Below, in pieces: positions 1 through 64,000 of a stretch of DNA of 64,000 nucleotides. The notes under the pieces were generated by a model. That model did no database searches and was not told the origin of the DNA. It saw only the letters and a list, made by a program, of their open reading frames with translations. Source of the stretch: Tubulanus polymorphus (Eukaryota; Animalia; Nemertea); assembly GCF_964204645.1 (NCBI RefSeq), contig NC_134026.1, positions 11,865,950 to 11,929,949 on the forward strand, in the 5' to 3' direction. The translations under genes and the position numbers were made by a program. Every line of letters begins with the position of its first letter. The stretch's first letter is position 1.

Positions 1-729
1 ACATGCAAGGATCATCATTCTGCGAAAACCTTCATGAGACCCACATCTGAAGCCATGTAATTGCCTGGTTAGATCGCAAAGAGGATAATGGACATTATTT
101 TTGTCGATACAAATTTATGTGCACAAAACCTTATGCCCACACAGTTGAAAAGATATTTTTGATTTAGTATATAAGTACGTAAGCCTTCGTGGACTTCACG
201 AATCCGTTGCATTAAAATACTTTTAAATATCCCAAAAAATTTATTTACAATAAAAGAAAAAAAACTCTGGACATCTGTATATTATTACATGGGGACAGGA
301 TGATCCTGATCAGGGACGTATCAGTAGCATATCCGTAGCACCTATTCAACAAGTAGCAGACGATGCATATAATTAATTTGATTGTTGAGTTGGAAGCAAT
401 TTACTTTATCTTCATTAAAGGTAATACTATCAGCTATGAACATAGTAAATCGGTTCACAAGAGCCCTGTTTATGACGTCTCTATGCAATTTTCCAAATTA
501 ATTACCGCTGTAAATAACCCCCAATGGAACTCGAGCTTAATGAAGTCCAGCCGAGATATTTAAGAAAGTGCATGAATCATTAATTCATCGAACTATTAAT
601 CATTACAACATTATTGTGATGTTATGATTGATTATATAATGTATATCACACTGTTATAATTGACTAGAAAAATAGAATAATTTTCACTTAAAAATCTAAT
701 ATCAAATGATTTAATAATCATTTAACACG

Positions 730-1960
730 AAGACCTTCTCAATTTCCAATCAAAGTCATTTGATGTTGATGGCTAATGTGAGTGATGACTTGAAATTATG
801 GCTGAATACAATGGCCGCTATGCAAACAGATAATAAATTAATGTTGCTGGGACTCTTGCGTCCCAAATTCCTTATCTAATATTTGAAACTAGGGAATAAT
901 GGAGGAAGTATTGAACAAATCAATTCAATCAACTCTGTCCTAGTTTATAAATTACTTGCAAAATAGTTGTCGAAAGTTCAATTATCTAAATATCAAACTG
1001 TATAACTTGAGGCTAAGGGTCAATTCTCGGTTCACTTTTAATTTTTTTATCAATGATTGTATTAATGTCAGTGACATCATCAAATCGTTACTTTTCGCTG
1101 ATTACCCAAATAGCTTCGCCAGTGGTTTTATCTTTATACGTTTGGCGCAATCCCTGAACCATGCGATAGATTGACCGAGTGGTTCGAAACCAACAAACTA
1201 TCTTTGAATTTAACAAAGAGACATTTCTTGGTAGACCGATAACCACACTCAAACGTGGTGAACGGATAATAAGATAAAAACCCACTATCTACAGATTAAA
1301 AGAATTTAAAAACAAGAATTTATTTATTCAATCTAAAATATGTAGAATACAAGACGTTTCGATCTCACCCTAGAGATCATCGTCACGCCTGACGATAATC
1401 TCTCTAGGCGTTTGGTTCCAATTTGCCTCATGATACTCCAAGTCATTGATTGATAAGGGCCAAAATACGAACTTACTAGACGTTAACAAACGGAAATGGA
1501 ATACTCATATAATGTAGATTATGTTCGACTCAAGGTTGCCCGTAGTCTTAGCATATTGAATTGATTGAAACGCTCATTACGCCAACCTAAACTAGCTTGG
1601 CTTCATTTCAGTTCTAGTGGAACCATTCAGTAACATTGTTTCGGCAACATTGTTTACAGTCCCTACTTTTGCTACAAAACGTGCTGTGAGCATGATACAA
1701 AATTCGCATTATTCAGGTCGCAGCGATCCTCTTTTTATTCGATTGAATATTTTTATTCGCGTAATTAGCAAATTCCAGTTGGGTTGTTTTATGTTTAATC
1801 ATGCAAATTTAAATACGGATAGTTTTAAGAACTATTTCAAGTACAATTTTCAGATGGTTATCAAACGCGAGGTATTAATAATCTACATCCGATTATCGTT
1901 TCCGTAAAAAAACAATTCTCGGTTAATGATTTATGGCCTAAACTTATGGAATTTTCCATC
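730..1960 (+). pseudogene. Highly degenerate non-LTR retrotransposon (CR1/L2-group) reverse transcriptase remnant
   Basis: Frameshifted residues KGSILGSLL..FFIND..SDIIKSLLFADY around 1015-1105 match the PQGSILGPLLF.IYIND..LFADD RT motifs. Interrupted by a Penelope terminal fragment. Boundaries approximate. Confidence 0.6.
1237..1410 (-). mobile_element. Penelope-type terminal repeat (pLTR) fragment with hammerhead-like motif
   Basis: 1237-1313 is nearly identical to 49618-49694, which abuts a Penelope RT. Minus strand 1385-1353 reads TGACGA-T-GATCTC-TAGGGT-GAGATC-GAAA-CGTC. Confidence 0.6.
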
Positions 1961-4900
1961 GTTGGACTTGAATAATCATAAATATTAATATATTAACGAA
2001 TAATTATAAATGAGTCGCAAGACGGGTGGGGGCTCCCCCAAAAAAATTTGAATTACTGAATGTATTTTTCGAGCATTTGGAACGATTTTAAGACCTATGA
2101 ACTTTTATTTCACTAATTTCTCCATAAGAAAAAATAACTTAATGAAAAATGAGTGGATGCCAATTTCAAAATTGCCAATCCCCTCCCCGGCGACGCTCCT
2201 AGGTTCTTTCATAGAATCTAGTCCTCGTATTCATAGGATTTACCAATGATTAGACATCAACACATCTTAAAGAAACTCTCACCTGAACAGCAGTTGGAAC
2301 CAATATAAAAAACAGACATTCAATCGGGACCTCAGTTGAGTCAATTATTGCAAATCCCATGGAGTTTCTCCTGCAGAATCTATGGCGGATCTAGATTGAG
2401 TTGAGGTACGTACAATCGAACTCTACCCGAAACGTCTCGTGTTCTGACACATAAAAGTATCAAAGATATAAATTGTTACATCTGGACTCGGTTTTACATG
2501 TATCAGCTAAATATGTCTGCTGAAATTAGTTCTTTTTCAAATTTTAATTCGATGATCAAATTTTAACCGATCACTTTGTAATTGAGTCTTTAGTCAACAC
2601 AGGTTTTGAAATTAGGGGGCAAAGTCAAACCCTAATTGAACTTTATGGTGGCTGGTAGAGTTCCTCGTATGCAAATGATGCCCTAGAACGTGACTCAGCG
2701 AGGTGGAATTAATTGGCCTACTAAGACCACCTGCTTGATACGTTAGCTACTCATATGAGGTCATGGTCTGTCCCAGGGGACATGGCATGCTCAGGTACGA
2801 TCACTCGGGTCGACCTGTAGGCATTCGGGTAAATTTTGAAGCAAGATGTATCTGGGCACACACGCTCCCGCGATTAATTGCTTGATACGTGTACTTGAAT
2901 GGCATAAAAGTGAAGAGTTTACTTCGAAAATAATGTTGCTGCAACGTTTTGCGAGTTTGCAATTCAGTTAAATGAAACGTGATTATGAGGTCCAATCTGG
3001 TTATCAAGAAGCTATCTAATGACTGATAAAATTACAATTATCTTGTCTCATCGTTCGTCAACGTATGTCAGTAGCTGACTTGATTTCCGTTTTAAGTAAT
3101 TAATCTGTGGTGAAGCTTTCATAAATCAATTTCCGATGACGACACCACCGCGGTAAAGGTTACATATCTCATTTACTGCAACTCTTGGTTTGAAAGAAAG
3201 CCATGGATACTGAAACCTTTTTTCTCATTCTCGAGCAAATGATTCGACAGGAAATGATTTTTGATTAAGAGCATCAGCGCAAATTAATCATCAGGACATT
3301 TGAATTTGATGCATGGTTTCGTTTCTCATTCCTCTTCTATTTAGATTTAGTATTATTTCAACCAAATTAAACAGATTCAGATGAATTTAGTGAAATACGA
3401 TTCTATGCCTCATTTTAGATCTAGTTTTTGTTCCATATGTTGGTCTGATATTGGCCAGGGCATACTTAAAATGCGTCTTATTGAGGCAGTGTTTGCTGAC
3501 GAACCTGTTTGTGTCGATGATTAGCGATCAGAATGATGGAATGACCGATGCGTGATAAATCGGTTACTTTAGGGGGATTTACAAGAACCGGAAATAGCAC
3601 GAGAATCTCGAGAGCACACGAGTTTCGGCTCGCCTTGCCGGTTACACGAGAACCAATCCGATTTGTATTTGATCGCTTGGAGCAGAAACTTTTGGCGAAT
3701 CCCAAGTGATTAATTTGTTCACGAAAGAATGATATCCGGAGTATTATGGAAAACCAGGTTGCGCGCTTATCCACGCGGAAAGTGTCAAATGTCAAATACC
3801 GTGTCGGTCTTGATTTGTCAACATTTCCTAAACGAAACGTCCCCAGAGAGATAAATCTTTGGTGGTCAATGTTTTTGCACTAGCTGTCAAATCAGTGGAT
3901 GTAATTGCACGTACAAAATGATATGTTGAGTGCGTGAAGATGTCCATTGCACAACAATCTTCAAAAAATAAACTACAGTCTCTGATTGCGTATTATTTTT
4001 GAGTCCAAACACTGGTGATAATAACGGTAACTGGTACGATAATGATATTCGTTTTGTAAATTGATGTTACAAAAACACATGAGTGATTTAGGAAATTAAT
4101 GATAGAAGTGGAGCCATCAAGCCTGTACAGTGACTATACGAACGTTCAGGTGGTCCCTTGGTGTTTTGTGATGGTGATGAATAAATGATCGAGAACTATA
4201 GATTTTGATAATAATAAATGCTCATAAGTAATCCTACATTATGGTTATAAGAAATAGTAATACGTAAATGAACAATAGTAAATGAAGGTGACTGCCACAT
4301 ATATGCAACCAGATTTATTCCTCCAAATCTGTCTAAGAATGTAGCTGCGTTTATGATTACCACATCACTTCGTTTTCATTAGTTTTCCATACACGAACGT
4401 ACAATATGTTGAAATGGTGGCTGTAATATGGCTTTAAGCTCTCAGACGACACTGCACCAATTTTGATTTGCAGCTACGCAGTTGTCACTAGAAGGGTATC
4501 AATCATCGGTCAGACCACGTGAATACCGTATAATTTCATCACCAAATATAATCACACATAAGTTTAGAGCGGAATACATGGTCCCATCTATCCTGATTTG
4601 TCAGGCTATGCGCGTGTCATGAACGCGGCCGCATATGCGACGATCGTATTAACTTCATTATCTCCAGTTCTAGAAAACAGTGTCACGTTAATGTTCTAAT
4701 AATTCAAGTCCAGCTGAAATTCGACCAAACTTGACACAATCGTGGACAGTTCGTTGATGAAACTCTTTCAACAACAGCATATAAACACTCTTTTCGCAAT
4801 AAGTGCCTGTCCGTGTGGTCAAAAACCTAATTTGATTATTTGAAATTACTAGAAACTACTATAGTATGTCGATTATCACTCTAGTTTTAAAGGTCTTCTT

Positions 4901-6789
4901 GTTTCAAAATATATATGGAAAGTGGTGTACTACCTTTGGATTCCCACGGAAACAGCTTCATAAATCAGATGCAAATCGGAAATTAGCCCTGTAGAGTTTT
5001 ATGGTTATAGTCATTCCAACCATCTGCGGTGTGGCGAGAACCTTTTTTGGCGGAAATAAACAATCATAGTTGGCATTTGAAGTTCCATTGCGTGCATCGC
5101 TTTGATAGAAAGATATGCATAATGCTACATATTGTTATATAGACCCATTAATATCATTACTATCTTTGGCATCAAACATATATCCTCTTTTTTCACTTTA
5201 TTGGCATAAACTATTACATTTTAAAAGATACGTACGTACGTACGTTAACATGTAGAAAGGGTCTTACGAGGGAAGCCGAGGGATCGTGGAATAACTACAA
5301 ATGGCGGCCCATTACTCAAATGGGAACAATAGCACCGATATAATTATGCGTCATTATAAATATGATGTCAAAGACACTATTAACAATATAGAATATAATG
5401 CCTAATCAAATTTTCATTCATAAAAATGCATAGAATTCGAATACCATCAGAATAAGTATAGTAACATAACCACGTCTACCTCGTTGAGCCGGGGTATCGA
5501 TGGACGATGGTTGGACTAAAACCCGCGTTCGCGGTGAGTAGCGTCTATACCTAACTCGTATCAGAAATCAGGAAAATGCAGTTTTACGCCAACGCGGGGT
5601 CGATGCGAAGCGTATCCTTCTTTTTCAACAAGTGTTTCTAAAATACGGGATTGGCGAAAAACTCTGTATTCTCCCGTTTTTCGTGCGTTTATAAGAAGTA
5701 AGCGTAGACGAAACTTATTATCTGGATAGAATGCAGGTGGAATTCACTATTTCCACGTCAGTCTTTTAGGCCAGGACAGGGAAGTCATCTTTTTACTAAT
5801 CAATTTACAAATGTGTGGATCGTTCATTTTAAGATTGATATCAAGTATTGCATAATCCAATGTTTGAGATGACAAAGGGCGCAGAGATCTTAATGCCGAT
5901 CGATATTTTACAATTTCCTTATTCCTCAGTAATTTGTCGGGACCACACCCAGGCCATCTAAGAATGAATTTTCCAGCCCAAGGGTTATTCAAAGATATCA
6001 GGATAGACGCAGCGCATTCCGTCTCATAAATCAATGTTGATTTTTGTTCTTTTCTACCATATACAGATTTAGCATACGATATTTGGGTTATGATACACAG
6101 AGAGAGCTTTGTTTCTGGTAAAATATTATGCATTTTTTACACAATTTTGATGAATCAGTGTCGATCCACGAAGCGTTCTACCGTACTTTTTTGTTTCATT
6201 TTAATTTGAAACGGACTCTATGAAAGTACTAGGCCAAGATTTGAGTTAACCCGATTTTGATGTTCACTGTAATCAACGTAATTACGGACGTAATCCCTTG
6301 AAGATAAATAAGATTGGCAACCGAGAAAATAAACCAGGAAACTAGGCGACACGGCAGAATATAATTATGCGGATAATATGTCATAACTGTCGAATGCGAG
6401 TTGACAGAAACTAGACGATATCGTCAAACTGGTTCATCAATCTTTTGAAATATCAGTGATGCGAATGACATCGGGTTGCGTGAATCTACATTATAAGCCT
6501 TTCTGCGATGACTACAACATAAAGCAGGGTTTAGTACGATTTGAAATCCGTATAAACTGTCCCAATACGATATCGAACAACGGAATAATAATGACACGGT
6601 CAGTTTTAATTACACTAAAAGGATGTCTGATGTCAACTAAGATAAATCATTAACTCTCCTCCCATTTACTTTTGGACGTTCAAGAAAATTAAAAAATTTG
6701 TTTTAATGGTTAAGTGCTTCATGTGGTGCGAGAATTTCAAGAACAGAACTTAAACTACAAAATTTGATTTTGTACTCTGAACAATAGGA

Positions 6790-6846
6790 TATGTAGATGG
6801 TACATAAGACTATAATCATTGATAATCTTATGTACCATCTTACATA
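6790..6846. repeat. Imperfect palindrome/hairpin
   Basis: TATGTAGATGGTACATAAGA, 16-nt spacer, TCTTATGTACCATCTTACATA. Confidence 0.7.
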
Positions 6847-6948
6847 GGCCTGTTTTTTAGAGTTTCATTGTGCAAAGTCTTTTAGAGCTTAAGCGTCAAG
6901 AAGAGGACCGTAATGTTTGCGAATGTAAACAGGCTTTGGGGTTATTGT

Positions 6949-7979
6949 AATAAACCATTTTACAGTTGCTAGCCGCCATTTTGTTAGGGTACTTTTGTCC
7001 CGTATTGTTGGGTCATTTTTTTCTCTTTTTTAAAAACTATCCGTGATGTGTATTGTATCATATTTCATCTGTCGATGGATGGATTTTGACAACTTCAGCA
7101 ACATTCAAACCGCGTGAATCTCTAGTTTTCAGTTATGTTAAAATCATTCCTCAAATTTACAACATTGCGACATGAGAGCGATATAAAAATCGGTGGTCAG
7201 TTTTTGCCGTGCGCATAGAAATCCAGGGTACTGAACTTTGAAGTTCGTTTTTTTCAGAAATAATTTTCTAAAAAATCCAAACATTTCAAGCACTGTGCGC
7301 ATAAACGCCCCCTTTCAGGTGAACTTTGAAATTTTAAGATATCTTGCCTAGTTTTTTTCCTATGGCTCTTTAACTGCAGCGCGTGTATTGTCATTCCGAG
7401 ATTTGGCGCTGTTTTCTTTGCGTGTATTTCAGTATATGGGTGTTATTTCTTCATTTTCACTACACTTGTCTCTACGGAAAATGGTTTTAATTGTTGGTAC
7501 GAGTATCAGGTTTAAATATTACGGCATTAATACTGTATTCCGTTCTCCGGCGCTAGTTCGTAATGGCTGTAATGGTAACCGCTTTTACGGCAGGCAGAGG
7601 CTTACGTACATGCACCTAAGAAAACCCAAAATATCACTCTTTTGTTGTAAATGCAATCCACACACTTCTTGCGTTTTTGGTGATGGTAGATGTCACTTTT
7701 TACTTTTTATCACCTGCGTCTGACATTCGAAAAAAAGAAAACGTTTTCCTATATTTTCTTCCCAATCTAATCAATCTTGAGTGTACTTAATAGAAAGTAT
7801 TCATAGAAAGTAGCTGAATATTTGCCCCACCCCATTTGTCCAGCTTTTTGACCACTTCTCCATCCATCTAATTTCAGTAGATTTTTATGTAAATTTATTG
7901 ATAGACTACTGATTTAAATGGTCATCATACTCGATTTACCCTAACAAAATGGCGGCTAGCAACTGTAAAATGGTTTATT
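6949..7979. mobile_element. Non-autonomous DNA transposon (MITE) with ~43-bp TIRs
   Basis: AATAAACCATTTTACAGTTGCTAGCCGCCATTTTGTTAGGGTA at the left end and its reverse complement at 7937-7979. Related solo ends near 8370-8410 and 10820-10858. Confidence 0.8.
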
Positions 7980-9840
7980 GTCTTTAGACTATTCGTTGTG
8001 GGAGTGAAACTGAATTTGGTTCTCATTTAGTTGAATTATCAAAGGTGCTTGTCGCTAATTTTTTGTAACTAATTTCTTCTAATGATATATTTACATAAAA
8101 TTTTTATTAATTTTCTTTTGCTCGACCCATTTGCGAAAAAGTTCAACAGCTAAAATTCTTGGTTCAGTTGCTACCGGTAATCACCAGTTTAAAAAAAAAC
8201 CTCGGATGCAACGTTGAGCATCCTGTTGATCATTCGTAGTACGGATTGTTGCTAATTATTTGATTATTTTATGATTTTTACATAAAATGTTTCTGAGAAC
8301 GATTATCCTTCGAAGGACTGAGAAACTTCCGGAGAAACTCAAACGACTCGACAATACAAGACATATCATCCAACAAAATGGGGGCTAGCAACTGTTGCAA
8401 TATGGTTTATAGATACATTCTAGTGGCGAAACAGCGTTCCAATAATAGATTTTCATAACAGCGTTTATCTCCCGGACACGTTTACAAACAAGTTAAACAA
8501 TTAAAACTTCCTGGTTCAGTCATTATCGATTATGATCAGTTTAAGCATACTCCCAGGCGCTTCAGGGGAGATTGCTGAGCATAATTTCTAATGCCGGTAC
8601 TCGTGGTAATGTATATTATAATTCGCTTCATTTTCACGCATTCGCTCATTCCATTAAACATTATGATTATATCATCGTAACACAACCATATATACTCTGG
8701 CACGTAGCCAGCAGCATATCAATCCAATAAAATAAATGACATCTGAATCGCGATACATTCTACGTTTACACACTGTATCATACGAAATATTGCAACTTTA
8801 TTTAATTTCAATTAATTATTGACACATATTTTTGTTTACAATACTCGACGACTTGTGTAGATAAGGATTTACCGGGAGCCAGAATTATTAGATTTGCCTA
8901 GTATTTACACTATTTAGCTTAACTGATCTATAATACATAAGAGCCATCGACCAGTGATACCTCGATAGTCAAGAAGCAAAGCAGAGGTCTCAACAACCAC
9001 AAAGAATGTGGCGAATGAAATAAAAACTATTAATCATTATTATTAAACAACAAATGGTGACAAATTAAGGCTAATAGAATAACTTATTTAAGGTGTGATA
9101 GAATAGGAATTTTCTATTGAAGGTAATTACGTATCTTTCTTGAGCTGAATAGATAATGGTCAAGTGTAGTAAGCTTATGGAATCATGACCTGAAATATGA
9201 AATGATATATTCTATGGTACAACATACCAAAAAATGATTCAAGAATAAGCATTATACACATTTGACAGATTCAAGATGGAAAAATACCGAGTCTTTGAAA
9301 GCAATGGCAAAAATGTGATCAATAGATTTTGTAAGTTTGAAAAACCATCTAAACCCATCCTGAATATCTCACAATGTATTTTGGTCACACATAAGCCGAA
9401 AATATCTCACTCATCTTTTCGCCTAAGGCAACTTTATGAAGAAAAATATACTCCTTTTATCCAACACTCTTTGATCGCTCAATAAGACAGGAACATCACA
9501 ATTTTCCTTAACAAATGAATAATATTTCATATCATTTAGACTTGTATTCTAGATGCATCGAGTTCAACACCTATAAGTTAGGAACTAATTTATCTGAAAT
9601 GGTTAGCATGACGTCGTTTAATATCTGGAATAATCTAGGTTTTGTACGGACGTACCGTTTTATCATTCAACCGTAAAGTAACCTATTCTACTACGAAACA
9701 CTATATTTCTTACTCTAAAGACATGATATCAATAATCTAAATCTTGGTTTGAGAAATCTGAATTGATCTGCGTGTAGAAAAAAATTGTCAGTACTTGGTC
9801 ATTACATCTCATGTCGTATTGTTGCACAGTTAGTACAGTC

Positions 9841-10605
9841 TATTTATTTTTGATTGTCCACGATCTTTTTGGGATATTTCGCTTAATTTTGAGTGTGCAT
9901 ACCTCAAATAGGTCTTAATCGAATCAGTAGAGTTGTGCAGTCCAGATAAATCACATAAATCATCGTTTTTGTATCCATTTTACACTGTTTAGAAGGATTG
10001 ATGAATATTCTCGAAGATTGAGGTTTAAATCAGCGAGAAAGACCGCCATTTTGTTCGTTTTTGCTTATTTCTTTATGCAAATGAGGCATTGCACACATGC
10101 GCAATGAGGCGAGGATGCGTCAATTATATCATGGGGGATGTAGCAGCTTCTTGTCGCCAAGAGACCAATCAACGACTCACAATATTACTCTAGAAAGCCG
10201 TTTTAGTGAATAAAGATGGCTTTGTCAAAGGTATCAAAACAATGTGGTTTGGCAATGATTTAGGCCTATGATAGCGCAACCATTACGGCCGTACCCACGT
10301 AGTGAAACACGTGCGAGCAACGTACTCTCCCCATAAAAATAAACTTACCGAGATCACATGGTACACACTGCTCATTTGCATAAAGAAGTAAACAAACTGG
10401 AACCAAATGGCGGTCTTTCTCGCCGATTTAAAGCTCAACTTTCGAGAATATTCATCAATCCTTCCACTCGGTACAAAATGGATATAAAAACGATGATTTT
10501 TCTGGACTGTACAACTCTACTGATTCGATTAAGACCTATTTGAGGTATGCACACCCAAAATTAAGCATAATATCCCAAAAAGATCGTGGACAATCAAAAA
10601 TAAAT
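9841..10605. mobile_element. Foldback MITE with ~245-bp inverted arms
   Basis: 9841-10085 is an imperfect reverse complement of 10371-10605 (e.g. TTGTCCACGATCTTTTTGGGATATT / AATATCCCAAAAAGATCGTGGACAA). Confidence 0.85.
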
Positions 10606-12025
10606 AAACATTTGTTATCTATCAAAGTAATTGAAGTGTTAATGCTAGTATTGATGTTTTTTTACCTTAACAAAACGCTAACAGCGCGTTCGTGCGCCCG
10701 TCCCAGAATGTAGTCAGGGTTTTACAAATCCAACGGTGAAATATTACAATACAATATGCCTCTAAAATATTTTTCAAAACGAGAAACAAAAAATACCCAA
10801 CAATACAGGACAGGTCATCCAAAAATGGCGGTTAGCAACTGTAGAATATGGTTTATTGATACACATCCCCTTATAGTGGCAATTAACATCGCCCATACAC
10901 CATTTGGAGATTCGCCATCTAGCAGCATAAATTCTGATGAATGTATGGCGTTGTCTAGTAGAATTCTCAACTCATTCCATTTCCATCAGATTTGTCAATA
11001 TGAGGATACTGAGGGAAGTATTATATTTATCATATTGTCATTGGCATAATATGTAGTTGCTGAAATGATAAACTAATAGATCCGATGACATTTGTTTCTG
11101 TTCTGGGGCCATTTGATATGATGCCTACCCAGGAGATGACAAAATTTAATTGGTTTTCTTCGATAAAACATAATTTTCATACCATTTTGAACAGAAAGAC
11201 TTCTAGCATGAAATCTGATAAATTTGTATGGCATTGTCGAGTAAATTTTGAACATGTGATGCCTTGTCAATACAATATAACATGAGGAGCAAGAGAATTG
11301 CCATATCATGTCACTGGTATGATATACGTATGTTACTGGAATTAGAAAGTAGAGATTGGACTGACCATTACCAACAGCCAGCTTTAGGAAACCGTACTGA
11401 CGTAATAAGTCCGATGATATTTCTTTCACATCCGGAGCCAATTGAATTACCTATGGAGGAGAAAATAAAACTTAATACTTTGATAGAAAACATCACGTTT
11501 CATGCCGTTTGAAATAAAAGTATGACTTCTACCTAAATTGAATAGAGCACACTGCTGGACATTTTTCATACAACATTATTTGGATTGTCCTCAGGAATAT
11601 TCATTGAGGTGTGGCGATGGCTTCAGGACTACCAATTATTTTCAGAATGTCGAAATACTCGAAATGTTTGAATCTTCTGATTTGTTTTTACCTAATAGTG
11701 CTAAGACCAGAATTCTGAAACAAAAGATAGCAATATTTGTATACAACTGGCCCATTACTACTCGGGGAATGAATGCTTAAAGTCAAGCATATCATAATAA
11801 ATATAAATAGGATTTAGTTAGTATTGTACACATTATCTCTTGATTGCTCTAACACGAGTCACTTCAACCGTGTTCACTGATCTCTTGTTTACATGCCACT
11901 GAACCACATTCTTAGATATAATAACAAATTTTACCGAATATACAATGTGTGGAATTTTTCGCCCTGTGATATACTGATATATATGTGTACTGGTATATAT
12001 ATAATTAGACCTAGCAAAAATCGCA

Positions 12026-12089
12026 ATGGCACAGTTCAATGGTTATAACAAAATGAAGGCCATGTTTCGTCTGGATGACTTATTCAAAG
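12026..12089 (+). CDS. Kelch-repeat protein, probable first coding exon (MAQFNGYNKMKAMFRLDDLFK)
   Basis: ATG at 12026; donor G|gtaaca is phase 1 and joins the next exon in frame. No homology support for this short exon. Confidence 0.5.
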
Positions 12090-12364
12090 GTAACATCTTA
12101 TTTGATTTGATTAACACAGTTGGAAAATTCGAATTCGATGCATAAGATATCGTCGATAATCGTATCAGCTTTGTTTTGAAATTCATCTCTTCGAGTTTCC
12201 ACTCGTAATTATTAGCTCAAAATGTGAGGGCTCTTTAATTGTTGGATTTCGTTAGCGTTAGTGTGCATTTTCCATTCGTAAAGTACGTAATTGTATTCAC
12301 TGAATATATTTTAACCAATAAACATTTTGTGTGTCCCTAATTTTTGCAAAATTTTTCTTCGAAG

Positions 12365-12841
12365 ATCTATCCTTCGTTAACACGACTCGCATCGAAAAAC
12401 TAGCGAACGGTGAATTTTACCCTCCGATCGCGAAACGTCAGGGTCTACTACCAGTCATCAATACGGACGCCGCGGCGAAAAAAGTCACCGCAAAAACTCC
12501 CACACGACAGGATACCGAAAAATTTGTGTTAATTTTCCCAAAATCCTCGGATGACATTCGTTTATCATATCTGGTTGTCGATGGGCGACGCGAAAGAATT
12601 CTACCGAGGATCCATCATCTCGGGTGGGTGAAATTACGTGGTATCATCGACTATAGAGCGATCGTCTGCCAAAATGTACTCTATATAATTGGCGGAAAAC
12701 GGACAGATACGAAGGAAGTTTTGTCACGAACGATTCGTTACGACCCGATGACAAATACATGGTTTAAATGTGCTGATATGAAGACAGCTCGATACAGATT
12801 TTCAGTTACTGTCGTCGGTTCTGACAAGATAATTGTGTCTG
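12365..12841 (+). CDS. Kelch-repeat protein exon 2
   Basis: Acceptor ttttcttcgaag, donor G|gtaagt. Encodes VLYIIGGK..RYDPMTNTWFKCADMKTARYRFSVTVVGSDKIIVSG (Kelch GG, Y and W signature). Confidence 0.88.
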
Positions 12842-13175
12842 GTAAGTGTAGTGTAATCAACACGGTTGAACGGTCCTTTCGGCAGTTTCAGGTGGATAGC
12901 TCTAGCTGAATATACATTTCTATTGCTTAGTTGACAAACAGAAATAATATATGCAAGAGATCCATTCACCAATCAAGGGATGAACAATTTTGTTCCGAAG
13001 TAATTCAAACTCAAGAATTATTTTAACTTCTAGAAGCATCACAACTATGAAGCCGCGCCAGTTCGTTGCTTTTGTATAAAAGCTGACTGTAAGAGATCCT
13101 CCGCCATCTGGCATATTTCACTATGCTATGAGATTCCATTACAAATCGCTCCAAAGATATTTTTCATTCTTTCAG

Positions 13176-13365
13176 GTGGTCAGGACGATATAAATGGCTC
13201 ATTGTGGTCTAGTGAAATGCTTGACACGAGAAGGAATAGATGGATTGAGCAACCAAATTTACCAAAACCATGTAAATACAGCACTAGTGCGGCGAGTCCA
13301 GATGGTACTGTGTATCTTATTGGCGGCCAGCTTCCACCTCTCGACAGCGCCGGAATGAATGTATG
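13176..13365 (+). CDS. Kelch-repeat protein exon 3
   Basis: ttctttcag| acceptor, TG|gtaagt donor. GGQDDINGSLWSSEMLDTRRNRWIEQPNLPKPCKYSTSAASPDGTVYLIGGQ. Confidence 0.92.
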
Positions 13366-14159
13366 GTAAGTAATCCCCTCATAGAAAAATATAAAATCAG
13401 CGTCTTTATCGGTAACTGATAAGTTGTTCTACTTTTTGCACGGAATGATAGAAATTAGTGTATCATAAGTGGCTAATTTCAAAATTAGAAAAATCTTTTC
13501 ATTTGTAATTTGATGTTCGCGCACCAGTTTTTGTTTACGCCAACGCTGAACACGTGGTAATTATCATTAGTCAATTGACAGTAACTACGTCACTACGGGA
13601 TGCATCAGAAGAATTGAATCACGAATCAGGCTTGCGAGTTATTCAACTTAATCGAACACCTGTTTGGCAATTCAATTCAGAAATTTCCAGAAATGATTTG
13701 ACGTTTTAAACATCAAGTTAGTAATTAATTTGTCAAAATGCAATTTATGATCTGATTCAATAGATAACTAACCCATATCATATCGCCCATAGCGGATCCA
13801 GGGGTCGAATGTAAGTACCGCACAAGATTGCATCTCACGCAAGTGACGAGGGCCGAAGTCCCGACGCCCCAGTGGAGGGTTTGGGGTTCCCCCCCCCCCG
13901 AAAAAATTGAGTTGTTTTGCGATCCGTCGAAGACAATATCAAGCAACCAATGCCCGTGTGTTACTTATCAAGGAGTCGTAAACTTTTAAACTTTCAAGTC
14001 AGCTTTCTTTTGAAATTAGTATCACTACATAAATTAGTTATTTCGTTAGTTACTGATTAATCTAATAGATGGCGACAGCGTGATATCATAGTAGCATAGT
14101 AATTTCATCATAGTAATCATAGTAATTTACTTGAATATATGATTTTGCGCTACTTGACG

Positions 14160-14339
14160 ACCGCGCAAAAACAAATCTTTAGCGCCCAAAAACAAATCTC
14201 AACGTCCTAAAAACAAACTTTAAGCGTGCAGAAACGAAATGTTTTGGTTTTGCGCGTTAAGAGTTTGTTTTTGCGCGGTAAGATTTGTTTTTCGTGGAGG
14301 ATGAAAAAAAAATATTGACACGCCCGAATCAGCCTCCAT
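14160..14339. mobile_element. IS3EU-like MITE remnant with short inverted subrepeats
   Basis: GCGCAAAAACAAA-type units face their inverted copies. Ends in AATCAGCCTCCATA, like the termini near 24630 and 55259. Confidence 0.45.
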
Positions 14340-17044
14340 AATCATGCTCTATATAAATGTCAATTTATATAGAAACAACCATTTTACTTCTTTCGAATGG
14401 AAAGTAAAGGATACGGATGCCGAGGAACAACATTGATCTATGAAAGGGCAGAACAGTTCACATAAAACGCTCAGATTTATTTACTGAATTTGTGCTCAAT
14501 GCGGTCCACTGAATCCATGCCTAACCATTGTATCATTACTTTCATGATATTAGTGATCATTTGAACATAATCAAGATGACACAATTTTCACCATTATTCA
14601 GTGCAGTTACAAGATATATGACAATAATACAACAACATGAGCTTTTAACAGTGTCAATAGCGTTTCCCACTGAGATGCCACATATACTGTATGCTGATGT
14701 AACGTAAGAATTCCTGGGCGGACAGTTGCGCTAGTGGCCGCTGCATGATTTATATTGCGAAAAAGACGTGGACCCGCGGTATCGTGTACTGTTTTACTTC
14801 CGGGTTCTATTTCAAGATTCAAAATTGATTTCAAGATCGATTTCGGTGAAATCTTTAATTGATTTGGTTTTTGGGAGTTTTTATTTGCACTACAAACAAA
14901 TCATCATTCGGGAAAGTAGCCTTTTCTCATATCGGATGGATGACCTTCATACGCTAATTTCGTAGCCATGTGCTCGAATTGCAAGAACTATCAAATCCAA
15001 TCCAATTTCATTTCATTGGACTAAAAATTACACGAAATTCAATTCAATTTCATTCCGCATTCCGCAATAAGACGAAGGGAAAAGATTGACCTGATGTATT
15101 CGTTCCTGTCGTCCGTGCAACTAGGTACGATATTACTGTGTTAATCATATTGAATGAGGAGTCAGTCGCGGATCCAAAAAGGGTGCTCTCGGTGCTGCAG
15201 TACACCCCCTCAAGCCCACCGCACACCGTTTGCGATTCTTGGTGGTCGCAAAGGTGTGCGCTCAGCTTTAGAGCCATCAATCTTTTTCCGATTCCGACAT
15301 TTTCCACCGCATGCCTTGGCGATTCACCGTATGATCCTCGTTGATCACATACAAAATATAGGTTTATCGTATTATCGTAAAGGTATGTTGTGACATCTGA
15401 GCCGATCGTATCAAATCAAACGTGTTTGGTATTTTTGCATGCGATTTATTGGTATTTTTGCATGCGATTTATCCGTGCGAAAATAATCGTAAATGCGCGC
15501 GGCGGCTACGTTGTGGATATGTTGAACGAAATGCAGGATGAAGTAATCATTTGGTCTGATAGAAGACCCATACATTGTTCCTGTCTTGTTATTTGAGGTG
15601 CAATGATCTCCAGTACAGCAGAGCATAAGGGTAAGATGATATCTGATGCAACGATCGTCGCTCAGCAAATTTGTGTGCCAATTTTATTTCAGGCTGTTGT
15701 CCGGACATATCAATTTTAAAATTTAATGAAACGACGTGAGGATACATAACCGCCCACCGTCTGCGCTTCTCCTTGTTTCCCTGTATATGGCATCCCAGGA
15801 TGTCTGAAAACGTATCTCGGGAGGCAAAATCTAAAAATGATCCTACCCTCGGCGAGAGTCCCCCTAACATCGCGCTTTCACATTGACAGCACTCCCTCTT
15901 TGAAATCCTGGACGTATTGGCCCCACTCCGCGCGGGATTTACGCGAAGCAGCAGAAACAAACATGGCCACCTTTTGAATTTCCAATGTACGAAATTTAAC
16001 ATGAATTTCAATTATTTCAGCTGTTAGGGTTTCAAGGCACAATATAACTAGATGATGTGATATGGCGAGGATGTGAATAAATGATAATACCGTGGTGAAG
16101 CTAGTTACGAACTATCCCGATTGAGTGTACAGCGGTCAAAAACCTATAAATTTGCGTAGTCACATAACTATTTGCCGTGAATTGCAGACGAAACATGAAG
16201 CCTAAATGGCCGTTTACAAAACCATTATAGCAATCACAATTGAAAGATCTGATATAATAATGATACAACTTAAGTTAAAATTATGGCCATTTCTAAAATT
16301 ATATTATAATTTGTAGTCAGTGCGGAACGTTTGGGTTTTGGAACAATAATGAGGTAGGTAGTAGTTCAATTCAAGTCATGATTTATCACATGTTACTTCC
16401 GTGTTGTTGAAAATCTCGCGAGAATGGCGCAACATTGAAACTGGCAATAAATGCCGAATATCATACATATTTTTTGTACATATTCATAACTTATCCGCTA
16501 TGGGTGCCGATAAACAATTGCAATTTTACGATCAGTATGTTTGGCCGCGATAGTTGCCTGGGACGACTTTTTTCACAAGACAGTTTCCGCCATCCTGTTT
16601 GCAGTGTGCAATGCTTCTCATTCTGTTTGTAAACACAATCCACACATGCGCACTGCACTCGCTGTATCAGCGTTCGCGGCTCTCAACCTACAGACAAAAA
16701 CAGCGTCAAATAGCCTACCGGAACTCGTTAACATGGGCACCTTTTCTACGATTTTACATCTACAAGATTGAATCAATTTCTGACAGCGTTTCCGCATTTT
16801 TTATTCGTGTATCTAGTGTTTCAACGTGTTTATCGGCACGGGGGAACCAGTGGTTAAGATGGATAATTGACCATACGAAAAATTTTGAAATATTGATTTT
16901 TTGCCACGTATGTCATTCATATATTTCAACTCATAAACTTTTGGAGGATTTGATTAAAGAAATAGTCAAGCCCTCAAATGATCGCACGTACGATCGGCTT
17001 ACGCGCTCCTACATGAAATGGAAAATTAGTATCTCGTACGATAG

Positions 17045-17346
17045 TAATAATAATGATAACTGACATTTATATAGCGCAGGTATCCGAACTAGTCTGTTCA
17101 AATGCGCTCCAAACTTGGTATTATTACCCCCAGCCTATAACTCTATTCCATGTATCAGTCATTTCTCCCTGGGGAGAGGTAACATCCGAGCAGCTGCTAG
17201 GCGCTCAGGAGTCATCTATCAGACCAGGTACCCATTTACTCCTGGGTGGAGAGAGGCAACGAGGATAAGTGTCTTGCCCGAGGACACTTAACGGCAATGT
17301 ACGGGGTTCGAACCCACGACCTGGCTTCCCAGAGCCGAACGCTCTA
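17045..17346 (-). mobile_element. tRNA-derived SINE with CORE-like domain and L2-type 3' tail
   Basis: Minus strand: tRNA-like head with B-box GGTTCGAACCC; GTGTCCTCGGGCAAGACACTT..CTCTCCACCCAGGAGTAAATGGGTACC core; GCGCTATATAAAT then a (TTA)n tail. Confidence 0.85.
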
Positions 17347-19960
17347 AATATATATATTCAATATTATGTTATTCAACTGTTAATGATAAGTTAGCTGATA
17401 TTTCAGGAGCAAACATAAATGAGTATTATAAATCAGATAAAAATGAATTAATTGAAACTTCAGATATATTCTGTGATAATATAATGCTATATAGAATCAT
17501 GTTAGAACAAGAAATTATTAAAGAAAATAGAACAACTTTTCTTAACGTTAATCGGAGAAAAATTACACATTATGAAATTAAGGAATGTTTTAATCAAGAA
17601 AATATCATATTAGATAATTAAGCTTTAAAAATTACACGTGTTTTAACAGTTCATGATGATAATTCAAAATCATCTTAAGTAGAATTAATCAGGAATTAAG
17701 ATTAACAGATTATATAGCAGTATTTAAAATTTCATTACGCAACCAAAATTTAAATGAATTAATTCAGAAAATGGATGACATTGAAAGATTATTAAATGAA
17801 AAAAATTATAATATATTACATGTAGATGTTACACAAGATTTTAAAGGATCATTATTTTCAAATGTTCGAAAATAGAAAATATAAAGTTCTAAAAGAATTT
17901 TTTAATAGTTGTGTTTCAGCATTAAATAAGGATGATAAAATGAAAATCTATAATAAAACAGCATGTCAATTCAAATCTGGTGTAAATATAAATTTTGGTT
18001 CAAATTTAATGAGTTACATTAATTCCTATCAAAAAAGGTTGAAATAATCATTTGAAAAATTTAATTGAAACCGGATTAATTAGAATCGAAATTGAATTTA
18101 AAAGAATTTCATTTAAAAGAGGATTAAAAATGGAGGAAAAAATCAAACAATACTTAATTATATTATTACTATTCACCTGCATATTTACAACTTAAATCGT
18201 TATTTGAGGGGGTAAAACAGACTGTATGTATTTATGATTTGATTGAAAAATGCTTTTATTTCTGTTATTATGGGGATTTATTAGCAAATAATTTATTGGA
18301 TATAAATCTAGGATAAGTAAAAATATTGAAGAATCCTCTTTACATCCTGTTTACAATCAAAGATATCCCATGTTTATACATAACAATTACTCAAAATGAT
18401 GATAAATCAGAATTCATTATTGAGGCAAAAAATATATCAAAACTGAAGGATCAACTGTTATATCTTCCACTAATTCGATGTTTACAGTATTAAATAAATT
18501 CATATTTAGATTTAAATTACGTGAAACTGGAATAAATTTCACAACTTTAAAAAAGAGATATTATATCAAATCTAAACCTTCTTATAAATTAGATGCACTT
18601 GATATTGAAGAAGATTTTGATATGAGGCAGTATTTAAAAAAGTTGAAATAATTCCTGAAGTAAAATAAATGATTTTACTCCTAAAATATCTGGAATTGAA
18701 AATAATGCAGTTTTTGAAATTAGAGGTTTTTTAACGAAGTGTAAATGTTTAAATGCTCTTTATTTCAGTTATATTTTTACAGATCAAGGTTTATTTGAAA
18801 CTAGTGATTAAAACATAACAATTAGATGTATTAAATGATATTTATTTTGAATTTTCTTCGATAGGAAAAATTAGTAAAGTTAAAAAAGGTGTTCATAGTC
18901 CTGATGGACACCTTATTTTATCAAAATTAGAAAAACCTATTTTCCAAGTTCAGAAAATATCGCATAATCATTTTGAAATAATTGATAAAATGGGTTTTGA
19001 ATTGATAAAAAAGTATACTGAATATTTAAAGATAAATTCTAATGATTTTATTAATGTATGTGATATACGTAAAGAAACTGATTATTTTAGAAAACATCAA
19101 CTTAACAATATGAAAATTAAAGAATGCAAACGTTTAGAACTATTGAAAGATAATTCTGAATATAATATTGATTTCATTGAACCTAAATATTTTAGAAATA
19201 AATTACGCCATCTAATTTTAATTCATAATGATGAAACTATTTACATATCGAATCAATTTTTCGCTATAGAAATGATTTAGAATAAATTAACATATAAAAG
19301 TTTAATATTTTGAAAATGATTAATGAAATATTGAAATTAAAACTAGCAAATATTAACAAATCTTTAAATTTTTTCATAAATAAATGGATGGTTTCATTCC
19401 AACTGGAAAAGTGATTTGAAGCATTATTTAGTTGCTGGAGGATTAATATTAGCTGCGCTATACTTTTATTATGAGAATATTAGTAAAGATCTGATTAATG
19501 AAAATATGAAATCGAATAAGAAATTTAAAAATTTAAATGGAAATGGGCATAAAAATGATGATGAAGAAGTTATTGAATCAGATTAGCTAATGAATAAGTC
19601 AAATAAATATTTTTCTAATTAAATGAGTGAAAATATATTAAATTTATTACATCTTATTTACAGAAATCAAGAGAAAATGAAATTTATTATAATGATTTCA
19701 GGATGAGTTTCATTTTCATTTTATAGTATGAAACAATTGTTTCATTTTTATGATACTTGTAAAATTGTACAATATAATTCTTTAGAATGATACTAGAATG
19801 ATACTAGCTATTTAACTAGTATCATTCTAGTATCATTTTAAAGAATTATATTGTCATTATAATATAAGTCTTTAGAATGATACTAGAATGATACCAGTTA
19901 TTTAACTAGTATCATTCTAAAGAATTATATTGTCATTCTAGTACTGCGTAAAGAATATGA
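17347..19960 (+). mobile_element. Degraded AT-rich virus-like segment: long frameshifted ORF, small TAAATG-started ORFs and an iteron hairpin
   Basis: Abrupt shift to very high AT. Broken frame 17360-19280 contains ILHVDVTQDF, KIYNKTACQF and GLIRIEIEF. TAAATG at 19381 and 19620. Hairpin at 19769-19854. Confidence 0.6.
19769..19945. repeat. 39-bp-arm hairpin built from 11-bp GAATGATACTA iterons, partly duplicated
   Basis: ACAATATAATTCTTTAGAATGATACTAGAATGATACTAG, loop CTATTTAA, then reverse complement with 1 mismatch. Second partial copy at 19869-19935. Confidence 0.9.
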
Positions 19961-20039
19961 TATTTATCTTATAGATTCATTATATTACTGTTTCAATAAC
20001 GATAAAAAATAAAAATATATTTGAATATAATTGATGACC

Positions 20040-20682
20040 ATTAGTATCCCAAACATGGGTAGCCACAGCACTTAGGGGTTTTTTGATTTATTGTATCTTA
20101 TGCTCTTTAATACGAATACTGAGGGAGCGACTGGTTTCACCAAAATTTATCACAATCTAGGCAAGGGATTTTATAAACACCGGCATGAGTATTGGACAAA
20201 GTATTATTTTTGGATAAATGACTAGAGATTTTATTATCATACTTGAATATAATATCAGTGTTAAGCGCTTTGAGAGTGGGTTTCAATTTGTCTAAACACA
20301 GGGCATAAGGGACAACAATGCGAGACTTACGTTGAACAGAGTTAGAGTCAACACGGATAAAATTAGGTTCAAGGGACCTTTTAGCTTAACGAAGCGCGAG
20401 GTCTAAGACGTAATCTTGATAAGCGAAATTTGTTAAGACAATTGCGTGCATATAAAATTTCAGAGTCAGTAAATACAGGGTCTCAAATTCTTAGAGCCCG
20501 AAGAAACAACCCTTGGGCTACAGACAACCTGATATTAAAACAAAGGAAAAGAAATGCAAAATATGAATTAGAGTGGGTAGCTTTCCGATAAACTGAAAAA
20601 CGGAGACGATCAAAACAATTGTGTATATTAAGAACATCCAGGAAAGGAATCACATTATTGGATTTCCATTCAAATGTGAACA
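20040..20682 (-). mobile_element. Penelope-like element fragment (RT thumb plus GIY-YIG endonuclease)
   Basis: FTFEW..IPFLDV..FSVYRKATHSNSY, then GVYKIPCLDCDKF-GETSRSLSIRIKEHK, with frameshifts. Confidence 0.85.
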
Positions 20683-20851
20683 TTTTACATGTTATATCTA
20701 TGTATGTTTAGAGCCATAAATAGTCACTCTATTGTATCTTTTTGTTGATGTTAACAAGTTTATTAATGATTTCCCCCCTCTAATACCGGTACCTGTAATG
20801 GTTTTGAGTGTAAATGAAATATCAACCATATATTACATTATATACGTACAG

Positions 20852-21012
20852 GACATATGCTCCATTGAGCAAACAAGCTAGACATGAGTCAGACGATGCA
20901 GAGGAATTCGGATGGAATGAACTACATAAAATTGACCAGTCCTGCAAGCTACCCGTTAATCTAAGCTGCCATTCGATTTTGGCGGTGAAGAATAGAATAT
21001 TTGTTTTTGGAG
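20852..21012 (+). CDS. Kelch-repeat protein exon 4
   Basis: tacag| acceptor completes TG|G (Trp). WNELHKIDQSCKLPVNLSCHSILAVKNRIFVFGG. Donor G|gtacgt. Confidence 0.9.
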
Positions 21013-21693
21013 GTACGTACTTGAGATAAGATTTCTGTTAGCTTGTATTCTTACAAAATCGTACATAAATACTCAAAATTTTCATATCATATCATTTTTG
21101 TTGAGGCATTCTGGGGACATGATAACAAATATCCGAATGTGAATATATGTCTGAAAAATGAATTAATGCATAGAAGATGCATTGTATTTTTACAAGACAA
21201 CTCCGTAAAAGATATTATTCAGGTATTTCTTCACAAGGCTCGTGTCGAGTGGGGGTCAGGGGTAGCGAATGAACCCCCAACGATTTTCAAAGTGCCCTTC
21301 AGAGTTAGTGTAACAAAATTCGAAATTTCAATTTCATTTTGATTTTTCTTTTCGGAAAATGAAAAGCAATCCAACTACAACGAGGCTCTATCCTTGGAAT
21401 ATCTTGTACCGCAAAATGTAGAATGTAGCAGTAAGAGAAACTATGTTAAAACATCGCCGATAGTTTAAGCCTAAATGGGCAGCTAGTTGCGAATCGATAT
21501 GATTGTTACTGTGACATTTTTGACTGGAAATTTCATTTGTTTCGAGCGTTCGATTGTTTTTTCTTTGTCATCCATTTATCTTTATACCAAAGGATGATTA
21601 TTAATCAATTTAAATTCGTCAATATATAAAGATGGTAACGACGAACTTATTCTTTGAATGGATGCATTTACCTTTTTGTGATCGATCTTATAG

Positions 21694-21786
21694 GTTTAAC
21701 AGATAGTAATTTGTACGCGATTGAAGAACATAGACGCAAGAGTAGGAGAAAAGAACCAAAAATGAATGGACCCCAAGCCAGTAATC
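21694..21786 (+). CDS. Kelch-repeat protein exon 5 (basic loop insert)
   Basis: cttatag| acceptor, C|gtaagt donor, phase 1-1. GLTDSNLYAIEEHRRKSRRKEPKMNGPQASN. Confidence 0.75.
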
Positions 21787-21964
21787 GTAAGTACCATCAT
21801 CTTAGCTGCTTTAATCGTACTCCAATTTTGGGTTCTTCGAAATCATCCGAAAGACAGAACGGCCATATTTTAGAATCAACTCGAGTTGTAAATAAATACA
21901 ATGTAGTTTCATGATTAAACATTCCGTGAGTTTAAGTACTGATGTAATTTTGCTGAACTTTCAG

Positions 21965-22087
21965 GTTTTTATGAATTTTCATTACGTCGAAATGATGGAA
22001 AGAAGCACGTGTCGTTTGGGGAATATCCCTGGCAACGAATGTTGGACATGCCTCAACCTCGATGCATGGCGGGTACAGTGAAGTTAG
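21965..22087 (+). CDS. Kelch-repeat protein exon 6
   Basis: ctttcag| acceptor, G|gtctgt donor. RFYEFSL..YPWQRMLDMPQPRCMAGTVKLG. Confidence 0.88.
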
Positions 22088-22424
22088 GTCTGTTTTTGCC
22101 GATACTTGTATTTAGGATTTCCTGGCTGTCCCACAGAAAACCCATTGTTATTCCCATGATTATAGAGTTTTCTGCTGCTTTCGAAACAAATGCTTTTGTT
22201 ATTCTGCGGATTATTATCATTTTCATTGTAACTATGTATTACTATTAATGTTACTATAAAGATAACTATTACTATCATAGTATTACTATAACTATTAATA
22301 AAAAGTTAAAGTTAATCCCTAAAAGTCACTAAAGGCCTAACGGTCCTAAAGCATTTAGCGGACTTCTACCAAATTTTTCTAGGATTATATTCAATACCCA
22401 CATGTACAATGATTTTGATTTCCT

Positions 22425-24026
22425 CCTCGAAAAACGACAAAACTAAAATAACGCGACGAAACAATAATTTTGGTTTTGTTTGTCGCCCGCGACATTTCAT
22501 TATTTTCGTTTTGTCGCCCGCGACAATTCATTTTTAGCTCTGGAGCAACGAGAGAGGTATTATGACGATGCCTGGAAATCGCTTGTGTATGTTACCTGTC
22601 GTGCGAAGCACATACATGTATGCATGCGCGCTGAACAAATAGTTCCATAATTTTAGGGCTAATTTACATTTTGGCACTTATGATTCCGCAGTGATTATGC
22701 TGAATTATGAATAAATGAATTGTCGTGATTAAAGTATTTTTCGATTAGTGAGTTGTTTATGCATTCGTGTCTGTGCGGATGAATATGACGAGACCTAGTC
22801 ATTATGAATTGAGAACCCTTTTCGCCTCCTCGAAAAATACTCTGGTCAAATTATGTTAGTTCCTGAAAGTAGCCTTTGAACCTTTAGATGTATCCCCCTT
22901 AAATTACTACACCGGTACTATTCACTGTTATTTATGTATGTATTGTCACTATATTATATTATTGTACTGAATTATATTTGTACACTACACTTAGTACAAA
23001 AGTTACAATAAATGAAATGAAATGAAATGACAATGTAGTCAGCCGTCAGCATTGCGTTTTATTGCTGTGTGGACGAAACCGCACGTGTCACCGGTAAGGG
23101 ATCGTTTTTAGCTCTACATCACTTTTAGAGGCACGAAAACAGCAAAATCGTTTCCAGAGAAATAACTTTGTGAATACTTGATTGAGTCCTTATACTGATT
23201 AATATAGCTAAATACTATAATCGCGAGGCCAATTTGACAGAAATTAAGTCCTCGCGAAAAAAATAAGTCTAAAGAACCAATCAGAGTCAAGCAACAGCTG
23301 TTCACATGAAACCGGCGGTCGCGGTATCGTCGTCTTAATATAGGCTTAAAACAGGTTCGTTTTACGACTAAAATAGGATTTCAAGTTTGATTTTTGTAAA
23401 ATCTTGAATTGACTCAGTTTATGGAAGGACTTTTCAAATGCACAACAGAAAATTTATCTTTGACAATTATGTAAGGGTTGGCAAATAGCGTTCTCTCAGG
23501 TCGCTGCCGTAGGCGTGGATGTTGTGATATACTAATCAGCCATGTGCTTACGAACAAATCCAATTTGATTTTATTCAGCAAAATATATATCAAACTAAAT
23601 TAAGCTTTGCTCAGTATAAATCAATCTTTGAGAGGAAAAATACTTCCTCTGTTACTTAAAAATTCAAAATTGTACTGTGTTAATAAAACAGGAGCGCGAG
23701 AGCACTGGACCTTTGGTCCTCTAGTTTGTTTTGTCGCCCGCGACAATTCATTGTTTTGCGCGACAAAAAAATGAATTGTTTTGGGCGACAAAACCAAAAT
23801 ATTGAATTGTCGCGGGCGAAAAAACCAAACTAATGATTTGTCGCTGGCGAAAAAACCAAAATATTGGATTTTCGCGGGTGACAAAACCAAAAGAATGAAA
23901 TTTCGCGGGTGACAAAACCAAATTTGTTGTTTTGTCGCGTTATTTTAGTTTTGTCGTTTTTCCGTAATGTCGCCCTCATTTGCTTATTCGTATTTTTTCA
24001 CGTATTTCCCTTATCAGCCACCCTAC
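22425..24026. mobile_element. Foldback element with inverted arms of 31-bp palindromic repeats (IS3EU-like), interrupted by a HINE
   Basis: Left-arm units are inverted relative to right-arm units, centre near 23760. Right end TTATCAGCCACCCTAC resembles the end at 55245-55260. Confidence 0.7.
22532..23726 (+). mobile_element. Helentron-associated non-autonomous element (HINE), family C
   Basis: 5' TTTTAGCTCT..GAGAG; 3' GCGAGAGC plus stem-loop GGACC-TTT-GGTCC plus TCTAGTT; sits in a T-run with no TSD. Confidence 0.6.
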
Positions 24027-24202
24027 AAACCGTTAGTTGTCAGCGTGACATGGCTCCTTGGAAAATTCTTCGAATATCAGACTCTAGAACGAGATATCGA
24101 ATACGACCCCTTATCTAAGATCGAAAGATCGAAAATCTTGCCACCCTATAATCAATTTGAAAAGTAGCGCGTTTCTATCTTTCGCACGTAAAAGAAAAAC
24201 AT

Positions 24203-24630
24203 TTATTCTCGTGCAATAAAAAACAAACTTTTTGAATTCTCGCGCGAAAAAAACCAAAATGTTTTGTTATCTCGCGCGAGAAAATCAGAAGTCTTGAATT
24301 CTCGTGCGAGAAAACCAAACTTTTTGAATTCTCGCGCGAGAAAACCAGAATGCGAGAGAACCAAAAGTTTTGGATTCTCGTCCGAGAAAACCAAAAGTTT
24401 TGAATTCTCGCCCGAGAAAACCAAACTTTTTGAATTCTCGGGCGAGAAAACCAAAATGTTTTGTTTTCTCACGCGAGAAAACCAAAATTTTTGAATTCTC
24501 GCGTGAGAAAACCAAACTTTTTAAATTCTTGTGCAAGAAAACCAAAAAACGGGCAAATGTGAATTTTTTTGCAATCGTTGCTCTAGGCGTACAGAATTTT
24601 TTTTTTTGTATGGGCCGAATCAGCCACCAT
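24203..24630. repeat. 30-bp minisatellite (GAATTCTCGCGCGAGAAAACCAAACTTTTT) ending in an IS3EU-like terminus
   Basis: About 11 degenerate units; terminal AATCAGCCACCATA near 24618-24631. Confidence 0.85.
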
Positions 24631-26099
24631 ACGCGTCAGATTCCTTACGGTCTGTTGTGAATCTGTTCATTTTACTACGTACGTACTGCATTAAGCAATT
24701 CGAAATACCTGTATGATAGCCGTTCTGCTTGCTGACGGATTTGGATTGAATATCGTAAGCTAGTTCACGGCTCAAGGAAAGCATCCAGCATGCATTCGCC
24801 TTAAATACGTATGTTTGTTGATAACCAGTAGACCAGTGTTACGGGGACAATACTTTTCTGCCTGTTTGTCAGTTATTTTTGTGTAAATACCCATGTCCAG
24901 ATTTCAACTTCGTCAAAAAAATTCGAACCTTCAGGTAGACTCCTGACTCGTCGTTTTAGTCTCCAGGGGTCATTTCTATGACACGGTCGTCTCTTTCTTT
25001 TTGAAATAAAAACACTTCACGCGTTGCACAGTCATCTTTTTATCGATAATCAATATTGTGCATTAGTACTGCACTTAATGATCAAGTAATAGAGCAAGTA
25101 AAATATTCGTGTAAAAGAGACCTTCAGTAAGTTTTGTTCTTGTATTCTAATGAACCAGTTAATCAAGAGAAAATGAGCACAGTGTTCTTTGTTTATTCAT
25201 AGTTTAGGTACCGTTATGAACTTCACAGTGGATATAAAAAAGAAGAAACCTCCCGCCCCGTCTCCTTGGAAAATCTGAAAAATACGAGTTTATTTCCACT
25301 TTAAAAAAGCTCATAAACAAAAAATCGCCCGCCCTCGTCATGTCTAGAAAAGAGGTTTGGATGAGAAAAAAGGTATCAACTTTGAATGGCCTCAATTAGA
25401 CATTTGTCCAGAGGGTGACATTTCGTATTTTCAAAGAATGATCTCAAAGTAAAAATAGAATCGTAGCACGGGCCCATTTTGTGTTCTTCGGTTCAAGCTT
25501 GCTACAGTGATAAGGATACGGCTGGAGTCCGTACCATTTTGATGTATGTACGTCAATCGGGTAAGTGCATTTAGTTTTCTGTGCTGAATATTAATATGTA
25601 ATTAAGCATACGAAATTAGGAAGTGTGGTAATTTTAGGTCTAATGTTGATAGAATTTTGACTTAGATGTATATTATCGATGTATCAAATGACTGTAAATT
25701 GCATTCTTTATAAAGTAAAAACACTACACCGGTTCGTACCGTCCAACGTTCGTTTATTGGATGGACGCAAATGGCTTTGCCCGGGCGTTAGCTTAAAATG
25801 AATGGATGTTTCTTATGTACGGACGTTACTTATACATAATGCTAAAAGGTCATGATCGTGGGGTTTCCGTATCCGTATGCCCACCTTAGATTTCCTGACA
25901 TGTGAGAAGCTCCAACAGTGTATTGGACTGATTATAGCCTATTCGTTTTATGATTATGACTGAAATTGTTTTGTCCGTTTTTTATGATTTCAGTTTGTGT
26001 GACAAAAATTTTGAATGGTTCAACTGTCTACAATAGTATAATATTCTCACTACCTGTTGTGCGGACATACTACAGAAATATATAGATATGGGGAAAACC

Positions 26100-27460
26100 G
26101 GTACTGCCCGAGCGACGCACCAAACACTCCGAAAAGACAAGCCATAAAACCCAAAAACTAACATCTCAAAACCCAAACCCAAACCATAAAGGGGAGTTAA
26201 GAATTAGATCAAAACGGCGAGCGCAAAGAAGCAATATTGAGATCATATAAAAGCCTTACGGGACTGAACCTCCCTAATCGCTCAAAGATAAAATATTTTT
26301 ACGTGAAATGGTTTGTAAGCTTCATCAGCCGCGGTAACACGACCAGAGGGAAGGAAAAGCAACCCCTCGATAGTTACCCATTGGTAACCACAATCATCGA
26401 AAATAGAATCCACACCCTCAAAACAGATCGCACCGTATCCAAAAGGCAACTAAAAGGAGTATACTATACCAACCCCCAGCCAACACGAAGCCATGACAAC
26501 GAGCACTAAGTGGCCCGGCAGCTAGAGAATTGAAAACATGATGCAATAAAACAACAAATTGAAACTGTTCAACGATCTTACTTTATTACCAGCTGCGTAA
26601 ACAATCGACAGGTTTCAGACGCCCAAATCCTTTGCAATTTTATTTACACCTCGGAAAACGTTAAAAGACAAGTTGACCAACAAGTAAAACCCTTGGAATA
26701 CAAGGGCAAACGCAACACGAAGCTGACCAGCCATAAACAAGAAATATGAAAATGCTAAGATCTGAGTGCTCGCGTAAAACTGCAAAATGTAATGTATTTG
26801 TCACGCATCCTGCACGAACGGAGCAAACTAAATTAAGCATTGAGCGCGACTAAACTGTCCACGGAATCGAAATGCGCTAAATAAAATCACCGAAACAGAT
26901 CAGAAAACCGAAATGATAGACGAACTCCCTGACCGATAAATCTTACAAAAGTGGGACCAACGTAGTATACCGAAACACACTTAGAATATGGAGAACCAAC
27001 AACCCTGACTTCTCGAGTTATCCCTCATCCCGCACCGAGCAAGCAACAAGACGCACAGTCCTGTGACGCACACACCCTCCGCACCCATGGCTACAGCAAT
27101 TTTGTCCAAACATATTGGACGCCCGCACACAGTGGGCTTCAAAATCTATCCAAACACATTGGATCGCTAAAGATTTTGTCCAAACACATTGGACGCCCGC
27201 ACACAGTGGGCTTCAAAAATATATCCAAACACATTGGATCTGACCACACGCAGTGGACTACCCCCTATTCCACAGACAGTGGAATACCCCGGACGACAGA
27301 CTCCAAACTGCACAAAAGAGGACACACAGTTCAACAAAAGTACATAATCACAGCACAAAGCCAAGCCGTGAACCACCACAGCGAGGCGTCCGACAGCGAG
27401 GAAAACCAAAGCCAAACTGATTACTTCCATCTGTCCGCTGCGCCACGTAGTGAGAATAGA
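26100..27460. repeat. Dispersed repeat with an internally deleted copy at ~47505-47730; contains a ~73-bp tandem duplication at 27100-27240
   Basis: Shared blocks CAAACACTCCG..GCCATAAAACCC.AAAACTAACATC and AAAACCAAAGCCAAACTGATT.CTTCC.T.TGTCCGC.GCGCCACGT. Confidence 0.6.
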
Positions 27461-29483
27461 CACATTAACTGGTCTCTGCTTGTCAGTATGTACTACTGCA
27501 AAACTGTTTTTCTCTGAACTACTTTGAAATCGCTATTCACATCCAGCGATCAACATATTTCCGATCGTATTCCCTGGTAGTACCTGATGCCAGTGCAGTC
27601 GTCATGGATCGTATGCGAATATTGCTGCGGAAACGGACTATATTTTTAATGACGGGATTTTTAGTGTACTACCAAGCCGTCGTTCTACAAACAACGTCTA
27701 GGACGAAAGTGCTCATAGAAGGTTAATTTTCGTCCCTCATTTTGAGGGACGAGGCTTTGAGCGTCTATTTCACTCCTCAAAACACCATCAACTTACCTCT
27801 AACTGAATGTTCTGTAATCAGATAGAGTTAACTATTGTTTGCAATATTTGTAATCCTAAGTAGCTTTTGACGATCGTAGTAACTCAAAACTTTTGACTAG
27901 TCGCCTCAAAAAATAGTTGTAGTGAAGCGACATAACAAATATGGCGGCTTTTCGTGTTGCATGATCGGAGTGTAAATTACGGATTCGGACTTGAACTTGA
28001 ACTGACATTGATGCCACTGCTGATAATATGTCAAAGTCGAAACTTGGTGAAGCGCACAGCCAGTCTTAAGTTTTAATGAATAAATAGAGGCGAGTGCCCT
28101 TTCGGCAACTTATATAGAATTCTACATTGTAAAAAAACATAGGTTTCGCAGGGGCACCTGTGTTCGGTGTAGTCCGTGACCAAAGAAAATCACCCAAAAT
28201 GTCGAAGATCCATTTGAGCGAAGATTCGCCGTGATCAAATACATGTATAGAAAAGGAATTCATTTTTTGCGAAAAAAACATGCTTTGGGAGTGTTGATTA
28301 CAAATTGAAAGCCTTGTTTGTTTTATCTTTCATACGACAATAAATCCTTCTGTTTCGTCAGATATGTTCTTCGAACGGCTTTAACAGTATATGTTTTACA
28401 CAATAAATTTATTCCCGCAAGTTCTACATTGCAAAAAATGTAGGTTTTGCTGAAGAAAGACACCCGGTGGCGTGACCAAAGAAAGTCACCCAAAATACGA
28501 TAGACCTTCGAGTGAATAAAGGGACCCGTGATTAATTTTTTTTTTAAATCACCCAACATATGATAGACCTTCGAGCGAATGAAGGGACCCGTGATTAAAT
28601 TTAAAAAAAAATCATTTTCTGCGAAAAACAACGTGGGTTGGGAATGTTGATTTCATATTGAGAGCCATTGTTTTATCGATTACACGAAAATAAATAGTTT
28701 TATATGTTTTACACTAAAGATTTGTTCCTAAGTATTACAACGGGTTGCATGGGTTCGGAATTAATGGAACAACGGTATTCTAAGTACGGATTATAGCGTA
28801 TACGTATTTTACTCGAAACGGAAAAGGGAATAACGTTTGAAAAACGGGAGTAAAAAACACATAAAGATACGATATGTTAAAAAACGCACGGCATTTTACT
28901 CCTAGGGATTGGCAAAATTTTGAGTTGATTATTCAGTACTTGTGTGGAGCGGGATGGTCATTTTGTAACACGCGGACCGCGCGCGCGCGTTATTCTCCGG
29001 GACTCGACCCTTAGTGATGCTGTGAAACCGGCGCACTTGTTATTCTAAAAAATTCGACCCGTTGCTAAGGGACTGTGCTTTTTGTGGGATTCGAATGCAG
29101 TCTTCCAATCGGTTTCTACGGAGAAATACGAACTAAAAATTACATTTTTTGACAATATTTTGTGAATATTCTTTGTAAATATTCTGAAAATTACACAAAA
29201 TAATTTTGTTATCCTTCATTCAGCTATTTAAACTACCCGCGGGACGCGGCGAAAGTCCGACCGTGACCGTCATTTTCGTTGCCGCGATTTAGCCAATGCC
29301 CATGTGTCCCGGATGTAAACTACACTTTTTGAGAAGGACGGTATGGAGAAATATAGAAAATTTGAATTTGCCTCATACGCGCGATTAACTTAAGGAGCTT
29401 CCAGCTCGCGCCTTCGGTGCTCGCTATGCGCTTATTAATACGCGCAGATCGATAGAAAGAGGCACGTGAAGTAATTTTCAGAA

Positions 29484-29692
29484 GTCGACAATCGGCAATC
29501 GGCAATCAGAAACCTGATAGTCGACCATTTCTCGGGTCGGCAATCAGAAACCTGATAGTCGACCATTTTTCGGGTCGACAATCGGCAATCGGCAATCAGA
29601 AACCTGATAGTCGACCATTTTTCGGGTCGACAATCGGCAATCGGCAACCAGAAACCTGATAGTCGACCATTTCTAGATTCGACAATCGGCAA
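29484..29692. repeat. ~52-bp tandem repeat, about 4 units
   Basis: AATCGGCAATCGGCAATCAGAAACCTGATAGTCGACCATTTTTCGGGTCGAC units. Confidence 0.9.
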
Positions 29693-29697
29693 TAAGA

Positions 29698-29840
29698 TGA
29701 TATAGATGCTGTGATTTTGAGGGTGAAATAGATGCTGTGATTGTGAGGGTGATATAGATGCTGTGATTGTGAGGGTGATATAGAAGCGGTGATTGTGAGG
29801 GATAATAGATGCTGTGATTGTGAGGGTTCAATATAGATGC
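29698..29840. repeat. ~26-bp tandem repeat, about 5 units
   Basis: GATATAGATGCTGTGATTGTGAGGGT units. Confidence 0.9.
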
Positions 29841-31287
29841 ACAAAAACTTTACCCATTTCTGAAGTAAAGATAAACTGGTCTTTGGCTACCCGGGGTAGG
29901 TCGGTTTACCACATCTGCTCAAAAGATTACTATTTCGATTTAGATTGTATCAGGAATGTTTGATGGTTTAAACCACTTTGTAAAACCATAATGTAAAAAC
30001 CGACATTGGTAAAACTGAGACGGTTTTTTGCAAGATTGAAGAATTTGACCTGGTGTTAATTTAGAAATTAGCTCGATTTGAAAAGTAAAGGCAGACGAGA
30101 AAATTCCTACGAATTTTTTAATTACAGTACCAGAGAAAAAATGGAAGACGCGTTGAAACGCATGATCGCATAACTATTTTCTGCCAGAAAAAAATCGAAA
30201 AAATTATCAGCAGGAAAATTCAAATGTCAATATAAAAATTGATTTCTCTCGCGAAAAATATTTATTTGTTTTTTATTCGCCGGGAATGTATAGTACCGGG
30301 AATCTACGGCTCAAAAGTAATAGTCCACGAACCGAATTCCTTATTTGGTGAAAGAAGGGGCGGAGACTAACGTGTCAGCCGACCGCGATGTCGCCGCGGG
30401 CCGCCGTGCTGCCGTGAAATTTTAAGCAAATCGTACGACAACGCGACTCATCGCAGTTTTAGGGTCAATAAATTTGATAAATGATTACATATTTCAGCGC
30501 TGCGGCTGGGGTTGACTGTCGCACGCGCGCGCGAGAGCGTAATTCTCCGGGATTCGAACCTGCGATGGCTGCCGAACCGGGCCCCGGCGCGTGGTTTGTT
30601 TATTATGAATTCGCTCCCGTTGCTAAGGGAATTTCAGCTATTTTCGAACTCGTTCGATCAACGCGGTTCATTGTTAAACTATTCATCGACCCAATCTTGT
30701 TCGAAATTTCATGAAATAAATAAATTCTGAACTAACCCGATCCATAAATTGCCTTATTTTAGTTAATGGGCTGTAGCGTGACGTAATTCTACTTCCGATT
30801 TCCCCATGAACTTCAAACCGGACGTACTCTGACGTCATTTTTTTCTGACTTTGTCAGTAAGTCAGATTCGGTTAATAAGACACTTCATAGTATCCACATA
30901 TACGCGTTTACCAAAGGGACGTCCTCCGGGCGCCTGAGGCGCCCGTCAAATATGTAATAGATGAAATCTAAGTGGCGGACGCCGCCTCGTCACAGCTTGA
31001 TTAAATTTTTCATAGTAAGAAATCATAGCGATTCGAGAAAACAACCTCAAGTACCTCAAGTACGGGCTAACGAAAACACTCAAAATATTATCAGTGACAC
31101 TTAAATGTTAATGAATCTTGAAAGAGAATCAACTCCAATATTTCATATTGAAATTGTACTGTAGTTGGACCCAAAGCATTGAATTAATGAAGAAATTAAA
31201 TCAATTCTTAGTCAAAACTAAGAAAATTCTAGAAACTCTAGAAAATTAATGCCAGAGTTGGGAGGAAAGAAGATGAAACTGTAACTC

Positions 31288-31346
31288 TTGATTCATTTCT
31301 GAAATTTTGGCTTATATTATAAGCCCAAATTTCAGAAATGAATCAA
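31288..31346. repeat. Near-perfect 28-bp-arm palindrome
   Basis: TTGATTCATTTCTGAAATTTTGGCTTAT-ATT-ATAAGCCCAAATTTCAGAAATGAATCAA. Confidence 0.9.
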
Positions 31347-31917
31347 ACCTCATAATTTTCTAATCTTATATTATGAGATCAAATATAATTTGATTGTTTA
31401 ATTTTTGCGAGAAAAAAACTTGAAAAATTTCTCATAAATTAGGTCTCGGTACCACTGTCTGCTAAAAAGATTATTCTTTCGATTTAGATAAAGTGTCATT
31501 TTTTTAATGGTTTAAAACTCTTTGTGAAACCGTAACCAATGACATTTCTATGGTGGAAACTGAGAGGGGTTTTTGCAATATTGAAGAATTTTGACCTGGT
31601 AGTTAATTTAGAAATTAGCTCCAAATTTGGAAATAAAAGGAAGACGAGAAGATTACAACGCATTTCTTAATTACCTTCAAAGAGAAAAATATCGAATACG
31701 CGTTGAAACGCACAAATCGGAAAATTATTTTCTGCTAGAAAAAAAATCGAATTAGCAGGATATGCGAATGTCAGTACAAAAATTGATTTCTCAAAATTAT
31801 ACATTTCTTTCTCATCCTCCGGGAATACGGTTCAAAATAAGCAGTGCACGCGGCCAGCGGTACCGAATTCCTTATTTGGTGAATAAGGGGCGGAGACTTA
31901 TGTTTTGCCGACCGCGA

Positions 31918-31920
<3 letters not shown>

Positions 31921-31986
<66 letters not shown>
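31921..31986. repeat. (TGC)22 microsatellite
   Basis: Perfect trinucleotide run. Confidence 0.98.
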
Positions 31987-31988
<2 letters not shown>

Positions 31989-33147
31989 GAGAGCGAGACT
32001 ACGCCGTGCCGATCCGCCGCCGCGCTGGCCGAGAAATTTTACGACTCTAACGCGACTCTTTCCGCAGTTTTTAGGGTCATTACTTTTGATTGAAAAAGCG
32101 TATTTCAGTGCTGCGGCTGGGAATGACTGCTGCGCGCGCGAGAGCGTAATTCTCCGGGATTCGAACCTGCGCGCCGAACCGTGTGGAACCGACTGGGCCG
32201 CGGCCGCGGTTTTATTATGAATTCGCTCCTGTTGCTAAGGGAATTTCAGCTATTCAACTCGATCGATCAATGCGGTTCATTTTTAAACTATTCATCGACC
32301 CAATCTTGTTCGAAATTTCATGAAATAAATACATTCTGAAATAACCCGATCCATAAGTTACCGTATTTTAGTTAGTGGAATGCCGGATTTTAGCGTGACG
32401 TAATTCTACTTCCGATTTCCCCATGAACTTCAAACCGGACGTCAAGTGACGTAATTTTTTTCTGACTTCGTCAGCTAGTCAGATTCGGTTAAGTAGACAC
32501 TTCGTAGTATTCACATATACGCGTTTACCAAAGGGACGTCCTCCGCTTCAGATTTGCAGTGATGTAAACATACTCAGAAACTATAGTGAAAACTCTACTC
32601 ACTGACACGCTATAGTTTTGGGTATAGTTCTATAGTGACTCAGTTAAGATCTGAAGATATTGAAGATACTCTTTGAGGATGTGAAATGTAATGAGCGATT
32701 CCCAACTCTAACCAATTAAAGTCGAGATTGGAGTTAAATTTGTTTACAAATTGTCAATAGTTATGTAGTTTTAAGATAAATCGAAATTTCCTTCTTTTCA
32801 TGGTGATATAATTCAATTAAGAATTCAATTCTAACAAATGCAGCTATTTCAAAGCATAGGTCTGCATTTATTTTTGATTTAAATTCTTGAATTAAAAGCG
32901 CAATCATACATTCAGGCTAACCTTTCTTTAACAAATCCATGTGGATTTTAAACATTCTAAAGAAATCATCTAAAATGAGCCCATATTTGATCGAATTTAA
33001 AAGCAATAGAAACTTTAATTGGTATTCAAGATTTCATTTGGATTACAGTAACGTAAAGTAAGTAAATTCACTCAATCTATCAACTCAGCAGGTGCTTAAG
33101 ATGAGTTCTTAATAGGACAGATCCATTTTTTAAGCATGGTGATAATA

Positions 33148-33908
33148 TCCATGTCTATGACGGATCATGTATCATCTGTCATAAAATCCTGTTATTTCCA
33201 TATGAGAAACATTGGTCGTATTCGTAAGTATCTAACTAGGGATTCTACCAAGTCAATTATTCATGCTTTGGTTACATCTAGGCTAGACTATTGTAATTCT
33301 TTGTTATCTAATATCCCGGCGACACAGATTTACAGATTACAAAAGGTACAAAATGTAGCAGCTAGAATAGTTACCCTCACTAAACGAAGTGAACACATTT
33401 CTCCTGTTTTAGCAGACCTTTATTGGCTGCCAGTCCGCTTTAGAATAGATTTTAAAATCTGTGTTTTGATATTTTCTATCCTTAAAAATGAGGCTCCTCA
33501 TTATCTCTGTTACATGATTAGTTTTTATAGACCATCGCGAAATCTTAGATCTGTTAATTTTAATTCACTTTTTATTCCACGTACGTTTAGCCAATTTGGT
33601 GACAAGTCTTTTAGAGTCTATGGCCCAAAAACTTGGAATGCCTTGCCTAGTCATCTTAAATGCAGTAAGTCTATTGAGTGTTTTAAAAAGAATTTAAAAG
33701 CACATTATTTTAGAATTGCCTTCAATTGAAATTGTCTTACTGAATGTTCACTGTTTTTAAATTCAATATTGTTATGTTTTTATCACCATATTTTATTGTA
33801 CATCGTATTTCTTTATTTGTAAGTGCTCTGGAGCAGTTTCATTAATCTGGACAGGGCACTAAAACATGTATAATAATAATAATATTAATAGTAATAATAA
33901 TAATAATA
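33148..33908 (+). mobile_element. 5'-truncated L2-clade LINE (ORF2 C-terminus, 3' stem-loop, (TAA)n tail)
   Basis: SRLDYCNSLL..LQKVQNVAARIV..HISPVLADLYWLPV; stem AGTGCTCTG..CAGGGCACT; ATAATA on both flanks. Confidence 0.92.
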
Positions 33909-35004
33909 CAGTATCATGATGTTTGAATGCCAAAATAAATGCCTGGTCAAATAAATTCATATTTGTTGATCGTACGTCCGCGGTTCGGTTTCAAAGCTGA
34001 ATCATATTTGACGTTTACACAGTGGTTGCATATTAGGTTCGAATGTGTCAATGCATTTTTAGGGTTTTCTGTTGCTTCACAGAAAACCCTATTGAAATTC
34101 GAGTGATTATTATTATTTTTTTTCCCCTTTTCCACATAGTTTTTGTTAACAGTGTAAAGGCTTCCTTACCTTACCGCTGTCGCCGATACAATCCGTATGA
34201 TATCCTTCAGCTCACTTCAATCTCCAGATACTGCATGGGAATTTTGATAAATCCGCGTTATAAAGGCACTGTCGAGCCGTAAACATCGAAAATTTGGCCC
34301 CGTTCAATTAGTAGCCATGTTGTGTTTTCTTTCCGAAATTTCTCTCTTCTTTATGAGGAAGAGCTATCGAATTATTCCCTCTCTTCTCCACAATCAATTT
34401 CAAAGTCAATTTTATGAATTTATTGCTCAGCGGGTCCGAGTCCAAGAGTTTACGAGTCCGGCGTTCGCGTGTCTGACAGGTTTACGGGCATTTGTTTGTT
34501 ACCACTTTAGTATTTTTGATTTCTTGTTATTCCGGTTATTTCATTTAAGTATATTGCTGATCAGTTCATGTAACCAAAAGCGTCAATAAACAGATTTTGA
34601 ATTGATCAAGTTTAAATCAAGGTCGTTGAATCGTGGAGGGCTGCTAGAATTACGTTCGTCTCAGCAGAGAGAGAGAAAACAAATGACAGAAAAGTATCAG
34701 GTGATTATCGATAGCCTACTACGGTACACACAGTTGACAAACAGTTGTTAGGCCTGTGCCGGTTGGTGTGTACTGGGAATAAATATACTGGTTGGTCAGT
34801 TGGTTCGGTTGTGAAGTGTGGAAGCTAAGAAAGCCTACCGCAGTACGGGTATTTATTTGTCTATAGTATAGGCCTATTATATAGTTGCCAATACCAGTAA
34901 GTACGTAGTTGTTACTCGTACGTGACTGTATGGTGATCTCCACAGGTTAACCGTACGTGAGTTCCCTACTAACGCCGTACGTGAGTTCCTCTAGTAGCCA
35001 ATAC

Positions 35005-35216
35005 GGTAAAAGTGCAGCTCCGCACCTCTCCGCGTAAACGGTTCAATCAATTACGTTAAATATCATTGTTTCGTTTCAAAATGTCATCAGCAATTCAGTA
35101 CGTTGCCATTGGTTAATTTTAAGATATCTTCACTAGAGAGTAGAAAGATTTTAGCCAGGATTCTGTCATTCAGCAGATTGCGTCAATCACGAGAGGTGCG
35201 GATCTGCACTTTTACC
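35005..35216. mobile_element. Small MITE, Merlin-like
   Basis: TIR GGTAAAAGTGCAG.TCCGCACCTCTC; flanks GCCAATAC and GCCAATTAC suggest an 8-9 bp TSD. Confidence 0.65.
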
Positions 35217-35785
35217 GCCAATTACCATTTTTTAAGTACGAAGTTGTTACCCGTACGTGCCAGTGACTGTACGGTGATATCCACAGGTTAACCGTACGTG
35301 AGTTCCCTAAAAAGGCCGTAAGTGAGTTCCTATAATCTGCAAACGTGCATGCGTGAAAGAATAGAGTTTGGGTTAGGTGAGGCTAGGCTATTTGTAAATC
35401 AAATTTCATCCGCCCTGCAGTTACGTTCTGTGGCACAGTGGGTAAATCACTGGGCAGCAACTGGATTTTTTTTTCGTTTGGTTTCGAATCCCAATATTGC
35501 AAGTCTGAGCGTCAACATACTCACATACGGCTAACCTGTAGAAATCAGCGTACAGTCACGTACAGGTAACAACAGCGTTTTAAGTACCGGGTATTAAGTG
35601 AGTACGACAAGCCTACCATGCCTATGTACTACAAACACAACTTTTTCCTCTCGTCGGCGGTCATCCTCCTACAATGATGTTACTATAACTGATGCAATTT
35701 TAACATGGATAGGATTTGGCCAGGACTAATCTAAAGTCTATTCAGTCTATGTACTAATTCACTCGATAGGCCTATTTTTAAAACA

Positions 35786-35947
35786 GGAATATTCATTTAT
35801 TACGTACGCATAAAATTTGATTATTTCAACCCCCTCCCCCTCTGTACGCAAAATCTGCCATTTTTTCATGTACATTAAGCATTACAGTACGTAATTGCCC
35901 TGACCCCTCCCCCTCCCCAAATGCGTACGTAATAAATGAATGATCCC
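35786..35947. mobile_element. Small MITE
   Basis: TIR ATTCATTTATTACGTACGCA / TGCGTACGTAATAAATGAAT. Confidence 0.65.
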
Positions 35948-36784
35948 ACAATACAGTGAAGTATTCACACGCAGAAAGGCTAATTGATTTGAGCCATGTG
36001 ATTAAATTTGGCCAGGCCTTCTCTGACCTGCTGACATTACTAGTCAATGTGGTCACGGCTTGTATACCAGAAATCATTATAGGCCTGTACATTTTGCTGT
36101 TCGTAGGTTTGGTATACCGATTTCTCCATTCTTGACTGATAAGTGTACGGTACAGCTGTAGGCATTATACAATTGTTCCAATGGGAATAGGGCCTATTGA
36201 TTGGGCTTATTATTTCCTGCTTTAGAATACTGAAATAAACCTAATGTTCATTCAAATATCCAACATCGGTGAAAGTTTGATTACTGTATACATGTACTGT
36301 AGGTTTTCATGTTGTTTGAATATTTTGCAGTTCAAATGGGTATGATGCTGATTCCAATGTCAAACGCATGAAGTTAGATGGTCAAGGACCGTCAACACCA
36401 AGATATCTCTCTTCGACCGATGTTGTACCATAGAAGATCTGATTCTTTTAACTCAAGGAAAGTGATTCAACACGATCGACATAACACTGGAATAGGTTTG
36501 CAGTAACTAACGGTTCATTTCATTTAGTCCTATGCACTTTTTAGCCAATTTGGATTTGATTGTAATTGAAACTCTGGAACTGTTAACAAAAGACAAGTAA
36601 GACAAGTTGAAAAAAACACAAGTTATGCTTGATTCTCATGTTCAAATTTAATTCAAATTTATTTTATTACATCATATTTACAAAGCATATCATTGGTTCA
36701 TACAATAATAAAAATTAGGGCAGAGCAAATATTATTACAGAAACTCCAAAAAGGCAATGAATTTCTATAACTAAATGAACATTA

Positions 36785-37251
36785 TTTTTAGCCCACTTGG
36801 GACTTTAGTCCCAGCGGGCTATTGCGTTCACTTTTCGTCCGTCGTCAATCCGTCATCAGAAATCAGTTATTTCAGGAAGTTTTGAAGACGCTTCAATGTA
36901 ATGTCTTGATATTTGGGTTACACATGTATCTACCCTAGACACATCTCCAGCCCAAAAACTGGCTGTCAGAATCAAGATGGCCGACTGGCAGCCATTGTTA
37001 TTCACCAAAATCAACACTTTTTACACATTTTTGAACTTTTTGAGGGAAATTTTGAAGCTGCTTTGATCAATTACCTTGATCTTTCGGATATATGTGAATG
37101 CCCCCTGGGCCCATCAGCATAACAAAAATTGGGATACGGACTCAAGATGGCCGTCCTATGACCTTTTTTAGTGTCCAAAAATGTCAATTTCAGATTGTTG
37201 AGCATTTGGAACCACTTCCCAAGTGGGCATGGTGTCCCTGGACCCCTAGTT
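36785..37251 (+). mobile_element. HINE family A (DINE-1-like)
   Basis: TTTTTA-GCCCACTTGGGA 5' subTIR and hairpin, CGTC microrepeat, 3' TCCCAAGTGGGC plus GGTGTCC-CT-GGACCCC-TAGTT. Homologous fragments at 40380-40660 and 52685-53838. Confidence 0.8.
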
Positions 37252-38123
37252 CTAATAACTCAGATCTAGAGTGACTCTCCCGTTTATTACGAAACACACG
37301 CAACTTGTGGAATAGGTTTGATTTACACACATGTTGCAGGTATCAATTGTTTAACACTATAGAATTTGTAATCCATAAAAGCCAAAATCAACATCAGCCG
37401 GAAACCCAGACCAAATCAATTCATAATTTATTGATTGAATCTACACTACAATATATGTATTTATTCAAATATTCAATAAAAACATTAACTTCTTAAATCT
37501 ATTCTAAATCATAATACGTTCTTATCTGTGAATTAACTCAATCTATCGGCTCAGCAGGTGCTTAAGATGAGTTCTTAATAGGACAGATCCATTTTTAAGG
37601 ATGGTGATAATACAGTATCATGATGTTTGAATGCCAAAATAAATGCCTGGTCAAATATATTAATATTTGTGATTGTACGTCCGCGTATGTTCAGTTTCAA
37701 AGCTGAATCATATTTGACGTTTACACAGTGGTTGCATATTAGGTTCGAATCTGTCAATGCATTTTATTCTATGTATCGATATTTCAATTTACTACAATTC
37801 CCATCATTCCGAATGGCTTTACAGAAAACCCGTCATCGCTGCTTTGCAGCTATATTATTCTATCGGTATTTCAATTTACTACAATTCCCATCATTCTGAA
37901 TTGCTTTGCAGAAAACCCGTCATCGCTGCTTGGCAGCTATATTTTACATATTCAATCTTACCAAAATTACGCCATACCGATAAACCGAAGTATCGACTTA
38001 CCGACAAACTATTATATGGTACTACGAATGCTTAGCCATGGTTGTAGACATAATATCATCGTCTAGTTCACGACAAAATAGCTTTCTCATTAGAAAGATG
38101 ACGTTTTGATTATTTTCTTACAG

Positions 38124-38347
38124 GAAAACGCATATATATCATCGGTGGTTATTCTACCGATGCGAGTTGTTCAGTTGAAAACAGCGTTGACAGTTACAAC
38201 ATCAATAAAAGACAATGGAAACACGAATTTACAATTAATGGTCAGGATTACAGGGAAGTTGACTGTTGTCTGATTGAGGTTCCGATTACGAACGGAGAGT
38301 CTGTAAATGACAAAAGTACTGGTACTGGAAGATGGGTTATGTGGTGA
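38124..38347 (+). CDS. Kelch-repeat protein terminal exon 7
   Basis: ttttcttacag| acceptor in phase with exon 6. GKRIYIIGGYSTDASCSVENSVDSYNINKRQWKHEF..GRWVMW then TGA at 38345-38347. Confidence 0.9.
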
Positions 38348-39562
38348 ATATGTAAGATAAAGAAAACTCATTGTTGAATGTTGAAGAATGTACTACGTAT
38401 GAAAAGCTTTTGTATGAGATATTTGAATTTCAAATTATTTGGTGATCGTAGGGCCGAATTCAGAAGTGCGCTATCGTGTACACACCGCACACACCTACTT
38501 TCATAGTTATTCGATACAGGTAAGATTAGATCATTAAACTTAATTGAATCAATCCCGTATTAATTAGGTGATTAAACTTGATTAATTTTGATTTAATTTT
38601 GAATGATTAGGTGACTACCAAAACTATAGCTCATGAAATACAGGCCTATTAATCCTTCGTAGCTCAGGAAAAGGCGTAGGTTTTGATACCGGTGTCCAGT
38701 GGTCTTGTCTACAGAGAAGGGGTCGGTCACGTGATCAGTTTCTACGTGAAATAGAAACGGCAAATACGGCCAACTGAATACTGGTGACAATGATCGACTT
38801 AACCAGGCTCTAAAGCTAGAGTGATTAGCATCGAAGCATGTGTCTTATGGTCAAAGTTAAATTCTAAGGAGCCTGGTTAAATCACACGAAATACATTTAA
38901 TTGTAACTAGTCTTAACACCAGCCGTTGTTACGGTCGCCCTACAACATCTGACACCAAACTGTCGCATAGCGATTAAATCCTGAATCTTTCAGTAATGTA
39001 TCCACTGATTTTTCTCTTCAATTGAAGCTGTTTTATCAAATAAAATAAATAATTACTTTGATGACTTCGTCTTGAATGGTTTTGATGATTTTGGCATTGG
39101 TTTGAATTTAATCTTTTGGGTGGACAAGCCAACAGGATGGATGGACACGGACTCAAATTCAATGCAATTATTATTGACTTATTTATTTGTATTGCTAGAA
39201 AATACCGATACAAGTATTTTTTCAACAAATTGATTTACAAATAAATATTTAGTCATTACCTTCACAAAAATGAACATGTATGGAGTAGAATAACGGGTCG
39301 AAGTCGATGATGAATAATGAATTATTAGATAAGCTAATCTGACTAATAACTAAATTGGTATAAGTTTTTAAGTAATCCTATTTCTATTTCACATATTCGA
39401 TATAAATAAACATTTTATGGCGTGAGATTTAAGAGCATAGCCCGCGCACATTTATCACAACTTGTAGTCGCAAGAACACAATAAAACAACATGCCATTTC
39501 TAGCCCGCTTAAGACGCTTTAATGGATTGTCTTGACCTTTGGTTTAAACATGTATCTACGTA

Positions 39563-40373
39563 CGGTGTTGTCATATCGCGGAATTTTCCAAAACACGGAA
39601 ATTCTTCATTTTTACTATAGATAGTAACCGTGTTTTTCCACGGGATATCCCTTGTTGGACAATGCACCGGAAGCATGTTTTCACTACCGGTACCTGGTAG
39701 GCCTAAGCGATAATCTATTACATCGTCACTCAATAAATCAACGATACTACCGAACGGGAAAATGGAGAATCTACGTAGGCAATTGATACACGTCATGCAT
39801 ATTCTTACTTTGGATTTTTAATGCGTCTCGTGCATCTAAATTGTGATTTATGCGAGTGTGGTGAGAAGAGTTAATAAAAATTGAATGATATTAAAGATTA
39901 TATATAAAATGGTATCTTTTTTTAACTCCGTTATTTGGGAAGAGAAAGCTATTACTTAGTTGCTTCTCCGTGTTGATTCCTTTGGACTAGAAAACGTATT
40001 ATCGGCACTAGACGGCGGTTTCTGTCAAAATAATTATTAAGGAACCGCGGTCCATGTTTGGTCGTAGCACATTTCACGTTTGCAGCCATCTTAAACTACA
40101 TACGGCCCAACCTAGAGCGACCGTGCTCAAAAAAGTCGATTACTTCGATAACCGGTGTTGCCCTGGTGCCGATCTCATTGTCCGACTACGTTCTGACTGC
40201 AGCAGGATACTGGCAGCCAGTGAACGGTCTCATAAAAGAATGTCAGATAAAATTGCGATTCGACACCGGGTTTCCCCGCGGGAAAACCCGGTTACTATTT
40301 ATAATGATAGTGAAAAAATTCCGTATTTTAAAAAAATTCCTCGATTCCGTCATTCCGCGATATGACAACACCG
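39563..40373. mobile_element. Mutator-like (MULE) non-autonomous element
   Basis: TIR CGGTGTTGTCATATCGCGGAAT (imperfect over ~90 bp); perfect 9-bp TSD ATCTACGTA at 39554-39562 and 40374-40382. Confidence 0.85.
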
Positions 40374-41489
40374 ATCTACGTACCCTAGTTACATCATCTG
40401 CCCCAAAAACTAGCCCGATCAGAATCGAGATGGCCGACTGGTAGCAATTATTGTTCACCAAAATCAGCACTTTTTATACATTTTTGAAGTTTTCAAGGGA
40501 AATTTTCAAAACGCAATCAATTATCCTGATCTTTTGCATATGTTTGTATCTCCCCATGGTGCACCAGCGAAACATAAATCTGTTCGATCGGACGCAAGAT
40601 GGCCGTCATGTGACCTGTTTGTGCCCAAAAGGTCATTTTTGCCCAAAATTCCGAGACCTTTAGCTCCCGAATACTTGGCCATTTATTTATTTTTGGATAA
40701 TACGAATGACTTAAAATATCCTCGGAACTTGCGAGCATCAGGGTAAAGGGAGCCTGTCGAATTTCTGCAATGAACAGTTAAATTAATTCTTAATTACTTC
40801 TGTGAATTAGAATCAGTAGTCAGAGACAAACTAGGGGGTACTTTAATCAAAACAATAGTGAATACTAGTTGAGTCACTATCATTATATAGGGTGCCATAG
40901 AATAAGGGAAGGGAATAGATAACCGAAGGGTAAATCACGTGTTATATTTAACCAGTTTGCAAAGGAATTTGGATACAAGTTTACTATGGGGAGAAAAACC
41001 ATGGTTAAGATTTACTCAAAAATTTTCAATTATTGATACAGATTCTAAAATCGTTGGAAGTACAAAACCTATGGCACTATGCGATTCATAAAACAATCTC
41101 ATAAACCGTGCAATTAGGGTTTTCTGACTCTCGTCGAAAACTTACTTGTAATTCTGCTGATTATTATTTCTTTTTCCCTTTCCAGCCTATAATTTTTTAA
41201 ATGCATTCGTCGAATTAATCTCGAAATACAGAGACCTTAACCCTAAAACTGCCGCTCCCGAGATAGTCGGGAGCGTAATTTCACCCCAAACTGCCGCTCC
41301 CGAAATAGTCGGGAGCTGAATGAATATCACTAGGAAGTGTCTGCACCTGGCGGATATTGATAGAACTATATCGGTAGTACAGACACAAACTTAACTTCAA
41401 GGTCGTAGTTTTTATAGAAAAATTTTACGCTTTTACTTAAAATTTACGCTTAGAAAATGACTTGATGTGTAATAACAAGTGTGCTTATT

Positions 41490-43292
41490 GCACTAACAAC
41501 CGAGTTAACATCAGAAATAAACTGCCCACCCGGTGTTGGTGTTAACAACGAATGTAAGTGTGATCAACGGTGTTAGTGTTCAAGGTAGTGTTAGTGTTAC
41601 ACATTAACACTGACCTTAATATCAAGGCAGTGTTATCTTGGTGAAAATTTTAATGGGTTTTCAATTGCAACTAACACTTACCTCTAGGCGTTAACACCGA
41701 CGTCAGTTTATGGCTCTAACAAAGTGTTAGCAGCCATTTTCTTCTGAAATTTTGCGGGTGAAACAAAATGATCTTTGTTCCATTTCAAGAAGTTGTTGCT
41801 GGTATTTTAAATGTTAGGCCACACAAAGAAATACCCTAGTTTCTCATCAGATTTTTTTCTGGAAAGTGACGAGGGCGGGCGAATTTTATTTTTATTACTT
41901 TTTTTAAATAAAAAAGTTGAAATAAAAAGCTCAACCTGACACTTATAGAACAGACGCAGGAGGGAACTTTTTTTATATAAAATAAGGCTCTATCGACTCA
42001 TTTGATCGAAACTGAGACAATCATTTTTGCTATTTTCACGCTTCCTCGAAATGAAGTAAAAGGAAACGAACCTGGCGATGTTTTTGTCATCGTAAATGTG
42101 GATTACCAGTACTTGGAGGATGAGCATATAAACGCCAGCAGAAAAAAACCAATGCCGTATGCTATATAGCTATGTGGGCGAGTGGGTTTTGATTTTTATA
42201 AAAAAAAGACGATTTGATGCTTTGCCGACGCGGGCGAGCGCATTCGTGTTTTTAATTTTTATTAGGGACTTTTTTCATGACGCGGGCGGCATTTGACTTT
42301 CTTGAGAAACTAGGGTATTTCTTTGTATGGCCTTAGAGGGCCAAATCTTGTTCGTCGAGCTGCCTTCAGCACAGAGCGACCAGAGAAACACTTAAGATTG
42401 TTAGAATTTCAATTGCAGCAGATATCTGTTGAATTTCATAACCACAGGGTTGCAAATGGATTACAAGGTGCCTCCTTTCTATCCTCACAAAGACGAATGG
42501 ACATTTTTTTGTCATACCTTGCTTCAGGAGGCTATTATAGGCAGCATGCCTACAGTTACGGTCTGGCCACTTGTTCACAAACCTCAGCTAACCGGCCATG
42601 CTTTTTTAAAGCTAAGAACTATTTGTGTCTTTCAATCATACCATTCAGTACCTTCTCCATTTTGGCGGTTGTCCAATTAAATCTCTTTGATGCATTCATA
42701 CTAAAATCTAAATAAAAGCACTTTTTCTGAAGTTAACATTTAGTTGTTCTTGATTATTTAACCTGGCCTAATAGGTTGAAGTCACATTCCTTAGAAGGAG
42801 GCTGGGCATACCTTTTCTCAAAACGAAATCCCCCGAAATATGTATAAGGTGTAGCATGCAGTAACTACAAAGAATGTTCCTGCTCAGCTGTAGGCTAGGT
42901 GATAGGTGTATGAGATGTGACTGCAGTGCATGCATGCAGTGAAGAGATTCAAGGAATCATGTTTCCAGGAAACTCACGAGCTGCTGGTCACAGTACTGAT
43001 TGATCACTGGCGTTGTTTTTTTGTTATGGAAAAACATGCCTAGATTGGTGAAATAAGATTTTTATTTACCTTCTGCCACTGATGATATTAATCCCTCCTT
43101 GATGATAAAATCAGGCTGATCTTGACACTAACAACGGTGTTAACATCAGTGTTAACACCAACACCAGTATTAACATCAGTGTTAACACCAAGACCAGTGT
43201 TAGTGTTAACACCACACCGGTTGTTAAGGGGTAGATATTAACACTTACACTAACAACCAACACTAACACCAACACCGACTTTAAAATCACCC
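41490..43292. mobile_element. Internally deleted PIF/Harbinger-like transposon
   Basis: GTGTTA/TAACAC subterminal repeats at both ends. + strand transposase N-terminus (SQRRMDIFLSYLASGGYYRQHAYSYGLA). Converging - strand Myb/SANT-like start MNASKRFNWTTAKMEKVL. Confidence 0.65.
41817..42332. mobile_element. MITE with TTA target duplication (Zator or Harbinger type)
   Basis: TIR GGCCA(C/T)ACAAAGAAATACCCTAGTTTCTCA; TTA on both sides; removal restores the frame ..ILNVRGPNL.. Confidence 0.85.
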
Positions 43293-44183
43293 ATCTGAGA
43301 ACATCTGATTTTCAAAGTTTTCTTGGGGGCCCCTTGGAGACATAGCGCCTACGGTGCTCGTCTCGGATTGTGCGCCTCGGGCGCAATTATAGTTTAGGGG
43401 TTCTTCTCAGTTCAAGTACCCCCTATCCCAGATTTCTAGATCCGCGTATTCACTCAACCACTTAACGGACCACTTCAACGGAGGCCATTGCGCATTAACC
43501 GGCAAATGTTTGTCACCGAATGGCGTCACAATTCAAATATCGGTCGCCCCGCCAGAAGGGTGTATGATATTCCCACTCCCTGTCGTGCGGACATACCTAC
43601 AACAGAAATGTATATAGAAACGGGTGGAAACCAGGACTACCGAAGCGATGGCACCAAACGGAATAACTATTCTGAATTCTTACCTCTCCGATTTAGGATT
43701 GCCCTCGCTGAACTAAAAAATATTGGACTCTGTTCGTATTTATAAAGCCGATAAAGGTGGTAAAATTGTTCTGTTAGATATCTGCGACTACAATCACAAA
43801 ATGTTCTCCCTGCTCGGTGATTCCAATGTAATACAAACCATTAAAATCCAATCCTCTTTCTCGGATGCAAGCTTCATTCAACAAGAATCTTTCTGATATT
43901 ATGAAACGTTTCCCGGATTCTAAAGACATTCTTTTGAAATTCCAATCTCGCCTTCCGTCTCTCCCATATATTTAACGGGCTGCCTAAAATTCACAAACAA
44001 GATGTTCCCCTGCGCCCTATCGTATCGAACTGTAACTCTCCCTCTTATCGCTTATCCAAATTTTTGGCTAAACAATTATCCCCGGTTCTTGGATCTTTTT
44101 CCCCCTCGCACGTACGGCACAACCAAGATTTACTTGAACGTTTAAGAAACATTATTCCTGGTAATGATAAATTCATCTCGTTC

Positions 44184-45486
44184 TATACGGGGGTAGGGTT
44201 GTAAATTTCTATAGCGCCTTGTAAATAGCAGGGCTATTATCAAAGGCGCTCTTCAGACGAAGATGGTGACATGAACAGAAATGTCTTGAGCTGTGCTTTG
44301 AATGCTGGTAGAGAGTCAATATCACGGAGAGGTTGCGGAAGGGAGTTCCACACTGTAGGTGCATATGTCTCAAATGCGCGTCCGCCGAATGACTTAAGAC
44401 CTCATGATCTGACTAACAAAAGGTTCTGCGACCCGGAACGAAGTGTTCGGACTGGTCTGTAAACTGTTAACAGGCTGGAGAGGTAAGAGGGTGCCAAGTT
44501 ATGGAGGCACTTTATAACCAGCAAAGCGACTTTAAATAAGATCCTTCGGCGTACTGGTAGCCAATGAAGTGAACGGAGAATCGGAGAGATGTGATCACGT
44601 GACTTAGTGAGTGTAATAATCCTAGCAGCTCTATTTTGCACAAGTTGGAGTCTATGAAGAAGATAATCACTGATATCATACAAGCAGCTATTGCAATAGT
44701 CTAATCGCGACAGAACTAAAGACTGCGTTAACATTTTTGCTGAGTTCTGCGTGAGGAAGCGACGAGCAGAACCAATAATCCTAAGATGAAACGAGGCGGA
44801 ACGAGCCACGCTTTTGACTAGGCTGTCCATGGAGAGGGACGAATCAAACATCACACCTAAGTTTCTCACCGGTACTTTCTGCACTGGGATAAAGGCGCCG
44901 CCGACATTTAGAGGTGGTATGTGAATTAACAAACTCTGCTTAGTTCCAACGAGAAGGGCCTCGAACTTATCCGGATTACACATGAGTTTATTTCCAAAGA
45001 GCCATGAATGAACCCTGTTCAAGGTGTCCTGGAGTTCTTTAAACTGCTGGGATAGATCCGCATCAAATTTGCAAGACAAGGCAACATACGTTTGTTTGTC
45101 ATCTGCAAGGCCATGTCGCTTTACAATATCACTAGTAAACAGATGCATAAGCGGCAATACATAGACAAGGAACAGAAGGGGGCCAAGGACCGAGCCCTGG
45201 GGTACACCACAGTCCAGCACCTTTGGGTTTGATCGACAACCATCAATAACCACCGCTTGTGTGCGCTCACTCAAATAGGATCGAAACCAACTAAGTGCAC
45301 TACCAGATATTCCAAGAAGACTCTCCATGGGAGTGAGGAGAATGTCATGATCCACATTCTCGAAAGCAGCACTTAAGTCGAGGAGCACAAGTAGAGCACA
45401 GCCATGACTGTCCACCATACACCTGAGATCATTCTGAACCCTGAGTATTGCTGTTTCGGTGCTATGATTACGCTTATAGGCTGACT
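44184..45486 (-). mobile_element. 5'-truncated L2-clade LINE inserted in the Penelope RT
   Basis: ORF 44402-45418: LLDLSAAF, GVPQGSVLGPLLF, LADD, SRLDYCNS, LHWLPV. 3' stem AGCGCCTT..AAGGCGCT. GTTC on both sides. Confidence 0.92.
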
Positions 45487-46902
45487 GTTCGACGCTAGCA
45501 CTCAGTTTACCAATGTCCCACTCGTGCCTACCTTGGATTTTCTCAAACGTAAACTACACATGTTAGACTTCAAATTTGCACTCAGAACTCCCTTTTCAGT
45601 TTTAATAATTCATATTTTGAACAGGTCTTTGGCATGTCCATGGGGAACCCCTTAGCCCCATTTTAGCAAATTTATTTCTCGAACATGTTGAAACTGAATT
45701 ATTACCTCTCTAAATTAGCACCCCCCCCCCTCCTAAACTTTGGTTACGATATGTTGATGACGTTCTTGCGCTAATTCCTTGCGATTTTGATGTTGATTTA
45801 TTGCTCTCATTCATTATCTCTTTTTACCCCTCGTTGAACTTCACATTTGAATTGGAAGTTGATGGAAAAATCCCATTTTTAGATGTGTGCATTCATAATT
45901 ATATGTCGTGTTTGAAAATCTCAGTTTATAGGAAACCCACTCATTCTGGATCCTACTTGCATTATTTTTCCTTTACCACCTATAGCATAAAACTCGGTGT
46001 TGCTCAGGGATTATTTCTTCGTGCTTTTAGGATTTGCGACCCCTTTTTTCTCGATGATGAACTCACCCAGATCAGGAATTCCCTTAATAAGTTAGCTTAT
46101 CCTAACGACCTTTTGAATAAAGCTCTTTTTCGAGCCCGTCGCACCCATTTTTGTAATTTTCGAGTTTCGCGCCCTCAGAAACAGCCCATCGTCGTACCTT
46201 TAGTTCCTCTTTTGGAAAAATCAAAAAACCCCATTCATCTCCTTAACAAACAGCTCGTTTTCACTTACAATAATAAACTTAGTCATAACTTAACTCACAA
46301 TTCCTGCAAAACGGAACCTTTGAACTATGGTGTATACACGTGAATTGAACAGCGCCTTAGAGAACATAAAAATGACGTAACAAATTTCAAACCCGAGAGT
46401 GGAGTAGCTAATCACGTTTATGAAATTAGTCACATTTTTGATTTTGATAATGCCGCTATAATCTTTCCCTGTCCCGATAAAACCAAACGTCACATTATGG
46501 AATCTGCCCTTATTATTGAAAATATGGATAAATGTGTTAATTTGAATAACGGTTTTTCTCCTCACAATATTTTGAATCCAATATTTTGATCTCTAAATTC
46601 CTCGCTTCACTTGTACCCCGATTATTCTAATTCCGTTAGCTTGTTTTTCTCCGTTTGACACTTCCACTCACTCACTCCCTCACTCATTTCTTGATTATCC
46701 CTTTGATGATCTTGCCTTTTGTTTTTGTCTGGTTACCCCTTAGTTTGTCTGCGTTTGAACCCTCTGGACTTTGTTTTTAGATTACTGTAATCTCGCACTA
46801 CATCCCCTTAGTTTGTCGTTTGCCTTCTTTGTTTTCTTCCTTAGTGTTCCGGTTTTTGTTATTTAATTACTTTAATCTTAATCCTTTAATTTTTATCATT
46901 TG

Positions 46903-47293
46903 TACGGAAGCGATAAAGGGCCTCGAGTTGTCGCGTTCCAACTCGACAAGTCGCCATATTTATGTCGATATATCGCGTCAAGTCGACATGAATATGTCGA
47001 CATATCGTGACGTTTTCACGACAAATTTCGCTTTTTCGCCAATTTTCCACGGGACAAGCCGTCATTTGAAGACACGTCGAAATGTAAGATGAGGACGCCA
47101 GTGATATGACGACTGAGTTTCAAGTCGTCATGAATACGTCGACTTGTCGCAAGGAAAATGGTCGTGAAAACGAAATATGTCGTCAAAACGTCACGACATG
47201 TCGACATATTCATGTCGACTTGACGCGATATATCGACATATGGCGACTGTCGAGTTGGAACGCGATAACTCGAGGCCCTTTATCGCTTCCGTA
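46903..47293. mobile_element. Palindromic MITE, IS3EU-like
   Basis: Long inverted arms starting TACGGAAGCGATAAAGGGCCTCGAG; 6-bp TSD CATTTG at 46897-46902 and 47294-47299; TAY..RTA termini. Confidence 0.85.
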
Positions 47294-47345
47294 CATTTGT
47301 CATATTTTTGTATAAATATCCTGTTATTTGATTTTGTTCTCAGTA

Positions 47346-47388
47346 CGCCTGATGACGGCGGCTAACAGTTGTTAGCCGAAACGTCGCT
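47346..47388 (+). ncRNA. Minimal hammerhead-ribozyme-like motif in the Penelope pLTR
   Basis: CTGATGA (47349-47355), CGGC, stem GGCTAAC-AGTT-GTTAGCC, GAAA, C-GTC. Stem I is weak. Confidence 0.6.
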
Positions 47389-49617
47389 CCTCAAATACAA
47401 TCATTCTGATATAGAATTTTTCAATCTTGGCTTTGTTATTGTGGGATTTCTCTCGTCATCATCATACACGGATATTGTGTATCTTCTCGGCTAATGATGG
47501 CACCAAACACTCCGCCATAAAACCCTAAAACTAACATCCCAAGACACGAATACCCCCATTACCACACACAGTAGAAAACCAAAGGCGACAGCCCCAAACT
47601 GTACAAAGGAAGACACAGTTCGACACGAAGTACACGGTCACAGAACAAAGCTAAGCACTGTGAACCACTACAAAACCAAAGCCAAACTGATTTCTTCCGT
47701 ATGTCCGCAGCGCCACGTGGCGAGAATACCGCATAATGCGCTGAGTAAAAAAGCATTCGAAATATCGATTCCAAATATGTTTGGTCTTTTCGACGATAGT
47801 GTTACTTTGACTCAAATCGCTATCTGATGTCTATATACCGTACGTAAACGATAATGAGTTTGGTTGTCTCTCAGATGCATTAAACTCGTTAGCATTGATT
47901 CCTGCCGCCCATCCAGTAGCGATGAATGTGCGACACCGCCAATCCACCGTACTGTTGAAACGTCGATCTTGGAACGAAGGTTCTGATGATCGCTTGCGAT
48001 AATGGGGATTGCCCTAAACGATCTGTTGGCCGCGCAGATTAAGGCTACGCGCGTGGAGTAGGGAGGCGACTGTTTGGAGGAGAGCATGTTTCAATATTGA
48101 TACGACATAGGTTTCCTTACACGCGAGGAACATATTCTATATATTTTTATTACTACCGGTACCGTACTTATTTTCCTGAGAGTCTCCTTGCCGCGAATTT
48201 ATTTTTCACAAGTGACCCGCGCATGCGCAGTAATGAAACTTGCGGCTATTGGATGATCCCAGAAGGGCCAGAGTTAGGTTAGGATTGGAGTAGGCTTAGG
48301 TTTAGGATGAGGGTTTTAAAGGGAAAAGACAATAGGTAAAACATGTAAATATAGTAAAAAATTGCTTAGCCGGTACTCGAGCAGTGCGTGCATGTTCAAA
48401 TCCCATTTTTGAAATCAACATCGAATTTTCTAAGACGACTAAACATACTGAAAAACTGAAAAAGACAATACCGGGTAATCTAAGAACTATTTTGAGATTT
48501 CCTGTAAACATATTATTTGATGATATCTTTAACTGCTGAAAAGTGAACCATTGTTTCGTTGACTTTTCGATGAATATAGCAGTGATAGCTATTACTGCTG
48601 TAAGTCTTTGATGGATCCATGCAGCCATATTCTGAATTCTTATCAAAATTGCATTACGTATTGCTGTGACAGAACTAGACGTTTTTAGAAATAATGATTT
48701 AGATTGACCTGACCTATACATTAGTAGGCCTTCGTAACTTGGGTTTTATTTTCTTAAGGTAATGATGGGCAATTTATCAGTCGATTTTCTGTTCAACTCA
48801 TGCAGTGAATCCAACGGTGATTCTAAACAATAGTTGACAATTGTTATACAATTTGACTAATAAAAAGTTTTATTTTTGATGCAGTAATTGTTTATTTCTT
48901 TAAGTAAGGTTACGTGTTTTTCTTTCGAGTATAGGTTCAGTCTTTTCATTCCATGCTAGACCTCGTGGGTTTATTATTGTAATTGTTTACGTCTAGCGAA
49001 AGATATGGTCTGCGCACGCGCCGTTCTCTTGAGAAAAATAGATTCGCCTCCTTGTCGTATTTACTAACCGAATACGGCCGTGTGGCAAACGCCTTTTACG
49101 TGACTATGACTGCGCTACCCTGTTTATGTCGCGGACCCTTAACCGCCTACTAATCCATTTGTTTGGTATATTTGGGTTGCGAAAAAAACTATAAATCTAA
49201 ACGTGTTTTTAATTATTAGGCCTACTCTCAGTTGTCTGTACGACACGGATTGACAAATATTTTTGGGACATCACTGAATTTTCACCAAAAATAATGTTAT
49301 AAAAAACACAGGCTTACCGATAAGCATTTCATTAAACCCACAAAACGTGTTTTCTTAAAGGGAAAAATTCTCGATTTTGTTTTTCAATGAATTTTTGCGG
49401 GACATTAAAGTTTGTCTGGTGCGATGTTAGAAAACACAGGCCTCTGTATAGGCCTACTGATTCTTATTGAAAAATTGAACATTTTCTATCATCAAGGGTC
49501 TTTGGCATATGTAAATTTCTTACCGTTACTGAACAAGTTTTTCTGCCGGTGCCGAAATTCAATATCCATTTTGGGACGTAAAACAGCTTTTTGGAGAATA
49601 ACCCTTACTTTGTAAAA

Positions 49618-50660
49618 CGATAACCACACTCAAACGTGGTGAACGGATAATAAGATAAAATCCCACTATTTACAGTTTAAAAGAATTTAAAAACCGCGGC
49701 GAAACCAATTCTCCCATCATATCGGCTCTCCAAATATCTGGCTAAAGTACTCTCTTCGGCTTTGGATACTTTTTCTGATTCTCACATTCGGCACAATATG
49801 GATCTTTTAGACAAACTCAAAAATCTCAAACCTAATGGACAAAAATTTATTTCTTTCGACGCTGTTTCCTTGTTCACAAATATACCATTGGAACCAACTC
49901 TCAATTTCTTAAGAAGAAAACTCCCGGACTCCAATCTTGATCTCCCAATTCCCGTAGAATGTTTACTTGAACTTTTGGAACTCTGTACAACCAATCTATA
50001 TTTCCAATTCAAAGACAAATTCTATGGACAAATTTTCGGTTCCGCTATGGGTAACCCATTATCCCCCATTTTGGCTAATCTTTTCCTTGAACACTTTGAA
50101 TCCGAAATTCTCCCTAAGTACGCTGGTTCTAAACCCAACTTTTGGATTAGATATGTTGATGACATTCTGTGCTTAGTTTCTGATAATTTTGATCTTACCT
50201 CTTTTATCGACTTCATCAACTCCCAATATCCATCTTTGAAATTCACTTTTGAATGGGAACAAAATGACCAAATTCCGATTTTAGATGTTCTAATTCAAAA
50301 TAAATTTTCTCATTTGATATTCTCAGTCTACCGTAAACCTATCAACGGCCGAGGCATACCTTCACTTCTTTTCGTTTACTGCTAAATCTATCAAAATTTG
50401 TCTCTCAAGGCCTCTTTCTCCGTGCACTACGGATCTGCGATGAAACCTTCCTTTCGGCTGAATTTGAACATATATCCAACTCTCTTAGAAAATTGGCTTA
50501 CCCTGATCACATTTTGAAAATCGCTATTTCTAAGGCTAAACGTACTTTCTTCAATTCTAAACCTCCAGAAAATAAAAAACACATTTCAGAGTTCATTGTA
50601 GTTCCGTATGTACCTGTTTTGGAAAAGTTTCGTCACTCTCTCCCTTTATTGGAAAAAATT
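49618..50660 (+). mobile_element. Second Penelope-like RT fragment with an inverted pLTR piece at its 5' end
   Basis: ORF 49762-50385: FISFDAVSLFTNIP, GSAMGNPLSP, WIRYVDD, IPILDV, VYRKP. 49618-49694 matches 1237-1313. Confidence 0.9.
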
Positions 50661-50742
50661 AATTGTAAAAGTGGGGTTTCAGATCAGAGGGCGAGAGGGC
50701 GAAACACCACTCATCACCACAAGTAATTTTTTTTCCTAATAA

Positions 50743-51069
50743 ATGGGAGATAGAAAAGCATTCTTAGCAACAATAAATAACAGAATTAAACCAGCAAAAA
50801 AACAATTTGAAATAAAAAAGTTAGTCGATGTTACAAAAGAAATTGAACATAAAATATTGAAATTAGAAAAGATAAAAACTAAATATGGAGAGAAAGTATC
50901 AGCGAATTTAAGCTACTGTAATGTTAGTACATCGCGAGAATTTAAAGTGTTTTTACCTGATAAATGGGTTTCATTGAGTACAGAGGAATTAAAAGATTTA
51001 GAAGGATTTAAAATAATCTATCATGGAAAAAATGAAGACGGTCATCATGATTTAGAAATTGTTGATTAA
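50743..51069 (+). CDS. Intact 108-aa virus-like hypothetical protein, possibly OB-fold
   Basis: AT-rich intronless ORF with T-run plus TAAATG start; KTKYG..FKVFLP..IIYHG beta-rich pattern. Confidence 0.65.
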   Translation: MGDRKAFLATINNRIKPAKKQFEIKKLVDVTKEIEHKILKLEKIKTKYGEKVSANLSYCNVSTSREFKVFLPDKWVSLSTEELKDLEGFKIIYHGKNEDGHHDLEIVD

Positions 51070-52065
51070 ATAAGAAATAAAAATAATGAATATCTAGAAT
51101 CCAAAATGACCTTAGTCGTTTTATAAACAACTACAATCATACAGTCAAACATCTGTTACATGTTATTATAAGAGAGTGCTTCATTTGAATATTGATCAAT
51201 CAAACAGGTGTTGCACAACGTTGTTGTTATATTGGATAGCTAGCAGTTATATAATAAGCACGCAGTACATACAACACACACCAGTACATACAACACACAC
51301 AGGACAGGAGGATAGTCATTCTCTCTCGTGATTAAAAGGAATATTTCAATGTTTTTACGGTAAGTTTTAGCAAAACCACCCGACTTAACTCGAACTCGCA
51401 GAGTTTTAAGGGGATAAGCATCCCGTTATTGAGAGGCGCCACGAGATACCTATCCCCAAGCATTTCTACTTACACCCCTGTGACCCACACCTCGCCAATT
51501 CTCCTTCAATGGTTGACAGGAAACACATTATATTAAAGGCGCTTAATGCATTTCCTATCAACCCCTTACCCCCGAAAGGAGGATCGAAAGTCGAAACTGA
51601 AGGAGAACCACGGAGGGTGGACAAAGGTGCATTTTCGAAATGCCCCTGCAAGCCAAGCCCGGCGGCACTCCAGTGGTCGAATGAATTGCCTTATATACTT
51701 AGCTAAAACACCTAAGTAAATGTTGTTGGTGCTAAAAAAATATATGAAATTTGAAATTATAAATTATTCCGAATGAAAAGAATATAAGAATGAAAACTGA
51801 TAAATGAATTATGGATTTTTAACTTAATTAAGATATAATTTTTAATGAAATTAGTAATCGATTACCATGTTAATTGATTAACAAATTCAAATTCAAATAA
51901 TTCGATTTAGCATCACACCCCACCCAGTGCTGCCATCTTTCAATTTAAGAAAAAACTAATAATAAGAAACGACTGTAATACAATATTCAAGTAAAAACAA
52001 AATAAAATATAGCTGCAAAGCAGCGATAAAGGGTTTTCTGCACAGTCTTAGAATCCTGTTCAACG

Positions 52066-52310
52066 GTGGATTTCAACAAAGCATTTGATAAGGCTCAACA
52101 TCAGCCATTACTGAACAGGCTATTAGGAAACAGTATCAATGATAGGTCGCCCAAATGGCACAGCAGTTATCTCTGAACAGAAACTTGTAACCGAAATCAA
52201 CGGAACGCCTCATCTTGGATTGAGACGGTCTAACTAGTGGAGTCACGCAAGGTAGTATCCTAAGTCGTCTTCTGTTTAATGTCCTGACAAATGACATACA
52301 CAGTAATCCA
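52066..52310 (+). pseudogene. Short degenerate LINE RT fragment
   Basis: VDFNKAFDK..TSGVTQGSILSRLLFNVLTNDI. Confidence 0.7.
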
Positions 52311-52377
52311 AAATATACCAGACCGAGTAAATTTCCAAAACAACCTTAACACACTGTTCGACCAAAAACTTAATGTT

Positions 52378-55259
52378 CCGACAAAACCACGGGCGACAAA
52401 ACCAAAATTATGAATTGTCGCGGGTGACAAAACCAAAATATTGAATTGTCACGGGCGACAAAACAAAAATAATGAATTATAGCGGGCGATAAAACCAAAA
52501 TAATGAATTGTCGCGGGCGATAAAACCACAAGAATGAATTGTCGCGGGCGTTAAAACCGAAATATTGAATTGTTGCGGGCGATAAAACCAAAATAATGAA
52601 TTGTCGCGGACGACAAAAACAAACTATTGAATTGTTGCGTGCGACAAAACCAAAATAATGAATTGTCGCGGGCGACAAAACCAAACTAGGGGTCCAGGGA
52701 CACCATGCTCACTTGGGCAGTGGTTTCAAATGCTCAACAATCTAACAATTTCAATACATAACGCCCTCTAGTGACCATATACAAAAACCAATCACTTTGA
52801 AACCCACTACAATCATAGAACATGTGAGCAGCTATGATTTTGTAATTGATTGTGATAACAAAATATGCCTCGTTACCAATTTAATATGGAAATACTAAGT
52901 TATTCTACTATTCAATGCCCCCTGGTGACCATATGCAAAACCCAATGACCTTAAAACCCACCACAATCGTAGTACATGTCATGAAATACAACTTTGCAAT
53001 TGATCATAGTAACAAAATATGCCTAGGTACCAATCTAATAAGGAAATACTAAGCCATTCTACTATTCAACGCCCCCTGGTGACTATATGGAATAACTAAT
53101 GTCCTTAAAAACTCACCACAATCATAGACGATGTCATGAACTACAACTTTGCAATGGATCATGGTAACAAACTATGCCTAGGTACCAATCTAATAAGGAA
53201 AAACTAAGCTTTTCTACTATTCAACGCCCCCTGGTGACTATATGGAATAACTAATGTCCTTAAAAACTCACCACAATCATAGACGATGTCATGAACTACA
53301 ACTTTGCCATTGATCATGGTAACAAAATATGCCTTGGTACAAAAATAATATAGTGATACTAAGTTATTGTATTATTCAACGCCCCCTGATGGCCACATAC
53401 AAAAACCAATGACCTTGAAAGTCACCAAAATCATAGAACACGTTATGGGCTACAACTTTCCAATTGAATATAGTAACACAATATGCTTAGGTATCAATTA
53501 ATTGTGGAAAAACTTGTTCCCACCTACGAATGAGTACTGATGTCACCAAGATGGCCGCCAATTGCGTCATAATTGGCTGATCAAAAATACCTGTCCGAGG
53601 TATAAAACATCCCTCTCTAAAGAATATCCATCAGCAATTGCAATGAGAAATGGCAAACCGGTAGGAAGCTACAGGACCTAGAATTCTGGCCAAAATTGAC
53701 ATTTTTGGGCACTAAAAAGGTCATAGGACGGCCATCTTGAGCCAGATCGACCCAATTTTCTTATGCTGATGGGCCTTTGGTAGATTCAAATATAAACGTA
53801 AGATCAAGGTAATTGATCAAAGCGTCTTCAAAATTTTCTTCGGGCGATAAAACCAAAATAATGAATTGTCTCGTGCGACAAAACCAAAATAATGAATTGT
53901 CGCGGGCAATAAAACCAAAATAATGAATTATCGCGGGCGATAAAACCAAAATATTGAATTGTCGCGGGCGATAAAACCAAAGAAATGAATTGTCGCGGGC
54001 GACAAAACCAAAAAAAAAATTGTCGCGGGTGACAAAAACAAAATATGAAACCCAAATAATGAATTGTCGCGGGCGACAAAACCAAAAAAAAATTGTCCGG
54101 GCGACAAAACCAAAATAATGAATTGTCGCTGGAGATAAAACCAAAGTAATGAATTGTCGCGGGCGATAAAACCAAACTAATGAATTGTCGCGGGCGACAA
54201 AACCAAACTAATGAATTGTCGCGGGCGACAAAACCAAAAAAAGAATTGTCGGGGCGATAAAACCAAAATAATGAATTGTCGCGGGCGATAAAACCAAAAT
54301 AGTGAATTGTCGTAGACGATAAAACCAAAATAATGAATTGTCGCGGGTGACAAAACCATAATGGTGAATTGTCGCGGGCGACAAAACCAAAATGGTGAAT
54401 TGTCGCGGGCGACAAAACCAAAATAATGAATTGTCGCGGGCGACAAAACCAAAAAGAAGAATTGTCGCGGGCGACAAAACCAAAATAATGAATTGTCGCT
54501 GGAGATAAAACCAAAGTAGTGAATTGTCGTGGGCGATAAAACCAAAATATTGAATTGTCGCGGGCGACAAAACCAAACTAATGGATTGTCACGGGCGACA
54601 AAACCAAAAAAAGAATTGTCGGGCGACAAAACCAAAATAATGAATTGTCGCAGGCGGTAAAACCAAAATAATGAATTGTCGCGGGCGATAAAACCAAAAT
54701 GGTGAATCGTCGCGGGCGACAAAACCAAAATAATGAATTGTCGCGGGCGATAAAACCGTAATAATGAATTGTCGCCGGCGATAAAACCAAAATAATGAAT
54801 TGTCTCGGGCGACAAAACCAAAATAATGAATTATCGCGGGCGATAAAACCAAAATACTGAATTGTCGCGGGCGATAAAACCAAAATAATGAATCGTCGCG
54901 GGCGACAAAACACAAAAGAAGAATTGTCGCGGGCGACAAAACCAAAATAATGAATTGTCGCTGGCGATAAAACCAAAGTAGTGAATTGTCGTGGGCGATA
55001 AAACCAAAATATTGAATTTTCGCGGGCGACAAAACCAAAATAATGAATTGTCGCAAGCGATAAAACCAAAATAATGAATTGTCGCGGGCGATAAAAACAA
55101 AATATTGAATTGTCGCGTGTGACAAAACCAAAATAATGAATTGTCGCGGGCGACAAAATCAAAATCATTGTTTTCTCGCGTTATTTTAGTTTTGTCGTTT
55201 TGTCGTAATGTCGCCCTCATTTGCATATTCGTGTTTTTTTTATCTTATCAGCCACCATA
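52378..55259. repeat. 31-bp minisatellite array (GAATTGTCGCGGGCGACAAAACCAAAATAAT) of an IS3EU-like element, split by HINE A
   Basis: About 10 units at 52378-52684 and about 40 at 53840-55170; terminus TTATCAGCCACCATA at 55245-55259. Confidence 0.92.
52685..53838 (-). mobile_element. HINE family A copy with an internal ~155-bp tandem array (about 5 units)
   Basis: 52685-52743 is the reverse complement of 37192-37251; 53690-53835 matches 37040-37190; TTCAA(C/T)GCCCCCTG recurs at 52911, 53065, 53220 and 53375. Confidence 0.8.
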
Positions 55260-56385
55260 CTAAAGCCTTAAGGTCGCGTAAAACTCGATAAACACTTCAA
55301 GCGACACAGCGAACGATCTCCTTTCCTCCACAGCGAACGCTTACTCCGAATGTCAAGTGTGAGTCCAGCATACGGATAGGAGTGTGTTATATACTTGTAT
55401 TTAGTAAATACCTTGTGCATTTGACAATGATCGGTATGTACTGTAGGAAATATAGAGTATTGATAAATGGTTGAAGCCCGCGGCCGAATAAAGTAATATA
55501 TTCTTTTATTTTGATACCTCGTCGACATAACAGCTTTTCTCCGCCATATCTCTTCGGCCTGTTTAGTTTAGGCCTACGATTCCCCGGTACACTAAAGATT
55601 TATCTTAGTAAATACACGGTTAATTCGGTAAAGAAAAATAGGTATTGTTAAACTAACTGCTTAAAACCCGCAGCCAAATCACTGGTAGTAATAAAGTAAT
55701 TTGTACTCGATTTGATTCTCATGATGAGGAGAAACTCGCAGCTCATCCCCGGAACGTCGATGTAGTAACACACGTCGATTCGTCGATGTTTACGGCTCGA
55801 CAGTGCTTTTAAAATCTAAAGTAGTAAATTTCCAGTGTATCGGTAATATGATTTGATGAGGAAAATGGGCTATTGTTAAAATCACTGTTTGAAGACCGCG
55901 ACTGAATGTGAAGTCTGCGGCAATAAATTAGTTCATTTATACTTGAATTGATAATCGAAGTGACAGTCGGCCTGCGGGTTGATTTCGGGATGACGACTCG
56001 AAAAACATGTCGCCCCATTGAATGGGGCTAAATTTTCGATGTTTACAGCTCGACAGCGCTTTTGTAACGATGATTCGTGAAAAAACACGCGGGCTATTTG
56101 TAGATCTCAGTGAGCTGAACGATATTATATGGATTGTATATGAAACAGCGGTAAGGTAACAAAGCCTATGTTCTTTTGGTAAAAATAGTGTGGAAGAAAA
56201 AAATAATAATAATAATCACGCGGATATCAATAGGGTTTTCTGTGAAATAACAGAAAACCCTAATTAATAAAAATAATGAATATCTAGAATCCGAAATGAC
56301 TTATCTGGACAATTTAATTGCTCCGCATAGATAGACAAAAGTAGTGAGATATTCAATTATTTTTTTTGCTTTTTTTCTAAAATAT

Positions 56386-56753
56386 TAATCCATTTTTTTT
56401 ATTATCAATTTTGGAATTTCAGAAGTATTTTCATTTTTGATAGCAGTTGTTTCAGAATTATTAATATCATGAATTTTATTTGATTTCTTATACCAATTAC
56501 ATCCAATCAAAATGAATACAATTACAAATCCAACTGTAAAATATAGATATTTATCAAATATTCTTTTATTAGAAGGAGTAGAAATAAGAATATTTTCACC
56601 ATTTTTATTAACATTTTTATTACTTATTTTTTCTTTTACAGCTTTTTTATATTCTTGTGATTTAATTCCTAATTGCCGAGACCATTCAATTTGTTTCTAT
56701 GATCTCGGTTTTTTCTTCACAGTTAATTCCTTCACCTCTCGCACTTCGCTCAT
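56386..56753 (-). pseudogene. Small single-TM viral protein with one premature stop
   Basis: TAAATG start overlapping the upstream gene; MSEVREVKELTVKKKPRS*KQIEWSRQLG..YLYFTVGFVIVFILIGCNW. Confidence 0.6.
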
Positions 56754-57291
56754 TTATTATAGAAATGTTTTTACTTTCAATATTTGAAAATGTTATAACT
56801 CCACTTGATAATAATGTCATAAATCCACCTAATTGAAATGATAAATATCCAATCCATTTATTTAATTCAGTCATAACTAAATAATCATTTTTTAAATCGG
56901 AATATAATCTATTTTCATCTTCAATTGGTAGTATATAATTACATAATTTACTATAACCTTTTACTACATTTTCTAATATCGCGTCATTAATTCTAGCTGT
57001 TCTCGCGGCTTCATAAATCTTAAATAATCTAATAATTTCATCTGATTTCATTGTGTCTAATTCATTATAAGTTAAATTTTTACCGACAAAATGTTTACAT
57101 TTTCCAGATGCTATTAATATTTCTAATTGATGTTTACAGTAAAGATAATATTCATAATTATTATTTGTTGTAACATTATCTAAAGCACCATCATCTGGAG
57201 TTAATGTTGTTTCTGTTATTCCTAAATCATCTAAAGTTTTTTCAATTGGAACATCACCATTTTTAGATTTTATTTTCTTTTCACCTACCAT
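56686..57291 (-). CDS. Viral hypothetical protein (201 aa) with a C-terminal hydrophobic segment
   Basis: Intact ORF with TAAATG start; WIGYLSFQLGGFMTLLSSGVITF. Confidence 0.8.
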   Translation of the reverse strand: MVGEKKIKSKNGDVPIEKTLDDLGITETTLTPDDGALDNVTTNNNYEYYLYCKHQLEILIASGKCKHFVGKNLTYNELDTMKSDEIIRLFKIYEAARTARINDAILENVVKGYSKLCNYILPIEDENRLYSDLKNDYLVMTELNKWIGYLSFQLGGFMTLLSSGVITFSNIESKNISIINERSARGEGINCEEKTEIIETN

Positions 57292-57321
57292 TTATATAAA
57301 AAATAAATTAGTTGTGTTGTT

Positions 57322-57583
57322 GCAACTAGAATTCAACTAGAATGTAACTACAATTCAACTAGATTAACAAGCTAGTTGAAATATTGTTATTTTTGTTTAT
57401 TTCTTGTTAAATCTAGTTGATTTTTGTTTCAACTACTAACAACTAGAATTCAACTAGAATGTAACTAGAATTAAACTAGATTAACAAGCTAGTTAAAATA
57501 TTGTTAAATCTAGTTGATTTTTGTTACAACTACCAATAACTAGAATTCAACTAGAAGTCAACTAGATTAACAAACTAGTTGAA
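57322..57583. repeat. Intergenic iteron/hairpin array, candidate origin or regulatory region
   Basis: Three blocks of 11-bp CAACTAGAATT-like units, each closed by AACTAG-ATTAACAA(G/A)-CTAGTT. Confidence 0.8.
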
Positions 57584-57584
57584 T

Positions 57585-58193
57585 TTAAATAAATTCATAT
57601 TTAAATGGGTGTTGTAATCTAAATAGTAATTTTGATCTTTTAATATTTTTCAACTTATCCATATATTCATTATGTAAATCATGTGGAATAATATCATTTT
57701 CCTCAAGTGCATTTTTCATCGATTTTCTATCTTTATTGTAGAATAAAACTAGAAATCTAATGTTTTCTCTAAAGTCTTTAATAATTGAATTATATTTTTG
57801 ATTTAAAACCCATGTTGTTATCCCAAAATGTCTCCCAGAGAAAGCTAGATAACATAACTCACTTTCTCTAACTTTTGAATCATGTAAATTTGCGCAATCA
57901 TCTATGATAAATAATGTATTTGATCCTTTATAAATATCAATTGCTATTTTTATACAATTATCTAAATTTTCTTTTACTGTTTTAGGATCTAATATAATAA
58001 ATTTATTATTTCTAGTAATATTTCTATCATAAGTTTGATTAAATTCATATGTTGGGCAAAATAATACTATATTATCAAAATAGTTTTCATAAACAGTTTC
58101 TAGTAAATTTAATATAAAATAAGTTTTTCCACAATTTGTTACGCCAGATATTAACATATTATGAGGCTCAAATATAAATAATTCCTTATTCAT
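57585..58193 (-). CDS. A32/FtsK-HerA-like genome packaging ATPase
   Basis: Walker A GVTNCGKT, Walker B LFIIDD, SGRH arginine motif, VLNQ sensor. Confidence 0.9.
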   Translation of the reverse strand: MNKELFIFEPHNMLISGVTNCGKTYFILNLLETVYENYFDNIVLFCPTYEFNQTYDRNITRNNKFIILDPKTVKENLDNCIKIAIDIYKGSNTLFIIDDCANLHDSKVRESELCYLAFSGRHFGITTWVLNQKYNSIIKDFRENIRFLVLFYNKDRKSMKNALEENDIIPHDLHNEYMDKLKNIKRSKLLFRLQHPFKYEFI

Positions 58194-59580
58194 TTATATA
58201 TTTTTAATTTTACTTGATAATATCCATTCATTAAATTTATCTGGCCATCCAACCCATTTTACTAAAGAATATTTTTTTCTTTTAATAGTTTTTGTTTTTA
58301 ATACTTTTTCAATTTTATATTCTTGTTCTAGATTTTCAGTAGTTAAACTTAATTCTTCTTCGTAAAAGTAGCCATCAACTTCTTCACCATCTAAATCTTC
58401 TAATCTATAGACATATGGTTTTGTTGTTATTACCTTTTTTATTTTATATATTTCTCTAGTAAAATTTCAATCGTATCCCTTGTCAAATATCTTTTTATAC
58501 TTAGAAATTCTAACATTTTGACCAACTTTAAATTTAGGTTCACCAAAATCATTTACTAGAAATCCTCCATATAAATTATTCCAAACAATTTCAGCATTTT
58601 CAGGTTTTCTAGCATCAATAGGTTTCATTCCAATAGAAGAATGATAAGAATTATTATATCCTTCTATCAATTTTGGTAAAACATCAATCCATTTAAAAGT
58701 ATTATTTGCTGTAAAATATGTCCACATTCTTGTTCTTAACCCTTTCAGTGCTGACTAATTAATACCCTATAGTGCTGGAGAAAATTTGAAAATTCTAAAA
58801 AATTCCACCCTAGTGTGTTGAACAATGGGAATACCACTATAGTGCGTCTACACCGCAGTGCGGTGTATCGTTAGTTACTAGTATTTCACTATGTTTGACA
58901 CTTGCTGCCATTTTTCAATAGAGATAATTACAAATTACTAATTACATCAATACACCGCAGTGCGGTGTACTAGCAAAATCCATCACTGATTTATACACCG
59001 CACTGCGGTGTAGACGCACTGAAAGGGTTAATGTTCTATTAAATCGTTCAACAACTGCTGCTTCTATCCGATTTTGTTGAAAAATATTTAATATTATGAT
59101 TATCTAAGAGTTCATGAACAAGTGAATTATCAAACTCTTTTCCATCATCAAATTGTATTTTTTCTGGTTTCAGTTTATCATCCGAAAGAAATTTTCTTAA
59201 AACATTTGATGTTTGTACAGCATCTTTTCTATAAAGTGGGAAACTCCATACACATAACGACTAAAAATATCAATTATATTCAATAACCACCAATAATCAT
59301 CATTATCTTTCTTAACATTTTTCATATCAATTAAATCTCGCCACTGTTGATCTACATAAATTCATAATTTTACGAGTTTTATATTTTCTAACAATTTTTT
59401 TATGTGTTGTATATGTTGGTTTTTCTAACATAAATTCATTTATATCTTTATATTTAACTAAATTTTGTGGGATTATCTTATCTAATTTATCTTGTTTTAC
59501 TTGACGCCATATATTTTTGTTAGAAGAATAAGCAACCGAACTCTCAGGGTTGTAATATAAATTTCTTAAATATTGTTCTT
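58194..59580 (-). pseudogene. Polinton-type retroviral-like (rve) integrase with C-terminal chromodomain; frameshifted and MITE-interrupted
   Basis: YLRNLYYNP; DQQWRDLIDM; IQFDDGKEF; VVERFNRTL|RTRMWTYFTANNT; YNNSYHSSIGMKP; PKFKVGQNVRISKYK; YKIEKVLK..LVKWVGWPDKFNEWI. Confidence 0.92.
58740..59027. mobile_element. piggyBac-type MITE (288 bp)
   Basis: TTAA TSD at 58736-58739 and 59028-59031; TIR CCCTTTCAGTGC; internal TACACCGCAGTGCGGTGTA palindromes. Confidence 0.93.
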
Positions 59581-60827
59581 TTTAATATTTCTTAAAAATT
59601 GTGAATTTACAATATTTAATTGTGCGTCAGATATAATATAAATGTGCATTTTAAAATTTAAGCTTCCTTTTTTCTTTTTCATGAATAATTGTATTCCATC
59701 TTTAGCGTTCTGTAGTTTTTTCCCAGAACCATGTAATGAATTATCCTCTGTTGTTCTAAAATCTAACCATAATGCATATTTATTGCCGGTATAATAATCA
59801 ATTTGATTAATATTACAATTTTCAAATGATTTTACTTTTTCATTCATAAAATGTTTTCTAATTTCTGGCCATTGATATATCATTCTCATTCTTTGACAAA
59901 ATATTTTATTTGCCTATTCCTTCGATAGTTATTTCTACTTTTGTTATTTCAGGATTATAATGATTATCTACCTTTATTGCACCATTAGAATATGTTGCAA
60001 TGGTAAAAAATATTAATATACCTTTAATAGATCTTCTTGGGAAGTTAATATTCTCATTAATTATTTCATCATTTGCATTAATAGTTACAGTTTTAAATTT
60101 ATCAATATAATCATATAATAATGAAAATCCTTGATTGTATTGAGTTTGAATTGTGCTAGCAATATTTTCATTTGTTACTGTGTTATATTCTAAACATATA
60201 TTTGATAATTTATAACCCATATCTTTAACAACGCTAGATAATACAATTTCATTTACAGGCGCAAATGTTATCTCAAATATAATATCTTCTTGAATTACAT
60301 ATTTATATAAAGATGCATTATTATTTATCAATTCAAAGTCTAATGGAATTTTATATTTGCTTCCATAAATCTTTTTTATCAAATTATCTACAGCATTAGT
60401 TGCTACTGCATTATTGGCTTCAGATCTTAATTTATTATGGTTTTCCGATTGAATACCCTGAAATATCATATTATTTCTATTTTCTTTAGTTAACGATAAA
60501 TCTTTATAATGCATAAATAAATTATAATCATCTAATGAGAAAAACTGTTTCTGGACCAATCTTTATTGTTAATTTTTTAATCAAATATCTTCCAACATTA
60601 TCAACAACATAATTGTTATCATGGCCAGTTACTTTTATATCAGTTGATAAATAAATACTATTTGGAACATAAAAAGTATTTTGTGTTAATCGAGGGATTC
60701 TTACATATAAAGTTTCATCGGGATTAATATTTGAAGGGTTATGAGTAATTATATGATGTGATCTTTCTGCTTTAATAGCATTAGATATTCTAGAAATCTT
60801 AGAAGGACTTATATAACTCCCACTCAT
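59566..60827 (-). pseudogene. Probable double-jelly-roll major capsid protein, split by two +1 frameshifts (about 420 aa)
   Basis: Three consecutive ORFs rejoin on removing one base near 60540 and one near 59912. Beta-rich, with NFPRRSIKGILIFF and YALWLDFR. Size and position beside ATPase and integrase fit a capsid protein; the fold is inferred. Confidence 0.7.
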
Positions 60828-60847
60828 TTAACAAAAAAATTAATTAT

Positions 60848-62293
60848 TTATTTTTTATTATTTTTTTCTTGATATCTTTTTGATATCATATTCACTAACC
60901 CAAAAATAATAGCACTTACAACTGTAATTAAAAATAAAATAATATGTTCAGCAGCAAAGTTAAGAATATTCCCAGCAGATTTCAATATAAAACCAACAAT
61001 TGATGCAATAATTCCTGGTAAAGCTGCAGCAGATTTTTTAGATAGTTCCCATAAATATTTTGCTAATTTCTTTAAACCATCTTTAACTTTATCTTGTATA
61101 GAATTATTACCTGGGGGTTTATCTGGTTTATTTGGAGTAGGAGTAGATTTCAAAGAATTTGATATTGCCAAACCAATTGTTGTAAATAACATAGTTACAG
61201 CTGTTAGAATTGAAAGAATTGTTATTCCTTCTAATCTAAATAATAACTTTATTCTATCTTTTAATGATATTTCAGAATTTGGTTTAATCAACAAATCTTT
61301 AAAAATAACTTTTAATCTATTAATATTATAATCATATGATTTTAATAATAATTTAATTTCTTCTTTCTGTACTTCTAAATTATCTTTTAAATTACTAATT
61401 TCTTTTTCTGAACGTAATTCTTTTTGCCTATATTCTATTTCATCAATTACTTGATGATCTAAATCAGACTTTATTTGTTCTATTTCTTTATTTGCATTAG
61501 TTGATTCTTTTTCCAAATACATAATTTTTTGATCTCTTATACTTTTATTATGTGCAATTTTATCAGCTTCATTTCTTATACTAATAATTTCTCTAATTGC
61601 TTCATCAGAAAATATATTTAAATCTTCTAATTGTTGATCTGTTGCATCAATTAATCCATTCGGTAAAAGTTTTTCAATTGACTTTATTCGATTTAAGTTT
61701 ACTAGTTTTGGAAGTTATATTCTGTTCAGATGTTGTTTCTGTTTCTGATTTCTTTTTGATTATTTCAAATAATTCATTAATTCTTTGTTTAAATACGTCT
61801 ATATCATTATCAGTTAATTCTTGTTTTATAACATCAGTTATTACATTACTATTACTTATTCTTTTAATTCTATCTGGATCTAATTTTCTCAAAGTTAATT
61901 TTTTTATAATTTTTTTTTATAAGTGATATCAATATAATAATCATCTTTCAAACGATAATAACATTTACCATTATCTAAAAATTTTAATTGATCTGCTAAA
62001 AGTCCAACGTCTTCATCATTTATGTTAAGTTTAGATTTTTCAATTAAATCTTCTAATTTAGGTATTTTGTTTAAATTATCTAAATCTTGTTTTACTAAAC
62101 CTGGGTCTAAATTTTCAGGATTTAATTGTGATTCTGCATTTTTAATATAATCAGGCATATTTAAATTATTATTATATTCTGGCTCATTACCATCATTAAA
62201 ACTTGTTTCACTAAAATCAGGTTGTTGTTCATCAGTTATACCAGGTTCATCAAAAGGATCCATTCCAATATCTTCTCCACCTTCTACATCCAT
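60848..62293 (-). pseudogene. Large viral coiled-coil membrane protein (about 480 aa), frameshifted into three ORFs
   Basis: Acidic N-terminus, coiled coil, then three hydrophobic stretches (GITILSILTAV.., AAALPGIIASIV.., HIILFLITVV..). Breaks near an A-run at ~61905 and at ~61670. Confidence 0.7.
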
Positions 62294-62309
62294 TTATATA
62301 ATAAAAAAA

Positions 62310-63425
62310 TTAAAATTTAAAATATAATATTCCTCCTATAACAATTCCTATACAAGTAAAAGCTAATTTAGTATTTTCATGTAATTTATTATGATTATCA
62401 GTTTTAATTATATCATGTTGAATATTATCAGTTTTAATATTTTCTGTAGTATTGTAATCTTTTATTTTGGAATCATTATTTAATTTAATATTATTAGTTT
62501 TAGTTTCTGTTGATTGAATGTGTTTTTTATTTTTTTCACCTTCCATTAATTTTGGAGCAGTAATAATCTTTTTATTTATATCATTCAATCCAAATGAATT
62601 ATTTATTGTTGCAGTTTTAATTAGATTATTATAACCAATTATATTTCCCATCTTTAATACTAAATCATTAGAAATAATAAATAGATTAGGGCCTATACAA
62701 TAATTTAATCTAATATGTGATTTATCTAAATAATTTTGATATCTTACAATGTTTTCCGGAATCGATCTATTTTTATCATTATGAATTGAATCTTCAAATA
62801 ATACTTTGAATTGTTTCTGCGCATCGAATGAAGTGTTATCATTTCCAATTATTGGGGATCTTGTTTCAACTTGCGCACCTAGAATACATATCAAATAAGT
62901 TCTAATAGATTGATTTATTCTTTGTATTCCAGCTTTAGTAAAACCTTCACTATTTTCTAAAATGAAATTAACCCAACCATTATTGTTTTGTTGTTGCATA
63001 TTATTATAATATTTTGGTAATTCATTCCAATTTAGTGTTCTTATATCTGAATTTGTCATTATTTTTCCAAATTCTTTAGTATACAATATTCCTAATCCAC
63101 CCATTGTTCCAATTTTTGCTCTAAAATCTTTATTTGAATTAATATTAAATTCATTACATATTTTATAAAACTTAGAAAAATTAATATCATTATTCAATTC
63201 TTTAAAATATTTTGAACCTGGTAAAGGACATTCTAATTCATCTAATATTAATTTTATTTGAAAATATGTATGAAATCTAAAAAGTGATAACATCAATGGT
63301 AAACTTGGTTTGTTTAAATGATCATTCCAACTAATTCCACATCCTGTTGTTGCACAATAAACAGCAAAATTTAATTGGTTCTGCCAATACTTCATATTAG
63401 ATTTTAATAACCATTGTTTTGCCTC
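62310..63425 (-). CDS. Viral hypothetical protein with C-terminal TM anchor, probably N-terminally truncated
   Basis: ORF 62310-63395 extends upstream as EAKQWLLKSN; QLNFAVYCATTGCGISW motif; C-terminal LAFTCIGIVIGGILYF. Confidence 0.75.
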   Translation of the reverse strand, partial: EAKQWLLKSNMKYWQNQLNFAVYCATTGCGISWNDHLNKPSLPLMLSLFRFHTYFQIKLILDELECPLPGSKYFKELNNDINFSKFYKICNEFNINSNKDFRAKIGTMGGLGILYTKEFGKIMTNSDIRTLNWNELPKYYNNMQQQNNNGWVNFILENSEGFTKAGIQRINQSIRTYLICILGAQVETRSPIIGNDNTSFDAQKQFKVLFEDSIHNDKNRSIPENIVRYQNYLDKSHIRLNYCIGPNLFIISNDLVLKMGNIIGYNNLIKTATINNSFGLNDINKKIITAPKLMEGEKNKKHIQSTETKTNNIKLNNDSKIKDYNTTENIKTDNIQHDIIKTDNHNKLHENTKLAFTCIGIVIGGILYFKF

Positions 63426-63711
63426 ATTTTGAACTTATACCAGTTAAAACACTTGAACTTAATCCTAATACACCAATTGATATAGCTAAAGGTGTTAATG
63501 GACTGAATATTGCTAGAAATGTTATTACAGAACTAATTGTAACCGAACCACTTATAATCAAATAGTATATAATTTTACTTTTTAAATATTTTTTCTTTTT
63601 AACTTTTAAATCATTTTCAAATTCTAATATTTGTTTTTCTAAATATGATTTTAATTTAGTTTTATTTATATCATGAGGAATAATGTCAATATTATCAACT
63701 TTATCTTCCAT
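63424..63711 (-). CDS. Viral two-TM small protein, possibly C-terminally truncated
   Basis: TAAATG start; basic stretch followed by two hydrophobic helices. Confidence 0.7.
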   Translation of the reverse strand: MEDKVDNIDIIPHDINKTKLKSYLEKQILEFENDLKVKKKKYLKSKIIYYLIISGSVTISSVITFLAIFSPLTPLAISIGVLGLSSSVLTGISSK

Positions 63712-63730
63712 TTATTTAGAAAAAAAATTA

Positions 63731-64000
63731 CTAATTAGTAAACTTATAAGCAACAAATATAACAATAACTGTTCCACCTAAAATCCAAATTATTTCATAT
63801 TTCTTCTGTTCATTACTTGGGGTATAATAATCTGATATTGTAGGTTTATGTAGATGTAATTTTTCTTTATTGGTTACCGCGTTATATAAACTCTTTGCAT
63901 CATCAACTAATTGAAAATCTCTATGTGAAATCTTCTGATCATATAATTCCTTGTTAATATAATCCATATAGTTTTTTTTGTCGTTTCTCTCTATATTCTT
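63731..64000 (-). CDS. Viral protein with C-terminal TM; frame open to the window edge (partial)
   Basis: No stop between 64000 and 63734; IIWILGGTVIVIFVAYKF. Confidence 0.7.
   Translation of the reverse strand, partial: KNIERNDKKNYMDYINKELYDQKISHRDFQLVDDAKSLYNAVTNKEKLHLHKPTISDYYTPSNEQKKYEIIWILGGTVIVIFVAYKFTN

Follow-up and report, generated by a model that had tools for sequence, protein, structure and literature searches.

Analysis of a window of 64,000 nt from the Tubulanus polymorphus genome (NC_134026.1, forward-strand positions 11,865,950-11,929,949) identified an endogenous Polinton-like virus that belongs to the Polinton-3_NV lineage, is decayed and occurs in many copies. The element is likely a satellite, i.e. 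a virophage-like parasite that would be transcribed by the late machinery of a poxvirus-like helper, because all seven surviving gene starts carry a poxvirus late-promoter signal. The original prediction of a double jelly-roll capsid in an endogenous Polinton-like virus was borne out, as was that of a co-oriented and intronless gene set, and all genes from 56385 rightward lie on the minus strand. Most genes of the window copy are broken, and the copy number is roughly 50-150.

The element stands out as a block of 24% GC (23-24% for the element) within host DNA of 37% GC. Its left limit had been placed at 56266, which proved to be wrong, and the element reaches approximately 50670 beyond a 5.2-kb insertion. 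The probable left end (50670..50742, plus strand) begins with AG and includes the TAAATG promoter of ORF108. X1 contigs diverge from the window sequence at 50657, X6 depth is 1,100-1,500 across 50559-50880 compared to approximately 760 and 450 in the next bins, and a truncated Penelope-like reverse transcriptase (Pfam RVT_1 match, 49798-50385) adjoins this end. It is the only probable element end within the window, and the right end lies beyond 64000. ORF108 (50743..51069, plus strand), which the first reading had missed, belongs to the element; it encodes no transmembrane (TM) segment, shares 74% identity over 102 aa with positions 125-466 of the relative locus L001 and shows a dN/dS of 0.33. 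A placement of ORF108 inside a terminal inverted repeat (TIR) of a complete, polymerase-less 11-kb unit was dropped, as the upstream DNA of L001 is unmatched and the relative L006 has pPolB.

The later insertion is flanked by a 40-bp duplication, whose left copy (51071..51110) is 93% identical to 56261-56300 and whose right copy lies together with a conserved non-coding stretch of approximately 100 bp (56261..56368, plus strand; 82% identity over 101 nt to L001:2433-2532). The counterpart of this stretch in L001 sits behind another gene. Three X1 contigs, read by eye, join 51110 directly to the window sequence after 56300. The inserted DNA (51111..56260, GC 0.38) consists of non-viral host repeats, including tandem arrays with units of 31 bp and 155 bp as well as high-copy repeats, parts of which recur elsewhere in the window, and X6 depth reaches the thousands across 52008-52300 and 54500-56084. 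A CTAG-rich array of 11-bp repeats occupies an intergenic gap at 57323..57583, and L001 contains an unaligned gap at the same place.

The core genes matched their predicted identities. The A32-like genome-packaging ATPase gene (57585..58193, minus strand) retains an open frame, matches Pfam Pox_A32 (PF04665, E 4.4e-13) and shares 81% identity with L001 at a dN/dS of 0.15. The putative major capsid protein gene (59566..60827, minus strand; dN/dS 0.17) is spread over three frames, with breaks near 60.55 and 59.91 kb and its last codons lost, and its fragments are 69-77% identical to P0001, an intact natural capsid relative of 415 aa. The model of P0001 (pLDDT 88.5) adopts a double jelly-roll fold, with Foldseek matches to iridovirus and PBCV-1 capsids (E ~1e-16, TM 0.62-0.68), which supports the assignment made for a beta-rich protein of approximately 420 aa. 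Its top BFVD matches are unnamed or NCLDV capsids, and a weak NCLDV Capsid_N match was found in 36 of 57 members. The rve integrase with its C-terminal chromodomain, also as predicted, is in pieces (58194..59581, minus strand), with frame breaks, a stop, a MITE and a lost start; Pfam matches were obtained for the fragments (rve E 0.008, Chromo E 3e-5) and for an intact relative (rve E 1.5e-10). Approximately 0.27 kb of L001 between the capsid end and the integrase has no counterpart in the window copy. The MITE (58740..59027) has 12-bp terminal inverted repeats and TTAA on both sides, and we take it to be of piggyBac type from its TTAA/CCC..GGG signature. Thousands of loose read ends were found at its borders, and 192 X6 reads represent sister copies without it. 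In 15 loci, a gene for approximately 240 aa looks beta-rich and is a penton candidate, and in relatives a fibre-like protein (PHROG tail fibre E 1e-25) adjoins it.

The reported absence of pPolB and an adenain protease from the visible part was borne out by HMM and Pfam searches. No pPolB was found in 1115 window frames with an HMM built from the polymerases of five relatives. This lack probably reflects the window edge, because L006, a member of the same subclade (E 3.5e-84), and both TIR-bounded relatives, L030 and L032, carry pPolB; it was also found in L021 and L035. The TIRs measure 133 nt at 99% identity in L030 and 99 nt at 100% in L032, with AGTAG-type ends. A maturation protease gave no Pfam match in the 11 element ORFs scanned, in 59 frames of L030 and L032 or in L001, although Pfam can miss a divergent protease. 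No Pfam match to PLA2 or gasdermin was obtained among the ORFs scanned. No integrase was found in L030, and the replicase of L031 is of helicase type.

Six genes had been proposed to encode TM-like segments. Using the Kyte-Doolittle peak over a 19-residue window, a hydropathy prediction only, five of them were predicted to encode TM proteins (windows 1.66-2.65), and the block is real and conserved, four of its predicted TM genes being found family-wide. The sixth, ORF201 (56686..57291, minus strand; dN/dS 0.32), is a family gene with homologs in 22 loci, whose C-terminal hydrophobic helix peaks at 1.35 and thus below the TM threshold. The remaining genes are likewise on the minus strand. A small single-TM protein gene (56385..56753), broken near its start, is 50% identical to L001:9951-10340 over 130 aa; its TM score is 2.02, a TM segment is predicted in four of five near-full homologs and constraint is weak (dN/dS 0.77). 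The gene at 60848..62293 is split over three frames and encodes a coiled-coil protein with two to three C-terminal TM segments (65% to L001:4328-5782 over 265 aa), which are predicted in all 15 near-full homologs. The largest TM protein, of approximately 440 aa (62310..63428, start lost; 81% to L001:2996-4321), comprises a globular domain, a disordered linker and a C-terminal TM helix, the latter predicted in 106 of 120 homologs. It has 1241 homologs, some of them in the bivalve Mactra antiquata, and a dN/dS of 0.14. Its model (pLDDT 82.6) had no structural match in BFVD (best E 0.23) or PDB, and a further fold search (VIA best Z 4.5, rmsd 3.2, 93 aligned) produced no listed match. A two-TM SLATT-like protein follows (63424..63711, C-terminus cut; 77% to L001:2541-2972), for which the L001 homolog matches Pfam SLATT_fungal with E 0.0013, under the curated cut-off; a stretch of approximately 0.38 kb in L001 is not represented here. 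The last gene (63731..64000, start beyond the window; 70% to L001:2014-2430) is the C-terminal part of a protein of approximately 140 aa whose N-terminus is hydrophobic and rich in Gly; its C-terminal TM segment is predicted in 16 of 18 homologs. Profiles of the capsid, the penton candidate and the coiled-coil, 440-aa and 140-aa proteins gave nothing below E 0.1 against PDB sequences, and neither profile nor fold comparison revealed homology of the TM proteins to known virion membrane proteins. No description of the TM block was found in the accessible literature covered.

The conserved predicted TM proteins are linked to the capsid module, and the particle may be a membrane-containing virion. 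That these proteins recruit a membrane as virion or assembly parts is a reading to which we give somewhat less than even weight. They could instead be cargo of a holin-, SLATT- or Bcl-2-like kind that acts on the host, in lysis or against a helper, a serious contender that also falls short of an even chance. One of the membrane genes is SLATT-like and is more likely a host-conflict accessory, L016 contains a Bcl-2 gene, two TM genes are weakly constrained (dN/dS 0.77 and 0.44), and Polinton-like viruses (PLVs) commonly carry holin-like and SLATT proteins (10.64898/2026.10.13.758929). However, the four TM genes recur beside capsid genes at 33-38% capsid identity, and the block is present in both TIR-bounded relatives, whereas integrase and replicase vary. 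The 440-aa protein is moreover as constrained as the capsid. Cargo genes, by comparison, are usually patchy.

The evidence for a helper comes from the gene starts. TAAATG was found at 7/7 preserved starts in the window (ORF108, the single-TM gene, ORF201, ATPase, capsid, coiled-coil and SLATT-like genes) versus 10/268 other ATGs of the element; six of the seven starts have a T at -12, and a T-run lies approximately 10 nt upstream. This putative promoter, which was missed originally and tells most about the element, has the layout of vaccinia late promoters, in which TAAAT followed by G overlaps the start codon and, within a group of Ts upstream, the one at the 10th nucleotide is conserved (PMC11980589; PMC4542343). 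In the subclade, defined as 16 loci with a capsid identity of at least 50% and counted over ORFs of at least 100 aa, TAAATG was found at 55/65 first ATGs versus 95/2321 other ATGs (50/60 starts once two near-duplicate loci were dropped). Outside the subclade it occurs at 8/227 starts in 51 loci; L051 (3/3) and L044 (2/2) carry it although they lie outside the 50% group. The motif is restricted to one subclade; the 50% grouping was chosen after the motif data were seen and is backed by a 25-row capsid tree, which places 10 of 11 TAAATG rows on one branch (100/98). A T at -12 accompanies 44/50 TAAATG starts versus 28/86 non-start TAAATG (Fisher p 1e-10). Across subclade starts, 88% have T at -12 and 76% at -13, with the T-run centred 9-10 nt upstream. 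In L001, 15 of 17 listed ORFs start with TAAATG, the misses being an ORF in antisense orientation and a fragment from within the integrase, and the motif precedes all gene classes, kinase and accessory genes included. This use ahead of every class differs from vaccinia late promoters, as does an A-rich block at -18 to -16, which is more like vaccinia intermediate promoters. Stop-start coupling was rejected as an explanation, as TAA is the upstream stop codon in only 3/60 starts. No title on polinton promoters appeared among the papers found with TAAAT, nor one on animal polintons among those listed for late-promoter terms.

The signal could also belong to a different machinery, the helper being asfarvirus-like or another nucleocytovirus, or the subclade having a poxvirus-like polymerase of its own in the manner of yeast linear plasmids, which is considered unlikely. 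The helper need not be a poxvirus, because the frequent TATATAAATG, read at many starts, also fits the asfarvirus-type late motif TATATA of ASFV and pacmanvirus (PMC11788076); yeast linear plasmids have a polymerase of their own and use TAAAN as initiator (PMC6211774), and two relatives, L016 and L028, have VLTF3-like genes (Pfam E 6e-4 and 4e-5, respectively). Against this, many other starts are AATAAATG or TTAAATG without TATATA, and the fixed contact of TAAAT with ATG and the upstream T-run follow the poxvirus layout. No RNA polymerase subunit was found among the 15 ORFs scanned in L001, which is an incomplete locus. A similarly doubtful reading is that of an autonomous, nucleus-replicating virus or transposon of Polinton-3_NV type, read by host RNA polymerase II, with TAAATG as an inherited or compositional start context. 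The element does integrate, is multicopy, has a chromodomain integrase and a GC content that would suit such a context, and there are sister subclades without the motif. AT bias was nevertheless rejected, as seven AT-matched loci outside the subclade have TAAATG at only 1/24 starts, the motif persists in L006 and L007, where GC is 40-44%, and enrichment of the T at -12 is limited to starts. If a TATA box abutted the ATG, polymerase II would moreover begin transcription within the gene, and animal start codons are poorly served by a T at -3.

Under the preferred reading of a satellite of a poxvirus-like helper, the rve integrase would insert the linear genome into host chromosomes, and upon infection the cytoplasmic RNA polymerase of the helper would start at TAAAT sites. 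The genome would be copied by a pPolB, which is known from relatives and would lie outside the window. The A32 ATPase would fill the double jelly-roll capsid without a maturation protease, and the conserved TM proteins would serve as virion or assembly components recruiting a membrane. Subclades that lack TAAATG, which show an excess of TATA-like words upstream of their genes, conserve the TM block to the same degree, and therefore the membrane genes are independent of the helper lifestyle. Evidence of a helper, be it a sequence, a co-occurring virus or a transcript, was not encountered. Nor did IMG/VR indicate free virions, as it gave no match for the capsid or 440-aa alignments; it also gave none for a 361-aa ORF and one weak match, L068, for the ATPase alignment. 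ESM Atlas yielded no usable match for the 361-aa ORF, and two short contigs in MAGs from a prokaryote-genome scan were taken as binning contamination. An enveloped virion with a fusion protein, the boldest form of the earlier suggestion, is very unlikely and unsupported: several TM proteins, among them a coiled-coil protein with C-terminal TM segments, and nematode Mavericks that reportedly carry a fusogen (10.1101/2022.07.12.499685) speak for it, but neither the 440-aa nor the coiled-coil protein has an N-terminal hydrophobic leader (L001 and window), the largest TM protein lacks a structural match, no likeness to known fusogens was seen by profile or by a fold search that is inconclusive by the tool's own caveat, and the fibre-like protein beside the penton candidate suits a naked vertex.

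The lineage had been called divergent, which holds insofar as the standard protease-bearing Maverick set does not include it, but it is not new. Polinton-3_NV of Nematostella vectensis, known since 2014, has a PLV-like capsid, possesses MCP and ATPase and is protease-minus (Table S1 of PMC4028283). Its capsid is colinear over the whole length and agrees with alignment A1 at 15 of 16 invariant columns (by eye, also versus A8). As in Polinton-3_NV, the ATPase is present, no protease was found in the element or the relatives scanned and the hosts are animals; the TM block, the promoter and the penton candidate are absent from the published descriptions in the parts accessible (penton listed as absent in 2014; PMC4028283). 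The closest systems are cnidarian and bivalve polintons with PLV-type capsids (PMC4028283; PMC10120064; 10.64898/2026.06.19.733378). Cnidarian capsids of this type have been placed beyond the Maverick-Polinton cluster (PMC10120064), and ATPases of octocorals, hydrozoans and bivalves have been linked to Aquintoviruses. With Maverick-Polinton groups 1/2 and adintoviruses (Polintoviricetes) the element shares the double jelly-roll capsid, A32 ATPase and rve integrase, and its relatives share pPolB and TIRs, but it differs in the protease, for which two TIR-bounded relatives, L001 and the window ORFs gave no Pfam match.

Mavirus and Gezel-14T/PgVV are likewise small integrating double jelly-roll viruses whose genes carry the promoter of a large virus; Mavirus and Sputnik use the late promoter of their helper (10.1101/2022.07.28.501842), and PgVV is the nearest non-polinton match of the Polinton-3_NV capsid. 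This virophage-like feature, a promoter motif of large-helper type, was found here at the window and subclade starts counted above. Their hosts are protists and their helpers of mimivirus type, whereas here the host is likely an animal and the motif of poxvirus type. PLVs that occur with entomopoxviruses offer a parallel, since parasitism of a poxvirus within an animal has been proposed for them (PMC11296320); that paper contains neither 'promoter' nor 'TAAATG'. They differ in being placed with the Polintoviricetes-containing clade (10.64898/2026.10.13.758929).

With 403 clusters (50% identity) for E up to 1e-30 and 3426 up to 1e-3, this is a large lineage, but neither its core membrane genes nor the 440-aa protein, which found no structural match, have been annotated. 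Because the change of promoter concerns a single subclade, one capsid lineage may accommodate shifts in lifestyle. In a tentative scenario, to which we assign well under an even chance, the subclade has adopted poxvirus-type late promoters throughout and is the endogenous virophage of an undiscovered invertebrate poxvirus; membrane-containing particles would be built from its unique membrane proteins in the cytoplasmic factory of the helper, and the many host copies could be an inducible anti-poxvirus defence. These observations bear on whether animal polintons form virions and need a helper. A helper-type promoter predicts transcripts with 5' poly(A) leaders starting from TAAAT only when a large DNA virus is present, and names the kind of virus to be sought; the promoters of endogenous parasites may also reveal unseen poxvirus-like viruses of invertebrates.

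Across window positions 56261-64000, GC content is 24%, as against 37% in the surrounding host DNA, and the genes of the element are intronless and lie on the minus strand. The co-oriented, intronless viral genes of the original prediction, including those for an A32-type ATPase, an integrase and a putative capsid, were borne out. A metagenome scan yielded 67 loci related to the element, and one of them, the main comparison copy L001 (11.5 kb), has the gene content and order of the window element at 75-85% nucleotide identity. Window 50743-51069 was matched by one L001 gene at 74%, five kb to the left of the predicted element start at 56266. The intervening gap is flanked by the left (51071-51110) and right (56261-56300) copies of a 40-bp duplication and its two sides are joined in three contigs of sequencing run X1, which identifies the gap as an insertion of host repeats. 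The probable start of the element lies at about 50670, within a Penelope-like reverse transcriptase. A TTAA-flanked MITE interrupts the integrase gene, and the window element lacks the equivalent of two L001 stretches (about 0.27 and 0.38 kb). Penelope fragments, LINE fragments and a fragmented kelch gene are also present in the window and, together with the hosts known for named relatives, suggest that the host is an invertebrate animal; pieces of a kelch-repeat host gene were located at 12322-13366 and about 20800-22250 (the second by eye), and a 31-bp tandem repeat of very high copy in the reads forms several arrays (23764-23922, 52390-52685 and 53841-55165). Copy number was gauged from raw reads of run X6 (same species label, 12% of the run, 85% likeness). 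Depth was 75-940 in the coding bins of the element, MITE excluded, versus 4-6 in the lowest flanking bins, and related copies number roughly 50-150, a rough figure. The dN/dS ratios relative to L001 were 0.14-0.33 in 8 of 10 frames and 0.44 and 0.77 in two genes with transmembrane segments.

The A32 ATPase is intact in the window (Pfam E 4e-13), and the chromodomain-bearing integrase and the gene of about 420 amino acids are fragmented in this copy. The middle piece of the latter gene retrieved 58 longer protein matches, mostly of about 415 amino acids. The best of these, the intact natural relative P0001, spans three window frames at 69-77% identity. An AlphaFold model of P0001, built from a 57-sequence alignment (pLDDT 88.5), matched the major capsid proteins of an iridovirus and PBCV-1 (E about 1e-16, TM 0.62-0.68), so the fold check of the putative capsid returned a predicted double jelly-roll fold. 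Since P0001 was the protein modelled, the capsid identity is shown for this intact relative and does not extend directly to the broken copy in the window.

All seven preserved gene starts in the window carry TAAATG, versus 10 of 268 other ATGs of the element, with a T at -12 in six and at -13 in the seventh; of the remaining starts, two lie in lost stretches and one beyond the window. A group of 16 loci was defined by a capsid identity of at least 50% to P0001, a threshold set after a first look at the data. In this TAAATG subclade the motif was found at 55/65 first ATGs versus 95/2321 other ATGs, and several of the ten exceptions are internal fragments of broken genes. The other 51 loci showed it at 8 of 227 first ATGs, and the seven AT-matched ones among them at 1 of 24. 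Removal of two near-duplicate loci left 60 starts, 50 of them with TAAATG, and a T at -12 accompanied 44 of these 50 versus 28 of 86 non-start TAAATG sequences. Stop-start coupling was rejected as the source of the motif because it accounts for only 3/60. A capsid tree was built from 25 selected rows; ten of the 11 TAAATG rows share one branch in it (support 100/98), the long-branched L051 standing apart. L051 has TAAATG at 3/3 starts and L044 at 2/2; their capsids are 29% and 37% identical to P0001, the motif there being either older in origin or gained independently. With TAAATG at the start codon and an upstream T, these starts resemble vaccinia late promoters, in which TAAAT followed by G overlies the start codon and a conserved T is the 10th nucleotide upstream, among Ts (PMC11980589). 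The same promoter element was used in the annotation of salmon gill poxvirus (PMC4542343). No report of a poxvirus-type promoter in polintons was found in the part of the literature that the searches covered.

A second decayed, AT-rich block (window 17350-19950, plus strand, GC 19-25%) contains remnants of a long ORF, the motifs of which we take to recall Rep_trans-type initiators (no Pfam match). It also has a small frame with a transmembrane-like segment, two TAAATG starts with T-runs (19384 and 19623) and a CTAG-rich repeat resembling that at 57323-57583. Comparison with the main element and the related loci gave neither a nucleotide nor a protein match, and the block may be a piece of a different virus that had promoters of this type.

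The divergent lineage originally proposed turned out to be one already described. The capsid of Polinton-3 of Nematostella vectensis, given as a row in the supplement of PMC4028283, is colinear with the element family and matches 15 of 16 invariant columns of the capsid alignment A1 (by eye). In Table S1 of the same paper, Polinton-3_NV is scored positive for capsid and ATPase and negative for penton and protease. The capsid of Polinton-3_NV has been described as the closest one to the Polinton-like virus (PLV) PgVV. Among metazoans, only cnidarian capsids lay outside the Maverick-Polinton cluster (PMC10120064), and octocoral, hydrozoan and bivalve ATPases were grouped with Aquintoviruses (2026 preprint, Bellas and Sommaruga). 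The lineage is thus a known one, though sparsely described; it is large, with copies also in the bivalve Mactra antiquata. Both pPolB and a protease had been noted as not visible. Since pPolB is encoded in the TIR-bounded relatives L030 and L032, and the end of its gene is present in L006, a member of the window's own subclade, its absence probably reflects the window edge. The lack of a protease is probably a lineage trait, with no Pfam protease match in the 59 frames of L030 and L032. L030:1-13235 combines pPolB, the capsid module and a complete block of transmembrane-protein genes; an integrase was not found in it. A 1209-aa replicase at L031:9970-13596, in the same capsid lineage, matches the helicase families AAA_30 and AAA_19 and not pPolB. 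In the TAAATG subclade, L001 (10343-10981) and L007 (2898-3380) have deoxynucleoside kinase genes (E about 1e-31). Relatives outside this subclade carry a gene of the Bcl-2 family (E 2e-18) and VLTF3-like genes (L016:2448-2858, L016:6543-7049 and L028:5082-5576).

Six genes had been credited with transmembrane-like segments; the prediction was clear for five (hydropathy window 1.66-2.65), and the sixth peaked at 1.35. Predicted segments were kept in near-full homologs of the coiled-coil protein (60848-62293; 15/15), the 140-aa protein (63731-64000; 16/18) and the 130-aa protein (56385-56753; 4/5), and for the 440-aa protein (62310-63428) the loci gave 10/11 and the database proteins 106/120. 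The controls gave 2/35 for the capsid, 2/30 for the ATPase and 0/10 for the integrase. Of 19 mostly partial loci of at least 6 kb, 15 contain the coiled-coil gene, 13 the 440-aa gene and 10 the integrase. In the confident model of the 440-aa protein (pLDDT 82.6), a globular domain is followed by a disordered linker and then a C-terminal helix, and no structural match to it was found. Its family alignment A3 contains invariant Q/N, H and D/Q residues and a nearly invariant cysteine pair, which could form a catalytic or redox site. PLVs commonly carry SLATT and holin-like genes (10.64898/2026.10.13.758929); a SLATT-like gene was recognized by sequence only in L001 and the window, and a two-transmembrane gene of another group in nine loci. 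The suggestion of an enveloped virion gained no support and is unlikely: profile and fold searches gave no resemblance to a known fusogen, and relatives encode a fibre-like protein adjoining a candidate penton gene. This candidate (L001:565-1326), without a profile match, has homologs in 15 loci and adjoins the fibre-like gene in several; the lineage was listed as penton-minus in 2014. The transmembrane block accompanies the capsid module, which would be expected of virion membrane proteins, a role that we propose tentatively.

Integration in many copies, the capsid, ATPase and integrase, the motif and its restriction to one clade are established. Mavirus and Sputnik use the late promoter of their helper and Gezel-14T the early one (10.1101/2022.07.28.501842); the element bears a late-promoter motif of poxvirus type. 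Transcription by some viral multi-subunit polymerase is quite probable, and a poxvirus-like helper is the somewhat favoured source. Alternatives to such a helper are promoters of the TATATA type, as in asfarvirus (PMC11788076), and a TAAAN initiator, as used by yeast linear plasmids (PMC6211774). Reading of the genes by host Pol II is unlikely. With a poxvirus-like helper, the late polymerase of that virus would transcribe the element in the cytoplasm, pPolB would copy it and the A32 ATPase would fill a protease-independent capsid, under which the transmembrane proteins might recruit a membrane. Against this mechanism stands the equal conservation of the transmembrane block in subclades lacking TAAATG.

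The element is thus real, as the original prediction had it, and belongs to a known lineage; what is new is the poxvirus-type promoter on every preserved gene, which had escaped notice. This promoter makes the helper dependence of an animal polinton directly testable, and its type points to a large virus still unseen.
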